Under the pieces are notes generated by a model, which was not told the DNA's origin, made no database searches, and was given only the letters and a program-made list of their open reading frames with translations. From the NCBI GenBank assembly GCA_964532005.1, contig CAZHER010000002.1, positions 8,813-72,812 on the forward strand: DNA of 64,000 nt. Direction: 5' to 3'. Positions 1 to 64,000 of this stretch are shown here, piece by piece (within the stretch, counting starts at the first letter, position 1; each line of letters starts with the position of its first letter). Both the position numbers and the translations under genes were made by a program. Origin of the DNA: an uncultured Candidatus Saccharibacteria bacterium (GTDB lineage Bacteria; Patescibacteriota; Doudnabacteria; UBA920).

Positions 1-341
1 TATCAAATCTCACTAAGCGCTTGACTTGAACTTGTGAAAAAGGCTTTCCTTGAGGAGTCATCATAATCACCCGACCACTAGGATTCTTTTTTTTCCAAGC
101 AGTAATAGCCTTGTACAACACGTCAGACCTCAAAACCATTCCCACACCACCTCCGTACGGCCTGTCGTCTACTGTTCCTCTGCGATCTAATCCATAGTCA
201 CGTAAATTTATAGCATCAAATTTTAAAAGTTTGTTTTTTATGGCTCTTTGGACAATTCCAAAAGATGCGTAATCTTGAACGAATTCAGGAAACAATGTTA
301 AAACTGCTATGGTTTTGGTAACAATTCTTTTCTTGGTCATT
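1..341 (-). CDS. trmD: tRNA (guanine37-N1)-methyltransferase TrmD, N-terminal part; 3' end lies beyond the window start
   Basis: The reverse-strand ORF starts with ATG at 339-341. Its translation, MTKKRIVTKTIAVLTLFPEFVQ...LRDYGLDRRGTVDDRPYGGGVGMV...MMTPQGKPFSQ, matches TrmD N-terminal motifs. It is absent from the ORF track because it is truncated by the window edge. Confidence 0.8.
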
Positions 342-404
342 TACATATAAATATTAACATAAAACCCGCAACCAGAGCGGTGCGGGTTTTATTAGTAATG
401 GAAA

Positions 405-782
405 TTAGAGTTTAAAATCGTCGTCGTCCATTGATACTACGTCGTCCTGAGAACCAGCTGAATCAGCACCTTCTCCTGAGGAGTGATCTGATTGCTGGGA
501 GTGGTTGGAACGGCCGTTGTGTCCGCGATGAGAACCTTCAGGTTCATTGATCTTCAAGTTAACGCGTGCTTTGTGCTTGGCGCCAACAACGCGGAGCAAT
601 GTACGAACAGCTTTTGCAGTCTGACCCATACGACCAATTACTTGGCCCATATCAGCAGGGTTGATGAACAGAGTAATAAGAACTCCCATTTCATCTACAG
701 TGCGTTCTGTACGAACATCATCTGGATTATCCACTAAGGATTTGACAATGTACTCAACAAATTCTTGATCTTGTTCTGGCAT
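405..782 (-). CDS. KH-domain RNA-binding protein (YlqC/KhpA-like), normally encoded next to rpsP/trmD
   Basis: The 125-aa product carries a GxxG-type KH motif (VIGRMGQTAKAVRTL) and a Ser/His/Asp-rich tail. Its position beside trmD matches the conserved rpsP-KH-(rimM)-trmD cluster. Confidence 0.75.
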   Translation of the reverse strand: MPEQDQEFVEYIVKSLVDNPDDVRTERTVDEMGVLITLFINPADMGQVIGRMGQTAKAVRTLLRVVGAKHKARVNLKINEPEGSHRGHNGRSNHSQQSDHSSGEGADSAGSQDDVVSMDDDDFKL

Positions 783-853
783 TATCTTAGATTTCCGTTG
801 TTTTGATATATTACTTACTTTCGACCTTTCTGAAAATTTTCTTTCCTGATGAT

Positions 854-882
854 ATTATAAGTAGCTTATTGTAGTGTGTCAA
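854..882 (-). promoter_or_regulatory. consensus sigma70-like promoter on the minus strand (TTGACA-17-TATAAT) driving the KH/trmD genes
   Basis: The reverse complement of 854-882 reads ttgaca cactacaataagctact tataat. It sits immediately downstream of the stop of the 352-aa surface-protein gene. Confidence 0.5.
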
Positions 883-890
883 TCTGCGAA

Positions 891-1506
891 TTAATTCCCC
901 TGTCCTTGGACAGTAATGGTTTTAGGAAGTCTTGTCTGGGGGGTAGAAAGCTGTCCTTGGGGAACAGCAGAAGTATTGCCAATAGTGAGGGTAACAGAAG
1001 AACCGCAGGCAATCTGGGAATTGGAGAAAGTGTAGGTCAGATTAGTATATTCACTGGTAGCAGAAAGGTTTTGAATGGGACCAGAGAACCCTCCGGTGCA
1101 AGTGGCAGACACAGTATAGGTAGGACTGGTACCTTTGAGGGTGTCAGTGGTGGCTGGAGTAATGGTCAAGTCAAATCCTGGAGGTGGAGGTGGGGTTGGA
1201 TTGACCACCAGCTGTCCAATACAATCATGAGTTTGTCCTCCTCCTGTTCCAGTGAAGGTTATGGTATATGTGTTGGCAGGTGTACTCCCTGTGGTAGACA
1301 CTGCAGCTGTGGTGGTGGCGTCTGGGAATTGATTGTTGTTGGAAAAGTTGATGGAAGGACCGTTGGCTACGTTGGGAACCACTGAGGCAGAGAAGTTTAC
1401 TTGAGAATTAAAGCCGTTTACTCCGGTGGTGGATAGGGCGTAGGTGGTTGCTCCTCCTACCACGATGGATTGGGTGGATGGAGAGCAGGAGAGGGTGAAG
1501 TCGGGA
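891..1506. repeat. direct repeat copy 1 (~616 bp), identical to 5827-6442
   Basis: The minus-strand protein and the antisense plus-strand ORFs 876..1385 and 5842..6321 give identical translations across this region. Two identical reading frames imply nucleotide identity. Divergence begins at 1507 (c) versus 6443 (t). Confidence 0.8.
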
Positions 1507-1949
1507 CCATTGGATACTACTGTAATGTCAACATTTCCATATATTGTTTCGCATTCTCCGCCTGAGTCAAAAATAGCCTCTATTTGTGTTGTAAAAGTGT
1601 AAGGAAAAGATGTGCCAGGAAAAGAAGTGGCGTCATAGTTCTGAGTTGCATATTCAGTTACTGATCCACCATTAGAGCACCAGTTTGTTCCTTGGTATAC
1701 GCTATCAAAACTTACACCTGAAGAACTGCTAACCACGGCAGGTTTACAAGCCCCGGCAAAAGGCCCGCGCATCTCCACTGTAATAGCGCCAGTTTGCCCA
1801 GCTGTTACTTCATACGGCCCTCCACACACTTCTTGAGCTTGGGCTTCCATAGTCGGTTGAATATCGAGGGTGATATTTATGAAAGAGAAAACAAACGAAA
1901 ACACCAAAGCCACTATGGCTAACTTAGTAGGTTTTTTAATTTTTTGCAT
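891..1949 (-). CDS. secreted repeat-domain surface protein, 352 aa; C-terminal ~205 aa identical to the paralog at 5827-6897
   Basis: It has an N-terminal signal peptide (MQKIKKPTKLAIVALVFSFVFSF). The Thr/Ser/Gly-rich beta-type repeat domain (DFTLSCSPSTQSIVVGG...GTGGGQTHDC) also occurs three times in the giant neighbour. The protein ends PPPPPGFDL...GQGN. Confidence 0.6.
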   Translation of the reverse strand: MQKIKKPTKLAIVALVFSFVFSFINITLDIQPTMEAQAQEVCGGPYEVTAGQTGAITVEMRGPFAGACKPAVVSSSSGVSFDSVYQGTNWCSNGGSVTEYATQNYDATSFPGTSFPYTFTTQIEAIFDSGGECETIYGNVDITVVSNGPDFTLSCSPSTQSIVVGGATTYALSTTGVNGFNSQVNFSASVVPNVANGPSINFSNNNQFPDATTTAAVSTTGSTPANTYTITFTGTGGGQTHDCIGQLVVNPTPPPPPGFDLTITPATTDTLKGTSPTYTVSATCTGGFSGPIQNLSATSEYTNLTYTFSNSQIACGSSVTLTIGNTSAVPQGQLSTPQTRLPKTITVQGQGN

Positions 1950-1985
1950 ATTTATAGATATCTAACAATGTTCCTTATTTTGATA

Positions 1986-4900
1986 TTAAGGAGCGATTTC
2001 GTTACGATCAGGATTACCGCTGGTATCAGTAAACTGATATAAAGGAGTTGAAACCATCTTGTCAGCCAAGTTAGTAGAGTCAATTATGGCTCTGTTTTGG
2101 AAGCGATAGAATGAACTAGTAGTACCAGGCTTAGTAACTTTGGCTGTAAAAGTAATACTGCAAGTTCCGCCGGCAGAGACATCGCCAACTGTAAAGTCTA
2201 CACCACCGGAAACAAGAGAATGACTACCAGCGCTACATCCGGAATAACTAATCCCGCTGACATCAGAAAGGTTGGTCAAGGTATCCCTTACCACAACTCC
2301 GGTAACAGGAGAGTCCCCACTATTACATACATTGATCTTGAACGTTACTAGATCACCCACTTTGAAAGATTTGTTGCCATTCAAAGTTACAGGCTCATGC
2401 TCTCCACTGCACGCCTGCGAGCTGCTACTCATACCAACAGGACTAACTGCAATAATATCCTTGTCGGAAGTAGAAAGATTTGGTGTACAAGGCCTTACAT
2501 ATACAGGACCGCCAGATTTCTTAGCAGATTCTGAAGCTCCATTCATAGCTGTTACTGCATAATAATAATTTCCGGTCGAAGGGGTATCTGTATAGGTTCT
2601 TGGCGAAGTCGGTAATGGGTCTGTAGTGTTAATATGAGTGCCCCAACTCGAACCGTCAGTAGAACGATATATTCTATAACCGGTAGGTGCAGGCCCTGAA
2701 CTTGGTGCGCTCCAAGTTATTAAAGCTGCTTGGCAAGCGGAAACATCAATAGACATTGAAGCTGGAGGCTCAGGCGACCCTGTAACATTAACAGTTATAC
2801 TATCGCTGGCACTGCCACCCGGGCCACTACAATCTACGGTGTAAGTTGTTGTGGAACTAAGAGACCCTGTTGACTGTGAACCGGAAATTCCAGTCCACCC
2901 TGCTGGGCTTACTGTACAAGAATTCGCATTGGTAGAACCCCAGTCTATGGTCGCACTACTGCCTGAGCTTATTGTGATATCACTAGAACTTCCGTCCGCA
3001 GTAATCCATGCGGTAGGAGGAGTATTGCCATTGATAGTGAGTTCGACTCCACCGGGACAGCTATGAGTTTTTCCACCGCCGGTGCCACTAAAGACAATTG
3101 TGTACGTGCCTGGAGCAGTCGAGCCATTTGTAGAAACCAACGCGCTGGTAGTTGCCGGGGGTACTTGGTTGTTGTTTGTAAAACTGACTGAAGGGCCGTT
3201 AGCAATATCAGGATCAATTGACCCGACGCTGAACTGCACCTGACTGGAAAATCCATTTACCGGAGTTGTTCTTAAGCTGAATACTGCTGTATCACCAACG
3301 GCAATAGATTGAGTTGCTGGCGTACATTCAAGGTCAAAATCTGGCGTTCCTGGCGGAACTACATTTACTGTTACATTATCTGTTGCGTCACCGCCTGTAC
3401 AAGTTACAACATATTCTGTAGTTGACATAAGTGATTTCTCAGTATAAGTACCTGAAGTACCTGTTTGGTCAATTGGGGTTACAATACAGTCGGTTGTATT
3501 TTCAGACCACCAATCTATAACCACTTCTGATCCCTCATCAACAGTAATTGAGCCACCTTGACCATTGGCTGTAATATTGGCTGTTGCAGATGCTATCGGA
3601 TCTACTATTAACTCAACTGAACATTGCTGGGTTTTACCGCCGCCGGTGCCGCTAAAGACAATTGTGTACGTGCCGGTTTGTGTTGAAGCATTTGTTAGGA
3701 CTAAAGCTGTGGTGGTTGCCGGAGGCACTTGGTTGTTGTTGGTAAAGCTTATTGAGGGCGGGTTCCCTACATCTGGATCCATAGAATAAACACTAAATTG
3801 CACCTGGCTATTAAAGCCGTTCATGGCTGTTGTTGAAAGACTGTATGATGTACTGCCACCAACTGTAATTGTCCTTGATGCAGGAGTGCAAACTAAAGTA
3901 AAATCAGGATTTGGATTAACGTTTACAATCACCGTGTCATTATCACTGCCTCCAGGGCCGGTACAGGTCAAGGTGTATATATATTGTGTATTTGTGAGAC
4001 TGCTTTGATCCTCACCAGGAGTTGGATAGTTATTTAAAGCTTTACTACCGCTCCAGTCCCCTGATGCTGTGCAAGAAGTTGCATTAGTAGAAGTCCACGT
4101 TAAATTAGCTGTACCGTTGTAGGCAACAGTTGTGCTTGGTCTGTCACCGTTTGCATACAAAGTCACTATTGGAGCGTCAAAACCGTCAATATCTAAAGTT
4201 ACTTGGCACTGATGACTTTTGCCACCGCCTGTAGCGGTAAATGTTATTGTGTACAAAGCTGGCGTTGTACTTCCAGTTGTACTTATTATGGCTGTTGTAG
4301 TTGCCGGAGGTACTTGGTTATTTCCTGAAAAACTAATCGAAGGGCCATTTGCCCCATTGTCGGGCAAGACTGATGAACTCACAGTCACAGCGCTATTAAA
4401 CCCGCCGTAAGCTGAAGTTGAAATTGCAAAAGATGTTGAGTCACCAACCGTGATTGTTCTTGTAGCTGGAGTACAAGATATAGCAAAATCGTTCCCCACA
4501 GTAACCACTACACTGTCAGAGTCGCTGCCTCCTGGGCCAGAACAATCCATGGTGTACGTGGTTGTTGTGGTTAATGGTCCTGTTGTGTTCGGTCCTCCGG
4601 AAGTACCGCTCCAACTTACACTGGGTGCTGGACTTGAGGTAACGGTACAAGACGTTGCATTGACAGATGTCCAACTAATTAATGCTGAGCTGTTATAGTC
4701 AATGTTGCAACTGTCAGCATCATTACACTTAATGTCAGCATTTGGACCAACAATTACTTGAACACTGTCATTGGCAGTACCGCCCGGGCCGGTACAGCTA
4801 AGGCTGTAAGTTGTGTTCGCTGTTAAATTACCTGTTGTCTGGGAACCTGAAGTTCCTGTCCAGTTTGAAGGAGCAACCGTACATGATGTTGCGTCTTGTG

Positions 4901-5810
4901 AACTCCAGGCAATAGTAGCAGAAGAATCATACGGTATAGTACATGTGTCATTTAAACCATTGCATGTGATACTTGCCTGTGGAACATTTGGATTTACAGT
5001 TAGAGTTACTGTCTTAACTGTAGTTGTTGCGCCACCATATCCGGTACATTGAATACTGTAGGTACCAGATGTATTTATACCAGTACTTTGTGTGTATGTT
5101 GTACCTGGGGTACTGCTCTTTGTTCCATTCCAACTACTGTTAGTAGGGTTAGAAGTGGCTGTACAAGCAGTTCCGCTTTGAGTGGCAGTTGGAGTCCAAG
5201 CCAAAGTTGCAGTTTGACCACTTTGAATGGTTGCGCTGCTGCCGCCGTTTATTGTCAGACTAACGTCAGGAGTATCATAAATTGCCAGTTCTGTTGTAGC
5301 GCTGTCATACAAAGGACCGCCATCAACTGTAATGCTTAAAAAAATTGAAGAACTTTCATCTCCGTAGTGAGGTGGGTTATCAGTGCATACATTCTCAAAA
5401 ACGCTTCCACTAAAAATGGCGTTGTCGTAAATTGCTGGGGCTGTCCAAATATTGGACATTCCCGGGTTAGGATTAGGTGAATAAGTATGTTCTGAATGTG
5501 TATAAGCACCGGAGACGTAATATCTGCCCATAGTAAAAGATGGGGTACCGGAAGTGGTCATTGTATATCGCACTACCGCTCCATAAGGAATTTGAATTTC
5601 ATACCCTCCGTCCATAGGATCACTTCCTATGTCAGTATAGTTACCAATGACTTGTCCAGTTGAGGTATTATAAAGTTCTAAATCTAAATCAATTCCGCTA
5701 CATAAATCGTTTGCTTGTGCTGGTTTGTCACTATAGAAGTAGAGCGCTGATGTCATGGCCACCACAGCTAAGGCGAGGAAAATTTTTATTTTTTGCATTT
5801 TATTTTTCAT
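1986..5810 (-). CDS. giant secreted surface protein (1274 aa) with three A+B Ig-like repeat units, an FN3 domain and a C-terminal DUF11-like domain
   Basis: It has a signal peptide (MKNKMQKIKIFLALAVVAMTSA). Repeat A (DFxLxCTPAxxxIxVGxxxxxxLxTxxxNGFxSxVxFS...NNQVPPATT...GTYTIxFxGTGGGKxH) occurs three times. Repeat B (W.S.NATSCT...W.G.SG....L...TTY...C.GPGG..D.V.V) occurs about six times. An FN3-like segment reads PTGYRIYRS...YYYAVTAMN. The C-terminal segment VGDLVTFKINVCNSGDSPVTGVVVRDTL resembles a DUF11/conserved-repeat domain. Confidence 0.65.
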   Translation of the reverse strand: MKNKMQKIKIFLALAVVAMTSALYFYSDKPAQANDLCSGIDLDLELYNTSTGQVIGNYTDIGSDPMDGGYEIQIPYGAVVRYTMTTSGTPSFTMGRYYVSGAYTHSEHTYSPNPNPGMSNIWTAPAIYDNAIFSGSVFENVCTDNPPHYGDESSSIFLSITVDGGPLYDSATTELAIYDTPDVSLTINGGSSATIQSGQTATLAWTPTATQSGTACTATSNPTNSSWNGTKSSTPGTTYTQSTGINTSGTYSIQCTGYGGATTTVKTVTLTVNPNVPQASITCNGLNDTCTIPYDSSATIAWSSQDATSCTVAPSNWTGTSGSQTTGNLTANTTYSLSCTGPGGTANDSVQVIVGPNADIKCNDADSCNIDYNSSALISWTSVNATSCTVTSSPAPSVSWSGTSGGPNTTGPLTTTTTYTMDCSGPGGSDSDSVVVTVGNDFAISCTPATRTITVGDSTSFAISTSAYGGFNSAVTVSSSVLPDNGANGPSISFSGNNQVPPATTTAIISTTGSTTPALYTITFTATGGGKSHQCQVTLDIDGFDAPIVTLYANGDRPSTTVAYNGTANLTWTSTNATSCTASGDWSGSKALNNYPTPGEDQSSLTNTQYIYTLTCTGPGGSDNDTVIVNVNPNPDFTLVCTPASRTITVGGSTSYSLSTTAMNGFNSQVQFSVYSMDPDVGNPPSISFTNNNQVPPATTTALVLTNASTQTGTYTIVFSGTGGGKTQQCSVELIVDPIASATANITANGQGGSITVDEGSEVVIDWWSENTTDCIVTPIDQTGTSGTYTEKSLMSTTEYVVTCTGGDATDNVTVNVVPPGTPDFDLECTPATQSIAVGDTAVFSLRTTPVNGFSSQVQFSVGSIDPDIANGPSVSFTNNNQVPPATTSALVSTNGSTAPGTYTIVFSGTGGGKTHSCPGGVELTINGNTPPTAWITADGSSSDITISSGSSATIDWGSTNANSCTVSPAGWTGISGSQSTGSLSSTTTYTVDCSGPGGSASDSITVNVTGSPEPPASMSIDVSACQAALITWSAPSSGPAPTGYRIYRSTDGSSWGTHINTTDPLPTSPRTYTDTPSTGNYYYAVTAMNGASESAKKSGGPVYVRPCTPNLSTSDKDIIAVSPVGMSSSSQACSGEHEPVTLNGNKSFKVGDLVTFKINVCNSGDSPVTGVVVRDTLTNLSDVSGISYSGCSAGSHSLVSGGVDFTVGDVSAGGTCSITFTAKVTKPGTTSSFYRFQNRAIIDSTNLADKMVSTPLYQFTDTSGNPDRNEIAP

Positions 5811-5826
5811 CTAAAAAATAGATTAA

Positions 5827-6442
5827 TTAATTCCCCTGTCCTTGGACAGTAATGGTTTTAGGAAGTCTTGTCTGGGGGGTAGAAAGCTGTCCTTGGGGAA
5901 CAGCAGAAGTATTGCCAATAGTGAGGGTAACAGAAGAACCGCAGGCAATCTGGGAATTGGAGAAAGTGTAGGTCAGATTAGTATATTCACTGGTAGCAGA
6001 AAGGTTTTGAATGGGACCAGAGAACCCTCCGGTGCAAGTGGCAGACACAGTATAGGTAGGACTGGTACCTTTGAGGGTGTCAGTGGTGGCTGGAGTAATG
6101 GTCAAGTCAAATCCTGGAGGTGGAGGTGGGGTTGGATTGACCACCAGCTGTCCAATACAATCATGAGTTTGTCCTCCTCCTGTTCCAGTGAAGGTTATGG
6201 TATATGTGTTGGCAGGTGTACTCCCTGTGGTAGACACTGCAGCTGTGGTGGTGGCGTCTGGGAATTGATTGTTGTTGGAAAAGTTGATGGAAGGACCGTT
6301 GGCTACGTTGGGAACCACTGAGGCAGAGAAGTTTACTTGAGAATTAAAGCCGTTTACTCCGGTGGTGGATAGGGCGTAGGTGGTTGCTCCTCCTACCACG
6401 ATGGATTGGGTGGATGGAGAGCAGGAGAGGGTGAAGTCGGGA
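5827..6442. repeat. direct repeat copy 2 (~616 bp), identical to 891-1506
   Basis: See copy 1. Both copies begin with ttaattcccctgtccttggacag. Confidence 0.8.
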
Positions 6443-6897
6443 TCGTTACTTGCCACTATAACATAGACATCATTACAGGTTAATGTACCAGACCAATCTG
6501 CCTGGATATCTACATAAACTGGGAGCGCATATGTTCCCGGAGTTATATTTGGGTCTACATCAAATTCCCATACATTTGTACCAGAACCAAATGTACTTGT
6601 AGGGTTATATGTTGTTGTAATCCCGCTTGGATAACTGGTTGGCCCTACATAAAACCAAGCCTGTCCTCCCCCTTCATTTGGAATCGGAGGGACAAATTCC
6701 CAAGCCCATGAAACTCCATAATGCTGACCTGGATCTGCATTCATACTGTCATTACCGACAGCTCCTAAACCTACTATGCATTGATATCCACCATTATCAG
6801 CTTGAGCGTTGTTTATTCCAACTACTGGGAATACAGAAAACACCAAAGCCAATAAGGTTAGTTTTATAATATTTTGAACATACCCTTTGGGTCTCAT
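5827..6897 (-). CDS. secreted surface protein, 356 aa; unique N-terminal domain plus the shared C-terminal repeat domain
   Basis: It has a signal peptide (MRPKGYVQNIIKLTLLALVFSVFPVVGINNAQA). The C-terminal ~205 aa are identical to the 891..1949 product. A 16-bp gap separates it from the giant gene, implying co-transcription. Confidence 0.6.
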   Translation of the reverse strand: MRPKGYVQNIIKLTLLALVFSVFPVVGINNAQADNGGYQCIVGLGAVGNDSMNADPGQHYGVSWAWEFVPPIPNEGGGQAWFYVGPTSYPSGITTTYNPTSTFGSGTNVWEFDVDPNITPGTYALPVYVDIQADWSGTLTCNDVYVIVASNDPDFTLSCSPSTQSIVVGGATTYALSTTGVNGFNSQVNFSASVVPNVANGPSINFSNNNQFPDATTTAAVSTTGSTPANTYTITFTGTGGGQTHDCIGQLVVNPTPPPPPGFDLTITPATTDTLKGTSPTYTVSATCTGGFSGPIQNLSATSEYTNLTYTFSNSQIACGSSVTLTIGNTSAVPQGQLSTPQTRLPKTITVQGQGN

Positions 6898-6918
6898 GGC
6901 TATGGTGCTTCTAAAATT

Positions 6919-7446
6919 TTACTTTTGTTGTGTAGATTTTTTTGCAGCGCCGACTCCAGAAGTATCTGTAAGTGTAATATCTACTGTTTTAACTTTGGTA
7001 ACACTATTCTCGTTCATATTGACTTGGAGTCTAGCATCGCCGTTGGTTCCTAACAAAGACTTAATAGTTGCTTCGTTCAGATTGCTTTCAATCTTCCAAC
7101 CGTTATTTTTCATATAATCTGAATAAATCTTGTAGTTAGCTTCTAAAGTCTTGGATGTTTCAAAAGTCCTGGTTGCTTGAAAACGGCCGTCTGCAGCAGT
7201 AGCATTGTAGTTCTGGGTAATCTTGGCCCCTTCTTCTATAGGAATATCTTTAGGGAACTTGTCTGGCACCTCTTTAGTAGGAATATTCTTCTTTTCGCTA
7301 ATTACAGGAGCTGGGGCGTTGTTTACTTGGCCGGATGGCTTTCTTTCAGTTTGAGAATATACCCAAATCAAAGCTGCAAATGCGAGAACGATTATACATA
7401 GCACTATGATGGCTGCGAAAGCCAAATGGTTTCGAATGTAGTTCAT
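6919..7446 (-). CDS. N-terminally membrane-anchored hypothetical protein (175 aa), first gene of the surface-protein cassette
   Basis: It has a single N-terminal TM segment (LAFAAIIVLCIIVLAFAALIWVY) followed by a hydrophilic domain. No motif was recognised. Confidence 0.45.
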   Translation of the reverse strand: MNYIRNHLAFAAIIVLCIIVLAFAALIWVYSQTERKPSGQVNNAPAPVISEKKNIPTKEVPDKFPKDIPIEEGAKITQNYNATAADGRFQATRTFETSKTLEANYKIYSDYMKNNGWKIESNLNEATIKSLLGTNGDARLQVNMNENSVTKVKTVDITLTDTSGVGAAKKSTQQK

Positions 7447-7503
7447 TTATTTTTATTAATTTTTATTAAGTTTTTATTTCGAAAAATAAATAATGTTATA
7501 TAT

Positions 7504-7532
7504 ATTGTAGCATATCTGGAGAAAAAAATCAA
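7504..7532 (-). promoter_or_regulatory. putative promoter (TTGATT-17-TGcTACAAT, extended -10) for the surface-protein cassette
   Basis: The reverse complement reads ttgatt tttttctccagatatgc tacaat. It lies between the rpsP terminator and the 175-aa gene start. Confidence 0.35.
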
Positions 7533-7543
7533 ATCTTTCCATT

Positions 7544-7575
7544 AAAAAAATCCGCTTTTCTATTAAAGCGGATTT
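7544..7575 (-). terminator. Rho-independent terminator downstream of rpsP
   Basis: On the minus strand the hairpin aaatccgcttt-aatag-aaagcggattt is followed by a U-run. Confidence 0.5.
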
Positions 7576-7590
7576 TCATTCCAAGAAAAA

Positions 7591-8076
7591 TTAAGCTTGT
7601 TCCGATTTAGCCTCTTCTTCTACAGCTACTTCTGGGCTGTTCTCTGGTTCCGAACTTGTTGTTTCTGTGGCTACTTCGGTCTCTACAGGTAGTGGCTCTG
7701 CTGTTTCGGCGACTTCTTCAGAAACTGACTCTACAGGAGCGGCTGCTGCGGCTTCGGCATCTGCCTTAGCTTTGGCTTCTTCTTCGGCTTTTTTTGCTCT
7801 TACTTTGGTAGGGATCAAAAAAGCGCGTTTTTTGTCTGCTTGTAAAAGATTTTTGCTAATCAGAAGGTTATTAAGTGTAGGAGATATAGAAACATGCTGT
7901 TCAACCCAATATTTCAAGCGGGCTTCATCTTTTACTGCAAATTCCTTTGTTCTAGGGTTATAATTTCCTAATATCTCAATAAATTTCTTATTAGCAGCTG
8001 CAGTACTTTCAGCCAATATTATGCGAAATTCGGGCTTATTCTTTTTTCCGGCGCGTTGTAAGCGAAGAGTTAACAT
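7591..8076 (-). CDS. rpsP: 30S ribosomal protein S16 with a ~75-aa Ala/Glu-rich C-terminal extension
   Basis: The product begins MLTLRLQRAGKKNKPEFRIILAESTAAANKKFIEILGNYNP, a typical S16 N-terminus. At 161 aa it is roughly twice the canonical length. Confidence 0.85.
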   Translation of the reverse strand: MLTLRLQRAGKKNKPEFRIILAESTAAANKKFIEILGNYNPRTKEFAVKDEARLKYWVEQHVSISPTLNNLLISKNLLQADKKRAFLIPTKVRAKKAEEEAKAKADAEAAAAAPVESVSEEVAETAEPLPVETEVATETTSSEPENSPEVAVEEEAKSEQA

Positions 8077-8147
8077 CTAATTGATTAAAAATGTATTAAT
8101 TAACTTTGATATTCTAGCACCAAACCATGCTTAGGTCAAGATTAAGC

Positions 8148-8759
8148 CTATTTATTGCGAAAATGCCTTATAATCCACCAAACAAGGAAAACAACTAGCA
8201 AAACCACTATCACGTAGTCTAGCCAATGGTATTGTTCTCTAACCGAAATCCAGGCTGTTCCCAATTTTGCTCCTAAATAAGCCAAAAAATAGCTCCACAA
8301 AAATGAACCAACAAAAGAATAAAAAAGGAATTTTCCAAAGTTTACTCTAGCAACTCCTGCTGGAACAGAAATAAATGTCCTAACCACTGGTAAAAGTCTG
8401 CCAATGAAGGAAGAAATTAAGCCAAACCGAGCGAAAAAACGGTCAGAAACTTCTAAATCATGATGAGAAACCAAAATATACTTGCCGTACTTTTGAATAA
8501 ATGGGCGACCGCCATATCTGCCAACTGCATATGTGACAGCAGAACCAATGGCACTACCAATTCCTCCTGCCAAGGCAACTCCAAACAATGTAAACCTTCC
8601 TTCGCTTACCAAAAACCCAGAAAAAGGCATTATAATCTCTGATGGTAAAGGAATAGCTGCAGACTCAATAGCCATTAGCAACGCAACCCCTGGATAGCCG
8701 GCAGAAGAAATTACATTAATAATGAAATTTGTCAGGGCCGAAATAATTTCAGAAATCAT
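8148..8759 (-). CDS. DedA/SNARE-associated (VTT-domain) membrane protein
   Basis: The motif GYPGVALLMAIESAAIPLPSEIIMPFSGFLV and the multi-TM profile fit the DedA family. Confidence 0.7.
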   Translation of the reverse strand: MISEIISALTNFIINVISSAGYPGVALLMAIESAAIPLPSEIIMPFSGFLVSEGRFTLFGVALAGGIGSAIGSAVTYAVGRYGGRPFIQKYGKYILVSHHDLEVSDRFFARFGLISSFIGRLLPVVRTFISVPAGVARVNFGKFLFYSFVGSFLWSYFLAYLGAKLGTAWISVREQYHWLDYVIVVLLVVFLVWWIIRHFRNK

Positions 8760-8768
8760 GCAGTAAAT

Positions 8769-11381
8769 TTATTTTGCAAAAGCAGTTGCCTGGTCAAATT
8801 TAATACTTAGCAACTTTGAAACTCCGTCATCGCCCATAGTCACACCGTACAGCATACTAGACTGTGCCATTGTTTCACGGTTGTGAGTAATGGTAATAAA
8901 TTGAGTTTGGTGGGCAAGCGTACCAAGAATTTGTCCGAAACGAATAGTGTTAGCTTCATCTAACGCAGCGTCAACTTCATCTAGCACCACAAAAGGGGAA
9001 GGGAAACACGACAACAAACTGCACAACAAAGCAATGGAGGTCAGTGCTCGTTCGCCGCCGGACAAAGCTTGAATAGTGGCAAGTTTCTTCCCTGGAGGGG
9101 TTGCTTTTATCTCTACACCTGCTACGTTCGTGCTCCCTTTTTCATATTTCGCTAAAAGTTTTTCTTCGGGACGCATTGTATTTTCTGTACTTTCGTCTTC
9201 TTTGTCTTCGTCTTGCTCAGCCTCTGGTTCTTCTTGTCCGCTACGAATTAAAGACAAATAAGCACGACCGCCATTGAACAAAGTCCGGAAGTATTGTTCA
9301 AATTGAGTTTGTACTTTGTGAAAAGCTTCATTGAAAGCTGTTTTAATATGCACATCCAATTCATCCATGACCGATTTCAGATCATCCATGGCTTTTTTCA
9401 AATCATCAACCTGCGAGGACAAGGAAGTATAGCGGTCTTCCGTTTCTCTATACTCCTGCATGGTCAATTCATCAATCCCGCCGATAAGTTCCAGCTGGTG
9501 TTTAAGTTTGTCGATTTTATTTTCCAAGTCAGGCTCTGCTTGTGATATCGGCTGAGTCTTAATTTCTCTAAGAATATCTTCTCCTAAAGAATGCAAAATT
9601 TCAGACTCTATTACTTCCAACGAAGATTCTTTTTTTGCTTTTTGAATTTGTATACCCCCTTCTCTATCGCGCATGACGCCAATGCGACCGCTGATTTCCC
9701 GGAACTTCCTGTCCGCTTCACTTATGGAAGTTTTAAACTCGGACTCAGCTTCATACAACCCCGCCAGCTCCTTTTGAAACGAAGAAATTTTTTCATTGAG
9801 CACGTCAATTTTTTGTTGGATGTTTTTTTCTTCACTCACTATTTGAGCTAAAAAGTCTTCTGATGAACCTGAGTCTGCCTGTTTTAACTCAAGATCTAAG
9901 CGCAGCTTTTCTTGCTCTAAATCTTTGAGCTGTTTGGTTAAAAAGTCTTCTGCCACCGCCAATTTTGACTGCTCTACCGCTATAGAGTTCAGTCCTGTGC
10001 TAAGGCTTTCTTTTTTTGCAGAGAGTTCTTGCAAAGTACTTTGCAAAAGTTTGGTCTGATCCGGCTGAATACTAATTTTTTTAGCGAGATCCCGAAATTC
10101 CGACCACTTCTGCCTAACAACTTGTCCTGCTTGTACAGCACTTGAAACATCGGGCATGTTCGGCAGTTCGGACCAAAAATTTTCTATCTGTCTGTCCACC
10201 GTATCAAACTCGTTTTGCAACTCCTCCCAACTTGTTCCAGAAGGCGCACTCAACTGAGAATAAATTTTTTCAATTGAGGAATTTATCTGTTCTATCTCAA
10301 TTTTGTGATTTTGTAGTTTTTCGGCCAAATCGGCATTGCTGACTTTTGCTTCCTTTAATTCCTTTTCCGTCTCTTCAATTTTTCTCCCGACCGTATGAGA
10401 TTCAACACGCAAGGTAGAACTGTCGCCAGCAGAACTTTTTTGGCTTTGCATCTTCCCGCGGACAAGACTAAGATTTTCCAGTAAGCCGTTTTTCTCATTT
10501 TGCAACAACTGCAACTCCGATTGACGGTTTTGGTATTTTCCAAGTTCTTGCAATCTTTTTTGCTCCAAACCTTCCATGTCTTGCATGTACCCTGACATTT
10601 CTTTTTCCATTGCCTCACGTTGGGACAAAACTCTGTTCAACTCTTGAGAAACCACAAGGGTTTCATTTTTTATTTGCCAAAAATTGTAACCCAAAAATTG
10701 CTTTTGATAACTCTTCAACTCAACTTGGATTGTTTCGCGTGCCTCCATTCTCTTAGCCTGCCTCCGCAAACTTTTTACCCGAGGCTCTAATTCAGAAATT
10801 AAATCTTCAGCGCGCATCAAATTTTGCGCCGTTTGTTCCATCCGCCTTAAAGTCCGTTCTCGTTTAATATAGTATGCCTTTACTCCGCTTGCTTCGTCTA
10901 TAAGATTTTTCACCTCTGCCGGTCCGGCCAAAATCATTTGGTCAATTGTTCCTTGACCTATCACGGTATATCTGGAAGTTCCAATATTACTTTTTAAAAC
11001 CAAGTCTACAATATCCAATAACCGGACTTTGTTGCCGTTTATTAAATATTCGCTTTCTCCGCTTCTGTTTATTCGACGGCCAATGCTGACTTCTGCTGAA
11101 TCAACAGGTATTCTTCTATCGCTGTTCTCGAAAGTGGCAAATACTTCTGCAAAATTCATTTTTGAACGCTTGTCGGAACCGGCAAAAATAACATCTTCAC
11201 TTTTTTTGCCGCGCATCAATTTGCTACTTTGTTCACCAACCACCCAACGTAAACAGTCGGCAATATTGCTTTTGCCGCTGCCGTTCGGACCTACTATCGA
11301 GGTCACTCCAGGTTGAAATTCTAGAATTGTATTTTTTGCAAACGATTTGAAACCTTGTATTTCCAATCTTTTTAGGTACAT
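8769..11381 (-). CDS. smc: chromosome segregation protein SMC, short 870-aa form
   Basis: The N-terminal Walker A reads LEIQGFKSFAKNTILEFQPGVTSIVGPNGSGKSNI. Long coiled-coil regions follow. The C-terminal signature and Walker B read LSGGERALTSIALLCSL...VVLDEVDAALDE. Confidence 0.85.
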   Translation of the reverse strand: MYLKRLEIQGFKSFAKNTILEFQPGVTSIVGPNGSGKSNIADCLRWVVGEQSSKLMRGKKSEDVIFAGSDKRSKMNFAEVFATFENSDRRIPVDSAEVSIGRRINRSGESEYLINGNKVRLLDIVDLVLKSNIGTSRYTVIGQGTIDQMILAGPAEVKNLIDEASGVKAYYIKRERTLRRMEQTAQNLMRAEDLISELEPRVKSLRRQAKRMEARETIQVELKSYQKQFLGYNFWQIKNETLVVSQELNRVLSQREAMEKEMSGYMQDMEGLEQKRLQELGKYQNRQSELQLLQNEKNGLLENLSLVRGKMQSQKSSAGDSSTLRVESHTVGRKIEETEKELKEAKVSNADLAEKLQNHKIEIEQINSSIEKIYSQLSAPSGTSWEELQNEFDTVDRQIENFWSELPNMPDVSSAVQAGQVVRQKWSEFRDLAKKISIQPDQTKLLQSTLQELSAKKESLSTGLNSIAVEQSKLAVAEDFLTKQLKDLEQEKLRLDLELKQADSGSSEDFLAQIVSEEKNIQQKIDVLNEKISSFQKELAGLYEAESEFKTSISEADRKFREISGRIGVMRDREGGIQIQKAKKESSLEVIESEILHSLGEDILREIKTQPISQAEPDLENKIDKLKHQLELIGGIDELTMQEYRETEDRYTSLSSQVDDLKKAMDDLKSVMDELDVHIKTAFNEAFHKVQTQFEQYFRTLFNGGRAYLSLIRSGQEEPEAEQDEDKEDESTENTMRPEEKLLAKYEKGSTNVAGVEIKATPPGKKLATIQALSGGERALTSIALLCSLLSCFPSPFVVLDEVDAALDEANTIRFGQILGTLAHQTQFITITHNRETMAQSSMLYGVTMGDDGVSKLLSIKFDQATAFAK

Positions 11382-11389
11382 ATGTCAGT

Positions 11390-12109
11390 TTATTTTTCTT
11401 TTGGCGGGGTTGGGTCTATAAATCTCAATTTTCTTAAAGCATCTTGAGCAGCTTCAATTTCTGCTTCTTGTTTGGAAGGCCCCTCGCCACGACCAATTTC
11501 TACGGTATCCATGAAAGCTGCAACAACAAAAATCTTATTGTGATCTGGACCGGTTTCTTGGACCACTCCATATGTTGGAGTGACCCCTTTTTTGTCCTGC
11601 ACCAATTCTTGCAAACGACTTTTCGGATCCAAATATGTACCACCCTCAATTATATTTGGCAACTCTACTAATATTTCTTTTGTAATAAATTTCTGGGCTG
11701 CTTCGTAGCCTGCATCCAAATAGATTGCGCCGATTAGCGCCTCGATGCAATTGGCCAAAATAACTTGTCGGGCTCGACCAGTGTCGCGAGCCTCACCCTT
11801 GGACATCAATAAAAACTGTTCCAAACCCAGACGATTGGCAATGGCAGAAAGCATTTTATAGTTTACCAAGGCACTACGAAAATTTGTAAGTTCGCCTTCG
11901 GAGTGATCGTAATTCTTATACAAAAACTCTGTGGCGATAATTTCCAAAACCGCGTCTCCTAAAAATTCTAGACGCTCATTATGGGGCAGATGGAACGACC
12001 GATTTTCATTCAGATAAGACCGATGGGTAAATGCTGAAATAAATAAATCAATATTATTGATCCGGGTTCCTAAAATATTTTCTAATGTTTCCTGATTTAA
12101 GCTTGGCAT
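11390..12109 (-). CDS. rnc: ribonuclease III
   Basis: The RNase III signature ERLEFLGDAVLE is followed by a C-terminal dsRBD. Confidence 0.9.
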   Translation of the reverse strand: MPSLNQETLENILGTRINNIDLFISAFTHRSYLNENRSFHLPHNERLEFLGDAVLEIIATEFLYKNYDHSEGELTNFRSALVNYKMLSAIANRLGLEQFLLMSKGEARDTGRARQVILANCIEALIGAIYLDAGYEAAQKFITKEILVELPNIIEGGTYLDPKSRLQELVQDKKGVTPTYGVVQETGPDHNKIFVVAAFMDTVEIGRGEGPSKQEAEIEAAQDALRKLRFIDPTPPKEK

Positions 12110-12117
12110 TTTATATA

Positions 12118-12194
12118 TGGTGGGTGTATCCCGAATTGAACGGGAGACCTCATCGATGTCAACGATGCGCTCTAACCAACTGAGCTATACACCC
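12118..12194 (-). tRNA. tRNA-Val (anticodon GAC), CCA encoded
   Basis: The reverse complement GGGTGTATAGCTCAGTTGGTTAGAGCGCATCGTTGACATCGATGAGGTCTCCCGTTCAATTCGGGATACACCCACCA folds as a cloverleaf with anticodon loop TTGACAT. Confidence 0.85.
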
Positions 12195-12886
12195 TCATGG
12201 CAATCTTCAACAACTTTTTCACAAAATATCTTGCTCAAAAACGACAGCTTCCGCTGGACAGCGGTGTTTCCGTATCGGACAACGCACACTCCTTTGTAGT
12301 CCGGATGCGACTGGGAGTTTATTGTTCTTTTGGCAACACTGACTTTTGTGAAACTTTGTATTGGCAAACCCAGCTCAGTAGACCAAAAGCCCACTATCGA
12401 GACTGGGTCTTGATCAGATCTTATGTGCAATTCACACTTAAAATCATTTTTTTCTACTTGATAATTTACCGATAAAGCTTGAATAAAAAATTTAAGCACT
12501 ATCGGATTAGAATTACCAAGCGCCAAGGTGGGAGCTGCTTTATATCCCTCTCCTAAATATAACATGGCTAACGCCAAATCCACTACTGGTTTTGCCTGCC
12601 AGTTTATAAAGTTTAAACTATTTTCTGCTTCAAATCTAGCTTTCTCAACCCTTTTTTTCTTCTGGGTGTTGTGCCAATTCATAGCCAATTTTCTAGCACC
12701 TGCCAAACTAGCCAATTTCCCTTTTCGCAATGAATCCTTCTGACTCTCAGTCAACTCTATATTTTTAAACCACCCGCTTAAAGTCGACCTTGGAATACCA
12801 AGACTTGATTCTATTTTTCTTATAGATAAGCCTAATTTTCGCAAATTGACAGCTTTTTGCTTTGATTCGTACCATTGAGACTTCAT
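12185..12886 (-). CDS. HTH-domain protein with a possible degenerate LAGLIDADG-like motif (233 aa); its 3' end overlaps the tRNA-Val 5' end by 10 nt
   Basis: The N-terminal HTH reads LRKLGLSIRKIESSLGIPRSTLSGWF. The central segment LALAMLYLGEGYKAAP resembles a LAGLIDADG-type motif. The stop codon TAG lies inside the tRNA acceptor-stem sequence. Confidence 0.45.
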   Translation of the reverse strand: MKSQWYESKQKAVNLRKLGLSIRKIESSLGIPRSTLSGWFKNIELTESQKDSLRKGKLASLAGARKLAMNWHNTQKKKRVEKARFEAENSLNFINWQAKPVVDLALAMLYLGEGYKAAPTLALGNSNPIVLKFFIQALSVNYQVEKNDFKCELHIRSDQDPVSIVGFWSTELGLPIQSFTKVSVAKRTINSQSHPDYKGVCVVRYGNTAVQRKLSFLSKIFCEKVVEDCHEGV

Positions 12887-12928
12887 GTTTTTATTATACT
12901 ATCAATGGTTCAAATTTGCCAATTGGTG

Positions 12929-13810
12929 TTATTTTATAGGATTGGCAACCAAAGCCGGATTGAAAGATTTTTTATTTTTTGCTGACTTCTCAAAAGAGCG
13001 GGGTCTCAAATTGGCTATGTAAAACAAAAATAAGCTGAGGTTAAAAAATGAATTCAAAAATCCAAACCATAAAATTACAATTGGCTTAACATGTATTAAA
13101 AATACTAGTCCTAAACTCGCACCAAACGCATACATAGTTGCGAGTACCAAGCAAAAAATTAACAACCGTACCAATTTTGCCTTAATAAACTGCCAGGCTA
13201 CAGCACAAGCATCGTTGATGCCCTTTTGGTATATGACAATATTAGCGACAGTAAAAAAATTAAACACTGAAAAAATAAATAAAAACAATACGAGCAGAAC
13301 CATCCCTATACCGGCCATATATTCCATCGGGGCAAAAAACATTTGCCAGATCCACGGGCTTGCGAATACCAATACGGTTATGATCTGTGCTGCTGCAGTA
13401 AACAAACTGACAATTAACACAGGAAGTATAAACGTTTTCGATTGGAACAAAATTTTGCCTTGACGATCGATCCAAGATAAATCTTCGGGAGTTTCACCGA
13501 GCCGCTTTAAGTTCAATAAATCTGCAACAGTGAGCATAAAGAAAATTTTAACCCAATTTGCTAAAACCCACACCGATATTATACCCAACAAAAAAATGAA
13601 GATAATTGAAAACATCTGTGCGGGGTCGTTGCGGCTAGGAGACAGTAAATAAACCAACAAGTTTTCCAGTTGGATTTGTAGTCCGATTTTTTTCAAATAC
13701 CAAAAATTCATATTGAAACCTGCTGATAATAACAAACCAAAAAACCACAGCAGAGGAGTGGCTGCGGTCACTCGCAAAGCTGTGGTTATTAGTTTCAGAT
13801 GATTCAACAC
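12929..13810 (-). CDS. polytopic membrane protein, hypothetical
   Basis: It has about 8 predicted TM segments and no recognisable catalytic motif. Confidence 0.4.
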   Translation of the reverse strand: MLNHLKLITTALRVTAATPLLWFFGLLLSAGFNMNFWYLKKIGLQIQLENLLVYLLSPSRNDPAQMFSIIFIFLLGIISVWVLANWVKIFFMLTVADLLNLKRLGETPEDLSWIDRQGKILFQSKTFILPVLIVSLFTAAAQIITVLVFASPWIWQMFFAPMEYMAGIGMVLLVLFLFIFSVFNFFTVANIVIYQKGINDACAVAWQFIKAKLVRLLIFCLVLATMYAFGASLGLVFLIHVKPIVILWFGFLNSFFNLSLFLFYIANLRPRSFEKSAKNKKSFNPALVANPIK

Positions 13811-13845
13811 AAATTTTGTGTTAATAAATTTTACTCAACAACTGG

Positions 13846-15711
13846 CTAGGCTTGTAATACCGGTTCAAACTGTTGTCCGGATTTTTTTTCTTCGGGTAAA
13901 ATTTCTTTAACAATTTCAGCAAACTGATCTTGCTCCAAAGTTTCTTCCTTAACCAGACGATTAGCTATTGTGTCCAAATAATCACGATGTTTGGTCAACA
14001 CTTCAGTTGCACGATTGTATGCCTCGGTCATAATTCGCTTAACTTCAGCATCGATCGCTTTGGCAACTTCCTCGCTGTAATTTCTTTGCTCTCTTAAATC
14101 TTTACCCAAGAAAACCATTTCATGACCCTCTCCCAAGGTGACAGGACCAAGTTCGTCACTCATGCCGTAGCTGGTTACCATACGGCGTGCCAAGTTAGTT
14201 GCAACTTTAAGGTCATTGCTGGCACCAGTAGTCAGCTCATTGAATACCAATCTCTCGGCTGCGTATCCACCCAAAAGAGCTGCTATTTCATCTAAGAAAC
14301 CGGACTTAGTGTGCATATGCTTGTCTTCCACAGGAAGCTTCATAGTATAACCGGCAGCGCGTCCACGAGATAAAATGGTAACCTTATGAACAGGGTCGGA
14401 AAAAGGCAGTACTGAACCGACCAAGGCATGGCCGCCTTCATGATATGCTGTAACTTCTTTTTCTTTCGGGGATAAAATATGGCTTTTTCTCTGCGGACCC
14501 AGCATTACTTTTTCAATAGCTTCCCGCAAATCTTCATTGCCAATCTCTTTTTTATTACTTCGAGCAGCTAAGATAGCCCCCTCATTGATTAAATTAGCCA
14601 GGTCGGCTCCGGAGAAACCTGGTGTCCTTTCGGCAACCTTGCGCAGGTCAACATCTTTTGCCAAAGGCTTGTTCTTACTGTGAACTTTCAAAATTGCTTC
14701 ACGATCTTTAATGTCAGGCAGGTCCAAAACAACTTGTCGGTCGAAACGACCAGGACGAAGCAAAGCAGGATCGAGCACATCAGGTCTATTAGTAGCAGCA
14801 ATGACAATTACGTTGGTGTCATTTTCAAAACCGTCCATCTCAACTAAAATCTGGTTTAAAGTTTGTTCGCGCTCATCGTGACCACCCCCAACACCGGTAC
14901 CACGCTGTCTCCCCACTGCATCGATTTCATCGATAAATACAATGCAGGGAGCGTTCTTTTTTGCTTTTTTGAATAAGTCGCGCACACGACTAGCTCCGAC
15001 ACCAACAAACATTTCAACAAATTCAGAACCGGAAATATGAAAAAACGGCACATTGGCTTCGCCAGCTACCGCACGGGACAGCAATGTCTTCCCTACACCG
15101 GGACTGCCAAGCAACAGCACTCCTTTGGGAATTTTTGCTCCCAATGACAAAAACTTTTGCGGATACTTCAAAAAATCTACAATTTCACTTAGTTCTTCTT
15201 TGGCTTCTTGGCTTCCTGCAACATCTGCAAAACGAACTTGGTTTTTCCGCTCATCATTTAAACGTGCAGAACTTTGACCAAAAGTCATGGCGCGATTGTT
15301 TGTTCCTTGAACCTGTCTCATTAAAAAATAAATGAATAGACCAATGATAATCAACGGTAACAAGAAAGGCAAAACTGTTCCCGCAATTGCTCCCGCTGTG
15401 CTGCCGTTTTTAAATTCAATTTTCAATTTGGCTAATTTTTCAGAACTAATTCCGTTATCTTTAAAAAACTGCGGAATTTCGGTATTCTGTCCAATCGTGG
15501 CTTTTAGTTTTTCGTCGCTGTCCTTTCTGACTGCTGTAATGGATGTTGGCTCTACCGTAATAGAGTTAATTTTTTCTTGATCAATGAGATCCCTGATCTC
15601 CGATAAGGAAACATTTTTAACAGAGCTTTGTCCACTAAAAGTGGCGTAAAGCGCAAAAATAACTAAAAATCCAACTAACACTATTAACAACTGCTTAACG
15701 ATTTTTCCCAT
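13846..15711 (-). CDS. ftsH: ATP-dependent zinc metalloprotease FtsH
   Basis: It has an N-terminal TM segment, the AAA+ Walker [11 protein letters not shown], the zinc-binding HEGGHA motif and Walker B DEID. Confidence 0.9.
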
Positions 15712-15736
15712 GAAAATATAAAGCTTAATAACTATA

Positions 15737-15823
15737 TGGTGCCGAAGGTGGGACTTGAACCCACAAGCCCTTGCGGGCGCTAGCTCCTAAGGCTAGTGCG
15801 TATGCCAATTCCGCCACTTCGGC
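15737..15823 (-). tRNA. tRNA-Leu (anticodon TAG), long variable arm, CCA encoded
   Basis: The reverse complement GCCGAAGTGGCGGAATTGGCATACGCACTAGCCTTAGGAGCTAGCGCCCGCAAGGGCTTGTGGGTTCAAGTCCCACCTTCGGCACCA has anticodon loop CTTAGGA. Confidence 0.85.
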
Positions 15824-15842
15824 AAAGTAAAGTATAGTTTAA

Positions 15843-15880
15843 CACAAAACAAAAAACCGGACTAGCCGGTTTTAAAAGTT
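15843..15880. terminator. bidirectional hairpin terminator (aaccggactagccggtt) flanked by A/T runs, downstream of the first pilin gene
   Basis: A palindromic stem with an A-run on the left and a T-run on the right. Confidence 0.5.
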
Positions 15881-15886
15881 TTTTTT

Positions 15887-16312
15887 CTAAGAGCCCGTGG
15901 TTAGCTGATTCGTCAAAGCTGTCACTATTACATAAGAAAGTATGACTATCGCCAGTCCGAGCAAGGCATACACCAAAGTCTGGCGACCTTTGGTTGCCTG
16001 CTCTTCATTTCCTCTAGAAGTCAAATAATAGTAACCCCCGATTACTAGAAACAAAACAGCAATAATGCCGGCAAAATAAAGCATTATTTTAATAATCGTG
16101 CCTATAAGTCCTGTTGCGGTTGTTTGTGCAGCCAGGCTGTTGGTCGAGTTTCCAAATGGATTTTTAGGTACACAAAGCGGACCCTGTTCCTCAAACTCAC
16201 CGCAAGGACTGGTAGCGCCTTGTGCTGATGCCACAGAGACAAACACCCCGGTAGTACCAATTAATACAAATCCCAAAAACAAAACGGTAACAAATTTCTT
16301 GAAATTATTCAT
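15887..16312 (-). CDS. TrbC/VirB2-like (T4SS-type) pilin paralog 1
   Basis: It has a signal peptide and a conserved C-terminal core IIKIMLYFAGIIAVLFLVIGGYYYLTSRGNEEQATKGRQTLVYALLGLAIVILSYVIV. The GG(Y)xY(I/L)TSxGNEE...GK motif is shared by all five paralogs. Confidence 0.6.
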   Translation of the reverse strand: MNNFKKFVTVLFLGFVLIGTTGVFVSVASAQGATSPCGEFEEQGPLCVPKNPFGNSTNSLAAQTTATGLIGTIIKIMLYFAGIIAVLFLVIGGYYYLTSRGNEEQATKGRQTLVYALLGLAIVILSYVIVTALTNQLTTGS

Positions 16313-16315
16313 AAA

Positions 16316-16774
16316 TTACGGTCCGTTACGATTATTAGTTGATGTATTGGAAGAGCCAGTTCCATTTTTAACAAATCCTACAACAGCTCTTACTATTACA
16401 AACGATAGAATTATTATCACTATGCCTATTAAGGCATAAAGAATGGTTTGTCGTCCCGAAGTAGCTTTCTCTTCATTACCAGCGGAGGTAATATACTGAT
16501 AGCCACCGTAAATCACCATAATTACTGCCACCGCAAAAGCAATGCCCAACATTATATTTATTATCTGCCCTAAAACTTCACTGGGGGTTTTCTTATCGCT
16601 AAAAACCGTGTCGGGATACGCGTCGCCGGTAGCGGTTTTTAACTTGTCCAAACCTTCGGTCACACTATCTGCATGAACAAATACTGCAGGCGACATTGCA
16701 ATTGCAAAACTTGCTGCAAAACCGACAGCCAATAAAGCTAATGATCTAAAAATACTTGATTTGCTCATATACAA
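16316..16774 (-). CDS. TrbC/VirB2-like pilin paralog 2
   Basis: It has a signal peptide and the core IYGGYQYITSAGNEEKATSGRQTILYALIGIVIIILSFVIV. Confidence 0.6.
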   Translation of the reverse strand: MYMSKSSIFRSLALLAVGFAASFAIAMSPAVFVHADSVTEGLDKLKTATGDAYPDTVFSDKKTPSEVLGQIINIMLGIAFAVAVIMVIYGGYQYITSAGNEEKATSGRQTILYALIGIVIIILSFVIVRAVVGFVKNGTGSSNTSTNNRNGP

Positions 16775-16859
16775 TTTATAATCCTAGACTTTCAAGAATT
16801 TCAAAACTATAAAAACCTAGGACTAGCCCGCACTTTTTAAGGTGCGGGCGGAAATTTTG

Positions 16860-17270
16860 TTAGTTTCCGTTGTTAGACACGAAACGGTAAACAGCACTTA
16901 CAATTACGAAGGACAAAACGATGACAACAATACCGATTAAGGAATAAACGATAGCGTTCTTTCCTTTTTCAGCCGATTCTTCATTACCAGCGGAGGTGAT
17001 ATATAGGAAACCGCCGTAAATCAAATAAATAACAGCAACGAAGAAAGCAATACCAAGTGCATAGTTAATGATTTGTTTAAACAATGCTGGTAAATCAACA
17101 TTATCATCACATCTTACACCTGTACCTTCACAAGAGTTTTGAAAGTTATTGATAAACTGGGCTTCTGCGGTTTGTGTAACCAAGACTGGAGCTAAAGCAA
17201 CAGTAAAGACTACAACCATTTGGGCCAACGCTACCCAGTTCTTTTTAAGAAATTGTTTCAATTGTTTCAC
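16860..17270 (-). CDS. TrbC/VirB2-like pilin paralog 3
   Basis: Its core reads IYGGFLYITSAGNEESAEKGKNAIVYSLIGIVVIVLSFVIV. An upstream hairpin (gcccgcac...gtgcgggc at ~16827-16852) separates it from paralog 2. Confidence 0.6.
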   Translation of the reverse strand: MKQLKQFLKKNWVALAQMVVVFTVALAPVLVTQTAEAQFINNFQNSCEGTGVRCDDNVDLPALFKQIINYALGIAFFVAVIYLIYGGFLYITSAGNEESAEKGKNAIVYSLIGIVVIVLSFVIVSAVYRFVSNNGN

Positions 17271-17369
17271 CCCCTTCCTTGATTACACAAACCTTAGGCT
17301 AACAGGGCTTGTGAAAGATAGCTATTTAATAAAATTGCTAATTTAACGATACCATACTTTGGCAAATTC

Positions 17370-17822
17370 TCAAAATAGTTTATCGTTAACGACCAAATTA
17401 ATAACAATGTTGATCAGAGCAGCTGCCATTAAAACTACTGCTAAGCCAATTGCAGACCACTGCACAGTCTGCTTACCCTTTCCTGCCTGCTCTTCGTTGC
17501 CACCGGAAGTTATATACTGATACCCACCGATCATGATGAATAAAACGGTTAAACCACCAACCAAAGAAAAAATTACATTCATACCAAATTGCAGAATATC
17601 AGCAGCCGTGCAATATTTTGGAAGCTTTTCAGTGACGTTTGCCTGATTGCCGCCATAAGCCGCAAACTGCGCTTGCAGGTCATCACAACCATTCCCTTGT
17701 AAAGTTACCTGCCCCCCTGCCCCGCCTGAAACACCCCCACCCTGAGCCAAGCTAGTGATTGGTGCTATTAGTACTACTAATATCGATACAAAAGCAAGTA
17801 AATTTAAAATTTTATTTAACAT
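17370..17822 (-). CDS. TrbC/VirB2-like pilin paralog 4 (Gly-rich N-terminal region)
   Basis: Its core reads IGGYQYITSGGNEEQAGKGKQTVQWSAIGLAVVLMAAALI. Confidence 0.55.
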   Translation of the reverse strand: MLNKILNLLAFVSILVVLIAPITSLAQGGGVSGGAGGQVTLQGNGCDDLQAQFAAYGGNQANVTEKLPKYCTAADILQFGMNVIFSLVGGLTVLFIMIGGYQYITSGGNEEQAGKGKQTVQWSAIGLAVVLMAAALINIVINLVVNDKLF

Positions 17823-17824
17823 GA

Positions 17825-18706
17825 TTATTTGTTAGAAAGAAGATTCTGTACAATGCTCACTAAACTAAATGAAAGAAGTGCTACAATAAGTCCGGCCACT
17901 GCCCAAATAATTGTTTGCTTTCCTTTTGTAACAGATTCTTGATTTCCTTGAGCCAAAACCATTCTAATACCACCTATCATAATCACCAACACTGACATGA
18001 CACCAATTAGAAAAATAAAGCCTCTCATTACAAACAAAACCAATTCGGGAAAAGTGCCGATGTTAATTGGATTAATGAGTTGATCAACCTCTTTATCAAA
18101 GTCTCCTGTATTTAGAGTTCCACACCCTGTACCCGTGCAAGTATTTGTGGGGCCATTGTTCGGGGTATTATTGGGAGTGTTGTTCGGGGTATTATTGGGA
18201 GCAACGTCGCCATAAGTTAAGCTAAAGCCACTTGTGGGTCCTGATAAATTTCTACTGTCATAAGCTGTATATTTGAAATTATACTTCCCATTACTAGGAG
18301 AACCGGAAAATGGCTTAATTGTTGCTGTATAAGTTTTTAGACTTAAAAATTTGCCATCAACTTGTTTTGTTGAACTATCCCATGTCGTAATTGTCCAAGT
18401 TTTAATTTGGTTTGTGCTGGGCGACGTTGCTCCTTGTTTCGTTGGTCCTGTGAGTATAACTTCCCAACCTGTAGGGTTTTTTACTGTGCAAGATACACTA
18501 AGCACAAAGGTGATTGTAACTGTATCGCTAACTGTCTTTACCTTATCAGGGGTAACCGAGCTGGTTCCATTCGGAAAATCTGCGTCGGTTGTGGCATTAT
18601 CACAAGTTGCAGCTTGGACATCCTGAGGCGCAACTAACACGAAGCTCAATAACAACAAAATTGTCACTAGAGCATGGGTCACAAAAATTTTTAAATATTT
18701 TTTCAT
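17825..18706 (-). CDS. pilin paralog 5 fused to a ~180-aa N-terminal extracellular domain carrying an NTPNN tandem repeat
   Basis: It has a signal peptide, a Thr/Ser-rich beta-type domain, (NTPNN)x3, then the pilin core IMIGGIRMVLAQGNQESVTKGKQTIIWAVAGLIVALLSFSLV. Confidence 0.55.
   Translation of the reverse strand: MKKYLKIFVTHALVTILLLLSFVLVAPQDVQAATCDNATTDADFPNGTSSVTPDKVKTVSDTVTITFVLSVSCTVKNPTGWEVILTGPTKQGATSPSTNQIKTWTITTWDSSTKQVDGKFLSLKTYTATIKPFSGSPSNGKYNFKYTAYDSRNLSGPTSGFSLTYGDVAPNNTPNNTPNNTPNNGPTNTCTGTGCGTLNTGDFDKEVDQLINPINIGTFPELVLFVMRGFIFLIGVMSVLVIMIGGIRMVLAQGNQESVTKGKQTIIWAVAGLIVALLSFSLVSIVQNLLSNK
18153..18205. repeat. 15-nt tandem repeat (~3.5 copies) encoding NTPNN within the pilin-5 gene
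   Basis: The unit ttgttcggggtattattgggag is repeated head-to-tail in the sequence. Confidence 0.6.
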
Positions 18707-18742
18707 TTTTTGTATTGTTATCGCTTTATAACTTAGATATTA

Positions 18743-20020
18743 TCAACGTTTTATCAAAGTTCTTGATTCATTCAGAGCCTGACCAATTGCCTGTTTTGGA
18801 TCCATACCGTTTTTGACAACATTATCTATCATTTTATTCAAAATGACATTCATCTTTGCCTCGTCAGGCTTGTAAAAAGATTTGGCAGTTAAATTGGCGT
18901 GTGCAAACACCCCGATTTCAAGATCTTGTATTTGTAAGGCTATCAGGTCTTTGCGCGAGGATGGTTGTTTATTTTTAGCATAATATTTATCTAATGCATC
19001 TTTTGAAGTAGCAAATTTTAGAAAATCCCATGCAACTTCACTGTTCTTGCTCTGTTTGTTTACAACCTCTCCAAAATAATTTGCAAAGTTTACCGATGGA
19101 TTGTTCAAATTTTCCTGCGGTACTGGGGCCACATCAAAATTTAAATTTGGGGACTTTGCCAATATCTGTTCCCTGGCATAGTTATAGCTATATAACATAG
19201 CTGTTCGTCCGTTTGCAAAAGCATCAATAGAATAGTCGCTTCTCTCATTCCAATTGTAGTTTTCACTGTTAGGATCTGCAAAAGACAAATAGAATTCAAA
19301 CCCTTTTACAGCCTCATTGCTACTGAATTGGGGGCTCAATCCATCAGCAGACCATGGGGTAGCTCCTGCCTGCATCATCATTAAAGCCACGATATCCTGA
19401 GCTCTATTTACGTTTGTGCTGGTTCCAATTGCGACCCCGCTTCGTGCAAAATATCCGGTTTTATCATAAGCAGTAATATCTCTGACATCCCGTTCTAACT
19501 CAGCCCAACTTTTGGGAGGGGCTGTAATTCCAACCGTGCCCAAAATATCCTTATTATAATAAAGTGCCAATGAATCAACTGACAAAGCAGTACCGTAGAT
19601 CTTCTGATCCTTAGTAAAATCTTTAATGACTACATCAACGAAAGCGTCACGATATTCTTTGTAACTGAACTTCTTTTCGTCTGCCGGCGTAACCTTATCT
19701 AAATATTTTGGTAGCCATGTATTATTAATGGAAAAGATATCAGGTCCTTGTCCTGCAGCCAATGCATTGAGTAGATCTTCTTCATAAGTCTCAATATTGC
19801 GCTTGCTGTATTCAAAAGAAACATTTGGATGCTCCTTGTGGTACGCATCAAACAAAACTCTCATTGTGCCTTCTTCAGCAAAAGGCTTCCATATAGTCAA
19901 AGTAACTTTATCTGCTTTGGCTGGGCCCCGATCACCGCCGCAACTTATTGCCAACATGGGCACCACAACTAGTATGGCCAAGAAACGGGAGTAAAATTTT
20001 ATTTTGTTGAATTTTTTCAT
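18743..20020 (-). CDS. ABC transporter substrate-binding lipoprotein (family 1, sugar-type); orphan, with no permease or ATPase adjacent
   Basis: It has a lipobox (LAISCGG) and typical SBP length and composition. Confidence 0.7.
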   Translation of the reverse strand: MKKFNKIKFYSRFLAILVVVPMLAISCGGDRGPAKADKVTLTIWKPFAEEGTMRVLFDAYHKEHPNVSFEYSKRNIETYEEDLLNALAAGQGPDIFSINNTWLPKYLDKVTPADEKKFSYKEYRDAFVDVVIKDFTKDQKIYGTALSVDSLALYYNKDILGTVGITAPPKSWAELERDVRDITAYDKTGYFARSGVAIGTSTNVNRAQDIVALMMMQAGATPWSADGLSPQFSSNEAVKGFEFYLSFADPNSENYNWNERSDYSIDAFANGRTAMLYSYNYAREQILAKSPNLNFDVAPVPQENLNNPSVNFANYFGEVVNKQSKNSEVAWDFLKFATSKDALDKYYAKNKQPSSRKDLIALQIQDLEIGVFAHANLTAKSFYKPDEAKMNVILNKMIDNVVKNGMDPKQAIGQALNESRTLIKR

Positions 20021-20044
20021 TTTTGTTTCTTTTAAATATAATTT

Positions 20045-20956
20045 TTACAAAGGCAGTTGTTTTAAATATTCACTAAATTCAGCGTTTAGATCTTCATGCT
20101 TCAACCCGAACTCTACAACAGCTTTTAAATATTCCAACTTATTTCCGCAATCATAGTATCGCCCATTTTTTACTTCCGATGCATAGCATGTTTTGCCTTG
20201 CTCAAGCATAATTTTCAAAGCATCCACATAGCCGTTCTCTCCAGTATAGTTTTGCTGTTTCATTCTAGCCATAGACTCCTCAATGGCGTTAAACATATCG
20301 GGTTCAAAAACATAGCCAGAAACCACGGCAATATGTTCTTTCTCCAAAGCTTGACCAGGTTTTTCTACAACTTCTTCAATTTTCAATATCCCGTCTTTTA
20401 CTGGAGTGCCCGAAGCATAACCGTATCTTTTATAGTCTTCCGGTTTAAACGCTTTAATTCCACCTAGCACCGCATTGCCGCCTATTTCTTCATATGCCGA
20501 AACCAATTGCTGGCTCCTGGAAGGACTGGCTTCAATAAAATCGTCACCGAATAAAACCAAAAAGGGTTCATTGCCAATAATATTGCGTGCATTCCATATT
20601 GGGGTCGCATTACCGGTAGGACCTTTTTGTCGCAAGAAGTAAAAGTTGGCCATATTCGCGATTTTGCGAATATTTTCCAGTTCAGCATGCTTGCCCGCCT
20701 GCTCTAATCTTTGTTCCAGTTCAAACGGGTAGTCAAAATGGTCTTCAATATTTCGCTTGTGCCAGCCACTGACTATAATAATGTCTTCAATGCCTGCTTT
20801 TACTGCATCTTCTACCACATACTGAATGATCGGCTTGTCCACCACTGGCAGCATTTCTTTGGGCTGAGCTTTCGTTGCAGGCAAAAATCTTGTCCCAAAC
20901 CCTGCAGCAGGAATTATCGCTTTGCGAACTTTTTTTATCATGAGCATATTATACAA
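20045..20956 (-). CDS. galU: UTP--glucose-1-phosphate uridylyltransferase
   Basis: The N-terminal [40 protein letters not shown] is the GalU signature. Confidence 0.85.
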   Translation of the reverse strand: [303 protein letters not shown]

Positions 20957-20964
20957 TATTTTTG

Positions 20965-22506
20965 CTACTCTCCCAACCTCCCCAAACGGTAAAATAAAGC
21001 TTCGCTTATGTGATGTTCTTCAATATTCTCCACCATTTCCAAATCAGCAATCGTTCTAGCAACCTTCAAAACCTTAAAAACCCCGCGGACCGATAAAAAG
21101 TATTTGGTTTGCGCTTCTTGTATGATGGTATTGGCGGGTTCTTTCAGAGTGCAAAAAAGTTTTAGTTCGTCAGCCGTCATTCCTGAATTAGTTTTATACC
21201 GCCCCAACCTGCGATGCTGTATATCCCTACAGCTCGCAACTCTTTTTTGTATGTTAGCAGAGCATTCATTGGTAATACTTTGCTCTATGAATAATCCGTT
21301 GTATTCTCGGTTCACAAAAATTCTCATATCAATCCTATCAATTAACGGACCGGATAATTTTTGTGAATATTTTCTTATTGAATTTGGGGTGCACTCACAC
21401 CGGTTTGTGCCGTCTCCATGAAATCCACATGGACAAGGATTATATGCGGTAACTAACATAAAGTCAGCTGGAAAAATTGTTGCGTAATTTTTCTTATTTA
21501 TAAAAATCTGCTTTTCCTCAAGTGGCTGACGCAAAGCTTCCAAAATACTCCGCGGAAATTCAGTTAGTTCATCTAGAAATAGAACTCCTTTGTTGGCTAG
21601 GGAAATTTCACCGGGGTAGGGCAAATTTCCTCCACCAATAATGGCTGGACGCGAGGATGCATGGTGGGGTGAACGAAAAGGTCGAACGTGAGAAAGGTCT
21701 AAAACTTTGTGCGTTCCAGATACTGAATATATTTTTGCAGCTTCTAAAAATTCATCTTCGGACAAAGGAGGAAGGATTCCGATTAATGATTTTGCTAGCA
21801 TAGTTTTTCCGGATCCTGGTGGTCCTGTCATGCTCAAGTTGTGTCCCCCTGCCGCAGCAATTTCTAAGGCGCGTTTGGCCGTGGCCTGACCTTCAATATT
21901 TTTAAAGTCAACTTCTAGTTGCCCTCCTGCCTTCATAATATTAGATTTTGATCCAAGCCTAATAGAGGGTAACTGAATTTTCCCTAAAAAATAATTTTTC
22001 AATTCTGTAATACTATTCACACCAACAACATTCGGTCCTTGTACCAACAAAGCTTCTTCAATGTTATCTTTCGGAACAAAGACTGAATCTACGCCCACAG
22101 TCTTTGCTAATAGCATAGTGGGCAAAATTCCATTAACCGGCCGTAAAAACCCTTCCATAGAAAGTTCACCCACAAAAATACTAGGCCTTTTGCCTTGATA
22201 AACCAGCTGCTTTGAAGCAAATAAAACCCCCATGGCAATAGCCAAATCAAAGCGAGTTCCCTGTTTCGGCAAAAAAGCCGGGGCTAAGTTGATGGCAATC
22301 TTTAATACAGGATATTTTAACCCCGAGCTCCTTATTGCAGACCGTACTCTTTCGCGGCTTTCTCTGACAGCCACACTAGGCAACCCCACAATAACAGTTC
22401 TAGGCAGGCCTCGGGCAACGTCTACTTCTACATCGACCAATTCTGCATTTACTCCTACTATGGTGCTACTCAATACTCTGGCAATCATTTTGCCATTATA
22501 CTCCAA
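20965..22506 (-). CDS. comM: YifB/ComM family Mg-chelatase-like AAA+ ATPase
   Basis: It has an N-terminal Lon-like domain (MIARVLSSTIVGVNAELVDVEVDV), the Walker A GPPGSGKTMLA and a C-terminal Mg-chelatase-like region. Confidence 0.85.
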   Translation of the reverse strand: MEYNGKMIARVLSSTIVGVNAELVDVEVDVARGLPRTVIVGLPSVAVRESRERVRSAIRSSGLKYPVLKIAINLAPAFLPKQGTRFDLAIAMGVLFASKQLVYQGKRPSIFVGELSMEGFLRPVNGILPTMLLAKTVGVDSVFVPKDNIEEALLVQGPNVVGVNSITELKNYFLGKIQLPSIRLGSKSNIMKAGGQLEVDFKNIEGQATAKRALEIAAAGGHNLSMTGPPGSGKTMLAKSLIGILPPLSEDEFLEAAKIYSVSGTHKVLDLSHVRPFRSPHHASSRPAIIGGGNLPYPGEISLANKGVLFLDELTEFPRSILEALRQPLEEKQIFINKKNYATIFPADFMLVTAYNPCPCGFHGDGTNRCECTPNSIRKYSQKLSGPLIDRIDMRIFVNREYNGLFIEQSITNECSANIQKRVASCRDIQHRRLGRYKTNSGMTADELKLFCTLKEPANTIIQEAQTKYFLSVRGVFKVLKVARTIADLEMVENIEEHHISEALFYRLGRLGE

Positions 22507-22531
22507 GCCAGTTCACAGAAAAATAACTACT

Positions 22532-22975
22532 TTATAAATTTTTCCTAAATCGTGGGGAAAAATCAAGCAACAACAAAATAAAAACACCACCTAAAATATA
22601 AAAATCCGCAACATTTAAAATCCCGCCAAATATTGAAATAAAATCTTTCACATAACCCAAAACTATCCTCTCCGCAACATTGGAAACTGCTCCCGCCCCA
22701 ATGAAAGTCCAAGCTAATTTTCTAGGTATATCAAAAGTTAGAAAACTCCTGTACATATACACTGCCAAAATTGTTAAAGCAGTCCCATATACTAAATACA
22801 TTACCACTTGTGGAACAGGGGCGCTAAAAGCAAAGTAATAATTTTTAAAATGATCTGTAACAAAAAACTTAATTACTTGATCTACAAAAATTGCCAACAA
22901 AAAAATACAAAAATAAAAACCGACAGAAAAAGATTTTCTTACGGTTTGTAAACTTTTTTCTCCCACTAAAACCAA
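22532..22975 (-). CDS. lspA: lipoprotein signal peptidase II
   Basis: It has 4 TM segments and the conserved segment FIGAGAVSNVAERIVLGYVKDFISI...NVADFYI. Confidence 0.7.
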   Translation of the reverse strand: MVLVGEKSLQTVRKSFSVGFYFCIFLLAIFVDQVIKFFVTDHFKNYYFAFSAPVPQVVMYLVYGTALTILAVYMYRSFLTFDIPRKLAWTFIGAGAVSNVAERIVLGYVKDFISIFGGILNVADFYILGGVFILLLLDFSPRFRKNL

Positions 22976-22979
22976 AAAA

Positions 22980-23294
22980 TTAAATTGCCTTGTCTGCCCA
23001 TGGAATTACGCGCAGCCTGGCTTCGGAAATTTCTTTTCCCTCGCTATCGGTTCCATAAGTACCAGCAGCAATTTTTTGCAGAGCAATGTCTATTTTCTCC
23101 AAGTCGCTTTTCAAAACCGCAATGACATCTTGGCTGATTTCATCCAGCTGAACTTCCTGCGCATTTTCTTCCAAATCTTGTCCGAGCTCGGTGTGGGAAC
23201 TTAAACCGGAAAGCTCTTCGCTTAATTCGGCTTTTTTTGCTTCCAACACTTGTCTCATTTCTTCGATAAAATCTTGAGTTAACATAAGTTTCAA
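22980..23294 (-). CDS. DksA/TraR-family-like protein lacking the C4 zinc-finger cysteines
   Basis: It has a coiled-coil N-terminus. The C-terminal segment GTYGTDSEGKEISEARLRVIPWADKAI aligns to the DksA GxYGxCxxCGxxIxxxRLxAxPxA motif, but Cys is replaced by T, S, G and K. Confidence 0.45.
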   Translation of the reverse strand: MKLMLTQDFIEEMRQVLEAKKAELSEELSGLSSHTELGQDLEENAQEVQLDEISQDVIAVLKSDLEKIDIALQKIAAGTYGTDSEGKEISEARLRVIPWADKAI

Positions 23295-23981
23295 ATCTAT
23301 TAATATAGTAAGTATAGCTTTTTGACGAAAATTTTACAAAAAAAATAAGCGGCCATCATGGCCCGTATAAAATATAGTTTAAAGGGGCTGATAGCCGCTA
23401 TAAAGCCCGAAGATTGAGCTCCCTGACGCTTCAGATGCAGGGCCTTAACCTTTAAGACCCTAAACCTGGAGCATCAGACAACATTTTCGTCTCTTCGAAC
23501 TGCCTTGAACCGAAGTTCAAGAAAGCGTCTGAATTTCAATCAATTTCAAACTGCACTCTAAACTTCCCTTATGGTCATATTACTGACCTCAAACTTTTTG
23601 TTCTTTTATTTTTGTTTTTGAAAATTTTTGTGCCTTTTAAGGAAAGGCAAGAACCTACATTTTATTTTTGTTTTTCAGGCAGCCTGGATTGAAACAGGCT
23701 ATGACGGAAAGTTTAAAGGAAAAATATACTTAAAACAGCAATATTAGCTGACTTCAGTACAAATTTCCTCAGTCCAGTTTGTTTTTATTTGTTTTTCAAG
23801 GTGCGAATCACTATCACTACAGATATATTACCAGAAATTTTGCCTTTTGTCAATATTATGCCATATTACTGTCAAATTTGCTCATATATAAGATAAAAAT
23901 TTTTATTGTATAATAAATTTTTTATGTATCTTGGCTGTATGAGAAGCATTATTTTGCTGTGGATAAGTTGTTGAAAAGTTG

Positions 23982-26204
23982 TTAACTTTGTGGAGAACTG
24001 TTAAGAAATGATAATTTTTGTATAGCCTGAAATATATATCTTTCTCTATTATTCCGAGGGTGGGGCATACAAATGATAGAAAGTCTTTTATTTAAGGTGG
24101 TTTTCAGTAATTTAAGAAGTAAATACAAATCCAATATAGCCTCTATATCAGGAAACTGCTCTCTCCAATATTCAGCTAAAGCTTTTGTGTAGGGGTGGGA
24201 CATGTTTTCGTGGGGGTAATCTGTAATTATCAAAGTTTTAGGGTATATTCTGCGACCTTCTTGTTGAATAAGCAGGCTGTTAGTGGCAATAAGGATATTG
24301 TCTGCCTTTATGCCAAAATTCCTTATGATCTTGTTGCTCCCACCAGAATAACCCTGGGCGTAGATAGTAGCGAACTGCTTTAGGTTATCATAATTCTCAT
24401 TATAAAAGTCTTTAACTTCAGGCAAGCTTCCCATTATCACTGCAGCAGGAAGGTTTTCTGAAGTAAGGTATTGCACAAAATCATTACCGATACTTTGCAA
24501 AGGGATATTTTCGATGTTTGGCTTACCAGGCTCTATAACCAATGACAGCGCTTCCAGTCCTAGCCTGCCGATCAAGTACGACAAAACAGGATCTCCAAAA
24601 TTTTCCAACGCGGAAACACTGGAAAACGAACTGATGATATTTTTACTGTCATTTAAAACGTGTAACGGCTGATTGAAAAATATACAATTGGTCTGCGAGT
24701 GCTCAATCCATTTTATATAATTAACATCTTCGGCAAAGAACGTTCTTAAATTAGAAACCAACCGGAATATTTCAGGAACTTTATAACCCGCAAATGCACG
24801 CTCAATTTTCTGAGCATAATTTTCTGCGGCTTGTCTAATTTTTGTATCAGCGTAATCTTGTACCGACAAGTCAGTCAGAGCAACATAGGCGCTTTTGGAA
24901 AAATATTTTTGCAGAGTTAAAACAACGAGACTAAAAAACAAATCTGTATCAGCAACGCACTCGGTAAAAACTTCTGCGGGGATATTTTGCTCATTTTGTT
25001 GCTCTAGACTGCGCAAAGTATATAAAAACTTTTGCCAACTCAGTCTGCGCTCGTTGCCGGTACTAAGGTTGTATTCATATTCATGCAAACTGGAAATTAT
25101 TAATTGCCGTTCTCTAACCAACTCTTGTTTGCTGACAAAGTCCAATGAACCATAATCTGTACATAAGACACCAATATCCGAAAAATTCGGAATGGGAGCA
25201 GGACTGATATAGTCGCGAAACTGACCACCAAAAAAAGTCAGATTAAGATCCAAAATACAAATGGTCTGCCAGTTGGTCGCCTGCCAAACAAGAATTTTTA
25301 AAGCAAACTTAATTTCATCGTGGGTAAGACTGCCATTCTCCAAAAATCTTGTAAATTTCTGCTCATTAAAAAAATCCTGTGGTGAAAATACAGCTTGTGC
25401 AAAACCATTGCGCCACATAGTTAGAGCTTGTTGTTTATTTTCGACCGCAACCAGATATTTATTGCCGTCATAAACGGGCATTGCTGGAGTTTTGGGGATC
25501 GCAGACAATTGTCCTGACAGAATTACGCCGGGGTCAATTTTCCTAAAATTCTCTTCGGGTTTATCAGTTTCTTTATTTGAATCGGAAGCTTTAGAGATTA
25601 AAACCAAGCGCTCTTTAAACAAGTCCGTCCAAGTAAAATCTACTGCTTTGGCTAAATCTAAAACCTTATTTCTCAAGTCATCAGATAACGAAGAAAATAA
25701 AAACATGAGTTGTTCCAAAATTTTTACAACAGCAATGCTGTCAGCCAAGGCCCGGTGGGCGTCGGGATGAGGAATTTTGAAATAATGCATTAGATTTTCC
25801 AAGTTGTAGCTATGATGAGTGGGAAGCAACCACTGTACCAAATCTAGGGTGTCGATTGATTTTCCCGACAGCTTAATTCCGAAAGCTTCCAGAAAAGTTA
25901 TATCTACTACAATATTGTGCCCGACCAGGACAGCATCTCCAATTTTATTTTGGATAAAATTTCGAAATTCGGAAAACTGAGGAGCATTATCTAGTTCTTC
26001 TTGAGTTAAACCTGTAAGCCCCAAGATTTTAGGGTGTACGGGAAAATTGGATTTAAAAATTTGTGACCACTGCTCAGTAATTTCTAGTCCTTTTCCCGAG
26101 GCGCGAAAAAAAACAAACCCGACTTCTAAAATCGTGTCGCGGCTTGGGTCGAACCCGGTGAGCTCTAGATCTAAACTACAATATATGGTTTTTGAATTTT
26201 CCAT
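23982..26204 (-). CDS. DnaQ-like 3'-5' exonuclease domain fused to a DinG-like helicase-type C-terminal region that lacks Walker A
   Basis: The N-terminus has DEDDh motifs (CSLDLELTGFDP; LVGHNIVVDITFL; HRALADS). The C-terminal ~570 aa contain helicase motif V/VI-like segments (ILIATNSLLIQQEG...LIITDYPHE) but no GxGKT/S P-loop. Confidence 0.6.
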   Translation of the reverse strand: MENSKTIYCSLDLELTGFDPSRDTILEVGFVFFRASGKGLEITEQWSQIFKSNFPVHPKILGLTGLTQEELDNAPQFSEFRNFIQNKIGDAVLVGHNIVVDITFLEAFGIKLSGKSIDTLDLVQWLLPTHHSYNLENLMHYFKIPHPDAHRALADSIAVVKILEQLMFLFSSLSDDLRNKVLDLAKAVDFTWTDLFKERLVLISKASDSNKETDKPEENFRKIDPGVILSGQLSAIPKTPAMPVYDGNKYLVAVENKQQALTMWRNGFAQAVFSPQDFFNEQKFTRFLENGSLTHDEIKFALKILVWQATNWQTICILDLNLTFFGGQFRDYISPAPIPNFSDIGVLCTDYGSLDFVSKQELVRERQLIISSLHEYEYNLSTGNERRLSWQKFLYTLRSLEQQNEQNIPAEVFTECVADTDLFFSLVVLTLQKYFSKSAYVALTDLSVQDYADTKIRQAAENYAQKIERAFAGYKVPEIFRLVSNLRTFFAEDVNYIKWIEHSQTNCIFFNQPLHVLNDSKNIISSFSSVSALENFGDPVLSYLIGRLGLEALSLVIEPGKPNIENIPLQSIGNDFVQYLTSENLPAAVIMGSLPEVKDFYNENYDNLKQFATIYAQGYSGGSNKIIRNFGIKADNILIATNSLLIQQEGRRIYPKTLIITDYPHENMSHPYTKALAEYWREQFPDIEAILDLYLLLKLLKTTLNKRLSIICMPHPRNNRERYIFQAIQKLSFLNSSPQS

Positions 26205-26276
26205 ACTTATATTATAAACATTTTCTGAATGCTCTCCAATGGCAAAACAAATCCGCCCTTTCGGGCGGATAGGTTA

Positions 26277-27341
26277 TTATTCTTCATCCTCTTCCAACTT
26301 ATTTGGCAGATGCTGTCCGCTCTTAAGCTTGTTGCGCAGCGCAGTATCTACTTTTTTCATTACTTCGGGATTTTCGCGCAAAAAAGCTTTTGCTGTTTCG
26401 CGTCCTACACCAAACTTAATATCTTCAAACGAATATGAGTTACCGTTTTTTTCAACAACACCCAAAGCCAATCCGGTATCTAAAATGTCGCCGGCTGCGG
26501 AAATTCCTTCGTTATACATGATATCAAACTCGGCAACTTTGAATGGGGCGGCAACCTTGTTTTTTACTATTTTTGCTTTTGTTCGGTTACCGATAATTTT
26601 ATCGCCTTCTTTAATTTGGGCTGATCGCCTTACTTCAACACGTACAGAAGCATAAAACTTTAAAGCATTGCCCCCGGTAGTTGTTTCTGGGTTGCCAAAC
26701 ATAACACCAATCTTCATTCGGATCTGGTTAATGAATATTACAGTGGTGTTGCTCTTGGAAATAATGCCGGTAAGTTTTCGAAGGGCTTGGCTCATTAGGC
26801 GGGCGTGCAAACCCATATGAGAAGCTCCCATTTCCCCTTCTATTTCAGCTCTTGGAGTAAGGGCTGCTACAGAGTCAATAACAATAAGGTCTAGAGCATT
26901 GCTGCGGACCAAAGTTTCGGCAATATCTAACGCTTGCTCACCGCTATCAGGTTGGGAAATCAACAAATCTTCCAACTTCACTCCGATCTTCCTTGCATAA
27001 TCTGGATCCAACGCATGCTCCGCATCTATAAAAGCTGCTAAACCACCCCGCTTTTGAGCTTCGGCTATCATATGTAGGGTCAGCGTGGTTTTACCAGAGC
27101 TTTCAGGTCCATAAATTTCGATAATTCTGCCTTTAGGAATCCCGCCGACACCCAAAGCCAAGTCTAAACTGATGCTCCCTGTTGGAATTGCCTCAACATT
27201 CATGGTGCCCTGGTCTGAAATTTTCATTATGCTTCCATCACCGAACTTGTCTCGAATTTGATCCATTGCATTTTCTACCGCGCCCCACTTGCCACTGGAT
27301 GGTACTGCTGATTTTATTTTCGTGGTTTTTGATTTAGCCAT
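26277..27341 (-). CDS. recA: recombinase RecA
   Basis: It carries [20 protein letters not shown] and the canonical RecA core. Confidence 0.95.
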
Positions 27342-27353
27342 ATTTATATCTTG

Positions 27354-28355
27354 TTAATTTTTTGGGGTTGCTACTGGCAACGAATCTTTAGTAAATGGGA
27401 TGGTTAATTTTTCTTTACTTCTGCCTAACTTACCAAGCTTCTGATTATTTAACACAGCTTCTATGCTTCCTGCGTCATCAGTTTCTAAAACTATTCCTGA
27501 GTTGGCGTTGATTTCTTCTACATAACCTTTAGCAACAGTTTTCTTTTGAGGGGTACCGTTGTCAGCCGTTATTATTCTGGTGGTCTCTTTTGAATATTTT
27601 AACTCTAATGTTAGTTCTGCATTGGAAATTGCCACGTCGGACGCTCCTGCTAGTGCCCCTGACTCCAAAGACGCAAGGGAAGCAGGAGATTCAACTAAAA
27701 CCAAAACTTGAGATCTTGTTTCCCGGTCAAACTTATTTTTTGCCTTTATGTCCAAAACTTTTTGTCCGGGAACCGCCCCTAGGGTAACACTAAATTTCCC
27801 ATCACCGTTTACAAAAATTTCTTGATCGTTAATAACCACAGTTGTTCCGGGTTCGGTTACGCCAGATACTTTAATTGAACCATCCTTAATTACACTACCA
27901 TTTGCTGGTTCAAAAATTTCTAAAGATGGATTTTTATCTATGGCGGCAACAGATGCCGTTAAGTAAACAATAATTGCCACAACTCCGGTAATCCCAACTG
28001 CTAAAGACAAAAGTTTTGGAGTAATCACCAATTTAGAAAAATAACCTTTAATTCCTGCGGACTCTTTTTGGTCAGGTCTAACTACTTTTTCTAAAATACC
28101 GCGCTCTCTTTGGTATTGAGCTATAACCGGTTGGCAAGGGATATTGTAAATCACTGCAAGCTTATTCAAAAACCCTACTATATATACATCCGGAGGCAGT
28201 TTATGAAACAATCCAGCTTCTAAATCTTTCAGATATTTCTCTGCAATTGCAGTTTTTGACGAAACTTCCTTGATAGATAAGCCAAGATCGGTGCGGATTT
28301 CCTGCAAGTACTCTCCTAAAGTGTCAATTGCTAGTTTTTTGGTTTGAAATACCAT
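27354..28355 (-). CDS. RodZ-like protein (N-terminal HTH, single TM, C-terminal extracytoplasmic domain)
   Basis: It has an XRE-type HTH (LGEYLQEIRTDLGLSIKEVSSKTAIAEKYLKDLE), a TM segment (LLSLAVGITGVVAIIVYL) and a C-terminal beta-rich domain. Confidence 0.55.
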   Translation of the reverse strand: MVFQTKKLAIDTLGEYLQEIRTDLGLSIKEVSSKTAIAEKYLKDLEAGLFHKLPPDVYIVGFLNKLAVIYNIPCQPVIAQYQRERGILEKVVRPDQKESAGIKGYFSKLVITPKLLSLAVGITGVVAIIVYLTASVAAIDKNPSLEIFEPANGSVIKDGSIKVSGVTEPGTTVVINDQEIFVNGDGKFSVTLGAVPGQKVLDIKAKNKFDRETRSQVLVLVESPASLASLESGALAGASDVAISNAELTLELKYSKETTRIITADNGTPQKKTVAKGYVEEINANSGIVLETDDAGSIEAVLNNQKLGKLGRSKEKLTIPFTKDSLPVATPKN

Positions 28356-28458
28356 ATATTCAACAAATTTGTTTTAGTTTGCTCGTCTTTTTACTGTACC
28401 AAAATTTGCCGGACTTGTCAGGAATGACAAATTTCCGGCAAATATATATAGTGTTTCC

Positions 28459-30669
28459 TTATTCGTCCTCTATGCCATATTCAGCTTTCTCATCTTTCGG
28501 AACCACTCCATAAACTTCGCGCGGTTTAGCACCCTCACCGGGACCAATAATGCCATTGTCTTCCAGAATATCTAAAAGTCTGGCGGCGCGCGCATACCCT
28601 ATTCGCAATCTTCTTTGCAATAGAGAAGCGGAGGCTTTTCCAGCTCGCATAACTTCTTCTTTAGCGTCTTCGTATAAATCATCTTCTTCTTCGCTTCCCC
28701 CGCCAAGACCTGGTATCCCACCGTTTCGTTTTGGTTTCTCTACAATTTCTTCGTTGTAAATTACTGCGCCCGTTTGACCCTTAAAAAATTCAACAACCTT
28801 TTTAACTTCTTTCTCTCCGATAAATGCACCTTGTACACGGCGAGGCTTTGTAAATTCGGCTGACACGAAAAGCATGTCCCCGTTGCCCAAAAGTTTTTCT
28901 GCTCCGGATGAATCCAAAATTGTTCGGCTATCTATTTGGCTGGCAACTGCAAACGCAATGCGAGTAGTAATGTTTGCCTTTATCAGGCCAGTGATAATTT
29001 CAACGCTGGGACGCTGGGTGGCAAGAATTAAATGAATACCAACTGCTCGGGCCATTTGCGCCAACCGGACAATAGCTGATTCAACATCTGCTTGTGCAAC
29101 GGCCATCAAATCTGCAAGCTCATCAACTAAAATCATTATATAAGGCAAACGCAATTCATTATCGTCATTGTATTCAGAAATATTTCTTTTGCCCGCTTCT
29201 GCAAGTAGCTTATAGCGGCGGTCCATTTCCGACACTGCCCACTTCAACGCATTAACTGCTTTGTCACTTTCTGTGATTACCGGGGTTAGCAAGTGCGGGA
29301 TGCCATTGTATAAATTTAACTCAACTCTTTTCGGATCTACGACAATAAATTTAATGTCCTGCGGAGTGTTTCGGTATAACAAAGAAATAAACAAAGAGTT
29401 AATTGCAACGCTCTTACCGGTTCCGGTTGCCCCGGCTATAAGCAAGTGAGGCATTTTAGCCAGATCAGCAACCATTGGGCGACCTGCTACATCACGGCCC
29501 AAAGCCAAGGCCAATTTCCCTTTAAAATTAACAAAATCTGTAGTTTGCATCACTTCTCTGAGCCTTACCACGGCCGTAGATTTGTTGGGAATTTCAATTC
29601 CTACCAATGCTTTTCCGGGAATTGGCAATTCCATACGCAAAGAGTGGGCTGACAAAGCCAAAGCTAAATCGTTTTGCAATGCCGCAATCTGGGAAAGCTT
29701 GACCCCCATAGCCGGACGTAAAGTATATTGGGTTACAGTTGGTCCTACGTTGACCTCTCCCATCTCAACATCGATTCCAAAATCAGCCAAAGTCTTGCGA
29801 ATGATGGTGACATTATTTTCAATATTTCCTGAATCAACTTCTGTTTTGTTGTCATCTAACAAATCGAATGGCGGCAATTTCCAATCTCGTCGATCCTTCA
29901 ACTGAATTGCTTCTAAGTCAACACTGTCTTCAACTGGAGCTTTTACTTTAACCGGTTGAATTTTTGTTACTGTCATTTTAGCTTCTTCCGCTTTATCATT
30001 TTTACTGACAATCTCTTCTTCGACAAATTCCTCATCATCTTCGGTTTCTTCATCCGCGTCTTCCATAGAATTAATTGTCACCCTTTCACCATCTTTTTTT
30101 CGACGAATTAAATTTAGCAAATGAGAAGGAGCAATATTGAAAGTTACCAATACGCCAATGACGATCAGCCCTAACAGAATAAAAAGCCCAGCCCATATGC
30201 CCAGTAGAGAATGTAACGGTCCGGCCAAAACAGCTCCTAGAAAACCTCCGCCTCGCCCTTCTCCAGCAAGCCCAAAAGCGTCGGTGGTTTCGCTCATCAT
30301 TAACATATGAACAAAACCAGCAATGCTTGCAGACAAAAGTAAAGCACCTAGATATGTTCTTGCGTATTCATATTCTCCTGTTTCTTCATTTTGGTCTTGC
30401 TGAAAAATTGCCCAAGCAACTGTTATAAACAGTACCGGAATAAGGTAACCCATAAAACCAAAAAGCACAGCCAGTACATGGGCAATAGCTGTACCCAAGC
30501 TGCCTGCAACTCCTATCATGCTCAAACCCGTAACGCCGGCAAGAATTACAAAAACAATAATGGCAATTCCACGCTTTGTTTCTGATGCTAGATTTAATTC
30601 TGGTTTTGGTATTGAACTTAGGAAGCCGTCTCTATCTTTTTTTCGTGAATTTCTTTTATTTTTTGACAT
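28459..30669 (-). CDS. ftsK: DNA translocase FtsK/SpoIIIE
   Basis: It has N-terminal TM segments, the Walker A GATGTGKSVAINSLFISLL and a C-terminal gamma winged-helix (LLQRRLRIGYARAARLLDILE). Confidence 0.9.
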   Translation of the reverse strand: MSKNKRNSRKKDRDGFLSSIPKPELNLASETKRGIAIIVFVILAGVTGLSMIGVAGSLGTAIAHVLAVLFGFMGYLIPVLFITVAWAIFQQDQNEETGEYEYARTYLGALLLSASIAGFVHMLMMSETTDAFGLAGEGRGGGFLGAVLAGPLHSLLGIWAGLFILLGLIVIGVLVTFNIAPSHLLNLIRRKKDGERVTINSMEDADEETEDDEEFVEEEIVSKNDKAEEAKMTVTKIQPVKVKAPVEDSVDLEAIQLKDRRDWKLPPFDLLDDNKTEVDSGNIENNVTIIRKTLADFGIDVEMGEVNVGPTVTQYTLRPAMGVKLSQIAALQNDLALALSAHSLRMELPIPGKALVGIEIPNKSTAVVRLREVMQTTDFVNFKGKLALALGRDVAGRPMVADLAKMPHLLIAGATGTGKSVAINSLFISLLYRNTPQDIKFIVVDPKRVELNLYNGIPHLLTPVITESDKAVNALKWAVSEMDRRYKLLAEAGKRNISEYNDDNELRLPYIMILVDELADLMAVAQADVESAIVRLAQMARAVGIHLILATQRPSVEIITGLIKANITTRIAFAVASQIDSRTILDSSGAEKLLGNGDMLFVSAEFTKPRRVQGAFIGEKEVKKVVEFFKGQTGAVIYNEEIVEKPKRNGGIPGLGGGSEEEDDLYEDAKEEVMRAGKASASLLQRRLRIGYARAARLLDILEDNGIIGPGEGAKPREVYGVVPKDEKAEYGIEDE

Positions 30670-30714
30670 GAATATGGTAAAAAATCAGTTGCAAAATCAG
30701 ATGAATTATACCAT

Positions 30715-32706
30715 TTATTTGAGTTTATATATAGATAGACGGCTGGAGTAATCAGAGCCTTCAGCAGCTTGGCTTTGATATGCCTGATTTAGTCCTGTGC
30801 CACCTAAGGTTTTCTCCAAATCAGGATACTTTGCCCGTAAAAACCGATCAACCAAGAGATAATCGGCTGGCAAACCGTCTAAATGGCTCCGATCACCATC
30901 TGATAAAAATTTCTCCACTTTATTCAACCGCTCAGTACAGTCGATGCCATGGGTGTACAACCACAAAACATAACCAATAGTTGCGCGGCGGCTTGAACCG
31001 ATTACAACCGAGTTCAACAAAGTTTCACGATGAGGAATTACAGCTGAAGTTATGAATGCCGCATCTTCAGTAGTATTTTTTTTCACCCAAGAAATTGCGT
31101 TTTGTTCTTCCGGACTAAACATTGTTAAAGTGTCATGAAAATCTTGAGTAACCATATATCTTAACTTCAGACTGGGAATATATAGCGCCCCTATAACAGA
31201 CGCAAATAACAAAACCATGGCGCCCGTGCGTACCGGCCGAAGCTTTAAAGATTTTACTGCCAAAGCCGCAGCTATAGCAGAAAACATTACTGCATAGACA
31301 AACAGTTTGTTGTTATCGTAATCCCAAATTTGGAACTGAATAAGATTCGGGACAACCCAAAACGCCAGTGCGGTTATGGCGACCAACCAAAACACCTCAC
31401 CCATTTTTTTCTTAAAGCCAGAGAAAATCAGAAGTGGTAACAGCAACAATGATCCAAAATTATACAAGGCATACGTAAGCCACGGTCCGAGCTTAGAAGC
31501 TTCGGGAGATGGGAGTTTCAAACCGCCCACTCCGTTCGGATCTGACATCCAGCCCAAACGAAAAGCAGGCACCCCTCCCAACACTTCTTTTGGCAGTAAA
31601 AACATGCAGATCACCGGCACGATTGCAGTAAACACACCATAGAACAGCACGCCCCGCACCAGACCATAAAACAACATATCACCCCGCGCGAAATATCTCA
31701 CTATATAATAGAGCAAAACTATTCCATAGAATACAGCGCCGGCAATAAAAGTATGCGCATGGGCCAATGGAAGCAAACCGAATAGAAATCCTGCCCACTT
31801 AAACCCATTAATATCATCGTCTTTCAGTCCCCGGAAAAATGCCACCAGAGAAAACATTAACAAAGTCATTCCCAAAGCAAATGCCCGTTGGTTGACATAG
31901 TACCCTGCAATTAAACCGATATAATTTACGTGCTGATGAGGGTAAGCAACTCCAGCAGCCCCTGCATTAAAATCATAGCCCAGCAAATAAGCCATTCCAC
32001 TTCCAAAAAAAGCACCAGCAATAACCAAAATTGTGTGGACTTTACCCAGCCCCAACTGGCGGCACAACAACATTAACCCGAACAAAAGAGGGATAATAAG
32101 CATGATCATGGGCAAATGGTAGGCAAAAACCAGCGGAGCACCAAGCCTCAGCAAATATCCAGAAAAAGCATTGATCAAAAAAGGGTAGCGAATAAACTCA
32201 CCTGCATAACTAGGCTCTTCAAAATTCCAATTTTCCGTTCCACCAACACGTAGGATCTGTGACAAATGGTACACAATATCGCCGGACTCTTTTTCTGGAA
32301 TCTGAATACTTCCTGAATCTGCTCCTGGTTGTACAGTACTAATAACCAAGAAAACCATAAACCCACCGAGAACCAAAATCAAACCAGCATACCAAACTTT
32401 ACTGCCAACACTGAATTCCCCTACTGGCCAGGCTGGCCACAATGGTCGCGCTGAACGAAAACATACTCCAGCAATAAAAACCAAAACTGCAATGGCGACC
32501 CATGTTGAAATGCCTTGAGGCAAAAACACTGCGCCGGCAGAAGAAAGCAGTCCTGTCGTCGCTATGGCCATTGGCACGGATACGGCTAACATTTCCGCTC
32601 CGGACCGGAAAACTTTTTCTCCCAAACGCCTCACTATGACATAGCAAGACAGTATAGTTAAAATTAGAAATAAAACGCTTAACATATAAATAATCATATC
32701 ATACAT
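30715..32706 (-). CDS. large polytopic membrane protein (663 aa), possibly a GT-C-type or YfhO-like glycosylation protein
   Basis: It has about 14 TM segments and a C-terminal soluble domain. No motif was recognised. Confidence 0.35.
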   Translation of the reverse strand: MYDMIIYMLSVLFLILTILSCYVIVRRLGEKVFRSGAEMLAVSVPMAIATTGLLSSAGAVFLPQGISTWVAIAVLVFIAGVCFRSARPLWPAWPVGEFSVGSKVWYAGLILVLGGFMVFLVISTVQPGADSGSIQIPEKESGDIVYHLSQILRVGGTENWNFEEPSYAGEFIRYPFLINAFSGYLLRLGAPLVFAYHLPMIMLIIPLLFGLMLLCRQLGLGKVHTILVIAGAFFGSGMAYLLGYDFNAGAAGVAYPHQHVNYIGLIAGYYVNQRAFALGMTLLMFSLVAFFRGLKDDDINGFKWAGFLFGLLPLAHAHTFIAGAVFYGIVLLYYIVRYFARGDMLFYGLVRGVLFYGVFTAIVPVICMFLLPKEVLGGVPAFRLGWMSDPNGVGGLKLPSPEASKLGPWLTYALYNFGSLLLLPLLIFSGFKKKMGEVFWLVAITALAFWVVPNLIQFQIWDYDNNKLFVYAVMFSAIAAALAVKSLKLRPVRTGAMVLLFASVIGALYIPSLKLRYMVTQDFHDTLTMFSPEEQNAISWVKKNTTEDAAFITSAVIPHRETLLNSVVIGSSRRATIGYVLWLYTHGIDCTERLNKVEKFLSDGDRSHLDGLPADYLLVDRFLRAKYPDLEKTLGGTGLNQAYQSQAAEGSDYSSRLSIYKLK

Positions 32707-32786
32707 AAAGCTTTCTAACCCAAAACCACTTCTTCAAAATAAAAAGTCCTGCCGGCATAGCAGGACTTAAATATTTAACATTGGAA

Positions 32787-33407
32787 TTACAAACCTTTGA
32801 CCTTAACTTTCTTGGTTTTAGCTTTGGCAGCTTTTGGAATAATAATAGTTAAAATTCCATCTTTCAAATCTGCTTCAATATGTTCGCTGTCTATATCTAC
32901 AGGAACAATAACGCTTCGAGTAAAACTTCCCCAATAACATTCCTGATAAAAATAATCGTCCTGGTCTATTTTTTCTTCTTTTGTTCGTTCGCCTTTAATG
33001 CTCACCATATCATTGGCAACAGTAATGTCAATGTCTTCGGGACGAACTCCGGCGATTGTTGATTTAATAATGACATTGTCTTTGGTTTGGTACATGTCAA
33101 TGTTCAAAGCGCCTTCGTAGTCGCTCATCCAGTCTTCTTCTTTTTGATTGGTTTCTTCGGCTGGCTCTATTTCTGTTTCATCCTCATATTCTTCTTGATT
33201 CTCCCCGGACTCTTGTTCAGTTTCTTGTCCGTCATAGTCTTCATCATCCTCATATTCTTCTTCGTCCACCTCCACTAGCTCTTCAACATCGTCCAACTCG
33301 TCTTCCATTTCGTTTCCTGGACGTAGCAAATCGTTATCTTCTTCTCCAGTAACGTCGCCACCCATGATTTTTCCAAAAAATGATTTTTCTTTCTTAGGCA
33401 TAAGCAA
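32787..33407 (-). CDS. Hsp20/alpha-crystallin small heat-shock protein with a highly acidic ~100-aa N-terminal extension
   Basis: The C-terminal ACD reads VIIKSTIAGVRPEDIDITVANDMVSIKGER...GILTIIIPK. The N-terminal region is Glu/Asp-rich. Confidence 0.8.
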   Translation of the reverse strand: MLMPKKEKSFFGKIMGGDVTGEEDNDLLRPGNEMEDELDDVEELVEVDEEEYEDDEDYDGQETEQESGENQEEYEDETEIEPAEETNQKEEDWMSDYEGALNIDMYQTKDNVIIKSTIAGVRPEDIDITVANDMVSIKGERTKEEKIDQDDYFYQECYWGSFTRSVIVPVDIDSEHIEADLKDGILTIIIPKAAKAKTKKVKVKGL

Positions 33408-33487
33408 ATATTAATCGTAAATTCATACTAAGGGAAAAATCAAACCCCGTCAAACCTTGTGAAACATAAAATTTGGCTTATTCTGGG

Positions 33488-34615
33488 CTATTTTAAAAGC
33501 TGTGAAACAGCCTGAATTATGGCTTGTCCAAGCCGGTTTTCCTGAACCAGCTGTTTTCGGACACTATTTTGAGATAAAGAATTTTTAAAGTTCTGGGAGA
33601 TAAGCTCCTCAGATGCAATAACGGCCAATTGATCGTGTTTCACACCAAGACCTTCGGACATTATAAGCTTGTTTTGCTTAAGATAGTAATAGTTAAGCTC
33701 CTCTTGCCCTGGGAGCCAGTGAGTAATGAGCAAAGGAATACCCCAAGCCAGACTTTCTGCTACCGAAAGACCTCCGGGCTTGGTAATGAAAATATTGGCA
33801 ATGGAGTAGAGCTCTGCCATGGGCGCATAATAACCAAAAACCAAAGCTCTAGTTTGCTTTACCAACGGAGTTAACTGAGCAAGCAACTGAGTATTTTTCC
33901 CGGTAACAATAATGACTCTAGCATGAGGATTTTTTTGTTCCAATGAATTTATAAAAACAAGAAGCTTCTGCGGTGACATCCCTGTACCCAAAGAACCGCT
34001 AGCCATTAGCACAACTTGGTCTGTAGGCGAGAGTGAAAGCTTTTGCCTCACAGCTTGAGTGTCTATTTCCGGTAAAGGCCGGAGAGTCATCCCAGCTACG
34101 ACAATTTTTTTTTCGGGGATCCCCTGCTGGATCATTTCTGTTTTTTGCTCTTCTATGTTTGCTAAATACAAATCAGCTTGGTCGTACAGCCAATACGGAT
34201 GCAAGTGGTAGTCGCTGAACGCGATGGCGAATTTATTTTTATAAACTCCTTGTTCCTTCAAATAGCTAACAATGGCCGAACCTGTAGTTTGTGTAGCAAT
34301 AACTAAGTCTGGGTTGAAATCAGCAATAGCTTTGGCAGCACGCTCTGAATTTTTTGCTGCCAGAGGAATGCGCCAGCGTAAGGTAAGTTTGTTAAACCCT
34401 TTGCTATTGTACAAAAATTTCCAAATGAATGGAAAATATTTATTAACTAACTGATGCAGCCATGTACCAAAGTCCACCAAAAAACCTGACTGTACTTCTA
34501 GTATGTCGGAAAGGCGAACTTCAAATCCGGCTTTGGTTAAATGGTAACCAATATTTTCGGCAATGATTTTGTGACCGAGTCCAACTGATGTATAAAAAAT
34601 GAGAATGCGTTTCAT
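33488..34615 (-). CDS. GT28-family diacylglycerol glycosyltransferase (UgtP/MGDG-synthase-like); start trimmed to MKRILIF to avoid the tRNA-Ser overlap
   Basis: It carries MKRILIFYTSVGLGHKIIAENIG and KPGGLSVAESLAWGIPLL, typical of MurG/UgtP-type GT-B enzymes. Confidence 0.6.
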   Translation of the reverse strand: MKRILIFYTSVGLGHKIIAENIGYHLTKAGFEVRLSDILEVQSGFLVDFGTWLHQLVNKYFPFIWKFLYNSKGFNKLTLRWRIPLAAKNSERAAKAIADFNPDLVIATQTTGSAIVSYLKEQGVYKNKFAIAFSDYHLHPYWLYDQADLYLANIEEQKTEMIQQGIPEKKIVVAGMTLRPLPEIDTQAVRQKLSLSPTDQVVLMASGSLGTGMSPQKLLVFINSLEQKNPHARVIIVTGKNTQLLAQLTPLVKQTRALVFGYYAPMAELYSIANIFITKPGGLSVAESLAWGIPLLITHWLPGQEELNYYYLKQNKLIMSEGLGVKHDQLAVIASEELISQNFKNSLSQNSVRKQLVQENRLGQAIIQAVSQLLK

Positions 34616-34646
34616 TTGCTGATAAGCTAAACATCTTATTCTTGAA

Positions 34647-34738
34647 TGGCGGAGAGGAAGGGATTCGAACCCTTGTGCCCCTTGACGGAGCAAACGCTTT
34701 TCGAGAGCGTCCCGTTATGACCACTTCGGTACCTCTCC
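34647..34738 (-). tRNA. tRNA-Ser (anticodon CGA), long variable arm, CCA encoded
   Basis: The reverse complement GGAGAGGTACCGAAGTGGTCATAACGGGACGCTCTCGAAAAGCGTTTGCTCCGTCAAGGGGCACAAGGGTTCGAATCCCTTCCTCTCCGCCA has anticodon loop CTCGAAA. Confidence 0.85.
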
Positions 34739-34743
34739 GTGGT

Positions 34744-35397
34744 TTATATATTATAGTGAATAAAGGTTTTGCGGTGAAGCCCTGGAACTATACCATACTT
34801 TTGTATCATCTCCCTGTGCATTTTAGTAGCATAGCCCTTGTGAACATCCAAGCCGTATTTGGGAAACTGCTCGTGCAACTGTTTCATAAAACGATCTCTG
34901 TGGGTTTTGGCAAGAATAGAAGCTGCCGCAATAGACAACACTTTACTGTCCCCCCCAACAACTGCTTCCTGTACAAAACTTTTATTCAATTCTGCAATTA
35001 TAAACTTGCCATCCACAGCAACAACAGTTTCATGTGAAATCTTTTTTTGCATTTTATTTTCTAAATCCTCAACAGATTTTTTCATTGCCAACAAGCTGGC
35101 GTTGTGAATGTTTATTTCATCAACAACAATAGCATCAACCAAGCCAATACCAAACCCAATTGCATTTTCTTTAATTTGTTCTTCCAATATGAAACGTTTC
35201 CCAGGGCTCAATTTTTTACTGTCATTTATTTCAGCATACAAGCTTTCTCCACTATTTGCGCGGACCACATCTAAAATTACCGATGCAGCAACCACAGGCC
35301 CTGCCAAGCACCCACGACCAGCTTCATCACACCCAATAACATAGCTAAAACCTTGGGCAATTTTTTGATTCTCTAAAAAAATGTTGGGAAAATTCAT
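34744..35397 (-). CDS. rnhB: ribonuclease HII
   Basis: It carries VIGCDEAGRGCLAGPVVAASVIL. Confidence 0.9.
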   Translation of the reverse strand: MNFPNIFLENQKIAQGFSYVIGCDEAGRGCLAGPVVAASVILDVVRANSGESLYAEINDSKKLSPGKRFILEEQIKENAIGFGIGLVDAIVVDEINIHNASLLAMKKSVEDLENKMQKKISHETVVAVDGKFIIAELNKSFVQEAVVGGDSKVLSIAAASILAKTHRDRFMKQLHEQFPKYGLDVHKGYATKMHREMIQKYGIVPGLHRKTFIHYNI

Positions 35398-35473
35398 GCG
35401 TGAAACTTTAACAATGTTCCATCAATTAAAAATGGCAGCCCAAATGCAAGGACTGCCACTTAAAAATCATAAT

Positions 35474-35851
35474 TTACATGCTCTTACGTTCAATCTGTAA
35501 CCCCAATTCGTTGCGAGCCAAATCTACGGCTGTCTGTTTCAAATCTTTATTGGTATTCAAAACACCAGTTGCAGGCATCATTCCTTCCAAATAGGCATCA
35601 ATACGGGTAGGGTCTTCCTTTAGAAAATCTTTATTATTTTCTACATACTCCCCAAAAGTCTCAAAAGCTGTTTCTAATTCTTTCATTTTAAACTGTTCAC
35701 CATCTACAGAAACAATCTGCTCTGGATTAGAAGTTTTGTGAAACTTTAATTCCTTCAACAATTCTTTAAAATATTTACTGCTGTCTAGGGCATCGGTAAC
35801 GTCTGCTATCTCATCTCTGCCCATGTCAGGACTAGATTCATTAAAAGCCAT
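35474..35851 (-). CDS. hypothetical acidic protein (125 aa)
   Basis: An ORF with no recognisable motif. Confidence 0.3.
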   Translation of the reverse strand: MAFNESSPDMGRDEIADVTDALDSSKYFKELLKELKFHKTSNPEQIVSVDGEQFKMKELETAFETFGEYVENNKDFLKEDPTRIDAYLEGMMPATGVLNTNKDLKQTAVDLARNELGLQIERKSM

Positions 35852-35897
35852 ATATTTATTTTATTAATTCTTTAACTTAATTTTATCTTAGCAAACT

Positions 35898-36149
35898 TTA
35901 TCCAACTAAGTCTAACCATGGTTTCACAGCTGTTCCATAATCGTCCCCGCGATTTTGGGCCTGTTCTAAAGCTTTTACAACCTCACCTAACCTTACCTTA
36001 TGGTCGCCAATGCGGACTTTTGTTCCTTCGCCATCATCCTCACGCCCTAAGTCGTGTAAAAGCTCTTCAAAACTATCGTTTGATTCAAGCATATAGGTAA
36101 TATCGGTGATTTCATCATCTGGGAATTCCCCATCCGCAATATACGACAT
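35898..36149 (-). CDS. hypothetical acidic protein (83 aa)
   Basis: An ORF with no recognisable motif. Confidence 0.3.
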   Translation of the reverse strand: MSYIADGEFPDDEITDITYMLESNDSFEELLHDLGREDDGEGTKVRIGDHKVRLGEVVKALEQAQNRGDDYGTAVKPWLDLVG

Positions 36150-36191
36150 AAATTTAATTTAAAACTTTATTAAAGATTATATAAAAATTAT

Positions 36192-37118
36192 TTAAGCTGT
36201 TTCTAAAGTTTGGGTAATTGCTCGCTTGGATTTTAAGAAAAACCACCCAATAACAACAAAAGTAGATAACGGTGATACCCATGCCGGAATATGCATTCCA
36301 AAAGCGTCCAAAATCATTATTCCCCCCAACACCAAAACTGAATACATAGCACCATTTTTTAAGAAAATATATTTCTTCACCCTCTCTATATTACTAACAG
36401 TTAATTGCCGCACCATAATAGCCCCGAGCCCGTTGCCTGCAATTATGAGCGGCACTGACAATGTAAAAGCAAAAGCTCCCAACACGCCGTCTATGGAGAA
36501 CGTAGTATCAATAACTTCAAGATAAAGAATTTTACTGACATCGGACATCCTCCCACCAAGCATTTCTGCTTCTTTCTTTTCCGCATTCTCCTTAAACCCG
36601 TGGGTAATAAAAAATGCAGTTGAGCCTACTACAATACTAAATGCCATAAGCGGATTCACCTTAATAGCAGACCACACCAAAATTGTAAGCAAAATAGAAA
36701 CCACAGCGTAAAACCATACGCCCTGAGAATGTATAAATTTTTCACCGGGTAAACCAAAATTCTTTGGTTCTAAAAACAGCCAATGAAAAAATAGAAAAAC
36801 TAAAAATGTTCCGCCGCCAGCAAGCAAAATTGGCGAAGCCGCATGCAAAGCTTCTATCACGTGAGGATCACTACTAAAAGTTGCTGTCAAAGCTCCTACC
36901 GGTCCTAGCTCTGGCAAAGATACCCAAATAATTAACCAAGGCAAAACACCCCTAACAACAAAAACTGCAAACAATATCCCCCACAGTAAAAACCAACGCC
37001 GAGCTCGTGCACTCATTGTCCGAAGAACTTCAGCATTTATAACAGCATTATCTACGCTACTAATAGTTTCGAATAAGGCTAATCCGGAAATAGTAAAAAT
37101 CCAAGAGAGAATTTGCAT
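36192..37118 (-). CDS. TerC/DUF475-family integral membrane protein
   Basis: It carries ALFETISSVDNAVINAEVL (the TerC-type ExxLSxDN motif) and multiple TM segments. Confidence 0.55.
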   Translation of the reverse strand: MQILSWIFTISGLALFETISSVDNAVINAEVLRTMSARARRWFLLWGILFAVFVVRGVLPWLIIWVSLPELGPVGALTATFSSDPHVIEALHAASPILLAGGGTFLVFLFFHWLFLEPKNFGLPGEKFIHSQGVWFYAVVSILLTILVWSAIKVNPLMAFSIVVGSTAFFITHGFKENAEKKEAEMLGGRMSDVSKILYLEVIDTTFSIDGVLGAFAFTLSVPLIIAGNGLGAIMVRQLTVSNIERVKKYIFLKNGAMYSVLVLGGIMILDAFGMHIPAWVSPLSTFVVIGWFFLKSKRAITQTLETA

Positions 37119-37252
37119 AAACCTATTTTAACATAAAAAAAATTACAATATTATTATCAATGCTTTAGAAAAAATTTAACTTTCCCTGAACTCCCCTACT
37201 ATATATTACATTCATAACAATAAACCACATCGAATACAGATGAGGTTTATTG

Positions 37253-37326
37253 TGGTGGACCCACGGAGAATCGAACTCCGAACTCATCCATGCCATGGAC
37301 GCGTATTACCACTATACTATGGGCCC
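37253..37326 (-). tRNA. tRNA-Ala (anticodon GGC), G3:U70 present, CCA encoded
   Basis: The reverse complement is GGGCCCATAGTATAGTGGTAATACGCGTCCATGGCATGGATGAGTTCGGAGTTCGATTCTCCGTGGGTCCACCA. Confidence 0.75.
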
Positions 37327-37363
37327 TGATATTCAATTTTTAGACATTCCTGAAAATTTTATC

Positions 37364-37630
37364 TTATTCTTTTACTTGTGGCAACTGACTTTGTTGCGCA
37401 CTTTGTAATGTTTCTTGAAGCTGTTCTACTTTGTTGCGCATTGCTGGAATAATACCAATTACATTTAGAACCCAACCAATAATTAACAATGCAAGAAAAG
37501 CACCTATTACCGAACCAAACCCTGTAAGCAACCCCCTAAAAAAAGCCCAAAAATTACCCCCCAATTTATCTGAAACTTCTGTAATTTCTGCTTGAATGTT
37601 TTGTAGTTGGTGTTTGAGATCTGGTTCCAT
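37364..37630 (-). CDS. small membrane protein, hypothetical (88 aa)
   Basis: It has one central TM segment and Gln-rich termini. Confidence 0.35.
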   Translation of the reverse strand: MEPDLKHQLQNIQAEITEVSDKLGGNFWAFFRGLLTGFGSVIGAFLALLIIGWVLNVIGIIPAMRNKVEQLQETLQSAQQSQLPQVKE

Positions 37631-37647
37631 AGTTTTTTATTAATTTT

Positions 37648-37722
37648 TGGTCCCTTTGGAGGGAATCGAACCCCCATCTCTCCCTTAGGACGGGATAGCT
37701 CTATCCATTGAGCTACAAAGGG
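37648..37722 (-). tRNA. tRNA-Arg (anticodon CCT), CCA encoded
   Basis: The reverse complement CCCTTTGTAGCTCAATGGATAGAGCTATCCCGTCCTAAGGGAGAGATGGGGGTTCGATTCCCTCCAAAGGGACCA has anticodon loop GTCCTAA. Confidence 0.7.
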
Positions 37723-37811
37723 GTAATTGATGTTTATACTAAGAAAATTATACCATATTTGCCAAATTACCGTATAATGCATATATAGGTACCAAAATTT
37801 ACAGAAATAAA

Positions 37812-39155
37812 ATGAAAATTGTAGAAAGTGTGAAAAATTATCAATCTATTGTTTCACGTGAAACCTTAATGATCATATTGGGCTCTTTATTGATTTTTAC
37901 AATATTTTTCCCAGTAAGATATGTATTTTATACAAATTTGTCTTATTATACCGGCGCATACTCAGATTTTACCTCATTTTCCTTATATATAAGCGATATT
38001 ATTATTCTTATTTTCTTTTTTTTCAACTGGAAACGTTTCTATGAAAACAATATTGTTTATTTTTTAGTAATTCTCGGATCTTGGCTAGCTCTAACGGTAA
38101 TGCGTTCCACGGGAAACACATCCTTGGAACTATACTTTTTATTTAAATTTTATGAGCTCTTTGTGGTTTTTTTGTTCTTTTCCGATATAAGACACTTAAG
38201 AAAAGGGGGTAAGATTATGCTTTGGACCTATTTAGGGCTATTAATATCACAAATTCTCATAAGTTTTTACCAGTTTTTTGCCCAAAAATCAGTAGGCTTG
38301 TATTTCTTTGGGGAGTCTCCTATAGGACAACTCCTTCCGGGAGTAGCTAGAATTGTTTCTCATGAAACAACTTTAGTTAGAGCTTATGGTACTTTTCCTC
38401 ACCCGAATATATTTTCAGCATTCTTAATGGTGGGTGTTATGCTAATTGCATGGCAAATATTGGTTAGTTTAAGCCAGAAAAGATTAATTTTCTTATATTC
38501 GCTGTTATTTGCCACCATTACAACTACAATTTTGACTTTTTCCAGGGCAGGGTGGCTTGGAACTGTGGTTGCACTGGCAACAATGGGAATTATCTATTTA
38601 GCTAAAAACGGCATAACTAAGAGGGGAATTCATTTTTCCATAGCCATTGTTGTCATTGTATCAATAAACATTGGAATATTTCACCAATTTCTAGCTTCTA
38701 GAACTACAATTACTGACGCAGCGATTCACGAAAGAATTTTCTACAACAAAATTGGGTTGGAAATGATTAAGGATCATCCGATTTCTGGATTGGGGATAGG
38801 CTCAAGTGTGTTGCACATGAAACAATATGCCGGTATTGAATTAAAACCTTGGGAAATACAGCCTATACATAATTACTATTTACTTACAGCAGCAGAAACT
38901 GGGTTAGTAGGATTTGTCTTGTTAATTGGATTTTTTTTGTATTTAACCTTAAATTTGATAAGAAAAATACTAAAGAGTCATGACCCCGTTGTATATATGA
39001 GAAGAATGTTTCTAGCCAGCATACTGTTTGGATTTTTCAGCATTATGCTATTTGATCATTATTTTTATACATTACAGTCGCCGCAAATAATCTTTTGGAT
39101 TATTCTTGGGTTAATTTATGCCGAATTAAAAAGAAAAGACGAAGTTTACTTATAA
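37812..39155 (+). CDS. O-antigen ligase/polymerase (Wzy_C)-like polytopic membrane protein
   Basis: It has about 12 TM segments and a central loop with the Wzy_C-like pattern (TFSRAGWLG...). Confidence 0.5.
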   Translation: MKIVESVKNYQSIVSRETLMIILGSLLIFTIFFPVRYVFYTNLSYYTGAYSDFTSFSLYISDIIILIFFFFNWKRFYENNIVYFLVILGSWLALTVMRSTGNTSLELYFLFKFYELFVVFLFFSDIRHLRKGGKIMLWTYLGLLISQILISFYQFFAQKSVGLYFFGESPIGQLLPGVARIVSHETTLVRAYGTFPHPNIFSAFLMVGVMLIAWQILVSLSQKRLIFLYSLLFATITTTILTFSRAGWLGTVVALATMGIIYLAKNGITKRGIHFSIAIVVIVSINIGIFHQFLASRTTITDAAIHERIFYNKIGLEMIKDHPISGLGIGSSVLHMKQYAGIELKPWEIQPIHNYYLLTAAETGLVGFVLLIGFFLYLTLNLIRKILKSHDPVVYMRRMFLASILFGFFSIMLFDHYFYTLQSPQIIFWIILGLIYAELKRKDEVYL

Positions 39156-39180
39156 CTTCGTCTTTATCAAAAATCTTGTC

Positions 39181-39651
39181 TTATTTATGATACTCTTTTC
39201 CGCTGTTAATAGTGATTGCTCTATATATTTGTTCCTCTAACAGCACTCGGGCAAAATTGTGAGTAAAAGTTAGGGGGCTAAGTGATATTTCATAATTAGC
39301 CACTTCCTTAAGAGAATCGTGAAGCCCTGCGCCACTTCCTATGACAAACACCAGCTCAGTCCCTATGCCGCCAAGTCGTTCTAAAAAAGTTGCAAAATCT
39401 TTGGAATTGCGAATTTGCCCACTTTCTTTCATTAAAATTACTATTCCATTTGCAGGCAAATGCTTTTTGATAGATTGAGCTTCTTTGAGCTTGGCTTTTT
39501 CTATTTGCGCAGATGTTTTATATGAAACATCGGGCAACTCTACAATTTTTACTTTTGCAAAAGGGGAGAGACGCTTTAAATACTCTTTTTCCAATTCAAC
39601 AAAAGCTTGCTCCTTAAATTTTCCCAAACAGATTATTTGTATTTTCAACAT
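39181..39651 (-). CDS. rlmH: 23S rRNA (pseudouridine1915-N3)-methyltransferase RlmH
   Basis: The 156-aa SPOUT fold begins MLKIQIICLGKFKEQ. Confidence 0.8.
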   Translation of the reverse strand: MLKIQIICLGKFKEQAFVELEKEYLKRLSPFAKVKIVELPDVSYKTSAQIEKAKLKEAQSIKKHLPANGIVILMKESGQIRNSKDFATFLERLGGIGTELVFVIGSGAGLHDSLKEVANYEISLSPLTFTHNFARVLLEEQIYRAITINSGKEYHK

Positions 39652-39685
39652 ATATTCAATATAACATATGATAAAATAGTTCTAC

Positions 39686-41755
39686 ATGAAATATACCTTT
39701 ATACTGCCAATTTACAACGAAGCGCTAATACTTAGACAATCTGTTGAACTGCTGTTAGATTTTCTGAAAAACAAATGGGCACATAGCGGCGCAGACTGGC
39801 AAATTGTGCTGGCAGACAACGGCTCTACTGATTCTACTGAACAGGTGTGTTCAGAGCTTCGATCCGAAAATCTGCATGAAATAAAATATTTGAAAACAAC
39901 AATTCCCGGACGAGGGCAAGCTCTGCGCTCGGTGGCAGAAAAATTTGATTCCGAGATATATTGCTATATGGACATAGACCTTCCAATAATTTTACAAGAA
40001 GTCCCAAGAATGTTGGCGCCCATTGAATCAGGAACAGCTGATATAGCAGTAGGGAAAAGAGCTGGAAAACGCCCACTGTTAAGAAGATTGCTTACTGTTG
40101 CATTAGGCAAAATAAATTTTTTGTTATTTGGATTTGACTTTCAAGATGCCCAAAGCGGAATCAAAACTTGGAATAAAAAAGCTTCAAACTTAATGCGATC
40201 TTGCAAAGAGTCGGGATTCTTTTTAGATACGGAATTTGTAGCTATGGCAAAAAAACAAAATTACACTATTACAGAAGTACCGGTGGACTGGATAGAAAGG
40301 CGATACGAGCGACGGGTTAGCAGTGTTAAACCTTTGCGCGACTCATTCCGAGCACTGAATGCATTACACAGAATAGCCAATGTGCTTTACCCAAAACTTA
40401 ACAACAACCTTTTTACTTTCTCGGCAATCGGTCTAGGCCTGTTTCTTATGAGTATATTTTCTCTGTTCTATATTAAACAACCGGGCGGCGAAATTGCTTT
40501 GGATATAGAACGCACGCACAACACTATTGCTGCATGGGCAATAATGAGCATGGTTTTGTACGCAAGTCTTTGGTTGTGGTTGGTAAAAACAAAAAACGGC
40601 CCATGGAAAATATTTGCGGGCCTGGGAATAATATTTTTTTTGTTCACCTCAGGAAGTGCTGCAATAAGCTTGCCGACACAATCACAAGATTTGTATTGGA
40701 ACTTGTCATTAACTCGAAACTGGGTTGAAACCAAGGAAAACCCATACCAAACTACGATAAACAACGTGTCGCAAAGCAATTGGACCAGCCCAATTACTAA
40801 GTGGAAAGCTTTGCCAATGACCCACGGACCCGCTTGGGTTTTATTGCTTGCACTGTTTATAAAACTAAATTTTTCTTTATACGCGACTATAGTTTCTATA
40901 AAAATTTTATTTGTTAGCTTAACCCTTGCTTCGGCTTTACTGTGGTGGAAAATTATGACTATCCACGGCTGGACGCTCGAGAAAAAAACAAAACTGTTCT
41001 TGCTTGGAATTCTAAGTCCATTTATTTTGCAAGCGGTATTAGTTGACGGCCATAACGATGTACTTATTTTGTTTGGAATAACTTTGAGTTATTATTTTTT
41101 CCTTACCAGGAAATTTTCTGTCAGCACAATCATATTGTTAATTGCCGGTTTTATTAAATACATTCCATGGCTACTAGCCATAATTCCATATACTGAAAGA
41201 ATGATAGAAGCACGGAGTTGGGACGAAAAAATAAAGGTGACAATTTTTTATTTACTTATTTTCATTGGGCTGGGTTTTGTACTTTATGCACCATTTGGCC
41301 TGCCGTGGCAAAACGCATCCGGATTGGGTCAGAAATTAGTTGCGGACAAGCATAATCTTTTTCAATTACCCGGCACATATCTTATATCTCTTCTGCCTTT
41401 CGTAAACAATATAATTCTACGAATTGCCAGCATTTTTGTTGGAGTTTTGCTAATTGGATATTTTGTATATAAAAGAAAGTTTGTGCATAGCTGGATCTTG
41501 CCGTATGTTGTGATTTTAGGCTTTACCACTCCGTGGTTTATGCCTTGGTATGCTTTGTGGATATACCCGTTACTTGGAATTTTCGTTTCCTTAAATATTT
41601 TTGCAATTCTGAACTTATCTTTATTTATTATGCAGATCAATGCGCCACTAATTGCATCACTAATTGGCTTGCTGGGTGTGATATTTTATTTTACTTTCAA
41701 ACTTTTTTTGCAAAAAATTAATAAACCGGCGCAATCAAAAAACCGCCTCAGCTGA
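39686..41755 (+). CDS. GT2 glycosyltransferase domain (Dpm1/ArnC-like) fused to a large C-terminal polytopic membrane domain
   Basis: The N-terminus reads MKYTFILPIYNEALILRQSVELL...VLADNGSTDST...YMDIDLP, the GT-A DxD region. About 14 TM segments follow. Confidence 0.6.
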   Translation: MKYTFILPIYNEALILRQSVELLLDFLKNKWAHSGADWQIVLADNGSTDSTEQVCSELRSENLHEIKYLKTTIPGRGQALRSVAEKFDSEIYCYMDIDLPIILQEVPRMLAPIESGTADIAVGKRAGKRPLLRRLLTVALGKINFLLFGFDFQDAQSGIKTWNKKASNLMRSCKESGFFLDTEFVAMAKKQNYTITEVPVDWIERRYERRVSSVKPLRDSFRALNALHRIANVLYPKLNNNLFTFSAIGLGLFLMSIFSLFYIKQPGGEIALDIERTHNTIAAWAIMSMVLYASLWLWLVKTKNGPWKIFAGLGIIFFLFTSGSAAISLPTQSQDLYWNLSLTRNWVETKENPYQTTINNVSQSNWTSPITKWKALPMTHGPAWVLLLALFIKLNFSLYATIVSIKILFVSLTLASALLWWKIMTIHGWTLEKKTKLFLLGILSPFILQAVLVDGHNDVLILFGITLSYYFFLTRKFSVSTIILLIAGFIKYIPWLLAIIPYTERMIEARSWDEKIKVTIFYLLIFIGLGFVLYAPFGLPWQNASGLGQKLVADKHNLFQLPGTYLISLLPFVNNIILRIASIFVGVLLIGYFVYKRKFVHSWILPYVVILGFTTPWFMPWYALWIYPLLGIFVSLNIFAILNLSLFIMQINAPLIASLIGLLGVIFYFTFKLFLQKINKPAQSKNRLS

Positions 41756-41766
41756 GGCGGTTTTTG
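41736..41766. terminator. bidirectional Rho-independent terminator between convergent genes
   Basis: The sequence reads aaaaaa ccgcctcagctgaggcgg ttttt. The hairpin includes the stop codon of the plus-strand gene. Confidence 0.6.
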
Positions 41767-41772
41767 TGTTTA

Positions 41773-42072
41773 TTAAAATTTTAAAAATGTACTAAACCAT
41801 TTTTCTAAATATCCTGACTGTAAATTTGTATAGTATAAAGCCAATACACCTGCTAAAAAAATTGCATTGATTACTAAAACCTTTATCAGATCATGCTTTA
41901 TCACCTTGTATTCTGTCCCATGCACATCTGCCAAAGTTTCACCGGCAGAAGAGGATGGGCTAGGGCTGGAACTATTTTTGACTGGCTCCAGATAAGTTTG
42001 ATGGGTATGAAATTTGCGTTTATTCTTTTTTGACATGGCTAAATTATAACAATTTTTCCCATTTGAAAGCAA
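41773..42072 (-). CDS. small hypothetical protein with a C-terminal TM segment (99 aa)
   Basis: An ORF with an S/P-rich middle region and a C-terminal hydrophobic helix. Confidence 0.3.
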   Translation of the reverse strand: MLSNGKNCYNLAMSKKNKRKFHTHQTYLEPVKNSSSPSPSSSAGETLADVHGTEYKVIKHDLIKVLVINAIFLAGVLALYYTNLQSGYLEKWFSTFLKF

Positions 42073-42100
42073 CTGGGACTAGTGCTAAAATATCTATACT

Positions 42101-42574
42101 ATGAATCCAAATATACTGTTTTTTACAACAATTGGTGCGGCTGCAGTGTCTGCCGGACTGGCAGTATATGCGATCATTTGGGTCAAGCGGTTGCACGATC
42201 TAAGAACTGAGTTTTCTTACGAAAACCAAGCGGAGAACTTGGAGGAGATAATCAATCGACTTGTAAAAAAAATAAAATCGCTGGAACAAAATAACTTGCG
42301 CCACAATCAGGAGCTGCAAAGCTTGGACGAGAACCTTGGCCTGGCAGTTCAAAAAATTGGAGTTCACCGATTTAACGCATTGGCCGATGAAGGTGGAAGC
42401 CTTAGCTTCACAGTTGCATTGTTGAACCGGAACAACACCGGACTTGTAATAACAAGCATGCACGGCAGGCAACATAACCGTGTGTACAGCAAACCGGTAG
42501 AAAATGGTGGCAGCAGTTTTCAATTGAGCGAAGAAGAACAAAAAGCAATAAAAAACGCAAATCTTATCCAGTAG
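42101..42574 (+). CDS. DUF4446-family membrane-anchored protein
   Basis: It has an N-terminal TM segment and a coiled coil. The segment RFNALADEGGSLSFTVALLNRNNTGLVITSMHGRQ matches the DUF4446 pattern as I recall it. Confidence 0.5.
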   Translation: MNPNILFFTTIGAAAVSAGLAVYAIIWVKRLHDLRTEFSYENQAENLEEIINRLVKKIKSLEQNNLRHNQELQSLDENLGLAVQKIGVHRFNALADEGGSLSFTVALLNRNNTGLVITSMHGRQHNRVYSKPVENGGSSFQLSEEEQKAIKNANLIQ

Positions 42575-42597
42575 TAAATTTTAAGAAAGGAAACAAT

Positions 42598-42990
42598 ATG
42601 GAACAAAATATAGAAGATATAAATACACCGGCTGAAACTGTTGTCGGCCCTTCAGTAAAAATCCAAGGGGATTTAAATTCCGAAGGTAATATTCGTATTC
42701 AAGGACAGGTTACTGGAACAGTAAACACCAGTCAGAGCGTGCATGTAAGCGAAGGTGCCAAAATCAGTGCCAATGTAGTGGCAGGTAACGCAGTAATTGC
42801 AGGGGACGTTGAAGGAAATATGAAAATTTCTGGCAATTTGGTTTTGCAATCTACTGCAAAAGTACATGGCGACATTAGCTGTTCAATATTGAGAGTGGAA
42901 GATGGTGCTATCTACACAGGAAAGTGCAACATGGGCGGAGGCTCAACCAAAAGCAAGGTGGCTGCACCAGAACCGGAACCTGAAAAATAA
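42598..42990 (+). CDS. bactofilin (CcmA/DUF583) cytoskeletal protein
   Basis: It has repetitive beta-helix rungs (IQGDLNSEGNIRIQGQVTGTV...VAGNAVIAGDVEGNMKISGNLVL). Confidence 0.8.
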   Translation: MEQNIEDINTPAETVVGPSVKIQGDLNSEGNIRIQGQVTGTVNTSQSVHVSEGAKISANVVAGNAVIAGDVEGNMKISGNLVLQSTAKVHGDISCSILRVEDGAIYTGKCNMGGGSTKSKVAAPEPEPEK

Positions 42991-43003
42991 ATAGCCTCCA
43001 CAT

Positions 43004-43873
43004 TTGAGCTCGGCCGGCATTGGCTATTTTATGTATTACTACATTTTAGATCCGCAGAATATAGGAGAAAAAGCTTTTGAAGAACGCCAGATTGCCTTGC
43101 AAGGGTATCTGGCGGAGTTCAAAATAAACGGTGAAATGGGCCGCGTGACTCCGCTTCGTTCAATTCAAAGTTTGGTGGAAACCGCGAGCGAGCGGGGAGT
43201 GAAAACATTGGTAGCGTGCGGTACAGACGAAACTTTTAACCTAATGCTGTCATATCTGCAAGGCCGGGATTTTACAATTGGATTCATCCCTCTTACCGAC
43301 AATTCGTACTTGGCAAAAATTTTAGGTTTAAAAAATTTATATAATTCGGTCAAAACTTTAGCTGCTCGCAGAGTGGTTAAAATTGACTTGGCTACAGTTG
43401 CCAAAAGTTATTTTGTATCATATTTAGAATTCGGAATTGCGAGCTCTAAAATTAAGGACTTGAGTTGGTGGAGCAGTATTAAAGCGCTATCTGTACCAGC
43501 GCAAGAAATTTCGGTACGCATAGACAACTCCTATACTATGAACCTAAACTGCTTGGGAGGAATTATTGCCAACACACGGTCTACCAGCTCGGAGTCAGAA
43601 GCAATTGCAAACCCTACCGATGGTTTCTTAGACCTGTTGGTTGTAGAAAAACTTAGCAAATTACAAATTGTTCGCTATAAAGAAGCTATCCTGCAAGGTC
43701 AATTAGAAAAAATCCCTGGTACCAGCGTCATCAAATGCCGTAAGTTGGAGTTCTTAGAGCCTGAAGGGTTTCCGCTTACCATATCTGGAAGGGTTCTAAC
43801 CAAACTTCCTGCAACTGTTGAAATTATTCCTAAACGTCTCAAGGTCATTGTAGGAAAAGGCAGGACATTTTAA
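43004..43873 (+). CDS. diacylglycerol kinase catalytic-domain family lipid kinase (YegS/BmrU-like)
   Basis: The segment LVACGTDETFNLMLSYL is a variant of the GGDGT motif, and the length fits DAGK_cat. Confidence 0.55.
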   Translation: MSSAGIGYFMYYYILDPQNIGEKAFEERQIALQGYLAEFKINGEMGRVTPLRSIQSLVETASERGVKTLVACGTDETFNLMLSYLQGRDFTIGFIPLTDNSYLAKILGLKNLYNSVKTLAARRVVKIDLATVAKSYFVSYLEFGIASSKIKDLSWWSSIKALSVPAQEISVRIDNSYTMNLNCLGGIIANTRSTSSESEAIANPTDGFLDLLVVEKLSKLQIVRYKEAILQGQLEKIPGTSVIKCRKLEFLEPEGFPLTISGRVLTKLPATVEIIPKRLKVIVGKGRTF

Positions 43874-43895
43874 TAAGGCAACAACGCTGGAGTCC

Positions 43896-45887
43896 GTGCG
43901 TGAAACACTTGATTTTATTGATAATTTCCAGTATAATCAAACAGTTATGAATTTATCCAGCCTTTCTTCACAGCTGAATATTTCAATTCAAGAACTTCGC
44001 CAAAAAGCTTCGGCGAAGGGTTTTGTTATTTCCCCGCGCGCCAATAAGATAGACAATCATCTGGCAAAGCAAATATTGACCAGTCTGAATGAGACGGAAA
44101 AGCCGGTAGAAAAAATACCAAAAGAACCAAAAAAAGTTGCATTGCCGGCATATATAAAAGTCAGAGACTTTGCTGCTTTGCTAGAATTACCAGTTGTTGA
44201 CGTTATCAAAGTTTTGATAAAAAACGGGGTGATGGCAACTATTAATGAAGAAGTTGACTTTGAAACGGCAACTATTATTGCCCAAGATTTAGGGTTTGAG
44301 GTTGAAAGTGAACAAAGCGCTGAAGTTGAGCAGTATGGCCTGGCATTTTTGCAGAATACTTTGTCCGAAGAAAAAAAAGAAAATTTAGTAAAGCGTCCAC
44401 CAATTGTTGCTGTTATGGGCCATGTTGACCACGGCAAAACTACTTTGCTTGATGCTATCCGCCAGACAGATGTTGTGGCAGGGGAATCAGGCGGAATCAC
44501 TCAGCATATTGGAGCTTACCGCGTTAAGAAGAACGACCAAAGTATAACCTTCTTAGATACTCCCGGCCACGAAGCTTTCGTTGAAATGCGTGCCCGCGGG
44601 GCCAATGTTACTGACTTGATTGTTTTAGTAGTTGCTGCCGATGACAGCGTGCGTCCCCAAACAATTGAAGTTATTAACCGAGCTAAGTTTACCAACACTC
44701 CGCTTATTGTTGCAATCAACAAAATAGACAAAGAGAACGCCAATATTATGAAAGTTAAACAAGAGTTGGCAGAAAACGGAATTCTCACAGAAGAATGGGG
44801 GGGTAAAACAATTGCTGTGGAAGTATCGGCAAAAAAGAATACTGGGATCGACCAATTGTTAGAAATGATTTTACTTCAAGCTGAGGTGGAAGATTTCAAA
44901 GCAAACCCAAATGGAAAAGTGCTGGGCACAGTTATTGAGTCTCACACCTTATTGGGTAAAGGTTCTGTAGCAACAATTATTGTACAAAACGGCACATTGA
45001 AAGTCGGGGATATTATTGTTGCTGGTGCCGCTCACGGACGTATAAAAACTTTGGAAGACGAGCATGGTAAAAAACTAAAAGCAGCTACCCCTTCTATGCC
45101 GGTACAAATCTCCGGATTCTCTGAACTTCCCGAAGTGGGAGATATTTTGCAAACTACCGAAACTCTAGAAGAAGCTCGGGAAATTGCTTTGCAAGTACAA
45201 AAGAAAAACCGCAGTCACCGCTTGGCAAACCGTCCCACACTACAAGGAGATTCTGAAAATAAAACTTTGAACTTAATTTTAAAAGCAGATGTTGCCGGCT
45301 CTTTGGAAGCCATCAAGCAGTCTTTTGACAAGCTCAAAAACGACGAAGTTACAATAAACATCCTCAGCGAAGGCGTAGGTGAAGTAAATGAGACGGACAT
45401 ACTGCAAGCAGAAACTTCCAAAGCAACAGTAGTTGCATTCCGAGTTAAAACAAACCCGAAAGCAATAAACTTAGCAAAGCAGAAAAAAGTTGCCATAGAC
45501 AGCTACGAAGTTATTTATGAGCTGTTGGAAGACGTTACCAGTGCAGTCATAAAAATGTTTACTCCTGAAATGGAAAAAGTCAGCTTTGGAAGAGGAACTA
45601 TTTTGGGAATTTTTAGAACTGAAAAAGGCCAAATGATTATCGGCGGAAAAGTTAACGAAGGTGAAATTCGCAAAAGCAAACCAATTGCCATTATCCGAAA
45701 AGACAACGAAGGCAATGAATATGAAGCTGGTAGGGGAGAAATACTGGACCTCCAACAAAATAAAGTAGCAACCAAAGAAGTTGGAAAGGGTAATGAATTT
45801 GGGATGAAAGTTAAATCACAAACCAAAATACAGGAAGGTGATACCATTGAAAGCTTTGAAGAAAGCTTAAAACTAAAAACTTTATAA
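43896..45887 (+). CDS. infB: translation initiation factor IF-2
   Basis: It carries [29 protein letters not shown] and NKIDK G-domain motifs. Confidence 0.9.
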
Positions 45888-45902
45888 AATAGTACTGAAA
45901 AG

Positions 45903-45932
45903 CCCCGCATAATAACAGCGGGGTTTTGTTTT
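45903..45932 (+). terminator. Rho-independent terminator after infB
   Basis: The sequence reads ccccgc ataataaca gcgggg ttttgtttt. Confidence 0.55.
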
Positions 45933-46058
45933 ACTGTGTTCAAGGCACGGTATTGACTCGGTACGCAAAATTAACTAAACTACTATATTCTCTTTGCGAT
46001 AGCGCATTGAGAGCAAAATGTCTCACATTTTGTAACCAACAACTAGGAGTAGGGAACA

Positions 46059-46358
46059 ATGTTGATAGTAAAACTCTTGTTAATTGCAATTTTCGCAGCA
46101 ACCGGGATCACCGCCGGGATCACCGCAAAGGTCGAAAGACCTATACTGAACGGTTTCATGACAATTGTGCTAGCTTTCGGGGCATGGGCGATATATAAAA
46201 ACTCGCAAGCTTCGGTTTCCAAAGCCGACCTGGAAGCAATTCAATTTTCGATGGCCGGGCTGTACTGCTGTTCGGCAACACTCACCACGTTTCTGACGAC
46301 CAGACTTGTAAAAAAACTTTTTTTTCAAAAAGAAGACACGATCCGGATCATTGAGTAA
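46059..46358 (+). CDS. small membrane protein (99 aa), hypothetical, inserted between infB and rbfA
   Basis: It has two TM segments and is flanked by terminators on both sides. Confidence 0.35.
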   Translation: MLIVKLLLIAIFAATGITAGITAKVERPILNGFMTIVLAFGAWAIYKNSQASVSKADLEAIQFSMAGLYCCSATLTTFLTTRLVKKLFFQKEDTIRIIE

Positions 46359-46385
46359 CGTGCCACTTGCGCGAATACATTGTAA

Positions 46386-46424
46386 GCTGGTTGCGACCTC
46401 ACAGTTGCAGCCGGCTTTTTTTTA
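46386..46424 (+). terminator. Rho-independent terminator
   Basis: A stem (gctggttgc...gcagccggc, with G·U pairs) is followed by a run of 9 T. Confidence 0.45.
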
Positions 46425-46483
46425 CTCTTGATTAATCTGATGATTTTCGATATACTTACAGGTATTTTTGATACAATATATTT

Positions 46484-46870
46484 ATGAACAGCTCCCGGCA
46501 AAGACCAACACATAGAATAGAAAAAGTTAACGCTCTCCTCCAACAAATTGTGGGAGAGATTATTCATCCTTATTTGGAGAACACCGACGCCCTTGTAACT
46601 GTCAGTCGAGCAGAAGCCAGTCATGATTTGAAATGGGCCAAGATTTGGATTTCCATTGTTGGAGGAAAAGACGAACGAAACAACGACAGCCAAATTCTGC
46701 AAACTTTACAAAAAAACCTTTACGACATCCAAGGCGAAGTTAATCGTAGATTGGAAATGAAAATCGTTCCGCGCATCCAGTTATTTTTGGACACGGCCCC
46801 TCGCTACGCCCAACATATTAACGAACTCTTGGAAAGAATACACGAAGAAAATTCTGACAAAGATGAATAA
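46484..46870 (+). CDS. rbfA: ribosome-binding factor A
   Basis: Its 128-aa size and pattern (VNALLQQIVGEII...VTVSRAEASHDLKWAKIWIS) fit RbfA, as does its position after infB. Confidence 0.8.
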   Translation: MNSSRQRPTHRIEKVNALLQQIVGEIIHPYLENTDALVTVSRAEASHDLKWAKIWISIVGGKDERNNDSQILQTLQKNLYDIQGEVNRRLEMKIVPRIQLFLDTAPRYAQHINELLERIHEENSDKDE

Positions 46871-47822
46871 TACCGAAAGCTTTGAAGCGGCCAAGAACTT
46901 AATCGATCGCTCCAATAAAATTCTTTTGACAACTCATGAACGAACTGACGGGGATGATCTTGGTTCGGTTTTAGCCATAGCAGATTATCTACTTGCTCAA
47001 AAGAAGCATATTGCCATTGCAGTAGTTGGTGGGGTTCCGGAACAATTACGATATTTGCCAAATAGTAGCCTTGTAAAAGAAAACATAACCAATAAAGATT
47101 TTGACCTTATTATCATTTCCGGTTGTTCAAAAATAGAGCGCTGCGGTAACCCCAGGATCATCAACATGAATGCCCCGATTTTGAATCTGGACCACCATCC
47201 AGATAACTCTAACTACGGCACAGTAAATGTTGTTGACCATTCAAAATCAGCGGTTGCCGAACTAGTATACGATTTCTTCCGCTACTGCAATTGGCCGATA
47301 GGGCATAAGGCGGCAACTTGCATGCTGACAGGAATTTTCACCGATACCGGTTCATTCATGCACAGCAACACCCAAGACACTACACTTAAAGCTGCTGCTT
47401 CCCTAATGGATAAAGGAGCCAGAGTGAGTACGGTTGCCAAATATAACTACAAAGGCAAGGGGGTTGCTGCGCTTAAAGCCTGGGGTAAAGCTCTGGAAAA
47501 TGCTTACTACGATGCAAAAAACAAAGTTATTATTTCCGTGGTTAGCCAGGAAGAACTGGACGAACTTGGCAATCCTCCTATGGAATACTTTGAAGGACTG
47601 GTTGAGACGTTAAATAAAGTTCCGGAAGCCAAATATGCAATGTTTCTGAAGCAAGATGGAAATGTTGTAAAAGGAAGCTTAAGAAGCGACCCTCATAAGG
47701 GAATCGATGTTAAAGAAATAGCCCATAAGTTTGGTGGTGGCGGTCACAAATGGGCTTCAGGATTTTCTGTAATGGGCAGATTGGTCAAGAACCAAAAAAA
47801 TAAATGGGAAGTTGTGCGATAA
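46863..47822 (+). CDS. nrnA: DHH/DHHA1 phosphoesterase, NrnA-type nanoRNase/pAp phosphatase
   Basis: It carries the DHH motifs (TTHERTDGDDLGS; NLDHHPDN) and the DHHA1 GGGH at the C-terminus. Confidence 0.8.
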   Translation: MNNTESFEAAKNLIDRSNKILLTTHERTDGDDLGSVLAIADYLLAQKKHIAIAVVGGVPEQLRYLPNSSLVKENITNKDFDLIIISGCSKIERCGNPRIINMNAPILNLDHHPDNSNYGTVNVVDHSKSAVAELVYDFFRYCNWPIGHKAATCMLTGIFTDTGSFMHSNTQDTTLKAAASLMDKGARVSTVAKYNYKGKGVAALKAWGKALENAYYDAKNKVIISVVSQEELDELGNPPMEYFEGLVETLNKVPEAKYAMFLKQDGNVVKGSLRSDPHKGIDVKEIAHKFGGGGHKWASGFSVMGRLVKNQKNKWEVVR

Positions 47823-47823
47823 A

Positions 47824-48393
47824 TTAGTTCCGCAAACTTTTCATTGCTGCTGCTGTCTGAGCCAAAGATTGAATTAGCTTGTCGACCTGTTTTTCATAAA
47901 ACGGGTCTTTTAAATTTCCATCATTACCGATAATATCTTGAACCTTGCGGAACATTACTGTTTCCTTAATATCATACATGCCGAAGCCACCACATAAAGC
48001 CCGGAGCTGTTCGATTGCTCTGGCACCGCCGACAAGACCATCGGAAACACCAACCAGCCCTACCGGCTTGTACAAAAATTCTCCATACAACCAATCCAAT
48101 CCATTTTTCATTACGGCGCTGTAACCATGGTTGTATTCTGGCGCTACCAGTATAAAAGCATCGGCACTGCCTGCAACCTTGCTCCATTGTTTAACTTCAT
48201 CATACGGATAATCTCCATTCAAATCTCCGGGCGGGATTGGAGTGTCAACAAATGGTAAAGGTGTTTTAGTAAAATCTACCAAAGCAGGTTTATTTCCAGA
48301 AACAGTTACACGTTCTGATATATAGTTAGCAGCATTTATACTGCGCCGATCTTGTCGGACTGATCCGCAAACCACTGCAATAGATAAGCTCAT
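47824..48393 (-). CDS. NADPH-dependent FMN reductase family flavoprotein
   Basis: It begins MSLSIAVVCGSVRQDRRS and has a flavodoxin-like fold pattern. Confidence 0.7.
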   Translation of the reverse strand: MSLSIAVVCGSVRQDRRSINAANYISERVTVSGNKPALVDFTKTPLPFVDTPIPPGDLNGDYPYDEVKQWSKVAGSADAFILVAPEYNHGYSAVMKNGLDWLYGEFLYKPVGLVGVSDGLVGGARAIEQLRALCGGFGMYDIKETVMFRKVQDIIGNDGNLKDPFYEKQVDKLIQSLAQTAAAMKSLRN

Positions 48394-48495
48394 AAATTTG
48401 TTGATTAATGTATTTTGAGTATATAACCCTGGGTTGCTAAAAACAATAGTTCCGAGGTATTATGATGTTAACTTAATTAATCTAACAAAAAATAC

Positions 48496-49170
48496 ATGAT
48501 GAAATTCAGCAAAAAATCTTGGTGGTTCCTCGGTCTATTTATAGTAATTGGATTTATTGCCTTACAAATCCCAACTACCCAGCTAGTCGGCTCTGGGGCA
48601 AAATTTACTTTATTTGATGCTTTTGCTCCTATAGCCGGAGGGTTCCTAGGTAGTATTCCTGGAGCAATTTCTGTCTTAATTATGCAGATTTTAAATCTTG
48701 CATGGCATGGTTTCAATATTCCTGACGCTGGCACAGTTATTCGTCTGTTCCCGGTAATGTTTGCTGCTATCTACTTTGGCAGCCACACCCGCCTGAACAT
48801 TATAGTGCCAATACTGGCAATGATTGCTTTTGTTGCCAACCCTATTGGCCGCGAAGTCTGGTATTTCTCTTTATTCTGGCTTATTCCCGTTGCGGCATAC
48901 TTTTTCCAAGATAAATCTTTGATTGTCAAAAGCCTGGGCGCAACTTTTGCCGCCCATTCCGTTGGCGGCGCCCTTTGGATTTGGGCTTTTTCTCTTCCAA
49001 AAACTGTATGGATTAGTTTGATTCCAATTGTTGCCATGGAACGTTTAATCTTTGCTTTGGGAATTGCCGCATCTTACCTTGTTGCAAACAATGTTCTTAA
49101 CTGGATCAATTCAAAAAATTATTTTTCTTATAAATTTCCGGTTAATGAACGCTATGTATGGAATTCATAA
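48496..49170 (+). CDS. polytopic membrane protein, possibly an ECF/BioY-like substrate-capture component
   Basis: It has about 6 TM segments and Gly-rich helices. No ATPase or T component is adjacent. Confidence 0.35.
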   Translation: MMKFSKKSWWFLGLFIVIGFIALQIPTTQLVGSGAKFTLFDAFAPIAGGFLGSIPGAISVLIMQILNLAWHGFNIPDAGTVIRLFPVMFAAIYFGSHTRLNIIVPILAMIAFVANPIGREVWYFSLFWLIPVAAYFFQDKSLIVKSLGATFAAHSVGGALWIWAFSLPKTVWISLIPIVAMERLIFALGIAASYLVANNVLNWINSKNYFSYKFPVNERYVWNS

Positions 49171-49898
49171 AAGTTCGGACTAGAAAATTCCTAACTCCAA
49201 AAGACAATTTTTACGATCTTTTGGAAAAACATTTGCCGCCACTTAAAAATGGGGATGTGCTTTTAATTACTTCGAAAGTCTTAGCTATTCACCAAGGACG
49301 CACAGTTAAAATTGACGAGAACGACCTCAAACAACGGGATCGGTTGGCCAAAGCAGAAGCAGATAGGTTCATTCCTCGAGAAAAAGTGCCGCATAACTTT
49401 ATGCTGACCATCAATGAATACACTTTAATCGCTTCCGCTGGAATAGACAAAAGCAACGGCAACGGATATTTTGTCCTTTGGCCCAAAAATACCAACGCGC
49501 TTCTAAAAGAAATTGTAACTCACCTCAAAAAGAAATATAAACTTAGCAAACTTGCTGCTATTGCAACTGACAGTCATCTCTTGCCTTTGCGTGCTGGAGT
49601 TATTGGCGTGTCTATGGGTTTCTATGGCATGGAACCAATCCGAGACATGCGCGGTACCAAAGATATTTTCGGTCGCAAGCTGCGCGTAACGCGCATTAAT
49701 ATTGTCGACGCCCTTGCCTCAATGGGAGTACTCCTAATGGGGGAAGGCAAAGAGCAAACCCCGATACTAATTATTCGAGACGCTGAAATGATTAAATTTA
49801 CCAATAAGAATACTTATCGCAAATTAATCATCACCCCTGAACAAGACATATACAGCCCTTTGCTAAAAGTTTTTAAAAAAACTAAAAATGGCCGATAA
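49158..49898 (+). CDS. CofE-like (F420-0:gamma-glutamyl ligase family) protein
   Basis: The segments GDVLLITSKVLAIHQGR and DIFGRKLRVTRINIVDALASMGVLLMGEGKEQTPILIIR match the CofE fold pattern. Its start overlaps the preceding gene. Confidence 0.55.
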   Translation: MEFIKVRTRKFLTPKDNFYDLLEKHLPPLKNGDVLLITSKVLAIHQGRTVKIDENDLKQRDRLAKAEADRFIPREKVPHNFMLTINEYTLIASAGIDKSNGNGYFVLWPKNTNALLKEIVTHLKKKYKLSKLAAIATDSHLLPLRAGVIGVSMGFYGMEPIRDMRGTKDIFGRKLRVTRINIVDALASMGVLLMGEGKEQTPILIIRDAEMIKFTNKNTYRKLIITPEQDIYSPLLKVFKKTKNGR

Positions 49899-59660: not shown

Positions 59661-60857
59661 CTATTGTGGAAAGATTAAATCCCATAAAGCCCCGGCGCCG
59701 TCGCGTACTGGTCCTGCAAATGGATAGCTATGCAAATCCACGTAAGGCAGAGCGTTGCACTCAATTACGCCGCAAGGCAATTGCTCGTTCCATGGCTTGG
59801 CAATATCTCGAATAATAAAATCTAGTCCTACCAACGGGTCATTTATATATCTTCCTATTTTTGTAAAAAGCTCCATATTAACTGGGTGAGTTTCTTCCGT
59901 GACATCAACATTCACCGCACCGTTTCCTCGGCTGACTTTAGGATTTAATATCGCCATTGCTCCTATGGGTAAAATACTGTCCCAGTTCAGTCCTGCTTTT
60001 GTTAATTCCTGTGCAACTTCTTCATCAGCGGGAAGGTGATGAAAAATTGGTCCTTGTCTCGCTGGGTTCAAATTTTCAATTTCTACTAATTCTCTAATTG
60101 TCTGTCTTCCGTTTCCTATAACGTATGCCGGTTCCCGTCGCATCACAGCCACTACCTTGTTGCCGATCCATAAAATTCTATGCACCATCCCTGGCAATTC
60201 TTCTTGTACCATTACCCATGGCGAAATGAGTAAAGCAATTTTAAAAGCTCGGATCAACTCCTGTTCATCTGATATCCCAACAACGGTATGTCTGCTGCGA
60301 GAGCCATATGTAGGTTTAACAATTACCCGCGAATTTATTTTACGAAACGCTTCTATTGCTTGCTGTTCTGTTTTGCATTCAAAGCTTTTTGGCACTGGTA
60401 TCCCGTCCTTCATTAATTTTTTCTGCATCTCTGACTTATTATCCATCCAAAAATAAGCATCTGAGGGGGTGCCCTTGGGCCGTGGCATACTCATATAAGC
60501 TTGGGATCTTCTACCGTGTCTCGCAATACTAAATTCTGTGGGTCGAGATAGTATACTAAATCTGGTAATGTTAATACCCCGAGATTGAGCGGCGTTCCAC
60601 AAAGCCATGGTTCTTGAATTGTCACTAGGAAATAAATTTTCGCTTATTTGAAGGAGTTTTACTTTTACCCCTATTTTTAAAACTAAAACCGCAAAGCTGT
60701 TCCATGGCAATCTGGCTATATGAGGATGGACAATGCGGCGTAAATATTCTAATGGTTTTAAATATGTACTTGACCAATGCTCAAACCAGTTAGACCACCA
60801 TTCTGCGTTATGGTTTACTTGGGCTGATCCGCATTCAATACAAATTTGTTTTTCCAT
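59661..60857 (-). CDS. ATP-grasp ligase (RimK/GshB-like) with a unique ~150-aa N-terminal region
   Basis: It carries VIVKPTYGSRSRHTVVGISDEQEL and DPLVGLDFIIRD, which are RimK-type motifs. Confidence 0.55.
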   Translation of the reverse strand: MEKQICIECGSAQVNHNAEWWSNWFEHWSSTYLKPLEYLRRIVHPHIARLPWNSFAVLVLKIGVKVKLLQISENLFPSDNSRTMALWNAAQSRGINITRFSILSRPTEFSIARHGRRSQAYMSMPRPKGTPSDAYFWMDNKSEMQKKLMKDGIPVPKSFECKTEQQAIEAFRKINSRVIVKPTYGSRSRHTVVGISDEQELIRAFKIALLISPWVMVQEELPGMVHRILWIGNKVVAVMRREPAYVIGNGRQTIRELVEIENLNPARQGPIFHHLPADEEVAQELTKAGLNWDSILPIGAMAILNPKVSRGNGAVNVDVTEETHPVNMELFTKIGRYINDPLVGLDFIIRDIAKPWNEQLPCGVIECNALPYVDLHSYPFAGPVRDGAGALWDLIFPQ

Positions 60858-60886
60858 GTGCTAATTCTACATTATTTTAAGGTTTC

Positions 60887-61588
60887 TTGCCGATAGAGCT
60901 GCTTTCTCTTATCATATATATTATGTTGTATGTAATTGCCACACCAATAGGAAATATGGACGACATAACGTTCCGTGCTGTTGCGGTTTTGAAAGATACT
61001 AATTTAATAATTGCTGAAAATCCTTTACACAGTCAAAAACTTCTTGCCCATTATGGTATCCATAATAAAAAAGTAATTCAGTTTGCCGAACATAATGAAC
61101 ACAAAGTTTTACCTAGTATTATGTCAAAGCTTGCAAAAGAAGATGGTTGTCTAATTTCCGACGCCGGCACGCCGGCAATATCGGATCCTGGATTTAGGCT
61201 AGTCAGGAATTGTTGGGAAAATAATATTTCTGTCAGCCCTGTCCCCGGAGCGAATGCGGCGGTTGCTTTAATGAGCTCAGGTGGATTACCTACTGACAGA
61301 TTTCTATTTGTAGGTTTCTTGCCGAAAACTGAACCGAAGCTCAAACAAATTGTTGAGCTTGCAAAAACCAGCCAAGCTACTTTAGCAGGATATGAGTCCC
61401 CTCAAAGAATTGTCAAAACATTAACGCTGATATCAAAACTTTTCCCTGACGCCAAGGTAGTGGTCGGACGCGAATTAACAAAATTGCACGAAGAAATTAT
61501 CGGTGGCCTGAGCGGTCAGGTTGCAGAAGATTTTTCCAAGAGACCATCAATAAAAGGAGAGATCTCATTAATTATCTCCTTCAAATAA
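60887..61588 (+). CDS. rsmI: 16S rRNA (cytidine1402-2'-O)-methyltransferase RsmI
   Basis: It begins YVIATPIGNMDDITFRAVAVLKDTNLIIAE, the tetrapyrrole-methylase fold. Confidence 0.8.
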   Translation: MPIELLSLIIYIMLYVIATPIGNMDDITFRAVAVLKDTNLIIAENPLHSQKLLAHYGIHNKKVIQFAEHNEHKVLPSIMSKLAKEDGCLISDAGTPAISDPGFRLVRNCWENNISVSPVPGANAAVALMSSGGLPTDRFLFVGFLPKTEPKLKQIVELAKTSQATLAGYESPQRIVKTLTLISKLFPDAKVVVGRELTKLHEEIIGGLSGQVAEDFSKRPSIKGEISLIISFK

Positions 61589-61591
61589 TAT

Positions 61592-62314
61592 ATGTCTGGA
61601 CATTCCAAATGGGCAACTATAAAAAGAGCCAAAGGGGCGGCCGATGCTAAGCGCGGCATGCTGTTTTCCAAGCTTGGAAAAAGAATATCTATTGCAGTAA
61701 GGGAAGGCGGCGGGGGAGACCCAATATCTAACTTCAAACTTCGTTTGGCAATTGAAAAAGCAAAAGCTGTCAGTATGCCAAATGACAATATTGAAAGGGC
61801 TATAAAAAAGGGTATGGGGGAAGGCGGCGGAGCAGCCATTGAAGAAGTGCTCTATGAAGGCTATGGCCCATTTGGCACAGCTTTTCTAATAGAAGCTGCT
61901 ACCGACAACAAAAACAGGACTGTAAGCAGTGTGAAACATATACTTTCAAAACATGGGGGAAATTTAGGGGCTAGTGGGAGCGTTGCCTGGCAATTTTCAA
62001 CCCTTGGGCAGATCCTTATCCCCACAGCAGGACAAAACCTAGAAGAGTTGGAGCTTATTGCTATAGACGCGGGTTCAGACGACATAATTTTATCTGATGA
62101 AGGGCTTGAAATTATCACAAACCCCGATCAAATAGAAGACATAAAGCGGGTCCTTCTGGAAAATGGCGCTAATATTGCGAGTGATGAAGTTATTCGCCGC
62201 AGCAGTCAAACCATAGACCTTAACGACGAAGAAAAGGGAAAAGTAGAAAATTTATTTAATGACCTTGAAGCAGACGAGGATGTTATAGCAGTACACACTA
62301 ACGCAAACATATGA
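61592..62314 (+). CDS. yebC: YebC/PmpR family transcriptional regulator
   Basis: It begins MSGHSKWATIKRAKGAADAKRG. Confidence 0.9.
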   Translation: MSGHSKWATIKRAKGAADAKRGMLFSKLGKRISIAVREGGGGDPISNFKLRLAIEKAKAVSMPNDNIERAIKKGMGEGGGAAIEEVLYEGYGPFGTAFLIEAATDNKNRTVSSVKHILSKHGGNLGASGSVAWQFSTLGQILIPTAGQNLEELELIAIDAGSDDIILSDEGLEIITNPDQIEDIKRVLLENGANIASDEVIRRSSQTIDLNDEEKGKVENLFNDLEADEDVIAVHTNANI

Positions 62315-62793
62315 TTATTTTAGGAATTGACCCCGGCACAGCAACAACAGGGTTTGCAGTAATAGAAAAACTGGACAGACAGAACGAATTTAAAATTTTG
62401 GACTTTGGTGTTGTAGAAACACCAAAAACTGACCATGAAGCAAAACGGCTGGAAACCATTGCCGAAGATGTTGTTGAGTTAATAAAAAAATACAAGCCGA
62501 GCCGGCTTGGTATAGAACGGCTGTTTTTTACCAGTAATCAAAAAACCGCCATGACAGTTTCCCAAGCCAGGGGAGTCGTACTTCTAGTATCTCAAAAAGC
62601 AAAACTAGAGATTTACGAATTCACGCCTTTGCAGGTAAAAAATTACCTTTGCGGTAACGGTAAAGCTGACAAAAGACAAGTGCAATTTATGGTCAAGAAA
62701 ACTTTTGGTTTAGAGCAAATTCCAAAACCCGATGATGCTGCCGATGCTCTGGCTATTGCTTTATGTGCTGGTTTAGCAAGAAAAATTTCTTGA
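62311..62793 (+). CDS. ruvC: Holliday junction resolvase RuvC
   Basis: It begins MIILGIDPGTATTGFAVIE. The conserved yebC-ruvC linkage supports the call. Confidence 0.9.
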   Translation: MIILGIDPGTATTGFAVIEKLDRQNEFKILDFGVVETPKTDHEAKRLETIAEDVVELIKKYKPSRLGIERLFFTSNQKTAMTVSQARGVVLLVSQKAKLEIYEFTPLQVKNYLCGNGKADKRQVQFMVKKTFGLEQIPKPDDAADALAIALCAGLARKIS

Positions 62794-62818
62794 CACAAGC
62801 GTCATAAACTGATAAAAT
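62790..62818 (+). promoter_or_regulatory. sigma70-like promoter TTGACA-17-TAAAAT
   Basis: The sequence reads ttgaca caagcgtcataaactga taaaat. It overlaps the end of ruvC. Confidence 0.45.
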
Positions 62819-62907
62819 ACACATACAGTTCAGCTAGAGCAGGACTGTATTGTTTTATCAATAAATATTCACGCAGTTCTTAACTGTGTTGAATAGGGAG
62901 AACAAAC

Positions 62908-63030
62908 ATGTTCTTACAAGACGAAGGCGCAACCGACGATATGCAGACTCCTGCAGCTGGCGGCGACGACATGACTGCTGACACCGAAGCTCCTGCAGCT
63001 GAAGGTGCAGACGAAACTGCTGGTATGTAA
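62908..63030 (+). CDS. 40-aa highly acidic Ala/Asp/Glu-rich small ORF (MFLQDEGATDDMQTPAAGGDDMTADTEAPAAEGADETAGM)
   Basis: A good SD (gggag) lies 8 nt upstream of the ATG. It has its own promoter upstream and a strong terminator downstream. It is below the 60-aa cutoff of the ORF track. Confidence 0.35.
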   Translation: MFLQDEGATDDMQTPAAGGDDMTADTEAPAAEGADETAGM

Positions 63031-63039
63031 TCCAGTTAA

Positions 63040-63078
63040 AAAACCCCCGCAATTGCGGGGGTTTTTGTTTTTTTTAAA
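63040..63078. terminator. strong bidirectional Rho-independent terminator
   Basis: The sequence reads aaaaaa cccccgc aatt gcggggg tttttgtttttttt. It also terminates the convergent tyrS. Confidence 0.65.
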
Positions 63079-63083
63079 ACTAT

Positions 63084-64000
63084 TTACTTTCCCTTCACAT
63101 AGACTATTTTTCTCTTACCCACTTGCACCAATGTCGGCGCCGAATCGATTTTCAGTTCTGTATCCTTAGCAAGCTGTTGATTCACTTTTACCCCGTTTTG
63201 TTGTATGAGTCTTCGCGCCTCGCTCTTACTGGATACTAAGTTCAAATCATAAAGCATGGACGACAATTGATAACTGCCCGGTTTTAACTTTACGATTTTT
63301 ATATCTTCGGGTAATTCGCGCTTGCTGAATCTTGATATAAAATCTTCCTTAGCTTTTTTTGCATACTGCCTATTATGATACAGCGTTGTTATTGCATTTG
63401 CCAATTCCAATTTTTGGTCTCTTGGATGTTTGGTTTTTGATAAAAAAGTTTTAATTTTTGTTTCTTCCCAATCTGTTGCGAACGTAAAATACTTTTCTAT
63501 TAAGCTGTCCGGCAAAGACATAACCTTGCCGAACATATCAACAGGATTGTCAGTTAAATTGATTGTATTGCCCCAGGAAGAAGACATTTTTCTTCCATCG
63601 GTTCCTTCTAAAAGAGCAGTGGTTAATATGGCTTGAGGTTGTTGGCCGTAAGCAGGTTGTATACTACGGCCAGCTAAAAGATTGAACCTTTGGTCAGTGC
63701 CTCCTAATTCTACATCAGCTTTAACTGCAACACTGTCATAACCTTGCATGAGCGGATACAATACTTCACGTAAACCTATCCGCTTTCCTGAATCCAAACG
63801 TTTTTTTATATTTTCCCTGGCTATGAACTCGTGGAGACTAAACTGTTCGGCCATTTTTCCGATTTCCAAAAAACCTAATTTTTTTAACCACTTAGAGTTA
63901 AAATGGGTTTCTGTTTTCTTGGGATCCAATATTTTAAAAGCTTGTTTAAAATATGTGGCAGCATTTTTCTTTACTGTTTCGGGGTTTAGCATCGGCCGTT
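63084..64000 (-). CDS. tyrS: tyrosyl-tRNA synthetase, C-terminal portion (runs off the window end)
   Basis: It carries a KMSKS-type motif (KMSSS) and a C-terminal S4 domain (ARRLIQQNGVKVN). The reading frame is open to position 64000. Confidence 0.8.
   Translation of the reverse strand, partial: RPMLNPETVKKNAATYFKQAFKILDPKKTETHFNSKWLKKLGFLEIGKMAEQFSLHEFIARENIKKRLDSGKRIGLREVLYPLMQGYDSVAVKADVELGGTDQRFNLLAGRSIQPAYGQQPQAILTTALLEGTDGRKMSSSWGNTINLTDNPVDMFGKVMSLPDSLIEKYFTFATDWEETKIKTFLSKTKHPRDQKLELANAITTLYHNRQYAKKAKEDFISRFSKRELPEDIKIVKLKPGSYQLSSMLYDLNLVSSKSEARRLIQQNGVKVNQQLAKDTELKIDSAPTLVQVGKRKIVYVKGK

What the first reader, a model, noticed from the sequence alone, without database searches (positions are those of the whole stretch)
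854..7590. Surface-protein cassette inserted into the conserved rpsP-KH-trmD ribosome-biogenesis cluster
In most bacteria rpsP, the KH-domain gene, (rimM) and trmD form one contiguous operon. Here rpsP (7591-8076) ends with its own terminator (7544-7575). A new promoter (7504-7532) then drives four genes encoding a membrane-anchored protein, two secreted proteins and a 1274-aa surface protein (6919-7446, 5827-6897, 1986-5810, 891-1949). After the cassette, the KH gene and trmD restart from a perfect TTGACA-17-TATAAT promoter (854-882). This layout is what I would expect from an insertion of an accessory surface module into a core operon. rimM is also absent.
Basis: partly seen in the sequence, partly recalled or inferred. 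Interest (0 to 1): 0.7.

Follow-up and report, generated by a model that had tools for sequence, protein, structure and literature searches.

The report
Old, fast-changing surface-protein operon beside rpsP
The four surface-protein genes between rpsP and the KH gene are real, but they are an old, fast-evolving adhesin-like operon shared by a whole clade of ultra-small (CPR/Patescibacteria) bacteria and lying between genes that already had their own predicted promoters and terminators, not a recent insertion that split a core operon.

Summary

- **Shared by relatives.** Homologous cassettes of 2 to 8 genes fill the same rpsP|khpA junction in at least 11 other related Patescibacteria genomes. 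Six relatives have rpsP directly next to khpA. One carries an unrelated giant protein at that junction.
- **No foreign composition.** Third-codon-position GC and synonymous codon usage of the cassette match the host. The higher overall GC comes from amino-acid composition.
- **Flanking signals are older than the cassette.** The rpsP terminator and the strong khpA promoter, with a conserved 70-nt leader, also occur in relatives that lack the cassette. A hairpin plus extended -10 box precedes trmD everywhere. The cluster is therefore predicted to be several transcription units already.
- **rimM** is missing across the lineage, whatever the cassette state.
- **Cassette content.** One membrane-anchored protein has a confidently predicted Mog1/PsbP/DcrB-like domain. 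Three proteins carry signal peptides and Ig-like repeats. The largest ends in FN3, a CLIPPER (DUF11) domain and a conserved tail.
The two mid-size genes share a 618-bp, 100% identical 3' half behind unrelated, anciently distinct head domains, which points to gene conversion.

Function (adhesion, with the small protein as partner) is inferred.

The parts
8111..8139 (-). Promoter-like site for rpsP: TTGACC-17-TAGAAT with a TG extended -10
   Evidence: 10 of 12 matches. Its -10 box ends 34 nt upstream of the rpsP ATG.
7591..8076 (-). rpsP (ribosomal protein S16) with an Ala/Glu/Pro-rich C-terminal extension of about 80 aa
   Evidence: PF00886, E 2.6e-12.
7544..7576 (-). Intrinsic terminator of rpsP: AAAATCCGCTTT...AAAGCGGATTTTTTT
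   Evidence: An equivalent hairpin plus T-run follows rpsP in all 15 relatives examined, with or without the cassette.
7504..7532 (-). Cassette promoter: TTGATT-17-TACAAT with a TG extended -10
   Evidence: Identical in the closest relative, L092. Several other relatives show a TGnTAnAnT-like box at the same place by my reading of the sequences.
6919..7446 (-). P1: 175-aa protein with an N-terminal membrane helix and an extracytoplasmic Mog1/PsbP/DcrB-like domain (precomputed Pfam PF27226, weak hit)
5827..6897 (-). P2: 356-aa protein with a signal peptide, a unique head (about residues 34-150) and a stalk of two Ig-like modules (A and C)
   Evidence: The same head type occurs in L092 (86% identity) and L104 (40%).
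5825..6442 (-). Copy A of the 618-bp, 100% identical direct repeat (3' half of P2 plus 2 nt)
1986..5810 (-). P3: 1274-aa protein with a signal peptide, a head, nine Ig-like modules (order B B B A B A B A B), FN3, a CLIPPER/DUF11 domain (residues 1146-1250; DNA 2061-2375) and a conserved C-terminal tail ending ...GNPDRNEIAP
   Evidence: (PF01345, 39.6 bits against a cut-off of 24.6).
891..1949 (-). P4: 352-aa protein with a signal peptide, a head unrelated to that of P2 (BLASTP E 2.7) and a stalk identical to that of P2
   Evidence: The same head type occurs in L103 (59% identity, E 1.5e-38).
889..1506 (-). Copy B of the 618-bp identical repeat. It ends 2 nt past the P4 stop codon, 6 nt before the -35 box of the khpA promoter.
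   Evidence: Independent SPAdes contigs break inside this copy (L001 ends near window 1387; L004 starts at window 987).
854..882 (-). khpA promoter, a perfect TTGACA-17-TATAAT
   Evidence: The best promoter match ends about 60-95 nt before the khpA ATG in 18 of 19 relatives, scoring 10-12 of 12, including relatives without the cassette; L012 is weaker and farther (9 of 12, 128 nt). L103 also shows such a box by eye.
783..853 (-). Conserved khpA 5' leader with an invariant GGTC core inside the near-invariant AAAGGTCGAA motif, enclosed by complementary arms
   Evidence: No Rfam family matches.
405..782 (-). khpA (KH-domain RNA-binding protein)
   Evidence: PF13083, E 1.4e-21. 83-100% identical across relatives.
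361..390 (-). Hairpin plus T-run after khpA (terminator or attenuator)
   Evidence: -12.5 kcal/mol. My script scored a hairpin in 19 of 21 relatives; L013 and L015 also show one by eye.
351..359 (-). Extended -10-like box TGTTAATAT, 10 nt upstream of the trmD ATG, implying a near-leaderless trmD mRNA
   Evidence: Read from the sequences. Several relatives show a similar TGTTAnAnT box at the same place.
1..340 (-). 5' part of trmD, which runs off the window. The source contig continues with rluD-like, rplS, RNase Y and ymdB.

Best explanation
Positions 891-7446 are a four-gene operon for exported cell-surface proteins. It belongs to a clade-wide, fast-evolving 'surface-protein island' that has sat in the intergenic gap between rpsP and khpA since before the two sampled cassette-bearing subclades diverged, in a lineage of small-genome Patescibacteria (730-940 kb contigs).

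Shown:
- Homologous cassettes of 2 to 8 genes (about 4 to 16 kb) fill the same gap in related genomes.
- Each cassette lies between an rpsP terminator and a khpA promoter-plus-leader that also exist in relatives without a cassette. The cassette therefore occupies a boundary between units already predicted to be separate.
- Its composition is native.

Inferred mechanism:
- An extended -10 promoter at 7532-7504 drives P1-P2-P3-P4 as one mRNA. The gaps between genes are 16-36 nt and no terminator lies between them.
- P2, P3 and P4 are exported through Sec.
- P3 is a fibrillar, adhesin-like protein. A variable head sits on a stalk of Ig-like modules, and its base is FN3 plus a CLIPPER domain (possibly isopeptide-locked) plus a conserved C-terminal tail with the pattern F-x6-P-x-R-x-E.
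- P1 is the membrane-anchored partner (dock or assembly factor) of such tailed proteins. P1-type genes open each unit of the cassette and match the number of tailed proteins in six genomes (four others carry one extra).
- P2 and P4 display two anciently distinct heads on one stalk. Gene conversion keeps that stalk identical over 618 bp.
- The likely role is attachment to host cells or other surfaces.
- Because the window lacks the terminator that relatives have after the last cassette gene, cassette transcription probably runs on into khpA.
For: Same-site cassettes:
- Searches show rpsP-to-khpA start-to-start distances of 4.6 to more than 16 kb in ten genomes, against 0.53-0.62 kb in six.

Phylogeny (neighbour-joining tree of KhpA+TrmD+RluD+L19, 300 bootstraps):
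- Cassette-bearing genomes group together in 193/300 replicates.
- Their two subclades are recovered in 300/300 and 295/300.
- They separate from five cassette-less genomes in 299/300.

Native composition.

Ancestral flanking signals.

Proteins:
- Pfam CLIPPER/DUF11 hit above its cut-off. The function of CLIPPER domains in adhesin stalks is described in PMC12617251.
- FN3 confirmed against PDB sequences.
- Module map.
- Conserved C-terminal module and tail in 13 proteins and 5 more.
- P1 fold and family size.

P1-to-tailed-protein ratios (the JGI contig's 1155-aa protein is taken as tailed by analogy, since no DNA was available): 1:1 in the window, L087 and the JGI contig; 2:2 in L089 and L090; 3:3 in L103; 3:2 in L104; 2:1 in L006, L008 and L009. 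The stop of a P1-type gene overlaps or abuts the start of the next gene in L006, L008, L089 and L090.

Gene conversion:
- The two 3' halves are identical over 618 bp with a sharp boundary.
- The two heads show no similarity to each other.
- Each head type is found separately in distant genomes.
Against: - No expression or protein data exist. All promoters, terminators and signal peptides are sequence predictions.
- No known cell-wall sorting signal is present (no LPXTG and no C-terminal membrane helix), so how the proteins stay on the cell is unknown.
- The P1 fold is generic. Its best structural match, PA1624, has no known function (PMC7716261).
- The P1-to-tail link rests on gene neighbourhood only. 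Some P1-type genes precede proteins of about 500 aa that have no tail.
- Monophyly of the cassette-bearing genomes has only 64% bootstrap support, and the tree is midpoint-rooted. A single gain and repeated loss cannot be told apart.
- AlphaFold on the P3 C-terminal region without an alignment failed (pLDDT 46.6), so the isopeptide geometry is untested.
- The exact identity of the two repeat copies could partly reflect collapse of the copies during assembly.
Confidence: 0.7

Rival explanations
1. One reading: an accessory surface module was recently inserted by horizontal transfer into a contiguous rpsP-KH-(rimM)-trmD operon. The insertion split the operon, and a new promoter had to arise to restart KH-trmD.
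For: - Overall GC of P2-P4 is 0.44-0.47, against 0.40 for the other genes in the window.
- Some relatives have rpsP next to khpA.
- In most non-CPR loci fetched, a RimM-like ORF lies directly upstream of trmD: 53 of the 57 candidate ORFs extracted there matched E. coli RimM.
Against: - Homologous cassettes sit at the same site in at least 11 other related genomes, down to about 63% TrmD identity.
- The GC excess lies only at second codon positions (0.53-0.58). GC3 and synonymous codon usage are typical of the host.
- Relatives without the cassette have the same terminator, promoter and leader.
- No integrase, no tRNA and no flanking repeats mark the borders.
- rimM is absent across the lineage.
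Confidence: 0.04
2. The direction is reversed. A surface-protein locus at the rpsP|khpA junction is ancestral to the whole group sampled here, and the six 'empty' genomes lost it.
For: - L018, which branches outside the cassette clade, also has a giant surface protein at this junction (an F5/8 type C domain protein of 1298 aa).
- L012, which is empty, groups with the cassette clade.
- The tree is only midpoint-rooted, and the node has 64% bootstrap support.
Against: - The L018 protein shares no detectable similarity with P1-P4.
- Five empty genomes form one well-supported clade (299/300), so a single gain is at least as parsimonious.
- More distant Patescibacteria have the KH gene abutting trmD (L040, L063), and L040 also has rpsP directly upstream of the KH gene.
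Confidence: 0.2
3. The cassette encodes structural envelope components, such as an S-layer-like coat or a cell-wall scaffold, rather than adhesins. It sits beside ribosomal genes because it must be expressed in proportion to growth.
For: - It is conserved at one site across a whole clade.
- Its promoter sits next to highly expressed genes that point the same way.
- P1 is much better conserved than the large proteins, as expected for a housekeeping assembly factor.
Against: - Head domains and gene number vary strongly even between close relatives. L087 has 2 genes and the window 4, and P1 is only 32% identical to that of L087. That pattern fits proteins that face a partner or host better than a scaffold.
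- CLIPPER domains are typical of the stalks of fibrillar adhesins (PMC12617251).
Confidence: 0.15
4. The layout is an assembly artefact: a chimeric join through the 618-bp repeat.
For: Repeats of this length break short-read assemblies. The SPAdes and Logan contigs of the same organism do break there.
Against: - All four unique junctions are each covered by independent contigs: P2 head to repeat, repeat to P3, P4 head to repeat, and repeat to khpA promoter (L001, L002, L004, L005).
- The only other path through the assembly graph would need a circular P3-P4 element.
- Relatives have P3-like or P4-like genes directly upstream of khpA (L087, L088, L006 and others).
Confidence: 0.03

Closest known systems
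Fibrillar adhesins with CLIPPER (DUF11) stalk domains (PMC12617251)
   Same: - A long protein with a signal peptide, a distinct N-terminal head and tandem Ig-like stalk modules.
- A CLIPPER domain scoring above the Pfam cut-off.
- Candidate Lys / Asp-or-Glu / Asn positions (SDKD, xDTL, RFQN), largely conserved across 13 homologues.
   Different: - Only one CLIPPER domain, placed at the C-terminal base rather than repeated along the stalk.
- No recognised sorting or anchor domain (no LPXTG, OmpA-like or T9SS domain).
- Instead there is a conserved C-terminal tail with the pattern F-x6-P-x-R-x-E and a co-encoded Mog1/PsbP-like membrane protein.
- The host is a CPR bacterium. No paper in the searched library combines 'Patescibacteria' with 'fibrillar adhesin'.
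rpsP-(khpA/ylqC)-rimM-trmD-rplS ribosome-biogenesis operon of E. coli, Bacillus and Streptococcus (from general knowledge)
   Same: The gene order rpsP ... khpA - trmD ... rplS is kept.
   Different: - rimM is absent.
- An rluD-like gene lies between trmD and rplS.
- Predicted terminators and promoters separate rpsP, khpA and trmD in all relatives.
- A cassette of 4 to 16 kb occupies the rpsP|khpA gap in one clade.
Hypervariable 'replacement' islands for surface structures that sit at a fixed site between conserved core genes, such as O-antigen or capsule loci (from general knowledge)
   Same: - A fixed chromosomal position flanked by very conserved genes (KhpA is 83-100% identical across relatives).
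- The content encodes surface-exposed molecules.
- Gene number and alleles differ between relatives. One lineage (L018) carries an unrelated occupant.
- P1 similarity does not follow the core-gene tree: 32% to the near relative L087, 54% to the distant L103.
   Different: - The cassette encodes proteins, not polysaccharide synthesis enzymes.
- Exchange between strains by recombination in the flanking genes has not been shown here.
Concerted evolution by gene conversion of paralogous surface-protein genes (from general knowledge)
   Same: Two neighbouring paralogues have identical stalk-coding 3' halves (618 bp, 100%) and unrelated head-coding 5' halves, with a sharp boundary between the two.
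   Different: - There is no archive of silent copies and no sign of programmed switching.
- The repeats are direct, so recombination between them would delete P3 and the P4 head rather than invert anything.
Mog1/PsbP/DcrB-like extracytoplasmic domains (PA1624, DcrB, SciW/Eag chaperones, LpqN, Mtc28)
   Different: Sequence identity is only 8-9%. No function can be transferred, and PA1624 itself is uncharacterised (PMC7716261).

Membership tests
Classical rpsP-khpA-rimM-trmD-rplS operon | Contiguous gene order rpsP, KH gene, rimM, trmD, rplS | tested here: not met
   Four genes (6.6 kb) lie between rpsP and khpA. rimM is absent. rluD lies between trmD and rplS on the source contig.
Classical rpsP-khpA-rimM-trmD-rplS operon | Co-transcription from one promoter upstream of rpsP | not testable with these tools
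   Sequence predicts the opposite: a terminator after rpsP, a promoter and leader before khpA, and a hairpin plus extended -10 box before trmD, in all relatives. No transcript data are available.
CLIPPER / DUF11 domain (PF01345) | Profile match above the curated cut-off | tested here: met
   P3 residues 1146-1250 score 39.6 bits against a cut-off of 24.6. TIGR01451 scores 28.4 against 24. Orthologues in L087, L089 and L009 also match.
CLIPPER / DUF11 domain (PF01345) | Intramolecular isopeptide triad (Lys, catalytic Asp/Glu, Asn) in a CnaA-like fold | tested here: inconclusive
   Candidate K (SDKD; nearly invariant), D/E (xDTL; variable) and N (RFQN; nearly invariant) columns are seen in alignment A6. 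The single-sequence AlphaFold model was unusable (pLDDT 46.6). PMC12617251 notes that some DUF11 domains lack the bond.
Fibrillar adhesin | Signal peptide, tandem stalk repeats and a distinct terminal head domain | tested here: met
   The N-terminal regions end in AQA. There are nine Ig-like modules plus FN3 plus CLIPPER. The heads are unique. The signal peptides are judged by eye only.
Fibrillar adhesin | Recognised cell-surface anchor (sortase motif, OmpA-like domain, or similar) | tested here: not met
   No Pfam or NCBIfam anchor domain matches. The C-termini are hydrophilic (...NPDRNEIAP and ...TITVQGQGN).
Fibrillar adhesin | Demonstrated binding to a surface or host | not testable with these tools
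   This needs experiments.
Horizontally acquired genomic island | Deviant composition or codon usage | tested here: not met
   GC3 is 0.32-0.40, against 0.362 with sd 0.042 for the other genes. Codon-usage z-scores run from -0.43 to +0.52.
Horizontally acquired genomic island | Mobility genes, a tRNA target or flanking repeats at the borders | tested here: not met
   The region holds no integrase-like ORF. The nearest tRNA is at 12118. The only long repeats are internal to the cassette.
Horizontally acquired genomic island | Patchy presence among close relatives | tested here: not met
   Every relative with TrmD identity of 67% or more has cassette genes there wherever the contig reaches the junction. 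At 62-66% identity both states occur, and the empty genomes lie outside the cassette-bearing group in the tree. L086, at 83% identity, is uninformative because its contig starts inside khpA.
PF27226 (AF_1845-like) family, for P1 | Profile match | tested here: inconclusive
   A precomputed hit is listed as 'weak' for P1 and unmarked for homologues in L090 and L103. The local Pfam copy lacks this model.
Mog1/PsbP/DcrB-like fold, for the P1 ectodomain | Structural superposition with family members | tested here: met

The most novel reading that the evidence does not exclude
The P1-type membrane protein and the conserved FN3-CLIPPER-tail module (tail pattern F-x6-P-x-R-x-E) together form a previously undescribed, sortase-independent system for anchoring or assembling surface fibrils in CPR bacteria. 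It is encoded in a replaceable island at the rpsP|khpA boundary. Swapping of head domains, gene conversion and gain or loss of units in that island tune host specificity. In the same region, khpA carries an undescribed structured leader RNA.
Probability: 0.2. Interest if true: 0.65.

Novelty: new variant of a known kind. Interest (0 to 1): 0.35.

Why it matters
How ultra-small CPR/Patescibacteria cells recognise and hold on to their hosts is largely unknown. This locus supplies a concrete set of candidate surface proteins that recurs at one fixed site across a clade.

- **Candidates to test.** There is a conserved small partner protein (P1) and a conserved base module, both of which can be tested. 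The variable heads are natural candidates for specificity determinants.
- **Caution for synteny-based inference.** In this lineage the textbook rpsP-trmD 'operon' keeps its gene order but appears, from sequence, to be broken into separately signalled units. A cassette lying between two of its genes therefore need not have disrupted anything.
- **Limit.** As an example of an insertion into a core operon the finding is ordinary, and the recent-insertion reading is contradicted.

Tried and rejected
- **Word-indexed homologue search with the P3 C-terminal 259 aa** returned nothing, probably because of low-complexity words. I built the alignment from the fetched loci instead.
- **AlphaFold on that region without an alignment** gave pLDDT 46.6 and was not used. 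External homologues could not be submitted to the predictor.
- **The metagenome scan for P1 relatives** kept only 7 loci, mostly short. It added one more rpsP-P1-P1 case (L099).
- **The local Pfam and NCBIfam libraries** gave nothing useful for P1, P2 or P4.
- **RNAalifold on a MAFFT alignment of the khpA leaders** found no consensus structure because the loop lengths vary. Single-sequence folds and a rule-anchored pair count were used instead. I did not build a covariance model.
- **The C-terminal-module HMM** did not reach E 0.01 on large proteins next to P1 homologues in two other metagenome contigs (L098, L102). The P1-to-tail link outside this locus is therefore unproven. By eye, L098 does end with an RFQN...F...P...E.P-like tail.
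- **A second AAGGTCGAAA in the window** (46128) lies inside a small ORF and was dismissed.
- **Cluster look-up** gave no organism names. The taxonomy rests on record titles ('Candidatus Saccharibacteria', 'Candidatus Doudnabacteria', 'Patescibacteria group'), which disagree below phylum level.
- **Literature searches** found nothing on rpsP/trmD synteny in CPR or on fibrillar adhesins in Patescibacteria.

Full report
**1. Observation**

All genes in 1-12000 lie on the minus strand.

- The ORF table and Pfam confirm rpsP (7591-8076; S16), a KhpA-type KH gene (405-782) and the start of trmD (340 downward).
- Between rpsP and khpA are four ORFs at exactly the stated coordinates: P1 (6919-7446, 175 aa), P2 (5827-6897, 356 aa), P3 (1986-5810, 1274 aa) and P4 (891-1949, 352 aa).
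- The hairpin plus T7 run after rpsP (7576-7544) is present in the sequence.
- The promoter-like site at 7532-7504 (TTGATT-17-TACAAT with TG) and the perfect TTGACA-17-TATAAT at 882-854 are both found by the consensus scan. The latter is the only 12/12 match in 9 kb.
- An HMM built from 53 RimM proteins of other fetched loci finds nothing in the window.

**2. Source and reliability**

- The same organism occurs in three assemblies: an 86.7-kb scaffold with the same layout, plus SPAdes and Logan contigs.
- Those contigs break exactly at a 618-bp direct repeat, 889-1506 = 5825-6442, which is 100% identical.
- All four unique junctions around the repeat are covered by independent contigs, so the layout is not a chimera.
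- TrmD homologues and record titles place the organism in the Patescibacteria (CPR). The labels disagree below phylum level.

**3. Is it an insertion?**

I fetched 80 loci around TrmD relatives and several contigs of closer relatives. I located the window's proteins in them with tblastn.

| State of the rpsP\|khpA junction | Genomes |
|---|---|
| Homologous cassette, both ends seen | L087, L006, L008, L009, L089, L090, L103, L104, and a 730-kb JGI contig with gene calls only |
| Cassette genes seen, contig-limited | L092, L099, L007, L011, L014, L088 |
| rpsP directly next to khpA (526-619 nt start to start) | L010, L012, L015, L016, L017, L019 |
| Unrelated 1298-aa F5/8 type C protein | L018 |

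- Where both ends are seen, the rpsP-to-khpA start-to-start distance is 4.6 to more than 16 kb and the cassette holds 2 to 8 genes.
- In a neighbour-joining tree of KhpA+TrmD+RluD+L19, the cassette-bearing genomes group together in 193 of 300 bootstraps. Their two subclades are recovered in 300/300 and 295/300. They separate from five empty genomes in 299/300.
- Overall GC of P2-P4 is raised (0.44-0.47 against 0.402 with sd 0.028), but only at second codon positions (0.53-0.58), which reflects a Thr/Ser/Gly/Pro/Ala-rich composition.
- GC3 is 0.32-0.40, against 0.362 with sd 0.042. Synonymous codon-usage z-scores run from -0.43 to +0.52. Both are typical of the host.
- The borders carry no mobility genes, tRNA or flanking repeats.

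The cassette is therefore an old feature shared by a clade.

**4. Did it split an operon?**

- Every relative examined, with or without a cassette, has a hairpin plus T-run immediately after rpsP.
- All but one of 19 have a strong -35/-10 pair (10-12 of 12 matches) whose -10 box ends about 60-95 nt before the khpA ATG. L012 is weaker and farther out (9 of 12, 128 nt). L103 shows the same box by eye.
- In the empty genomes the terminator is followed directly by this promoter.
- Between the promoter and khpA lies a conserved leader with the core AAAGGTCGAA.
- After khpA, a conserved hairpin plus T-run is followed in many relatives by a TGTTAnAnT box 10-15 nt before trmD (window 390-351).
- rpsP also has its own promoter-like site (8139-8111).

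On sequence evidence the cluster is a row of separately signalled units in this lineage. The cassette lies in the gap between a terminator and a promoter. The 'restart' promoter is ancestral, and rimM is missing in all relatives.

Other junctions of the cluster also accept genes:
- NUDIX between khpA and trmD in L090.
- DUF2784 between trmD and rluD in L088.
- A 363-aa gene at that same junction in L104.

**5. What the cassette encodes**

*P1*
- It has an N-terminal membrane helix and a well-conserved domain of about 100 aa.
- AlphaFold with 35 homologues gives pLDDT 89.
- The family is large: 2065 clusters at 50% identity.

*P3*
- It has a signal peptide, a head, nine Ig-like modules of two types, an FN3 domain (PDB sequence hit 3mpc, E 1.3e-6) and a CLIPPER/DUF11 domain.
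- CLIPPER is a CnaA-like stalk domain of fibrillar adhesins that often carries an intramolecular isopeptide bond (PMC12617251).
- The C-terminal 260 aa, including a terminal F-x6-P-x-R-x-E tail, are conserved in 13 proteins from relatives and in five more. The N-terminal parts vary.

*P2 and P4*
- Each has a signal peptide, a head of about 110 aa and a two-module stalk.
- The two heads are unrelated to each other (E 2.7).
- Each head type recurs in distant genomes: the P4 type in L103 (59% identity), the P2 type in L104 (40%) and L092 (86%).
- Identical stalks behind anciently distinct heads, with a sharp boundary, indicate gene conversion rather than a recent duplication.

*Organisation*
- P1-type genes open each unit of the cassette. 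Their number equals that of the tailed proteins in six genomes; four others carry one extra (1:1, 2:2, 3:3, 3:2, 2:1).
- The stop of a P1-type gene overlaps or abuts the start of the next gene in four genomes.
- No copies of these modules occur elsewhere in the 64-kb window.

**6. Mechanism (inferred)**

- One mRNA starts from the extended -10 promoter.
- P2-P4 are exported through Sec.
- P3 forms a fibril-like adhesin.
- P1 acts as the membrane-tethered partner of the tailed proteins.
- The variable heads determine binding specificity.

In the window the P4 stop codon lies 8 nt from the -35 box of the khpA promoter. L088, L089, L090, L007, L009, L014, L103 and L104 have a hairpin plus T-run in the same upstream stretch. 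Transcription of the cassette therefore probably continues into khpA here. The repeat ends 2 nt past the stop codon, so the conversion or deletion event may have removed the old terminator.

None of this has been tested experimentally. No known anchor motif is present.

**7. Comparison and verdict**

- The proteins resemble fibrillar adhesins with CLIPPER stalks. They differ in having a single basal CLIPPER domain, no known anchor, and a conserved tail with a partner gene.
- The locus behaves like a hypervariable 'replacement' surface island at a fixed site between conserved genes. That comparison rests on general knowledge, and exchange between strains has not been shown.
- P1 similarity does not track the core genes: 32% to the near relative L087, 54% to the distant L103. 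That hints at turnover of paralogues or at exchange.

The finding is real. Its reading as a recent insertion into a core operon is contradicted. It is a new variant of a known kind, of moderate interest.

Noticed in passing
window 783-853 (minus strand); same position upstream of khpA in L006-L019, L087-L090, L103, L104: A conserved 5' leader of about 70 nt lies between the khpA promoter and the ATG. Its core is AAAGGTCGAA, enclosed by two nested helices. The inner helix reads GGCT/AGCC in 13 genomes and AGCT/AGCT in 4, which is a compensatory change. The outer helix reads GATAG(C)/(G)CTATC, with GATAGG/CCTATC in L012. Some genomes carry extra inserted hairpins. No Rfam family matches. It may be an undescribed regulatory RNA of the khpA unit. 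In the window's own subclade the outer helix is degenerate.
   Followed up: partly
window 351-390 (minus strand); all relatives: A conserved hairpin plus T-run directly follows khpA. In many relatives a TGTTAnAnT extended -10 box then lies only about 10-15 nt before the trmD ATG. This suggests that khpA is a separately terminated or attenuated unit and that the trmD mRNA is nearly leaderless.
   Followed up: partly
window 889-1506 and 5825-6442: A 618-bp, 100% identical direct repeat forms the 3' halves of P4 and P2, flanking P3. Recombination between the copies would delete P3 and the P4 head. Short-read assemblies break here. In the closest relative, the L092 contig also ends at the point where the repeat would begin.
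   Followed up: yes
window 883-893: No terminator lies between the last cassette gene and the khpA promoter; the stop codon is 8 nt from the -35 box. Relatives have a strong hairpin plus T-run in the same upstream stretch.
   Followed up: yes
L018:5586-9482: One relative carries an unrelated 1298-aa protein with an F5/8 type C (galactose-binding-like) domain at the same rpsP|khpA junction. It has its own perfect TTGACA-17-TATAAT promoter. The junction therefore seems to attract genes for large surface proteins repeatedly.
   Followed up: partly
L090:9558-10001; L088:1915-2289; L104:17349-18440; L087:12083-12493: Small lineage-specific genes have been inserted at other junctions of the same cluster: NUDIX between khpA and trmD, DUF2784 or a 363-aa gene between trmD and rluD, and a glyoxalase-family gene after rplS.
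   Followed up: no
window 7591-7850 (C-terminal half of rpsP): S16 carries an Ala/Glu/Pro-rich acidic C-terminal extension of about 80 aa. Relatives also have extended S16 proteins of 122-174 aa.
   Followed up: no
P1 homologues: window 6919-7446, L087:5583-6095 and L103:10001-10474: P1 is only 32% identical to the P1 of the near relative L087 (TrmD 75%) but 54% identical to a P1 of the distant L103 (TrmD 68%). This does not follow the core genes and suggests turnover of paralogues or exchange of cassettes.
   Followed up: partly
window 15887-17822: Four tandem small genes are annotated with PF18895 (T4SS_pilin) in the precomputed calls for the source contig. They lie next to ftsH.
   Followed up: no
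window 51100-51453 and 52632-52798: There are two tight tRNA clusters: Gly-Phe-Val-Leu and Leu-Cys. The window holds 12 tRNA genes in all and no rRNA.
   Followed up: no

What the first reader, a model, noticed from the sequence alone, without database searches (positions are those of the whole stretch)
891..6442. ~616-bp perfect direct repeat flanking the giant surface-protein gene
Two genes (891-1949 and 5827-6897) share a nucleotide-identical 3' region. The protein translations and the antisense ORF translations are both identical over ~616 bp, so two reading frames agree. The result is the same C-terminal ~205-aa domain on different N-terminal domains. Perfect identity over 616 bp argues for recent duplication or ongoing gene conversion. 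Because the copies are direct repeats bracketing the 1274-aa gene, homologous recombination between them would excise ~4.9 kb. That event would leave a single chimeric gene, which would be a switch changing the displayed surface repertoire.
Basis: seen in the sequence. Interest (0 to 1): 0.65.

Follow-up and report, generated by a model that had tools for sequence, protein, structure and literature searches.

The report
Identical tail on two surface-protein genes
Two neighbouring secreted-protein genes of an uncultivated Saccharibacteria (TM7) bacterium carry a letter-for-letter identical 618-base 3' half, most likely because the cell's own recombination machinery keeps copying one tail onto the other; it is a real and tidy case of a well-known process, not a new kind of switch.

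Summary
Window 889-1506 and 5825-6442 are an exact 618-bp direct repeat, 4936 bp apart, and the flanks are unrelated. The repeat is the last 204 codons, the stop codon and 2 more nt of two minus-strand genes, A (356 aa) and C (352 aa). They bracket gene B (1274 aa). All three encode signal-peptide proteins built from Ig-like beta-sandwich domains. Together with a small membrane-anchored protein they form a separate operon inserted between rpsP and the KH/trmD/rplS genes of a Candidatus Saccharibacteria chromosome.

Three assemblies and a k=31 graph of the reads agree that the repeat is present twice, but short-read assembly cannot prove zero mismatches.

Comparative data favour gene conversion (concerted evolution). 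The orthologous tail of a sister species differs at 113 of 615 nt, against 0 between the two copies here. Distant orthologues of the gene-C head carry a different tail subtype. In two related species, contigs break exactly at the head/tail junction. RecA is encoded in the window.

The "switch" reading is only partly supported. Recombination between the copies would delete B and C and leave gene A unchanged, not chimeric. One contig from the sister species shows exactly that arrangement. Coexistence of both forms and reversibility are untested.

The parts
889..1506 (-). Repeat copy 1: the shared tail of gene C (codons 149-352, stop, +2 nt). It encodes two Ig-like domains joined by a PPPPPP linker.
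   Evidence: Exact identity to 5825-6442. The AlphaFold model has pLDDT >90 over the tail.
5825..6442 (-). Repeat copy 2: the shared tail of gene A (codons 153-356, stop, +2 nt).
891..1949 (-). Gene C, 352 aa: signal peptide (AQA site), a ~108-aa 'C-type' head, then the shared tail.
   Evidence: Head orthologues are P0004, P0005, P0008 and those in L085 and L086. No Pfam family.
1986..5810 (-). Gene B, 1274 aa giant secreted protein. It has an N-terminal head, many Ig-like modules including three diverged copies of tail module 1 (about 3015-3344, 3597-3908 and 4047-4490), and a C-terminal DUF11/CLIPPER domain.
   Evidence: PF01345, E 7.5e-10, 39.6 bits against a cut-off of 24.6; family D2.
5827..6897 (-). 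Gene A, 356 aa: signal peptide, 'A-type' head, then the shared tail.
   Evidence: The orthologue P0003 has a head 81% and a tail 88% identical.
6919..7446 (-). First gene of the operon: a 175-aa protein with an N-terminal transmembrane helix and an alpha/beta domain (Pfam PF27226 'AF_1845', weak). It is found next to head+tail genes in the relatives whose loci were examined.
7544..7576 (-). Terminator hairpin after rpsP: a 13-bp stem followed by a U run.
   Evidence: -15.6 kcal/mol, z -4.66.
7504..7532 (-). Promoter-like site (TTGATT-17-TACAAT with an upstream TG) ahead of the four-gene operon.
   Evidence: This is a consensus match only.
854..882 (-). Perfect sigma-70 consensus (TTGACA-17-TATAAT), beginning 7 nt past the end of the repeat and serving the KH/trmD genes. 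TTGACA and TATAAT occur in the aligned intergenic region of L042 as well.
   Evidence: 12 of 12.
405..782 (-). KH-domain protein (KhpA-like): the conserved downstream flank of the island.
   Evidence: PF13083, E 1.4e-21.
7591..8076 (-). rpsP (ribosomal protein S16): the conserved upstream flank of the island.
26277..27341 (-). recA: the enzyme needed for the proposed conversion or deletion.
   Evidence: PF00154, E 4.4e-138.

Best explanation
The repeat is the common 'tail' of two paralogous secreted proteins of a Candidatus Saccharibacteria bacterium. The tail is two Ig-like beta-sandwich domains joined by a proline linker. Each protein is a signal peptide, a fast-evolving ~110-aa head and this tail. 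I infer that the heads are the specific binding parts and that the tail is a common stalk or docking part. The two tails are identical because the chromosome's own homologous-recombination system (RecA) copies one onto the other. This is non-reciprocal gene conversion, repeated over evolutionary time, in other words concerted evolution. Homogenisation runs exactly as far as homology runs, from the first codon of the tail to just past the stop codon, which explains the sharp edges. A by-product is that 618 bp of perfect direct repeat now bracket gene B and the head of gene C. The same machinery can therefore delete that 4.9-kb segment, leaving gene A intact next to the KH promoter. What is shown: the exact repeat, its presence twice in the read graph, the domain structure, recA, divergence of orthologues against identity of paralogues, and the head/tail incongruence. 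What is inferred: conversion as the mechanism, its recurrence, the roles of head and tail, and the tendency to delete.
For: (1) The copies show 0/618 differences. The orthologous tail of the sister species (SMC protein 87.5% identical) differs at 113/615 nt, with dS 0.80 over ~162 synonymous sites and omega 0.09. By my own estimate the copies were last homogenised within roughly the last 2% of that divergence. (2) Head and tail disagree. The gene-C head groups with P0004, P0008 and P0005 (57, 56 and 38% identical), whose tails form a separate clade with their own insertion and are 33-54% identical. The gene-C tail sits with gene A and its orthologue P0003. (3) A C-type head is already joined to this tail subtype in a species with SMC 76% identical (L085, and L086 from another sample). 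The join therefore appears older than that split, yet the window's two copies are identical, so a later homogenisation is required. (4) Contigs break exactly at the head/tail junction in relatives. In GCA_964597185.1, contig 8 ends 55 nt into the tail and overlaps by exactly 55 nt contig 12, which starts at the first tail codon. In the sister species, two samples' contigs both end 28 nt into the tail. This is the signature of a collapsed repeat with the same boundary. (5) recA is in the window. Saccharibacteria integrate DNA by homologous recombination (PMC10633639). (6) The window shows no integrase, transposase or reverse transcriptase and is otherwise housekeeping genes. No relatives were found in viral contigs.
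Against: Perfect identity is partly imposed by short-read assembly. No reads were available, so neither the true number of mismatches nor any conversion or deletion event was observed. A conversion between tails that had already diverged would not be expected to end exactly at the domain start and the stop codon, so the first event may have been a duplication or chimeric join rather than a conversion. Other resolved Saccharibacteria loci (L003, L004, L005, L013-L015) show no near-identical tails, so homogenisation is not general in the family. The contig breaks in relatives are indirect evidence. A co-occurring strain sharing 31-55-nt words could also cause them.
Confidence: 0.58

Rival explanations
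1. A single recent event with no ongoing conversion. The tail of gene A was duplicated once onto the gene-C head, for example by segmental duplication or illegitimate recombination with an in-frame domain join kept by selection. The copies have simply not had time to diverge.
For: The boundaries coincide with the domain start and the stop codon +2 nt. That fits a selected domain-level join better than a conversion tract between diverged sequences. Other resolved loci have no identical tails.
Against: A C-type head already carries this tail subtype in a species with SMC only 76% identical, so the join looks old while the identity is young. Assembly breaks fall at the same junction in two other species.
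Confidence: 0.2
2. An active recombinational switch. Cells frequently delete, and perhaps re-acquire, the B + C-head segment through the repeat, so that the population displays alternative surface repertoires.
For: A 618-bp perfect direct repeat and recA are both present. In the sister species, one sample's contig reads membrane protein, gene A, tail, KH with no branch (L042). In two other samples, contigs that are 100% identical to it stop 28 nt into the tail. That is compatible with both states existing in one species. Adhesins are essential for the epibiotic growth of Saccharibacteria (PMC10633639).
Against: The product is not a new chimera; it is only the loss of B and C. No reverse path is evident. 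There is no site-specific recombinase and no regulatory feature. L042 is a 1.7-kb low-coverage k=31 contig, and an unbranched path through a collapsed repeat could arise if the other junction k-mers fell below the abundance threshold. Both states were never seen within one sample.
Confidence: 0.1
3. The identity, or the second copy, is produced by the assembler. The true gene C has a diverged or different 3' end, and the gene-A tail was pasted in.
For: All the assemblies appear to be short-read. The SPAdes assembly left the middle ~400 nt of the second copy unassembled. Bubble popping would erase a few SNPs.
Against: Contigs read from the gene-C head 120 nt into the tail, and from 99 nt (SPAdes) or 30 nt (Logan k=31) inside the tail out into the KH flank, all at 100% identity. 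A diverged interior would have provided unique k-mers and let the assembler continue instead of stopping. In another species a C-type head is read in frame into the same type of tail.
Confidence: 0.07
4. The 4.9-kb segment is foreign DNA that entered by a single crossover within the tail (Campbell-type or homology-facilitated integration of a C-head, tail and gene-B segment). Such an entry automatically creates flanking direct repeats.
For: In the more distant relatives L003, L005 and L006 the C-type gene is followed directly by a large protein gene, which is the order a circular C-tail-B molecule would have. Saccharibacteria are naturally competent (PMC10633639). L042 looks like an empty site.
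Against: The two resulting copies would be identical only if the incoming tail was already identical to the resident one. There are no mobile-element genes and no viral relatives. GC content is 0.43-0.45 over window 1-6000, against about 0.40 further along the window, which is only a mild difference.
Confidence: 0.05

Closest known systems
Helicobacter pylori bab paralogues (babA/babB/babC): intragenomic gene conversion between adhesin genes with shared ends
   Same: These are paralogous surface or adhesin genes in one genome with highly homologous terminal segments and divergent ligand-binding parts. Homologous recombination between loci creates chimeras and reshuffles the repertoire (PMC4552749).
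   Different: The bab genes lie at separate chromosomal loci and encode outer-membrane beta-barrel proteins of a diderm. Conversion events there have been observed experimentally and in isolates, and are coupled to CT-repeat phase variation. Here the genes are tandem, in one operon, in a Saccharibacteria genome; the proteins are chains of Ig-like domains; and no event has been observed. This is a resemblance in mechanism, not family membership.
Concerted evolution of duplicated bacterial genes (for example tufA/tufB of Salmonella and E. coli; from my own knowledge)
   Same: Paralogues within a genome are more alike than orthologues between species. The process is RecA-dependent, and the edges are sharp where homology ends.
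   Different: There the whole gene is homogenised and the copies are functionally redundant. Here only the tail is homogenised, and the heads are unrelated in sequence.
RecA-dependent deletion between long direct repeats (general bacterial genetics; from my own knowledge)
   Same: There are two copies in the same orientation, far longer than the ~25-50 bp minimum for efficient RecA pairing, bracketing a dispensable-looking segment.
   Different: No deletion event was observed in this population. The only hint is the arrangement in a sister species (L042).
Chains of Ig-like domains in bacterial surface proteins (S-layer protein SbsC; DUF11/CLIPPER isopeptide domains)
   Same: The AlphaFold model of gene C is three beta-sandwich domains. 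The best Foldseek PDB matches are SbsC domains (E ~1e-7), followed by titin and adhesion-molecule Ig chains. Gene B ends in a DUF11/CLIPPER domain, which was surveyed as an intramolecular isopeptide-bond domain (PMC12617251).
   Different: TM-scores are low (0.2-0.3) and sequence identity is 10-15%, so this is a generic fold resemblance. Genes A and C match no Pfam or NCBIfam family above cut-off. No anchoring motif was recognised in the sequences by eye.

Membership tests
Concerted evolution / gene conversion between paralogues | A segment of near-identity between paralogues, bounded by unrelated sequence | tested here: met
   618/618 identical, with flanks at 24-36% identity.
Concerted evolution / gene conversion between paralogues | Paralogous copies within a genome are more alike than orthologues between species | tested here: met
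   0 differences between the copies, against 113/615 to the sister-species orthologue. The tail tree puts A and C together and P0003 next to them.
Concerted evolution / gene conversion between paralogues | The same pattern recurs independently in related genomes | tested here: inconclusive
   Contig breaks fall exactly at the tail start in GCA_964597185.1 (55-nt overlap) and in two samples of the sister species. The second copies could not be retrieved. Other resolved loci lack identical tails.
Concerted evolution / gene conversion between paralogues | Homologous-recombination machinery is present | tested here: met
   recA lies at 26277-27341. Homologous integration has been shown in cultured Saccharibacteria (PMC10633639).
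Recombinational on/off or repertoire switch (phase variation by deletion or excision) | Both arrangements coexist in one clonal population | not testable with these tools
   This needs reads longer than 618 nt or read pairs, because the deletion creates no new short junction. The only hint is cross-sample evidence in a sister species.
Recombinational on/off or repertoire switch (phase variation by deletion or excision) | A reversible mechanism or a dedicated recombinase | tested here: not met
   No invertase, integrase or transposase was found among the window ORFs scanned against Pfam. The repeats are direct, so the event would be a deletion.
Diversity-generating retroelement (template/variable repeat pair) | Adenine-specific mismatches between the repeats, and a nearby reverse transcriptase | tested here: not met
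   There are no mismatches, and no reverse transcriptase was found in the window.
Mobile element bounded by duplicated attachment sites | Integrase or transposase genes, or cargo related to phage or plasmid sequences | tested here: not met
   The gene content is housekeeping. No relatives were found in viral contigs. The 'repeat' is a 204-codon coding domain.
DUF11 / CLIPPER domain proteins (gene B only) | A match to PF01345 above the gathering score | tested here: met
   39.6 bits against a cut-off of 24.6, residues 1146-1250. It is precomputed as CLIPPER. The isopeptide bond itself was not tested.
Any curated protein family for genes A and C | A match above cut-off in Pfam or NCBIfam | tested here: not met
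   There were no Pfam hits. The only hit was 16.6 bits against a cut-off of 37 to NF058595.

The most novel reading that the evidence does not exclude
In this Saccharibacteria lineage the conserved two-domain tail may double as a built-in recombination handle. Kept identical by conversion, it would let the rpsP-KH surface-protein island gain, lose and re-order head modules within a species. The sister species appears to have the short form in one sample and a branched form in two others, and the C-type head occupies the first position in another species. That would amount to a population-level system for varying the molecules an epibiont uses to contact its host.
Probability: 0.18. Interest if true: 0.65.

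Novelty: new member of a known kind. Interest (0 to 1): 0.42.

Why it matters
Saccharibacteria live attached to host bacteria, and in the one genetically tractable species adhesins are essential for that life (PMC10633639). Little is known about how their surface repertoire evolves. This locus shows a small, previously unnamed family of head-plus-tail secreted proteins in a hypervariable island between rpsP and the KH/trmD genes. It gives sequence-level evidence that homologous recombination, as conversion and probably as deletion, shapes the island. That makes a concrete, testable prediction for long-read metagenomes or cultured strains. It is not a new principle: gene conversion among paralogous surface-protein genes is a textbook process.

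Tried and rejected
(1) I looked up the bare 204-aa tail as a separate Logan gene product, to test whether the whole repeat is one unbranched unitig. It is not on record. (2) A protein search with the L009 tail, meant to find the second tail-bearing gene of that genome, failed because that genome's proteins are mostly absent from the collection. (3) The P0051 look-up returned nothing on record. (4) An exact-pattern scan and a protein-pattern scan of JGI metagenomes gave no match and only distant relatives (40% identity or less), so no further close loci were found. It was repeated with the tail alignment. (6) A self-comparison of 13 related loci found no other near-identical tails. The best was 82% identity within a giant gene. 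(7) The Foldseek afdb50 library was not available. (8) A Foldseek PDB search with the small membrane protein gave nothing at E <= 1e-3, only a weak resemblance to the Mog1/PsbP/DcrB-like fold, so its role stays open. (9) I rejected a DGR, a mobile element and a phage origin (see the membership tests). (10) I rejected the antisense ORFs as evidence, because they are identical only through identical DNA.
Full report
**1. The observation**

The window contains an exact direct repeat of 618 bp, at 889-1506 and 5825-6442, with the starts 4936 bp apart. Identity is 100% inside the repeat. It falls to the random level (24-36% per 50 nt) immediately outside. The only other similarity between the two genes is a 43-nt stretch at 74% in their signal-peptide regions (D4).

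Three minus-strand ORFs lie here:
- Gene A, 6897..5827, 356 aa.
- Gene B, 5810..1986, 1274 aa.
- Gene C, 1949..891, 352 aa.

In gene sense the repeat starts at the third base of the codon before Pro149 (C) / Pro153 (A). That is the first residue of the motif PDFTLSC. It ends 2 nt after the TAA stop. The "two frames agree" argument adds nothing, because identical DNA is identical in all frames.

**2. Is it real?**

- ENA scaffold MUNK22-1_scaffold_88 is 100% identical to the window and holds both copies.
- A separate SPAdes assembly (ERZ15185866) runs rpsP, gene A (head and tail), gene B and the gene-C head in one contig. It stops 120 nt into the second copy. The next contig starts 99 nt before the end of the repeat and continues into KH/trmD.
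- A Logan k=31 contig of run ERR4682891 starts exactly 30 nt (k-1) before the end of the repeat.

These breaks are what a genuine two-in, two-out repeat gives in a de Bruijn graph. Because gene B leads into the gene-C head, the only linear path that uses every edge is A-head, R, B, C-head, R, KH.

One thing cannot be settled without reads. A short-read assembler writes both copies from one collapsed consensus, so "zero mismatches" is as assembled, and a few SNPs could be hidden. The only coverage values available are similar: 1.53 and 1.63 for the two SPAdes contigs. They say nothing about the repeat itself.

**3. Setting**

The closest public loci are titled Candidatus Saccharibacteria. The rest of the window is ordinary chromosome. 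It holds SMC, RNase III, FtsH, five tandem T4SS-pilin genes, RecA, FtsK, IF-2, GyrA, S1, TyrRS and 12 tRNAs. No integrase, transposase or reverse transcriptase was found.

Genes A, B and C and an upstream 175-aa gene (6919-7446) lie between rpsP (7591-8076) and a KH-domain gene (405-782). trmD, a pseudouridine synthase gene and rplS follow the KH gene.
- rpsP is followed by a strong hairpin with a U run and a promoter-like site.
- The four genes are 16-36 nt apart.
- A 12/12 consensus promoter, TTGACA-17-TATAAT, begins 7 nt after the end of the repeat and faces KH.

The four genes therefore look like a self-contained operon inserted into the conserved rpsP-KH-trmD-rplS block.

**4. The proteins**

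A, B and C all start with a signal peptide that ends in an AQA-type site. The AlphaFold model of gene C (17-sequence alignment, mean pLDDT 85.8) is three consecutive beta-sandwich domains: the head (about residues 40-148) and two tail domains. Foldseek against the PDB returns only generic chains of Ig-like domains. S-layer protein SbsC is first, followed by titin and adhesion molecules, with TM-scores of 0.2-0.3.

A and C match no Pfam or NCBIfam family above cut-off. Gene B carries three diverged copies of tail module 1 (47-61% aa). It ends in a DUF11/CLIPPER domain, which has been surveyed as an intramolecular isopeptide-bond domain (PMC12617251).

An exhaustive HMMER search with the tail finds 2430 cluster representatives at E <= 1e-3. 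Most are giant proteins with up to 23 matched stretches. The ~350-aa head-plus-two-domain-tail architecture is much rarer, with 20 hits in the word-indexed search.

The 175-aa neighbour has an N-terminal transmembrane helix and a confidently modelled alpha/beta domain (pLDDT 89). It has no significant PDB match and only a weak Mog1/PsbP/DcrB-like resemblance. It is Pfam PF27226 ("AF_1845") in precomputed annotation. It accompanies head+tail genes in every related locus inspected.

**5. Comparative anatomy of the island**

The interval between rpsP and KH is hypervariable across Saccharibacteria. "AF" below denotes the small PF27226 membrane protein.

| Locus | Gene order |
|---|---|
| L003 | S16, AF, 747 aa, 757 aa, AF, AF, 372 aa (C-type head), 965 aa, KH |
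| L004 | S16, 281, 359, AF, six other genes, 1112 aa, KH |
| L005/L006 | S16, 472, AF, 365 (C-type head), 766, then a cut-off 107-aa ORF I did not identify |
| L010 | S16, AF, 363, then sequence running to the contig end (not characterised) |

Using SMC protein identity to the window as a yardstick, the relatives rank as follows:
- L042/L081 species: 87.5%.
- L009/L085 species (GCA_964597185.1): 76.4%.
- All others: 53-59%.

**6. Evidence on how the identity arose**

(a) Orthologue against paralogue. The gene-A orthologue in the sister species (P0003, L042) differs from the window tail at 113/615 nt (dS 0.80, omega 0.09). Its head has dS 1.3-1.7 and omega 0.07-0.11. Both parts are under purifying selection. 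With ~162 synonymous sites and no difference between the two window copies, their last common sequence is at most about 2% as old as the species split (my estimate).

(b) Head/tail incongruence. The gene-C head is 57, 56 and 38% identical to the heads of P0004, P0008 and P0005. Their tails are only 45, 33 and 54% identical to the gene-C tail, share their own insertion, and form a separate clade. The gene-C tail groups with gene A and P0003.

(c) The join is old but the identity is young. In GCA_964597185.1 the gene after the small membrane protein has a C-type head read in frame into this same tail subtype (L085). L086, from another sample, shows the same. If the A and C tails had diverged since then, they should differ by about as much as the window and L009 tails do (27% aa). 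They do not differ at all.

(d) Breaks at the same junction elsewhere.
- In GCA_964597185.1, contig 8 ends 55 nt into the tail and overlaps by exactly 55 nt contig 12. Contig 12 begins at the first tail codon and runs into KH/trmD. SPAdes leaves such k-length overlaps at unresolved repeats. Contig 8 is unbranched from the membrane-protein gene into the head, so the competing in-edge is not an allelic head at the same position.
- In the sister species, contigs from SRR32910794 (18.9 kb) and SRR32910799 both end 28 nt into the tail. They are 100% identical to L042 where they overlap.

Points (a) to (d) together are best explained by repeated RecA-mediated homogenisation of the tail (recA). They fit less well with one recent duplication.

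**7. The deletion idea**

Recombination between the copies would remove 4936 bp, comprising gene B and the gene-C head plus one tail copy. Because the copies are identical, the survivor is simply gene A followed by the KH promoter. It would not be a chimera.

L042 (SRR32910797) has exactly this structure. Its positions 1-1443 align to window 7284-5828, and positions 830-1670 align to window 1505-664 (alignment). Either that lineage never had the insert or it lost it. The other two samples of the same species show a branch at the tail start, so both states may exist in that species.

Two cautions apply:
- L042 is a short, low-coverage k=31 contig. A path A-head, R, KH could appear unbranched if the other junction k-mers were under-sampled. 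I judge this unlikely but cannot exclude it.
- A second strain could supply the branch.

The deletion makes no junction shorter than 618 nt that the intact locus lacks. Nothing suggests reversibility or control, so "switch" is not supported as stated.

**8. Comparison with known systems**

In mechanism, the nearest well-studied case is the H. pylori bab adhesin paralogues. There, intragenomic homologous recombination between genes with shared ends creates chimeras and changes the adhesin repertoire (PMC4552749). More generally, the pattern matches concerted evolution of duplicated bacterial genes and RecA-dependent deletion between direct repeats (both from my own knowledge). The resemblance concerns process, not protein family: these are Ig-domain chains in a Saccharibacteria genome, arranged in tandem in one operon.

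A DGR, a mobile element and a phage origin were each tested and not met. A text search found no paper linking Saccharibacteria surface genes with gene conversion.

**9. Verdict**

The repeat is real and is correctly described. The most likely cause is gene conversion (concerted evolution) of a shared tail between two paralogous secreted proteins (confidence about 0.6). A deletion-prone architecture is a by-product.

The finding is a new member of a known kind. It is of moderate interest because it concerns surface proteins of host-attached, largely uncultivated bacteria, and because related species hint at recurrent rearrangement. The decisive data, reads longer than the repeat, were not available.

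Noticed in passing
window 15887-18706 (minus strand): Five tandem genes (four of 136-152 aa and one of 293 aa) all match the type IV secretion system pilin family PF18895. The same array is present in relatives L081 and L085.
   Followed up: partly
window 58360-58436 (+): ARAGORN calls a tRNA-Ile with anticodon UAU. This is uncommon in bacteria, which usually read AUA with a modified CAU anticodon.
   Followed up: no
window 854-882 (minus strand); aligned intergenic region of L042: A perfect 12/12 sigma-70 consensus promoter (TTGACA-17-TATAAT) sits 7 nt after the end of the repeat and faces the KH/trmD genes. TTGACA and TATAAT occur in the aligned intergenic region of the sister species too, so KH keeps its own promoter whatever lies upstream.
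   Followed up: partly
window 7591-8076 (minus strand): The rpsP product is 161 aa, but the S16 Pfam domain covers only residues 8-60. There is a long C-terminal extension, also seen in relatives (130-164 aa).
   Followed up: no
window 6919-7446; L003 3862-4371, 9023-9505, 9510-9983; L005 9516-10001; L010 1018-1536: A small membrane-anchored protein (PF27226 'AF_1845') always accompanies the head+tail genes, sometimes in several copies. The model is confident (pLDDT 89) but has no significant PDB match and only a weak Mog1/PsbP/DcrB-like resemblance. It may be an assembly or anchoring partner.
   Followed up: partly
L085 10545-11063 with L009 1-612 (GCA_964597185.1 contigs 8 and 12): In this related species the C-type head occupies the first position after the small membrane protein, whereas in the window the A-type head is first and the C-type head last. 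The two contigs overlap by exactly 55 nt at the tail start. The second tail-bearing gene of that genome could not be retrieved.
   Followed up: partly
L042 (SRR32910797) versus L081 and L082 (SRR32910794, SRR32910799): The sequence is the same (100% identity over 856 nt), but one sample's contig reads through the tail into KH, while the contigs of two other samples stop at the same base, 28 nt into the tail. This may be a presence/absence polymorphism of a tail-flanked insert within one species.
   Followed up: partly
L003 5212-6695 versus 7489-8981: Two tandem 747/757-aa paralogues share their 3' 1.5 kb at 69.6% nt identity. The layout appears analogous (a shared 3' part on neighbouring paralogues), but the shared parts have diverged.
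   Followed up: no
window 12185-12886, 12929-13810, 30715-32706, 35474-35851: These ORFs of 125-663 aa have no Pfam match at the thresholds used (1e-3 or 1e-4). The first two are conserved in position in relatives (L002, L081, L085).
   Followed up: no
window gene A/C tail residues ~217-254: There is a weak, sub-threshold NCBIfam hit (16.6 bits against a cut-off of 37) to NF058595, 'lipo-invert putative C-terminal anchoring domain'. It is too weak to use but suggests an anchoring role for the tail.
   Followed up: no

What the first reader, a model, noticed from the sequence alone, without database searches (positions are those of the whole stretch)
15887..18706. Tandem array of five TrbC/VirB2-like pilin paralogs
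Five consecutive minus-strand genes each encode a signal peptide, a variable ~60-100-aa region and a conserved C-terminal hydrophobic hairpin with GG(Y/F)xY(I/L)TSxGNEE...GK...LSFV(I/L)V. This matches conjugative/T4SS-type pilins of the TrbC/VirB2 kind. Hairpin or terminator-like elements sit between some paralogs (15843-15880, ~16827-16852). No VirB4, VirB6 or VirD4 is in the window, so the assembly machinery is elsewhere or non-canonical. The diversified N-terminal regions suggest antigenic or functional variation of a pilus-like surface filament.
Basis: partly seen in the sequence, partly recalled or inferred. Interest (0 to 1): 0.6.

Follow-up and report, generated by a model that had tools for sequence, protein, structure and literature searches.

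The report
Patescibacterial VirB2-like pilin gene array
Five neighbouring genes in an ultrasmall (Patescibacteria/CPR) bacterium encode divergent copies of a type IV secretion "pilin-like" membrane protein; such arrays were already described in 2023-2025, so this is a new example of a known and still functionally unsolved kind.

Summary
Five consecutive minus-strand genes (15887-18706) each encode a Sec-type signal peptide, a paralog-specific ectodomain and a conserved two-helix hydrophobic hairpin with a GNEE..KGK loop. All five pass Pfam's cutoff for PF18895 (T4SS_pilin). They fall below the cutoff for TrbC/VirB2 (PF04956), but 44 of 75 relatives hit that model.

The genome is a Patescibacteria chromosome, and its closest named relatives are Doudnabacteria MAGs. 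No VirB4, VirB6 or VirD4 lies in the window or in the about 14 kb of extra flank I could fetch.

Arrays of 2-11 VirB2-like pilins in Patescibacteria are published (PMC12102498), and one such array is essential in Southlakia epibionticum (PMC10633639). I therefore file this as a new member of a known kind.

What I add:
- The array sits in the same housekeeping slot (ComM-GalU-SBP-[array]-tRNA-Leu-FtsH) in about 20 relatives, never next to virB4.
- The paralogs are ancient and position-specific orthologs. The mature "variable" regions are 62-100% identical to the closest relative, so antigenic variation is not supported.
- The middle gene (136 aa) is the most conserved. It has its own conserved extended -10 promoter, a strong Shine-Dalgarno sequence and two downstream hairpins, so it is the likely major subunit.
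- The first gene fuses an Ig-like domain to the hairpin, so it is a likely adhesin-bearing minor subunit.

No filament has been demonstrated.

The parts
17825..18706 (-). p1, 293 aa. Predicted signal peptide 1-32 (VQA|A), Ig-like beta-sandwich about 39-165, disordered Asn/Thr/Pro-rich linker 169-215 containing a conserved CTGxGCG motif, and pilin hairpin 219-291. Candidate adhesin-bearing minor subunit.
   Evidence: ORF. PF18895 31.6 bits against a 26.6 cutoff. AlphaFold model with pLDDT about 80-87 for the beta domain and the helices H219-251 and H256-291. Foldseek gives only generic Ig-like matches, best E 6.7e-4. Only 14 homologues share the N-terminal domain.
17370..17822 (-). p2, 150 aa. 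Predicted signal peptide 1-26 (SLA|Q), Gly-rich variable region with two Cys, hairpin about 76-149. Its start lies 2 nt after the p1 stop, so the two are probably translationally coupled.
   Evidence: (39.8 bits).
17346..17373 (-). Promoter-like site in front of p3: -35 TTGAGA (17373-17368), 16-nt spacer, TG-extended -10 TATCGT (17351-17346).
   Evidence: Consensus scan. An equivalent TGnTAnRRT element is present upstream of the p3 ortholog in 15 of 23 genomes, against 1.1 expected from shuffles with a maximum of 5. The window's own variant, TGGTATCGT, is looser than that pattern.
17271..17280 (-). Shine-Dalgarno-like AAGGAAGGGG directly upstream of the p3 start.
   Evidence: Read from the sequence. 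An (A/G)(A/G)GGGG 3' end of the spacer is conserved in 21 of 23 genomes. Because the motif abuts the GTG, the true start may be the TTG three codons downstream (inference).
16860..17270 (-). p3, 136 aa. Predicted signal peptide 1-37 (AEA|Q), short 22-aa mature N-terminus with a C-x6-C pair, hairpin H60-91 / loop 92-96 / H97-133. The most conserved paralog and the candidate major subunit.
   Evidence: PF18895 45.2 bits. NF045849 42.6 bits, above its cutoff of 40. 95% identical to the L061 ortholog, dN 0.023, similar to FtsH. Model pLDDT 84-94 over the hairpin.
16779..16849 (-). Two adjacent RNA hairpins after p3: an 8-bp GC stem at 16826-16849 and a 16-bp stem at 16779-16825 that includes the AGGA upstream of the p4 start. 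Neither is followed by a U tract. They may act as an attenuator, an mRNA 3' stabiliser or a processing site.
   Evidence: Fold -31.2 kcal/mol, z -5.95. A double hairpin is present at the same place in L061, L002 and L003 with different sequence in the second stem, and downstream of the p3 ortholog in 17 further genomes at z -2.8 to -10.4.
16316..16774 (-). p4, 152 aa from the TTG start or 150 aa from the ATG at 16768. Predicted signal peptide ending VHA|D, a 27-aa mature variable region that is 100% conserved in L061, hairpin, and a Ser/Thr/Asn-rich C-terminal tail.
   Evidence: (45.2 bits).
15887..16312 (-). p5, 141 aa. Predicted signal peptide 1-30 (ASA|Q), variable region with two Cys, hairpin 66-138. 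Its start lies 3 nt after the p4 stop.
   Evidence: (35.3 bits).
15853..15873 (-). Intrinsic terminator closing the array: AAAACCGGCTAGTCCGGTTTT followed by TTGTTTTG. It is bidirectional.
   Evidence: Conserved in L061, L002 and L003.
18743..20020 (-). Context only: orphan lipoprotein solute-binding protein (SBP_bac_1, lipobox LAISC), 36 nt upstream of p1. It is the conserved upstream neighbour of the array in about 20 relatives. It is not shown to be functionally linked.
15737..15823 (-). Context only: tRNA-Leu(UAG) between the array's terminator and ftsH.

Best explanation
This is a chromosomal, vertically inherited array of five VirB2-superfamily (Pfam PF18895, T4SS_pilin) genes of a Patescibacteria (CPR) bacterium. 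It is the same kind of array already catalogued across the phylum.

Proposed mechanism, with the status of each step:
1. Each product is exported by Sec and cut by signal peptidase I after an AxA-type site. This is predicted from the sequence.
2. The mature protein sits in the membrane as a two-helix hairpin. The paralog-specific N-terminus and the C-terminus face outwards, and the invariant GNEE..KGK loop faces the cytoplasm. This rests on hydropathy and the AlphaFold models.
3. A monoderm-type (MPF-FATA-like) T4SS encoded elsewhere in the genome, comprising VirB4, a VirB6-like protein and a VirB3-like protein, extracts the subunits. It assembles them into a pilus-like or stalk-like surface structure used in contact with a host cell. 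This is inferred from the literature on other Patescibacteria and is not shown here.
4. The subunits are not equivalent. p3 (136 aa) is the major subunit. It has its own conserved promoter and strong ribosome-binding site, is followed by two hairpins, and is conserved over its full length.
5. p1, p2, p4 and p5 are specialised minor subunits. p1 would display an Ig-like adhesin domain on a flexible Asn/Thr/Pro linker. Steps 4 and 5 are inferred from comparative operon anatomy.

The confidence of 0.6 is for the whole statement. Taken separately, I put the family assignment at about 0.95, T4SS-dependent assembly into an extracellular fibre at about 0.5, and p3 as the major subunit at about 0.6.
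For: Family:
- All five pass the PF18895 cutoff.
- 75 of 75 relatives hit PF18895 and 44 of 75 hit TrbC/VirB2 PF04956, best E 4e-8.
- 75 of 75 hit NF045849, the Mycoplasma ICE pilin-like conjugal transfer protein, and 23 of 75 hit the pLS20_p028 family.

Topology:
- Each protein has three hydrophobic segments.
- The helical hairpin is modelled at pLDDT 84-94.

Host and literature:
- Relatives are Patescibacteria MAGs.
- Arrays of 2-11 VirB2-like genes are reported in 383 assemblies, and VirB4 in 2,417 of 3,035 genomes (PMC12102498, for the arrays, for the VirB4 count).
- That paper's Table S1 lists the one class-Doudnabacteria genome in the rows held, GCA_003446815.1, as VirB4-positive.
- The pilin array is essential in S. 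epibionticum (PMC10633639; PMC12857230).

Conserved and specialised subunits:
- The same five-gene order is seen in L061, L002, L003 and a 730-kb JGI contig.
- Best hits are position-specific.
- Ortholog conservation is 62-100% in the ectodomains and 87-97% in the hairpins.
- dN is 0.02-0.15, within the range of the neighbouring housekeeping genes.

p3 as a separate, strongly expressed unit.

p1 domain architecture.
Against: - No VirB4, VirB6, VirB3 or VirD4 lies in the 64-kb window, in about 14 kb of added flank, or within 10 kb of any of the 57 related loci. For those loci I looked for Walker-A ORFs and large ORFs and scanned the candidates against Pfam.
- I could not examine the rest of this genome, so linkage to a T4SS is by homology and literature only.
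- The window proteins score below Pfam's cutoff for TrbC/VirB2 proper (15.9-23.6 bits against 27.9; two of the five show no TrbC hit at E<=1).
- A profile search of PDB sequences found no conjugative pilin.
- Foldseek gave only non-significant helical-hairpin matches, best E 0.29.
- No pilus has been seen in any Patescibacterium.
- The major/minor assignment rests on promoter and hairpin conservation, not on expression data.
Confidence: 0.6

Rival explanations
1. The proteins are membrane-resident parts of a monoderm T4SS translocation channel or short stalk, as suspected for VirB2-like small proteins of Gram-positive and Mollicutes conjugation systems. They do not polymerise into an extended pilus. 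The ectodomains simply decorate the cell surface around the machine.
For: - The best curated matches are to monoderm conjugation proteins: NF045849 in 75 of 75 relatives and the pLS20_p028 family in 23 of 75.
- A lactococcal TrsB with a CagC/TrbC/VirB2 Pfam hit is described as a mating-channel protein (PMC10221548).
- Gram-positive T4SSs are generally held to lack pili (PMC8557374; PMC12857230).
- VirB2 is needed even in T4SSs that make no pilus (PMC12857230).
Against: - Five conserved, specialised paralogs, one of them set up for high expression and one carrying an adhesin-like domain on a long linker, look more like a major/minor-subunit fibre than a channel lining.
- The published reviews regard a pilus as possible for Patescibacteria.
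Confidence: 0.25
2. The proteins form a T4SS-independent system. They are Sec-exported, hairpin-anchored surface proteins that make an envelope lattice or a self-assembling fibre, possibly working with the adjacent orphan solute-binding lipoprotein in nutrient capture from a host.
For: - The array is never next to virB4 in this lineage. It occupies a core housekeeping slot directly downstream (15-43 nt) of an orphan SBP gene in about 20 genomes.
- In two distant loci (L039, L032) such arrays lie beside PilB-like T2SSE ATPases instead.
- The family is very large, with 85,096 representatives at 50% identity, many of them multi-hairpin fusions.
Against: - The whole 20-kb neighbourhood is collinear, so SBP adjacency may reflect only synteny.
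- Homology is specifically to T4SS and conjugation pilin-like families.
- VirB4 is present in about 80% of Patescibacteria assemblies, and VirB2-like genes lie away from virB4 in about 40% of genomes that have both.
Confidence: 0.1
3. The array is an antigenic-variation or host-range repertoire. Alternative pilin copies would be diversified to evade recognition or to fit different hosts, as proposed for Bartonella Trw and Anaplasma VirB2 paralogs.
For: - The genes are tandem divergent copies, 30-49% identical between paralogs.
- This analogy is drawn in PMC12102498.
Against: - Orthologs at the same array position are much more alike than paralogs.
- Ectodomains are 62-100% conserved against the nearest relative and diverge less than the signal peptides.
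- dN is in the housekeeping range.
- There are no recombination-prone repeats.
- Array size and order are fixed across genera.
Confidence: 0.04
4. The genes encode unrelated small membrane proteins, for example holin-like proteins, or are type IV pilus (PilA-type) pilins misread as T4SS pilins.
For: The proteins are small and have two transmembrane helices. Weak sub-threshold Pfam hits to miscellaneous membrane families appear.
Against: - The only hits above cutoff are to T4SS pilin families.
- The proteins have Sec-type signal peptides with AxA sites, not the class III G|F(M)xxxE prepilin motif (read directly from the sequences).
- They occupy a core-genome, non-phage context.
Confidence: 0.01

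Closest known systems
VirB2-like pilin arrays of Patescibacteria (Quinonero-Coronel et al. 2025, PMC12102498; the essential pilin series in the Southlakia epibionticum T4SS cluster SEML1_0006-0019, Wang et al. 2023, PMC10633639)
   Same: - Tandem, sequence-divergent PF18895/PF04956-type pilin genes. The published arrays hold 2-11 genes with mean identity 25% and maximum 54%; here there are 5 genes at 30-49%.
- Chromosomal, in a monoderm ultrasmall bacterium, with no relaxase nearby.
   Different: - Here the array is not inside a T4SS cluster. It sits in a conserved ComM-GalU-SBP-[array]-tRNA-Leu-FtsH slot with no virB4 within reach.
- The lineage-wide position-specific orthology, the separately promoted central gene and the Ig-domain first gene were not described in the passages of those papers that I read.
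TrbC/VirB2/TraA conjugative pilins of diderm T4SSs (Pfam PF04956)
   Same: - A long cleavable signal peptide, two hydrophobic helices joined by a short polar loop, and small size.
- Profile-level similarity: E 6e-5 to 0.015 for three window proteins, and 44 of 75 relatives at E<=1e-3.
   Different: - The window proteins score below the PF04956 gathering cutoff.
- The mature proteins are longer (99-261 aa against about 70-80, a figure from general knowledge) because of N-terminal ectodomains.
- The loop is GNEE..KGK rather than purely basic.
- There are no adjacent virB genes.
- There are no sequence hits to solved pilins.
Pilin-like small proteins of monoderm conjugation systems: Mycoplasma ICE Mbov_0395/MMCAP2_0565 family (NCBIfam NF045849) and the pLS20_p028 family (NF045890)
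   Same: - The hairpin domain matches NF045849 in all 75 relatives tested. p3 scores above that model's cutoff (42.6 against 40 bits).
- This agrees with the MPF-FATA ancestry of patescibacterial VirB4 reported in PMC12102498.
   Different: - According to their NCBIfam descriptions those are genes of mobile elements (ICEs and conjugative plasmids); their copy number was not examined here. Here there are five chromosomal copies.
- Four of the five window proteins score below the equivalog cutoff.
Multi-copy VirB2 (TrwL) and VirB5 genes of the Bartonella Trw T4SS, and Anaplasma VirB2 paralogs
   Same: Tandem, sequence-variable VirB2 copies serving host attachment rather than DNA transfer.
   Different: Those arrays lie within or beside the T4SS locus in diderm pathogens and are interpreted as antigenic or host-range variants. 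Here the orthologs are conserved and position-specific, which argues for fixed subunit roles.

Membership tests
Pfam PF18895 T4SS_pilin | Match to the family HMM at or above the gathering score (26.6 bits) | tested here: met
   The five proteins score 31.6, 39.8, 45.2, 45.2 and 35.3 bits, covering 73-99% of the 71-position model. Independent precomputed annotation on the source contigs agrees.
Patescibacteria VirB2 array (as defined in PMC12102498) | At least two pilin genes (PF18895 or PF04956, i-Evalue < 0.001, more than 50% HMM coverage) in tandem or separated by one non-pilin gene, in a Patescibacteria genome | tested here: met
   Five adjacent genes meet these criteria. The closest relatives are Patescibacteria MAGs, labelled Doudnabacteria or 'Saccharibacteria'.
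Patescibacteria VirB2 array (as defined in PMC12102498) | Co-occurrence with VirB4 in the same genome | not testable with these tools
   Only 64 kb plus about 14 kb of the genome was readable, and none of it encodes VirB4. Table S1 of PMC12102498 lists the one class-Doudnabacteria genome in the rows held as VirB4-positive.
TrbC/VirB2 pilin (Pfam PF04956) | Match to the family HMM at or above the gathering score (27.9 bits) | tested here: not met
   The scores are 23.6, 21.0 and 15.9 bits for three proteins, and the other two show no TrbC hit at E<=1. At family level, 44 of 75 relatives hit at E<=1e-3, best 4e-8. This makes it a sister family or superfamily member, not PF04956 in the strict sense.
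TrbC/VirB2 pilin (functional definition) | Cleavable signal peptide followed by two hydrophobic helices joined by a short polar loop | tested here: met
   Hydropathy, AlphaFold helices 60-91 and 97-133 in p3 and 219-251 and 256-291 in p1, and AxA-type sites read from the sequences. Cleavage itself is a prediction.
TrbC/VirB2 pilin (functional definition) | Gene embedded in, or next to, a virB/trb/tra T4SS operon | tested here: not met
   The neighbours are SBP, GalU, ComM, tRNA-Leu, FtsH, RNase III and SMC. No VirB4-like ORF lies within 10 kb of any of the 57 related loci.
TrbC/VirB2 pilin (functional definition) | Polymerises into an extracellular conjugative-type pilus; structural similarity to solved pilins | tested here: inconclusive
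NCBIfam NF045849, Mbov_0395 family pilin-like conjugal transfer protein | Score at or above the equivalog cutoff (40 bits) | tested here: inconclusive
   p3 scores 42.6 bits and meets the cutoff. The other four score 19.7-35.6 bits and do not. All 75 relatives match at E<=1e-3.
Type IV pilus (T4P) pilins | Class III signal peptide with a G|(F/M)xxxE prepilin-peptidase site and an N-terminal hydrophobic helix | tested here: not met
   The N-termini are classical Sec signal peptides ending VQA|A, SLA|Q, AEA|Q, VHA|D and ASA|Q (sequences). There is no Pfam N_methyl or pilin hit.

The most novel reading that the evidence does not exclude
In this lineage, probably Doudnabacteria, the five genes would encode a fixed-stoichiometry heteropolymeric surface fibre of a monoderm bacterium. 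One abundant major VirB2-type subunit (p3) would combine with four conserved minor subunits, including an Ig-domain adhesin pilin (p1). The genes sit in a core-genome slot unlinked to virB4. Assembly might use non-canonical machinery, and the fibre might work with the co-located orphan solute-binding lipoprotein as a conduit for taking up host-derived molecules.
Probability: 0.12. Interest if true: 0.7.

Novelty: new member of a known kind. Interest (0 to 1): 0.3.

Why it matters
Patescibacteria make up a large share of bacterial diversity and appear to live attached to host cells. Their T4SS and its pilin array are essential in the one genetically tractable species, yet nobody knows what structure the pilins form or what it transports.

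This locus adds nothing categorically new. The comparative anatomy does give testable handles:
- The array is a stable, vertically inherited core-genome feature with fixed, specialised subunits, not a variable repertoire.
- One subunit (the p3 type) is the obvious candidate for the major building block, and so the first target for proteomics, antibodies or cryo-ET.
- The nearest curated relatives are pilin-like proteins of monoderm conjugation systems. This bears on the open question of whether the pilins came in with the MPF-FATA-type T4SS or were co-opted from diderm systems.

Tried and rejected
- A profile search of PDB sequences gave no relevant hit.
- tblastn of p3 against 72,556 plasmids gave no match, possibly because of low-complexity masking of the transmembrane segments.
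- dN/dS against the closest relative (L061) failed because dS is saturated or undefined for most genes. I used region-wise amino-acid identity and dN instead.
- Finding the T4SS machinery:
  - Pfam scans of about 40 window ORFs found none.
  - 10 kb of left flank (L059) and about 4 kb of right flank (L060) are all housekeeping.
  - Large ORFs and Walker-A ORFs flanking the 57 related arrays turned out to be PKD proteins, NrdD, DUF2079, flippases, DnaA, an OLD nuclease and PilB-like T2SSE ATPases, not VirB4.
  - Exact look-ups of GyrA and of the truncated TyrRS ORF found nothing on record.
  - The 663-aa ORF without a Pfam hit (30715-32706) is a polytopic membrane protein with no Walker A motif, so it is not a VirB4; any glycosyltransferase-like identity is only my reading of the sequence, with no family hit.
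- Replication origin. The strand switch and cumulative GC-skew minimum near 37-38 kb is not flanked by dnaA; the ORF at 37812-39155 is a Wzy_C O-antigen ligase-like protein. I make no claim about proximity to the origin.
- Functional linkage of the SBP to the array was considered. I left it as unproven because the whole region is collinear across relatives.

Full report
**1. Observation**

ORF listing confirms five adjacent minus-strand genes at the reported coordinates. In the order of transcription they are:
- p1, 17825-18706, 293 aa
- p2, 17370-17822, 150 aa
- p3, 16860-17270, 136 aa
- p4, 16316-16774, 152 aa (150 aa from the ATG that gene callers use)
- p5, 15887-16312, 141 aa

Alignment of the five shows 29-38% global identity and a conserved C-terminal block. 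That block consists of a hydrophobic helix, the motif GG(Y/F)xY(I/L)TSxGNEE..KGK, and a second hydrophobic helix. p1 carries the variant GGIRMVLAQGNQES..KGK.

Hydropathy analysis finds three hydrophobic segments in each protein, a signal peptide and two helices. The N-termini end in AxA-type signal-peptidase-I sites: VQA|A, SLA|Q, AEA|Q, VHA|D and ASA|Q. I read these from the sequence, so cleavage is a prediction.

The mature paralog-specific region is 22-49 aa in p2-p5 and about 185 aa in p1. This is shorter than, and for p1 much longer than, the "60-100 aa" in the finding.

An HMM built from the hairpin block finds exactly these five genes in the window.

**2. Family assignment**

Pfam results:
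- All five pass the gathering cutoff of PF18895 (T4SS_pilin), with 31.6-45.2 bits against 26.6.
- TrbC/VirB2 (PF04956) is hit below its cutoff by three of them, with E 6e-5 to 0.015.

Family-level results on 75 aligned relatives:
- All 75 hit PF18895 and 44 hit PF04956, best E 4e-8.
- All 75 hit NCBIfam NF045849, "Mbov_0395 family pilin-like conjugal transfer protein" from Mycoplasma ICEs. p3 scores above that model's cutoff.
- 23 of 75 hit the pLS20_p028 conjugation protein family.

AlphaFold models:
- p3 is modelled as helix 60-91, loop 92-96 and helix 97-133, with pLDDT 84-94 over the hairpin.
- p1 is modelled as a beta-sandwich (about 39-165, pLDDT about 80-87), a disordered Asn/Thr/Pro-rich linker (169-215) and the hairpin 219-291.
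- Foldseek identifies the p1 N-terminal domain only as a generic Ig-like fold: antibody V domains, RhoGDI, a CLIPPER adhesin domain and an S-layer protein, with best E about 1e-3.

Structural comparison of the hairpin with solved pilins was uninformative. The holin and type IV pilus readings are rejected by the family hits and by the Sec-type signal peptides.

**3. Genomic setting**

The window is a housekeeping chromosome segment. It encodes FtsH, SMC, FtsK (with alpha and gamma domains), RecA, GyrA, IF-2, RNase III, ribosomal proteins and 12 tRNAs.

Relatives are Patescibacteria MAGs. The named ones are Candidatus Doudnabacteria, and the closest are TPA assemblies labelled "uncultured Candidatus Saccharibacteria". 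The source scaffold is ENA ERZ28615168 MUNK22-1_SAMEA7428533 scaffold_88.

I found no VirB4, VirB6, VirB3, VirD4 or relaxase in the window. I also found none in the 10 kb beyond its left end (L059) or the about 4 kb beyond its right end (L060). The rest of the genome could not be read.

**4. What is already known**

- Wang et al. [quoted passage not shown]
- Quinonero-Coronel et al. 2025 (PMC12102498) searched 3,035 Patescibacteria genomes with PF04956 and PF18895.
  - They found VirB4 in 2,417 genomes.
  - They found VirB2-like genes in 1,948 genomes that also have VirB4. The pilin gene was near virB4 in 1,135 of these.
  - They found 441 arrays of 2-11 pilin genes in 383 assemblies, with mean identity 25% and maximum 54%.
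  - They raised antigenic variation or host adaptation as possible reasons for the arrays.
- A 2025 review (PMC12857230) calls the six divergent VirB2-like pilins of S. epibionticum remarkable because Gram-positive T4SSs otherwise lack VirB2. It notes that a pilus is only a possibility.

The present array meets the published definition. It is therefore a new member of a known kind.

**5. Comparative results that go beyond the finding**

(a) Conserved location.
- A scan of one genome per species retrieved 57 loci, and nearly all carry arrays of 2-13 hairpin genes.
- In about 20 loci of the same lineage (FtsH 67-91% identical) the array sits in the same slot: ComM - GalU - lipoprotein SBP - [5-6 pilin genes] - tRNA-Leu - FtsH - membrane protein - RNase III - SMC.
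- A closer relative (L061) and a 730-kb JGI contig show the same arrangement.
- None of the 57 loci has a VirB4-like ORF within 10 kb.
- In this lineage the array is thus a vertically inherited core-genome feature that is physically unlinked to the T4SS ATPase.

(b) Ancient, position-specific paralogs.
- Each window paralog finds its best match at the same array position in L002 and L003, at 57-82% identity. Identity between paralogs is 30-49%.
- The order is largely collinear in the more distant 6-gene arrays, which carry one extra divergent first gene.

(c) No hypervariability.
- Against L061 the hairpins are 87-97% identical. The mature ectodomains are 62-100% identical: p4 27/27, p3 19/22, p1 147/185.
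- The least conserved parts are the cleaved signal peptides, 27-61% identical in four of the five.
- dN is 0.02-0.15, within the range of the neighbouring housekeeping genes. dS is saturated.
- There are no long DNA repeats among the copies. The best is 77 nt at 61-75% identity.
- This argues against antigenic variation and for fixed, specialised subunits.

(d) Operon anatomy.
- p1/p2 and p4/p5 are separated by only 2-3 nt. p3 is bracketed by spacers of 99 and 85-91 nt.
- Upstream of p3 there is a TTGAGA-16 nt-TG-extended TATCGT promoter-like site and an AAGGAAGGGG Shine-Dalgarno sequence.
- In 23 genomes the spacer before the p3 ortholog contains a strict TGnTAnRRT element in 15, against 1.1 expected from shuffles with a maximum of 5. 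It ends in (A/G)(A/G)GGGG in 21.
- Downstream of p3 two adjacent hairpins fold at z = -5.95. The same arrangement recurs with different sequences in L061, L002 and L003. Strong hairpins follow the p3 ortholog in 17 further genomes, at z -2.8 to -10.4.
- A canonical terminator at 15853-15873 closes the array.
- p3 is also the most conserved paralog: 95% identity to L061, dN 0.023, and alignable over its full length in distant genomes.
- My inference is that p3 is a separately and strongly expressed major subunit, and that the others are minor subunits.

(e) Family size.
- A profile search of 1.84 billion representative proteins finds 85,096 representatives at E<=1e-3.
- Many of them carry 2-8 hairpins in one polypeptide.
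- The family is very common in metagenomes.

**6. Mechanism**

Shown here:
- family membership;
- hairpin topology, as a prediction;
- conserved array order;
- purifying selection on the ectodomains;
- a conserved promoter, Shine-Dalgarno sequence and hairpins around p3.

Inferred:
- Sec export and SPase I cleavage;
- N-out/C-out insertion, with the invariant GNEE..KGK loop on the cytoplasmic side;
- extraction and assembly by a VirB4-type T4SS encoded elsewhere;
- a heteromeric fibre or stalk with p3 as the main building block and the Ig-like domain of p1 exposed on a flexible linker for host contact.

In solved conjugative pili the inter-helix loop lines the lumen. That statement is from general knowledge and was not tested here. 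If it applies, the near-invariance of the loop would fit a lumen-lining or lipid-binding role.

The main rival is that these proteins stay in the membrane as channel or stalk components, as suspected for VirB2-like proteins of Gram-positive systems. A T4SS-independent role cannot be excluded, because linkage to VirB4 could not be tested in this genome.

**7. Origin**

PMC12102498 leaves open whether the pilins were co-opted from diderm systems, because MPF-FATA systems are thought to lack VirB2. Here the strongest curated matches are to pilin-like proteins of Mollicutes ICEs and to a pLS20 family protein. Both belong to monoderm conjugation systems. This points, tentatively, to inheritance together with the MPF-FATA-type machinery. 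It needs a proper phylogeny.

**8. Verdict**

Antigenic variation is not supported, and the filament is unproven. The kind is already published, so novelty is modest and I score interest at 0.3. The useful increments are the conserved core-genome slot unlinked to virB4, the position-specific orthology, and the nomination of a major subunit.

Noticed in passing
window 889-1506 and 5825-6442: A 618-bp exact direct repeat. It encodes the identical C-terminal ~205 aa of two secreted proteins (891-1949, 352 aa; 5827-6897, 356 aa) that flank the gene for a 1274-aa DUF11/CLIPPER surface protein (1986-5810). It is either a very recent duplication or gene conversion, or an assembly artefact.
   Followed up: partly
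L031 7712-14806; L033 8509-15601; L038 358-5292; L045 7-5149: In Peregrinibacteria and Gracilibacteria loci the pilin hairpin occurs as the N-terminal module of giant 1436-1656-aa proteins. In three of the four loci (L031, L033, L045) these are preceded by 243-353-aa ORFs with three tandem hairpins. The representative library holds many 'polypilin' proteins with 2-8 hairpins, for example P0144 (552 aa, 6 hairpins) and P0146 (820 aa, 8 hairpins). I did not check whether some of these are gene-calling fusions.
   Followed up: no
L039 4355-6022 (-); L032 6747-7943 (-); L018 11139-12479: Some distant pilin arrays lie directly beside PilB-like T2SSE ATPases of the type II/IV pilus kind (L039, L032). 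In L018 the array lies directly beside dnaA. No array lies beside virB4.
   Followed up: partly
window 18743-20020 (-): An orphan lipoprotein solute-binding protein (SBP_bac_1, lipobox LAISC) with no ABC permease or ATPase nearby. It lies 15-43 nt upstream of the first pilin gene in the window and its three closest relatives, and it is the upstream neighbour in about 20 relatives. This may be co-transcription or simply conserved synteny.
   Followed up: partly
window 12929-13810 (-): A 293-aa polytopic membrane protein with about 5-6 predicted transmembrane segments and no Pfam family. It is conserved in synteny just after ftsH in the closer relatives but evolves fast, at 33-36% identity to L002/L003 and 61% to L061.
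   Followed up: no
window ~37000-38000: The cumulative GC-skew minimum coincides with a switch from minus-strand to plus-strand genes, which looks like an origin. No dnaA is there; the flanking genes are a TerC/DUF475 membrane protein, two tRNAs and a Wzy_C-type ligase.
   Followed up: partly
L061 4004-4213 compared with window 20965-22975: In the closest relative the ComM (Mg-chelatase-like) gene between lspA and galU appears to be missing, and lspA is called as only 69 aa. This would be a local deletion in an otherwise collinear region.
   Followed up: no
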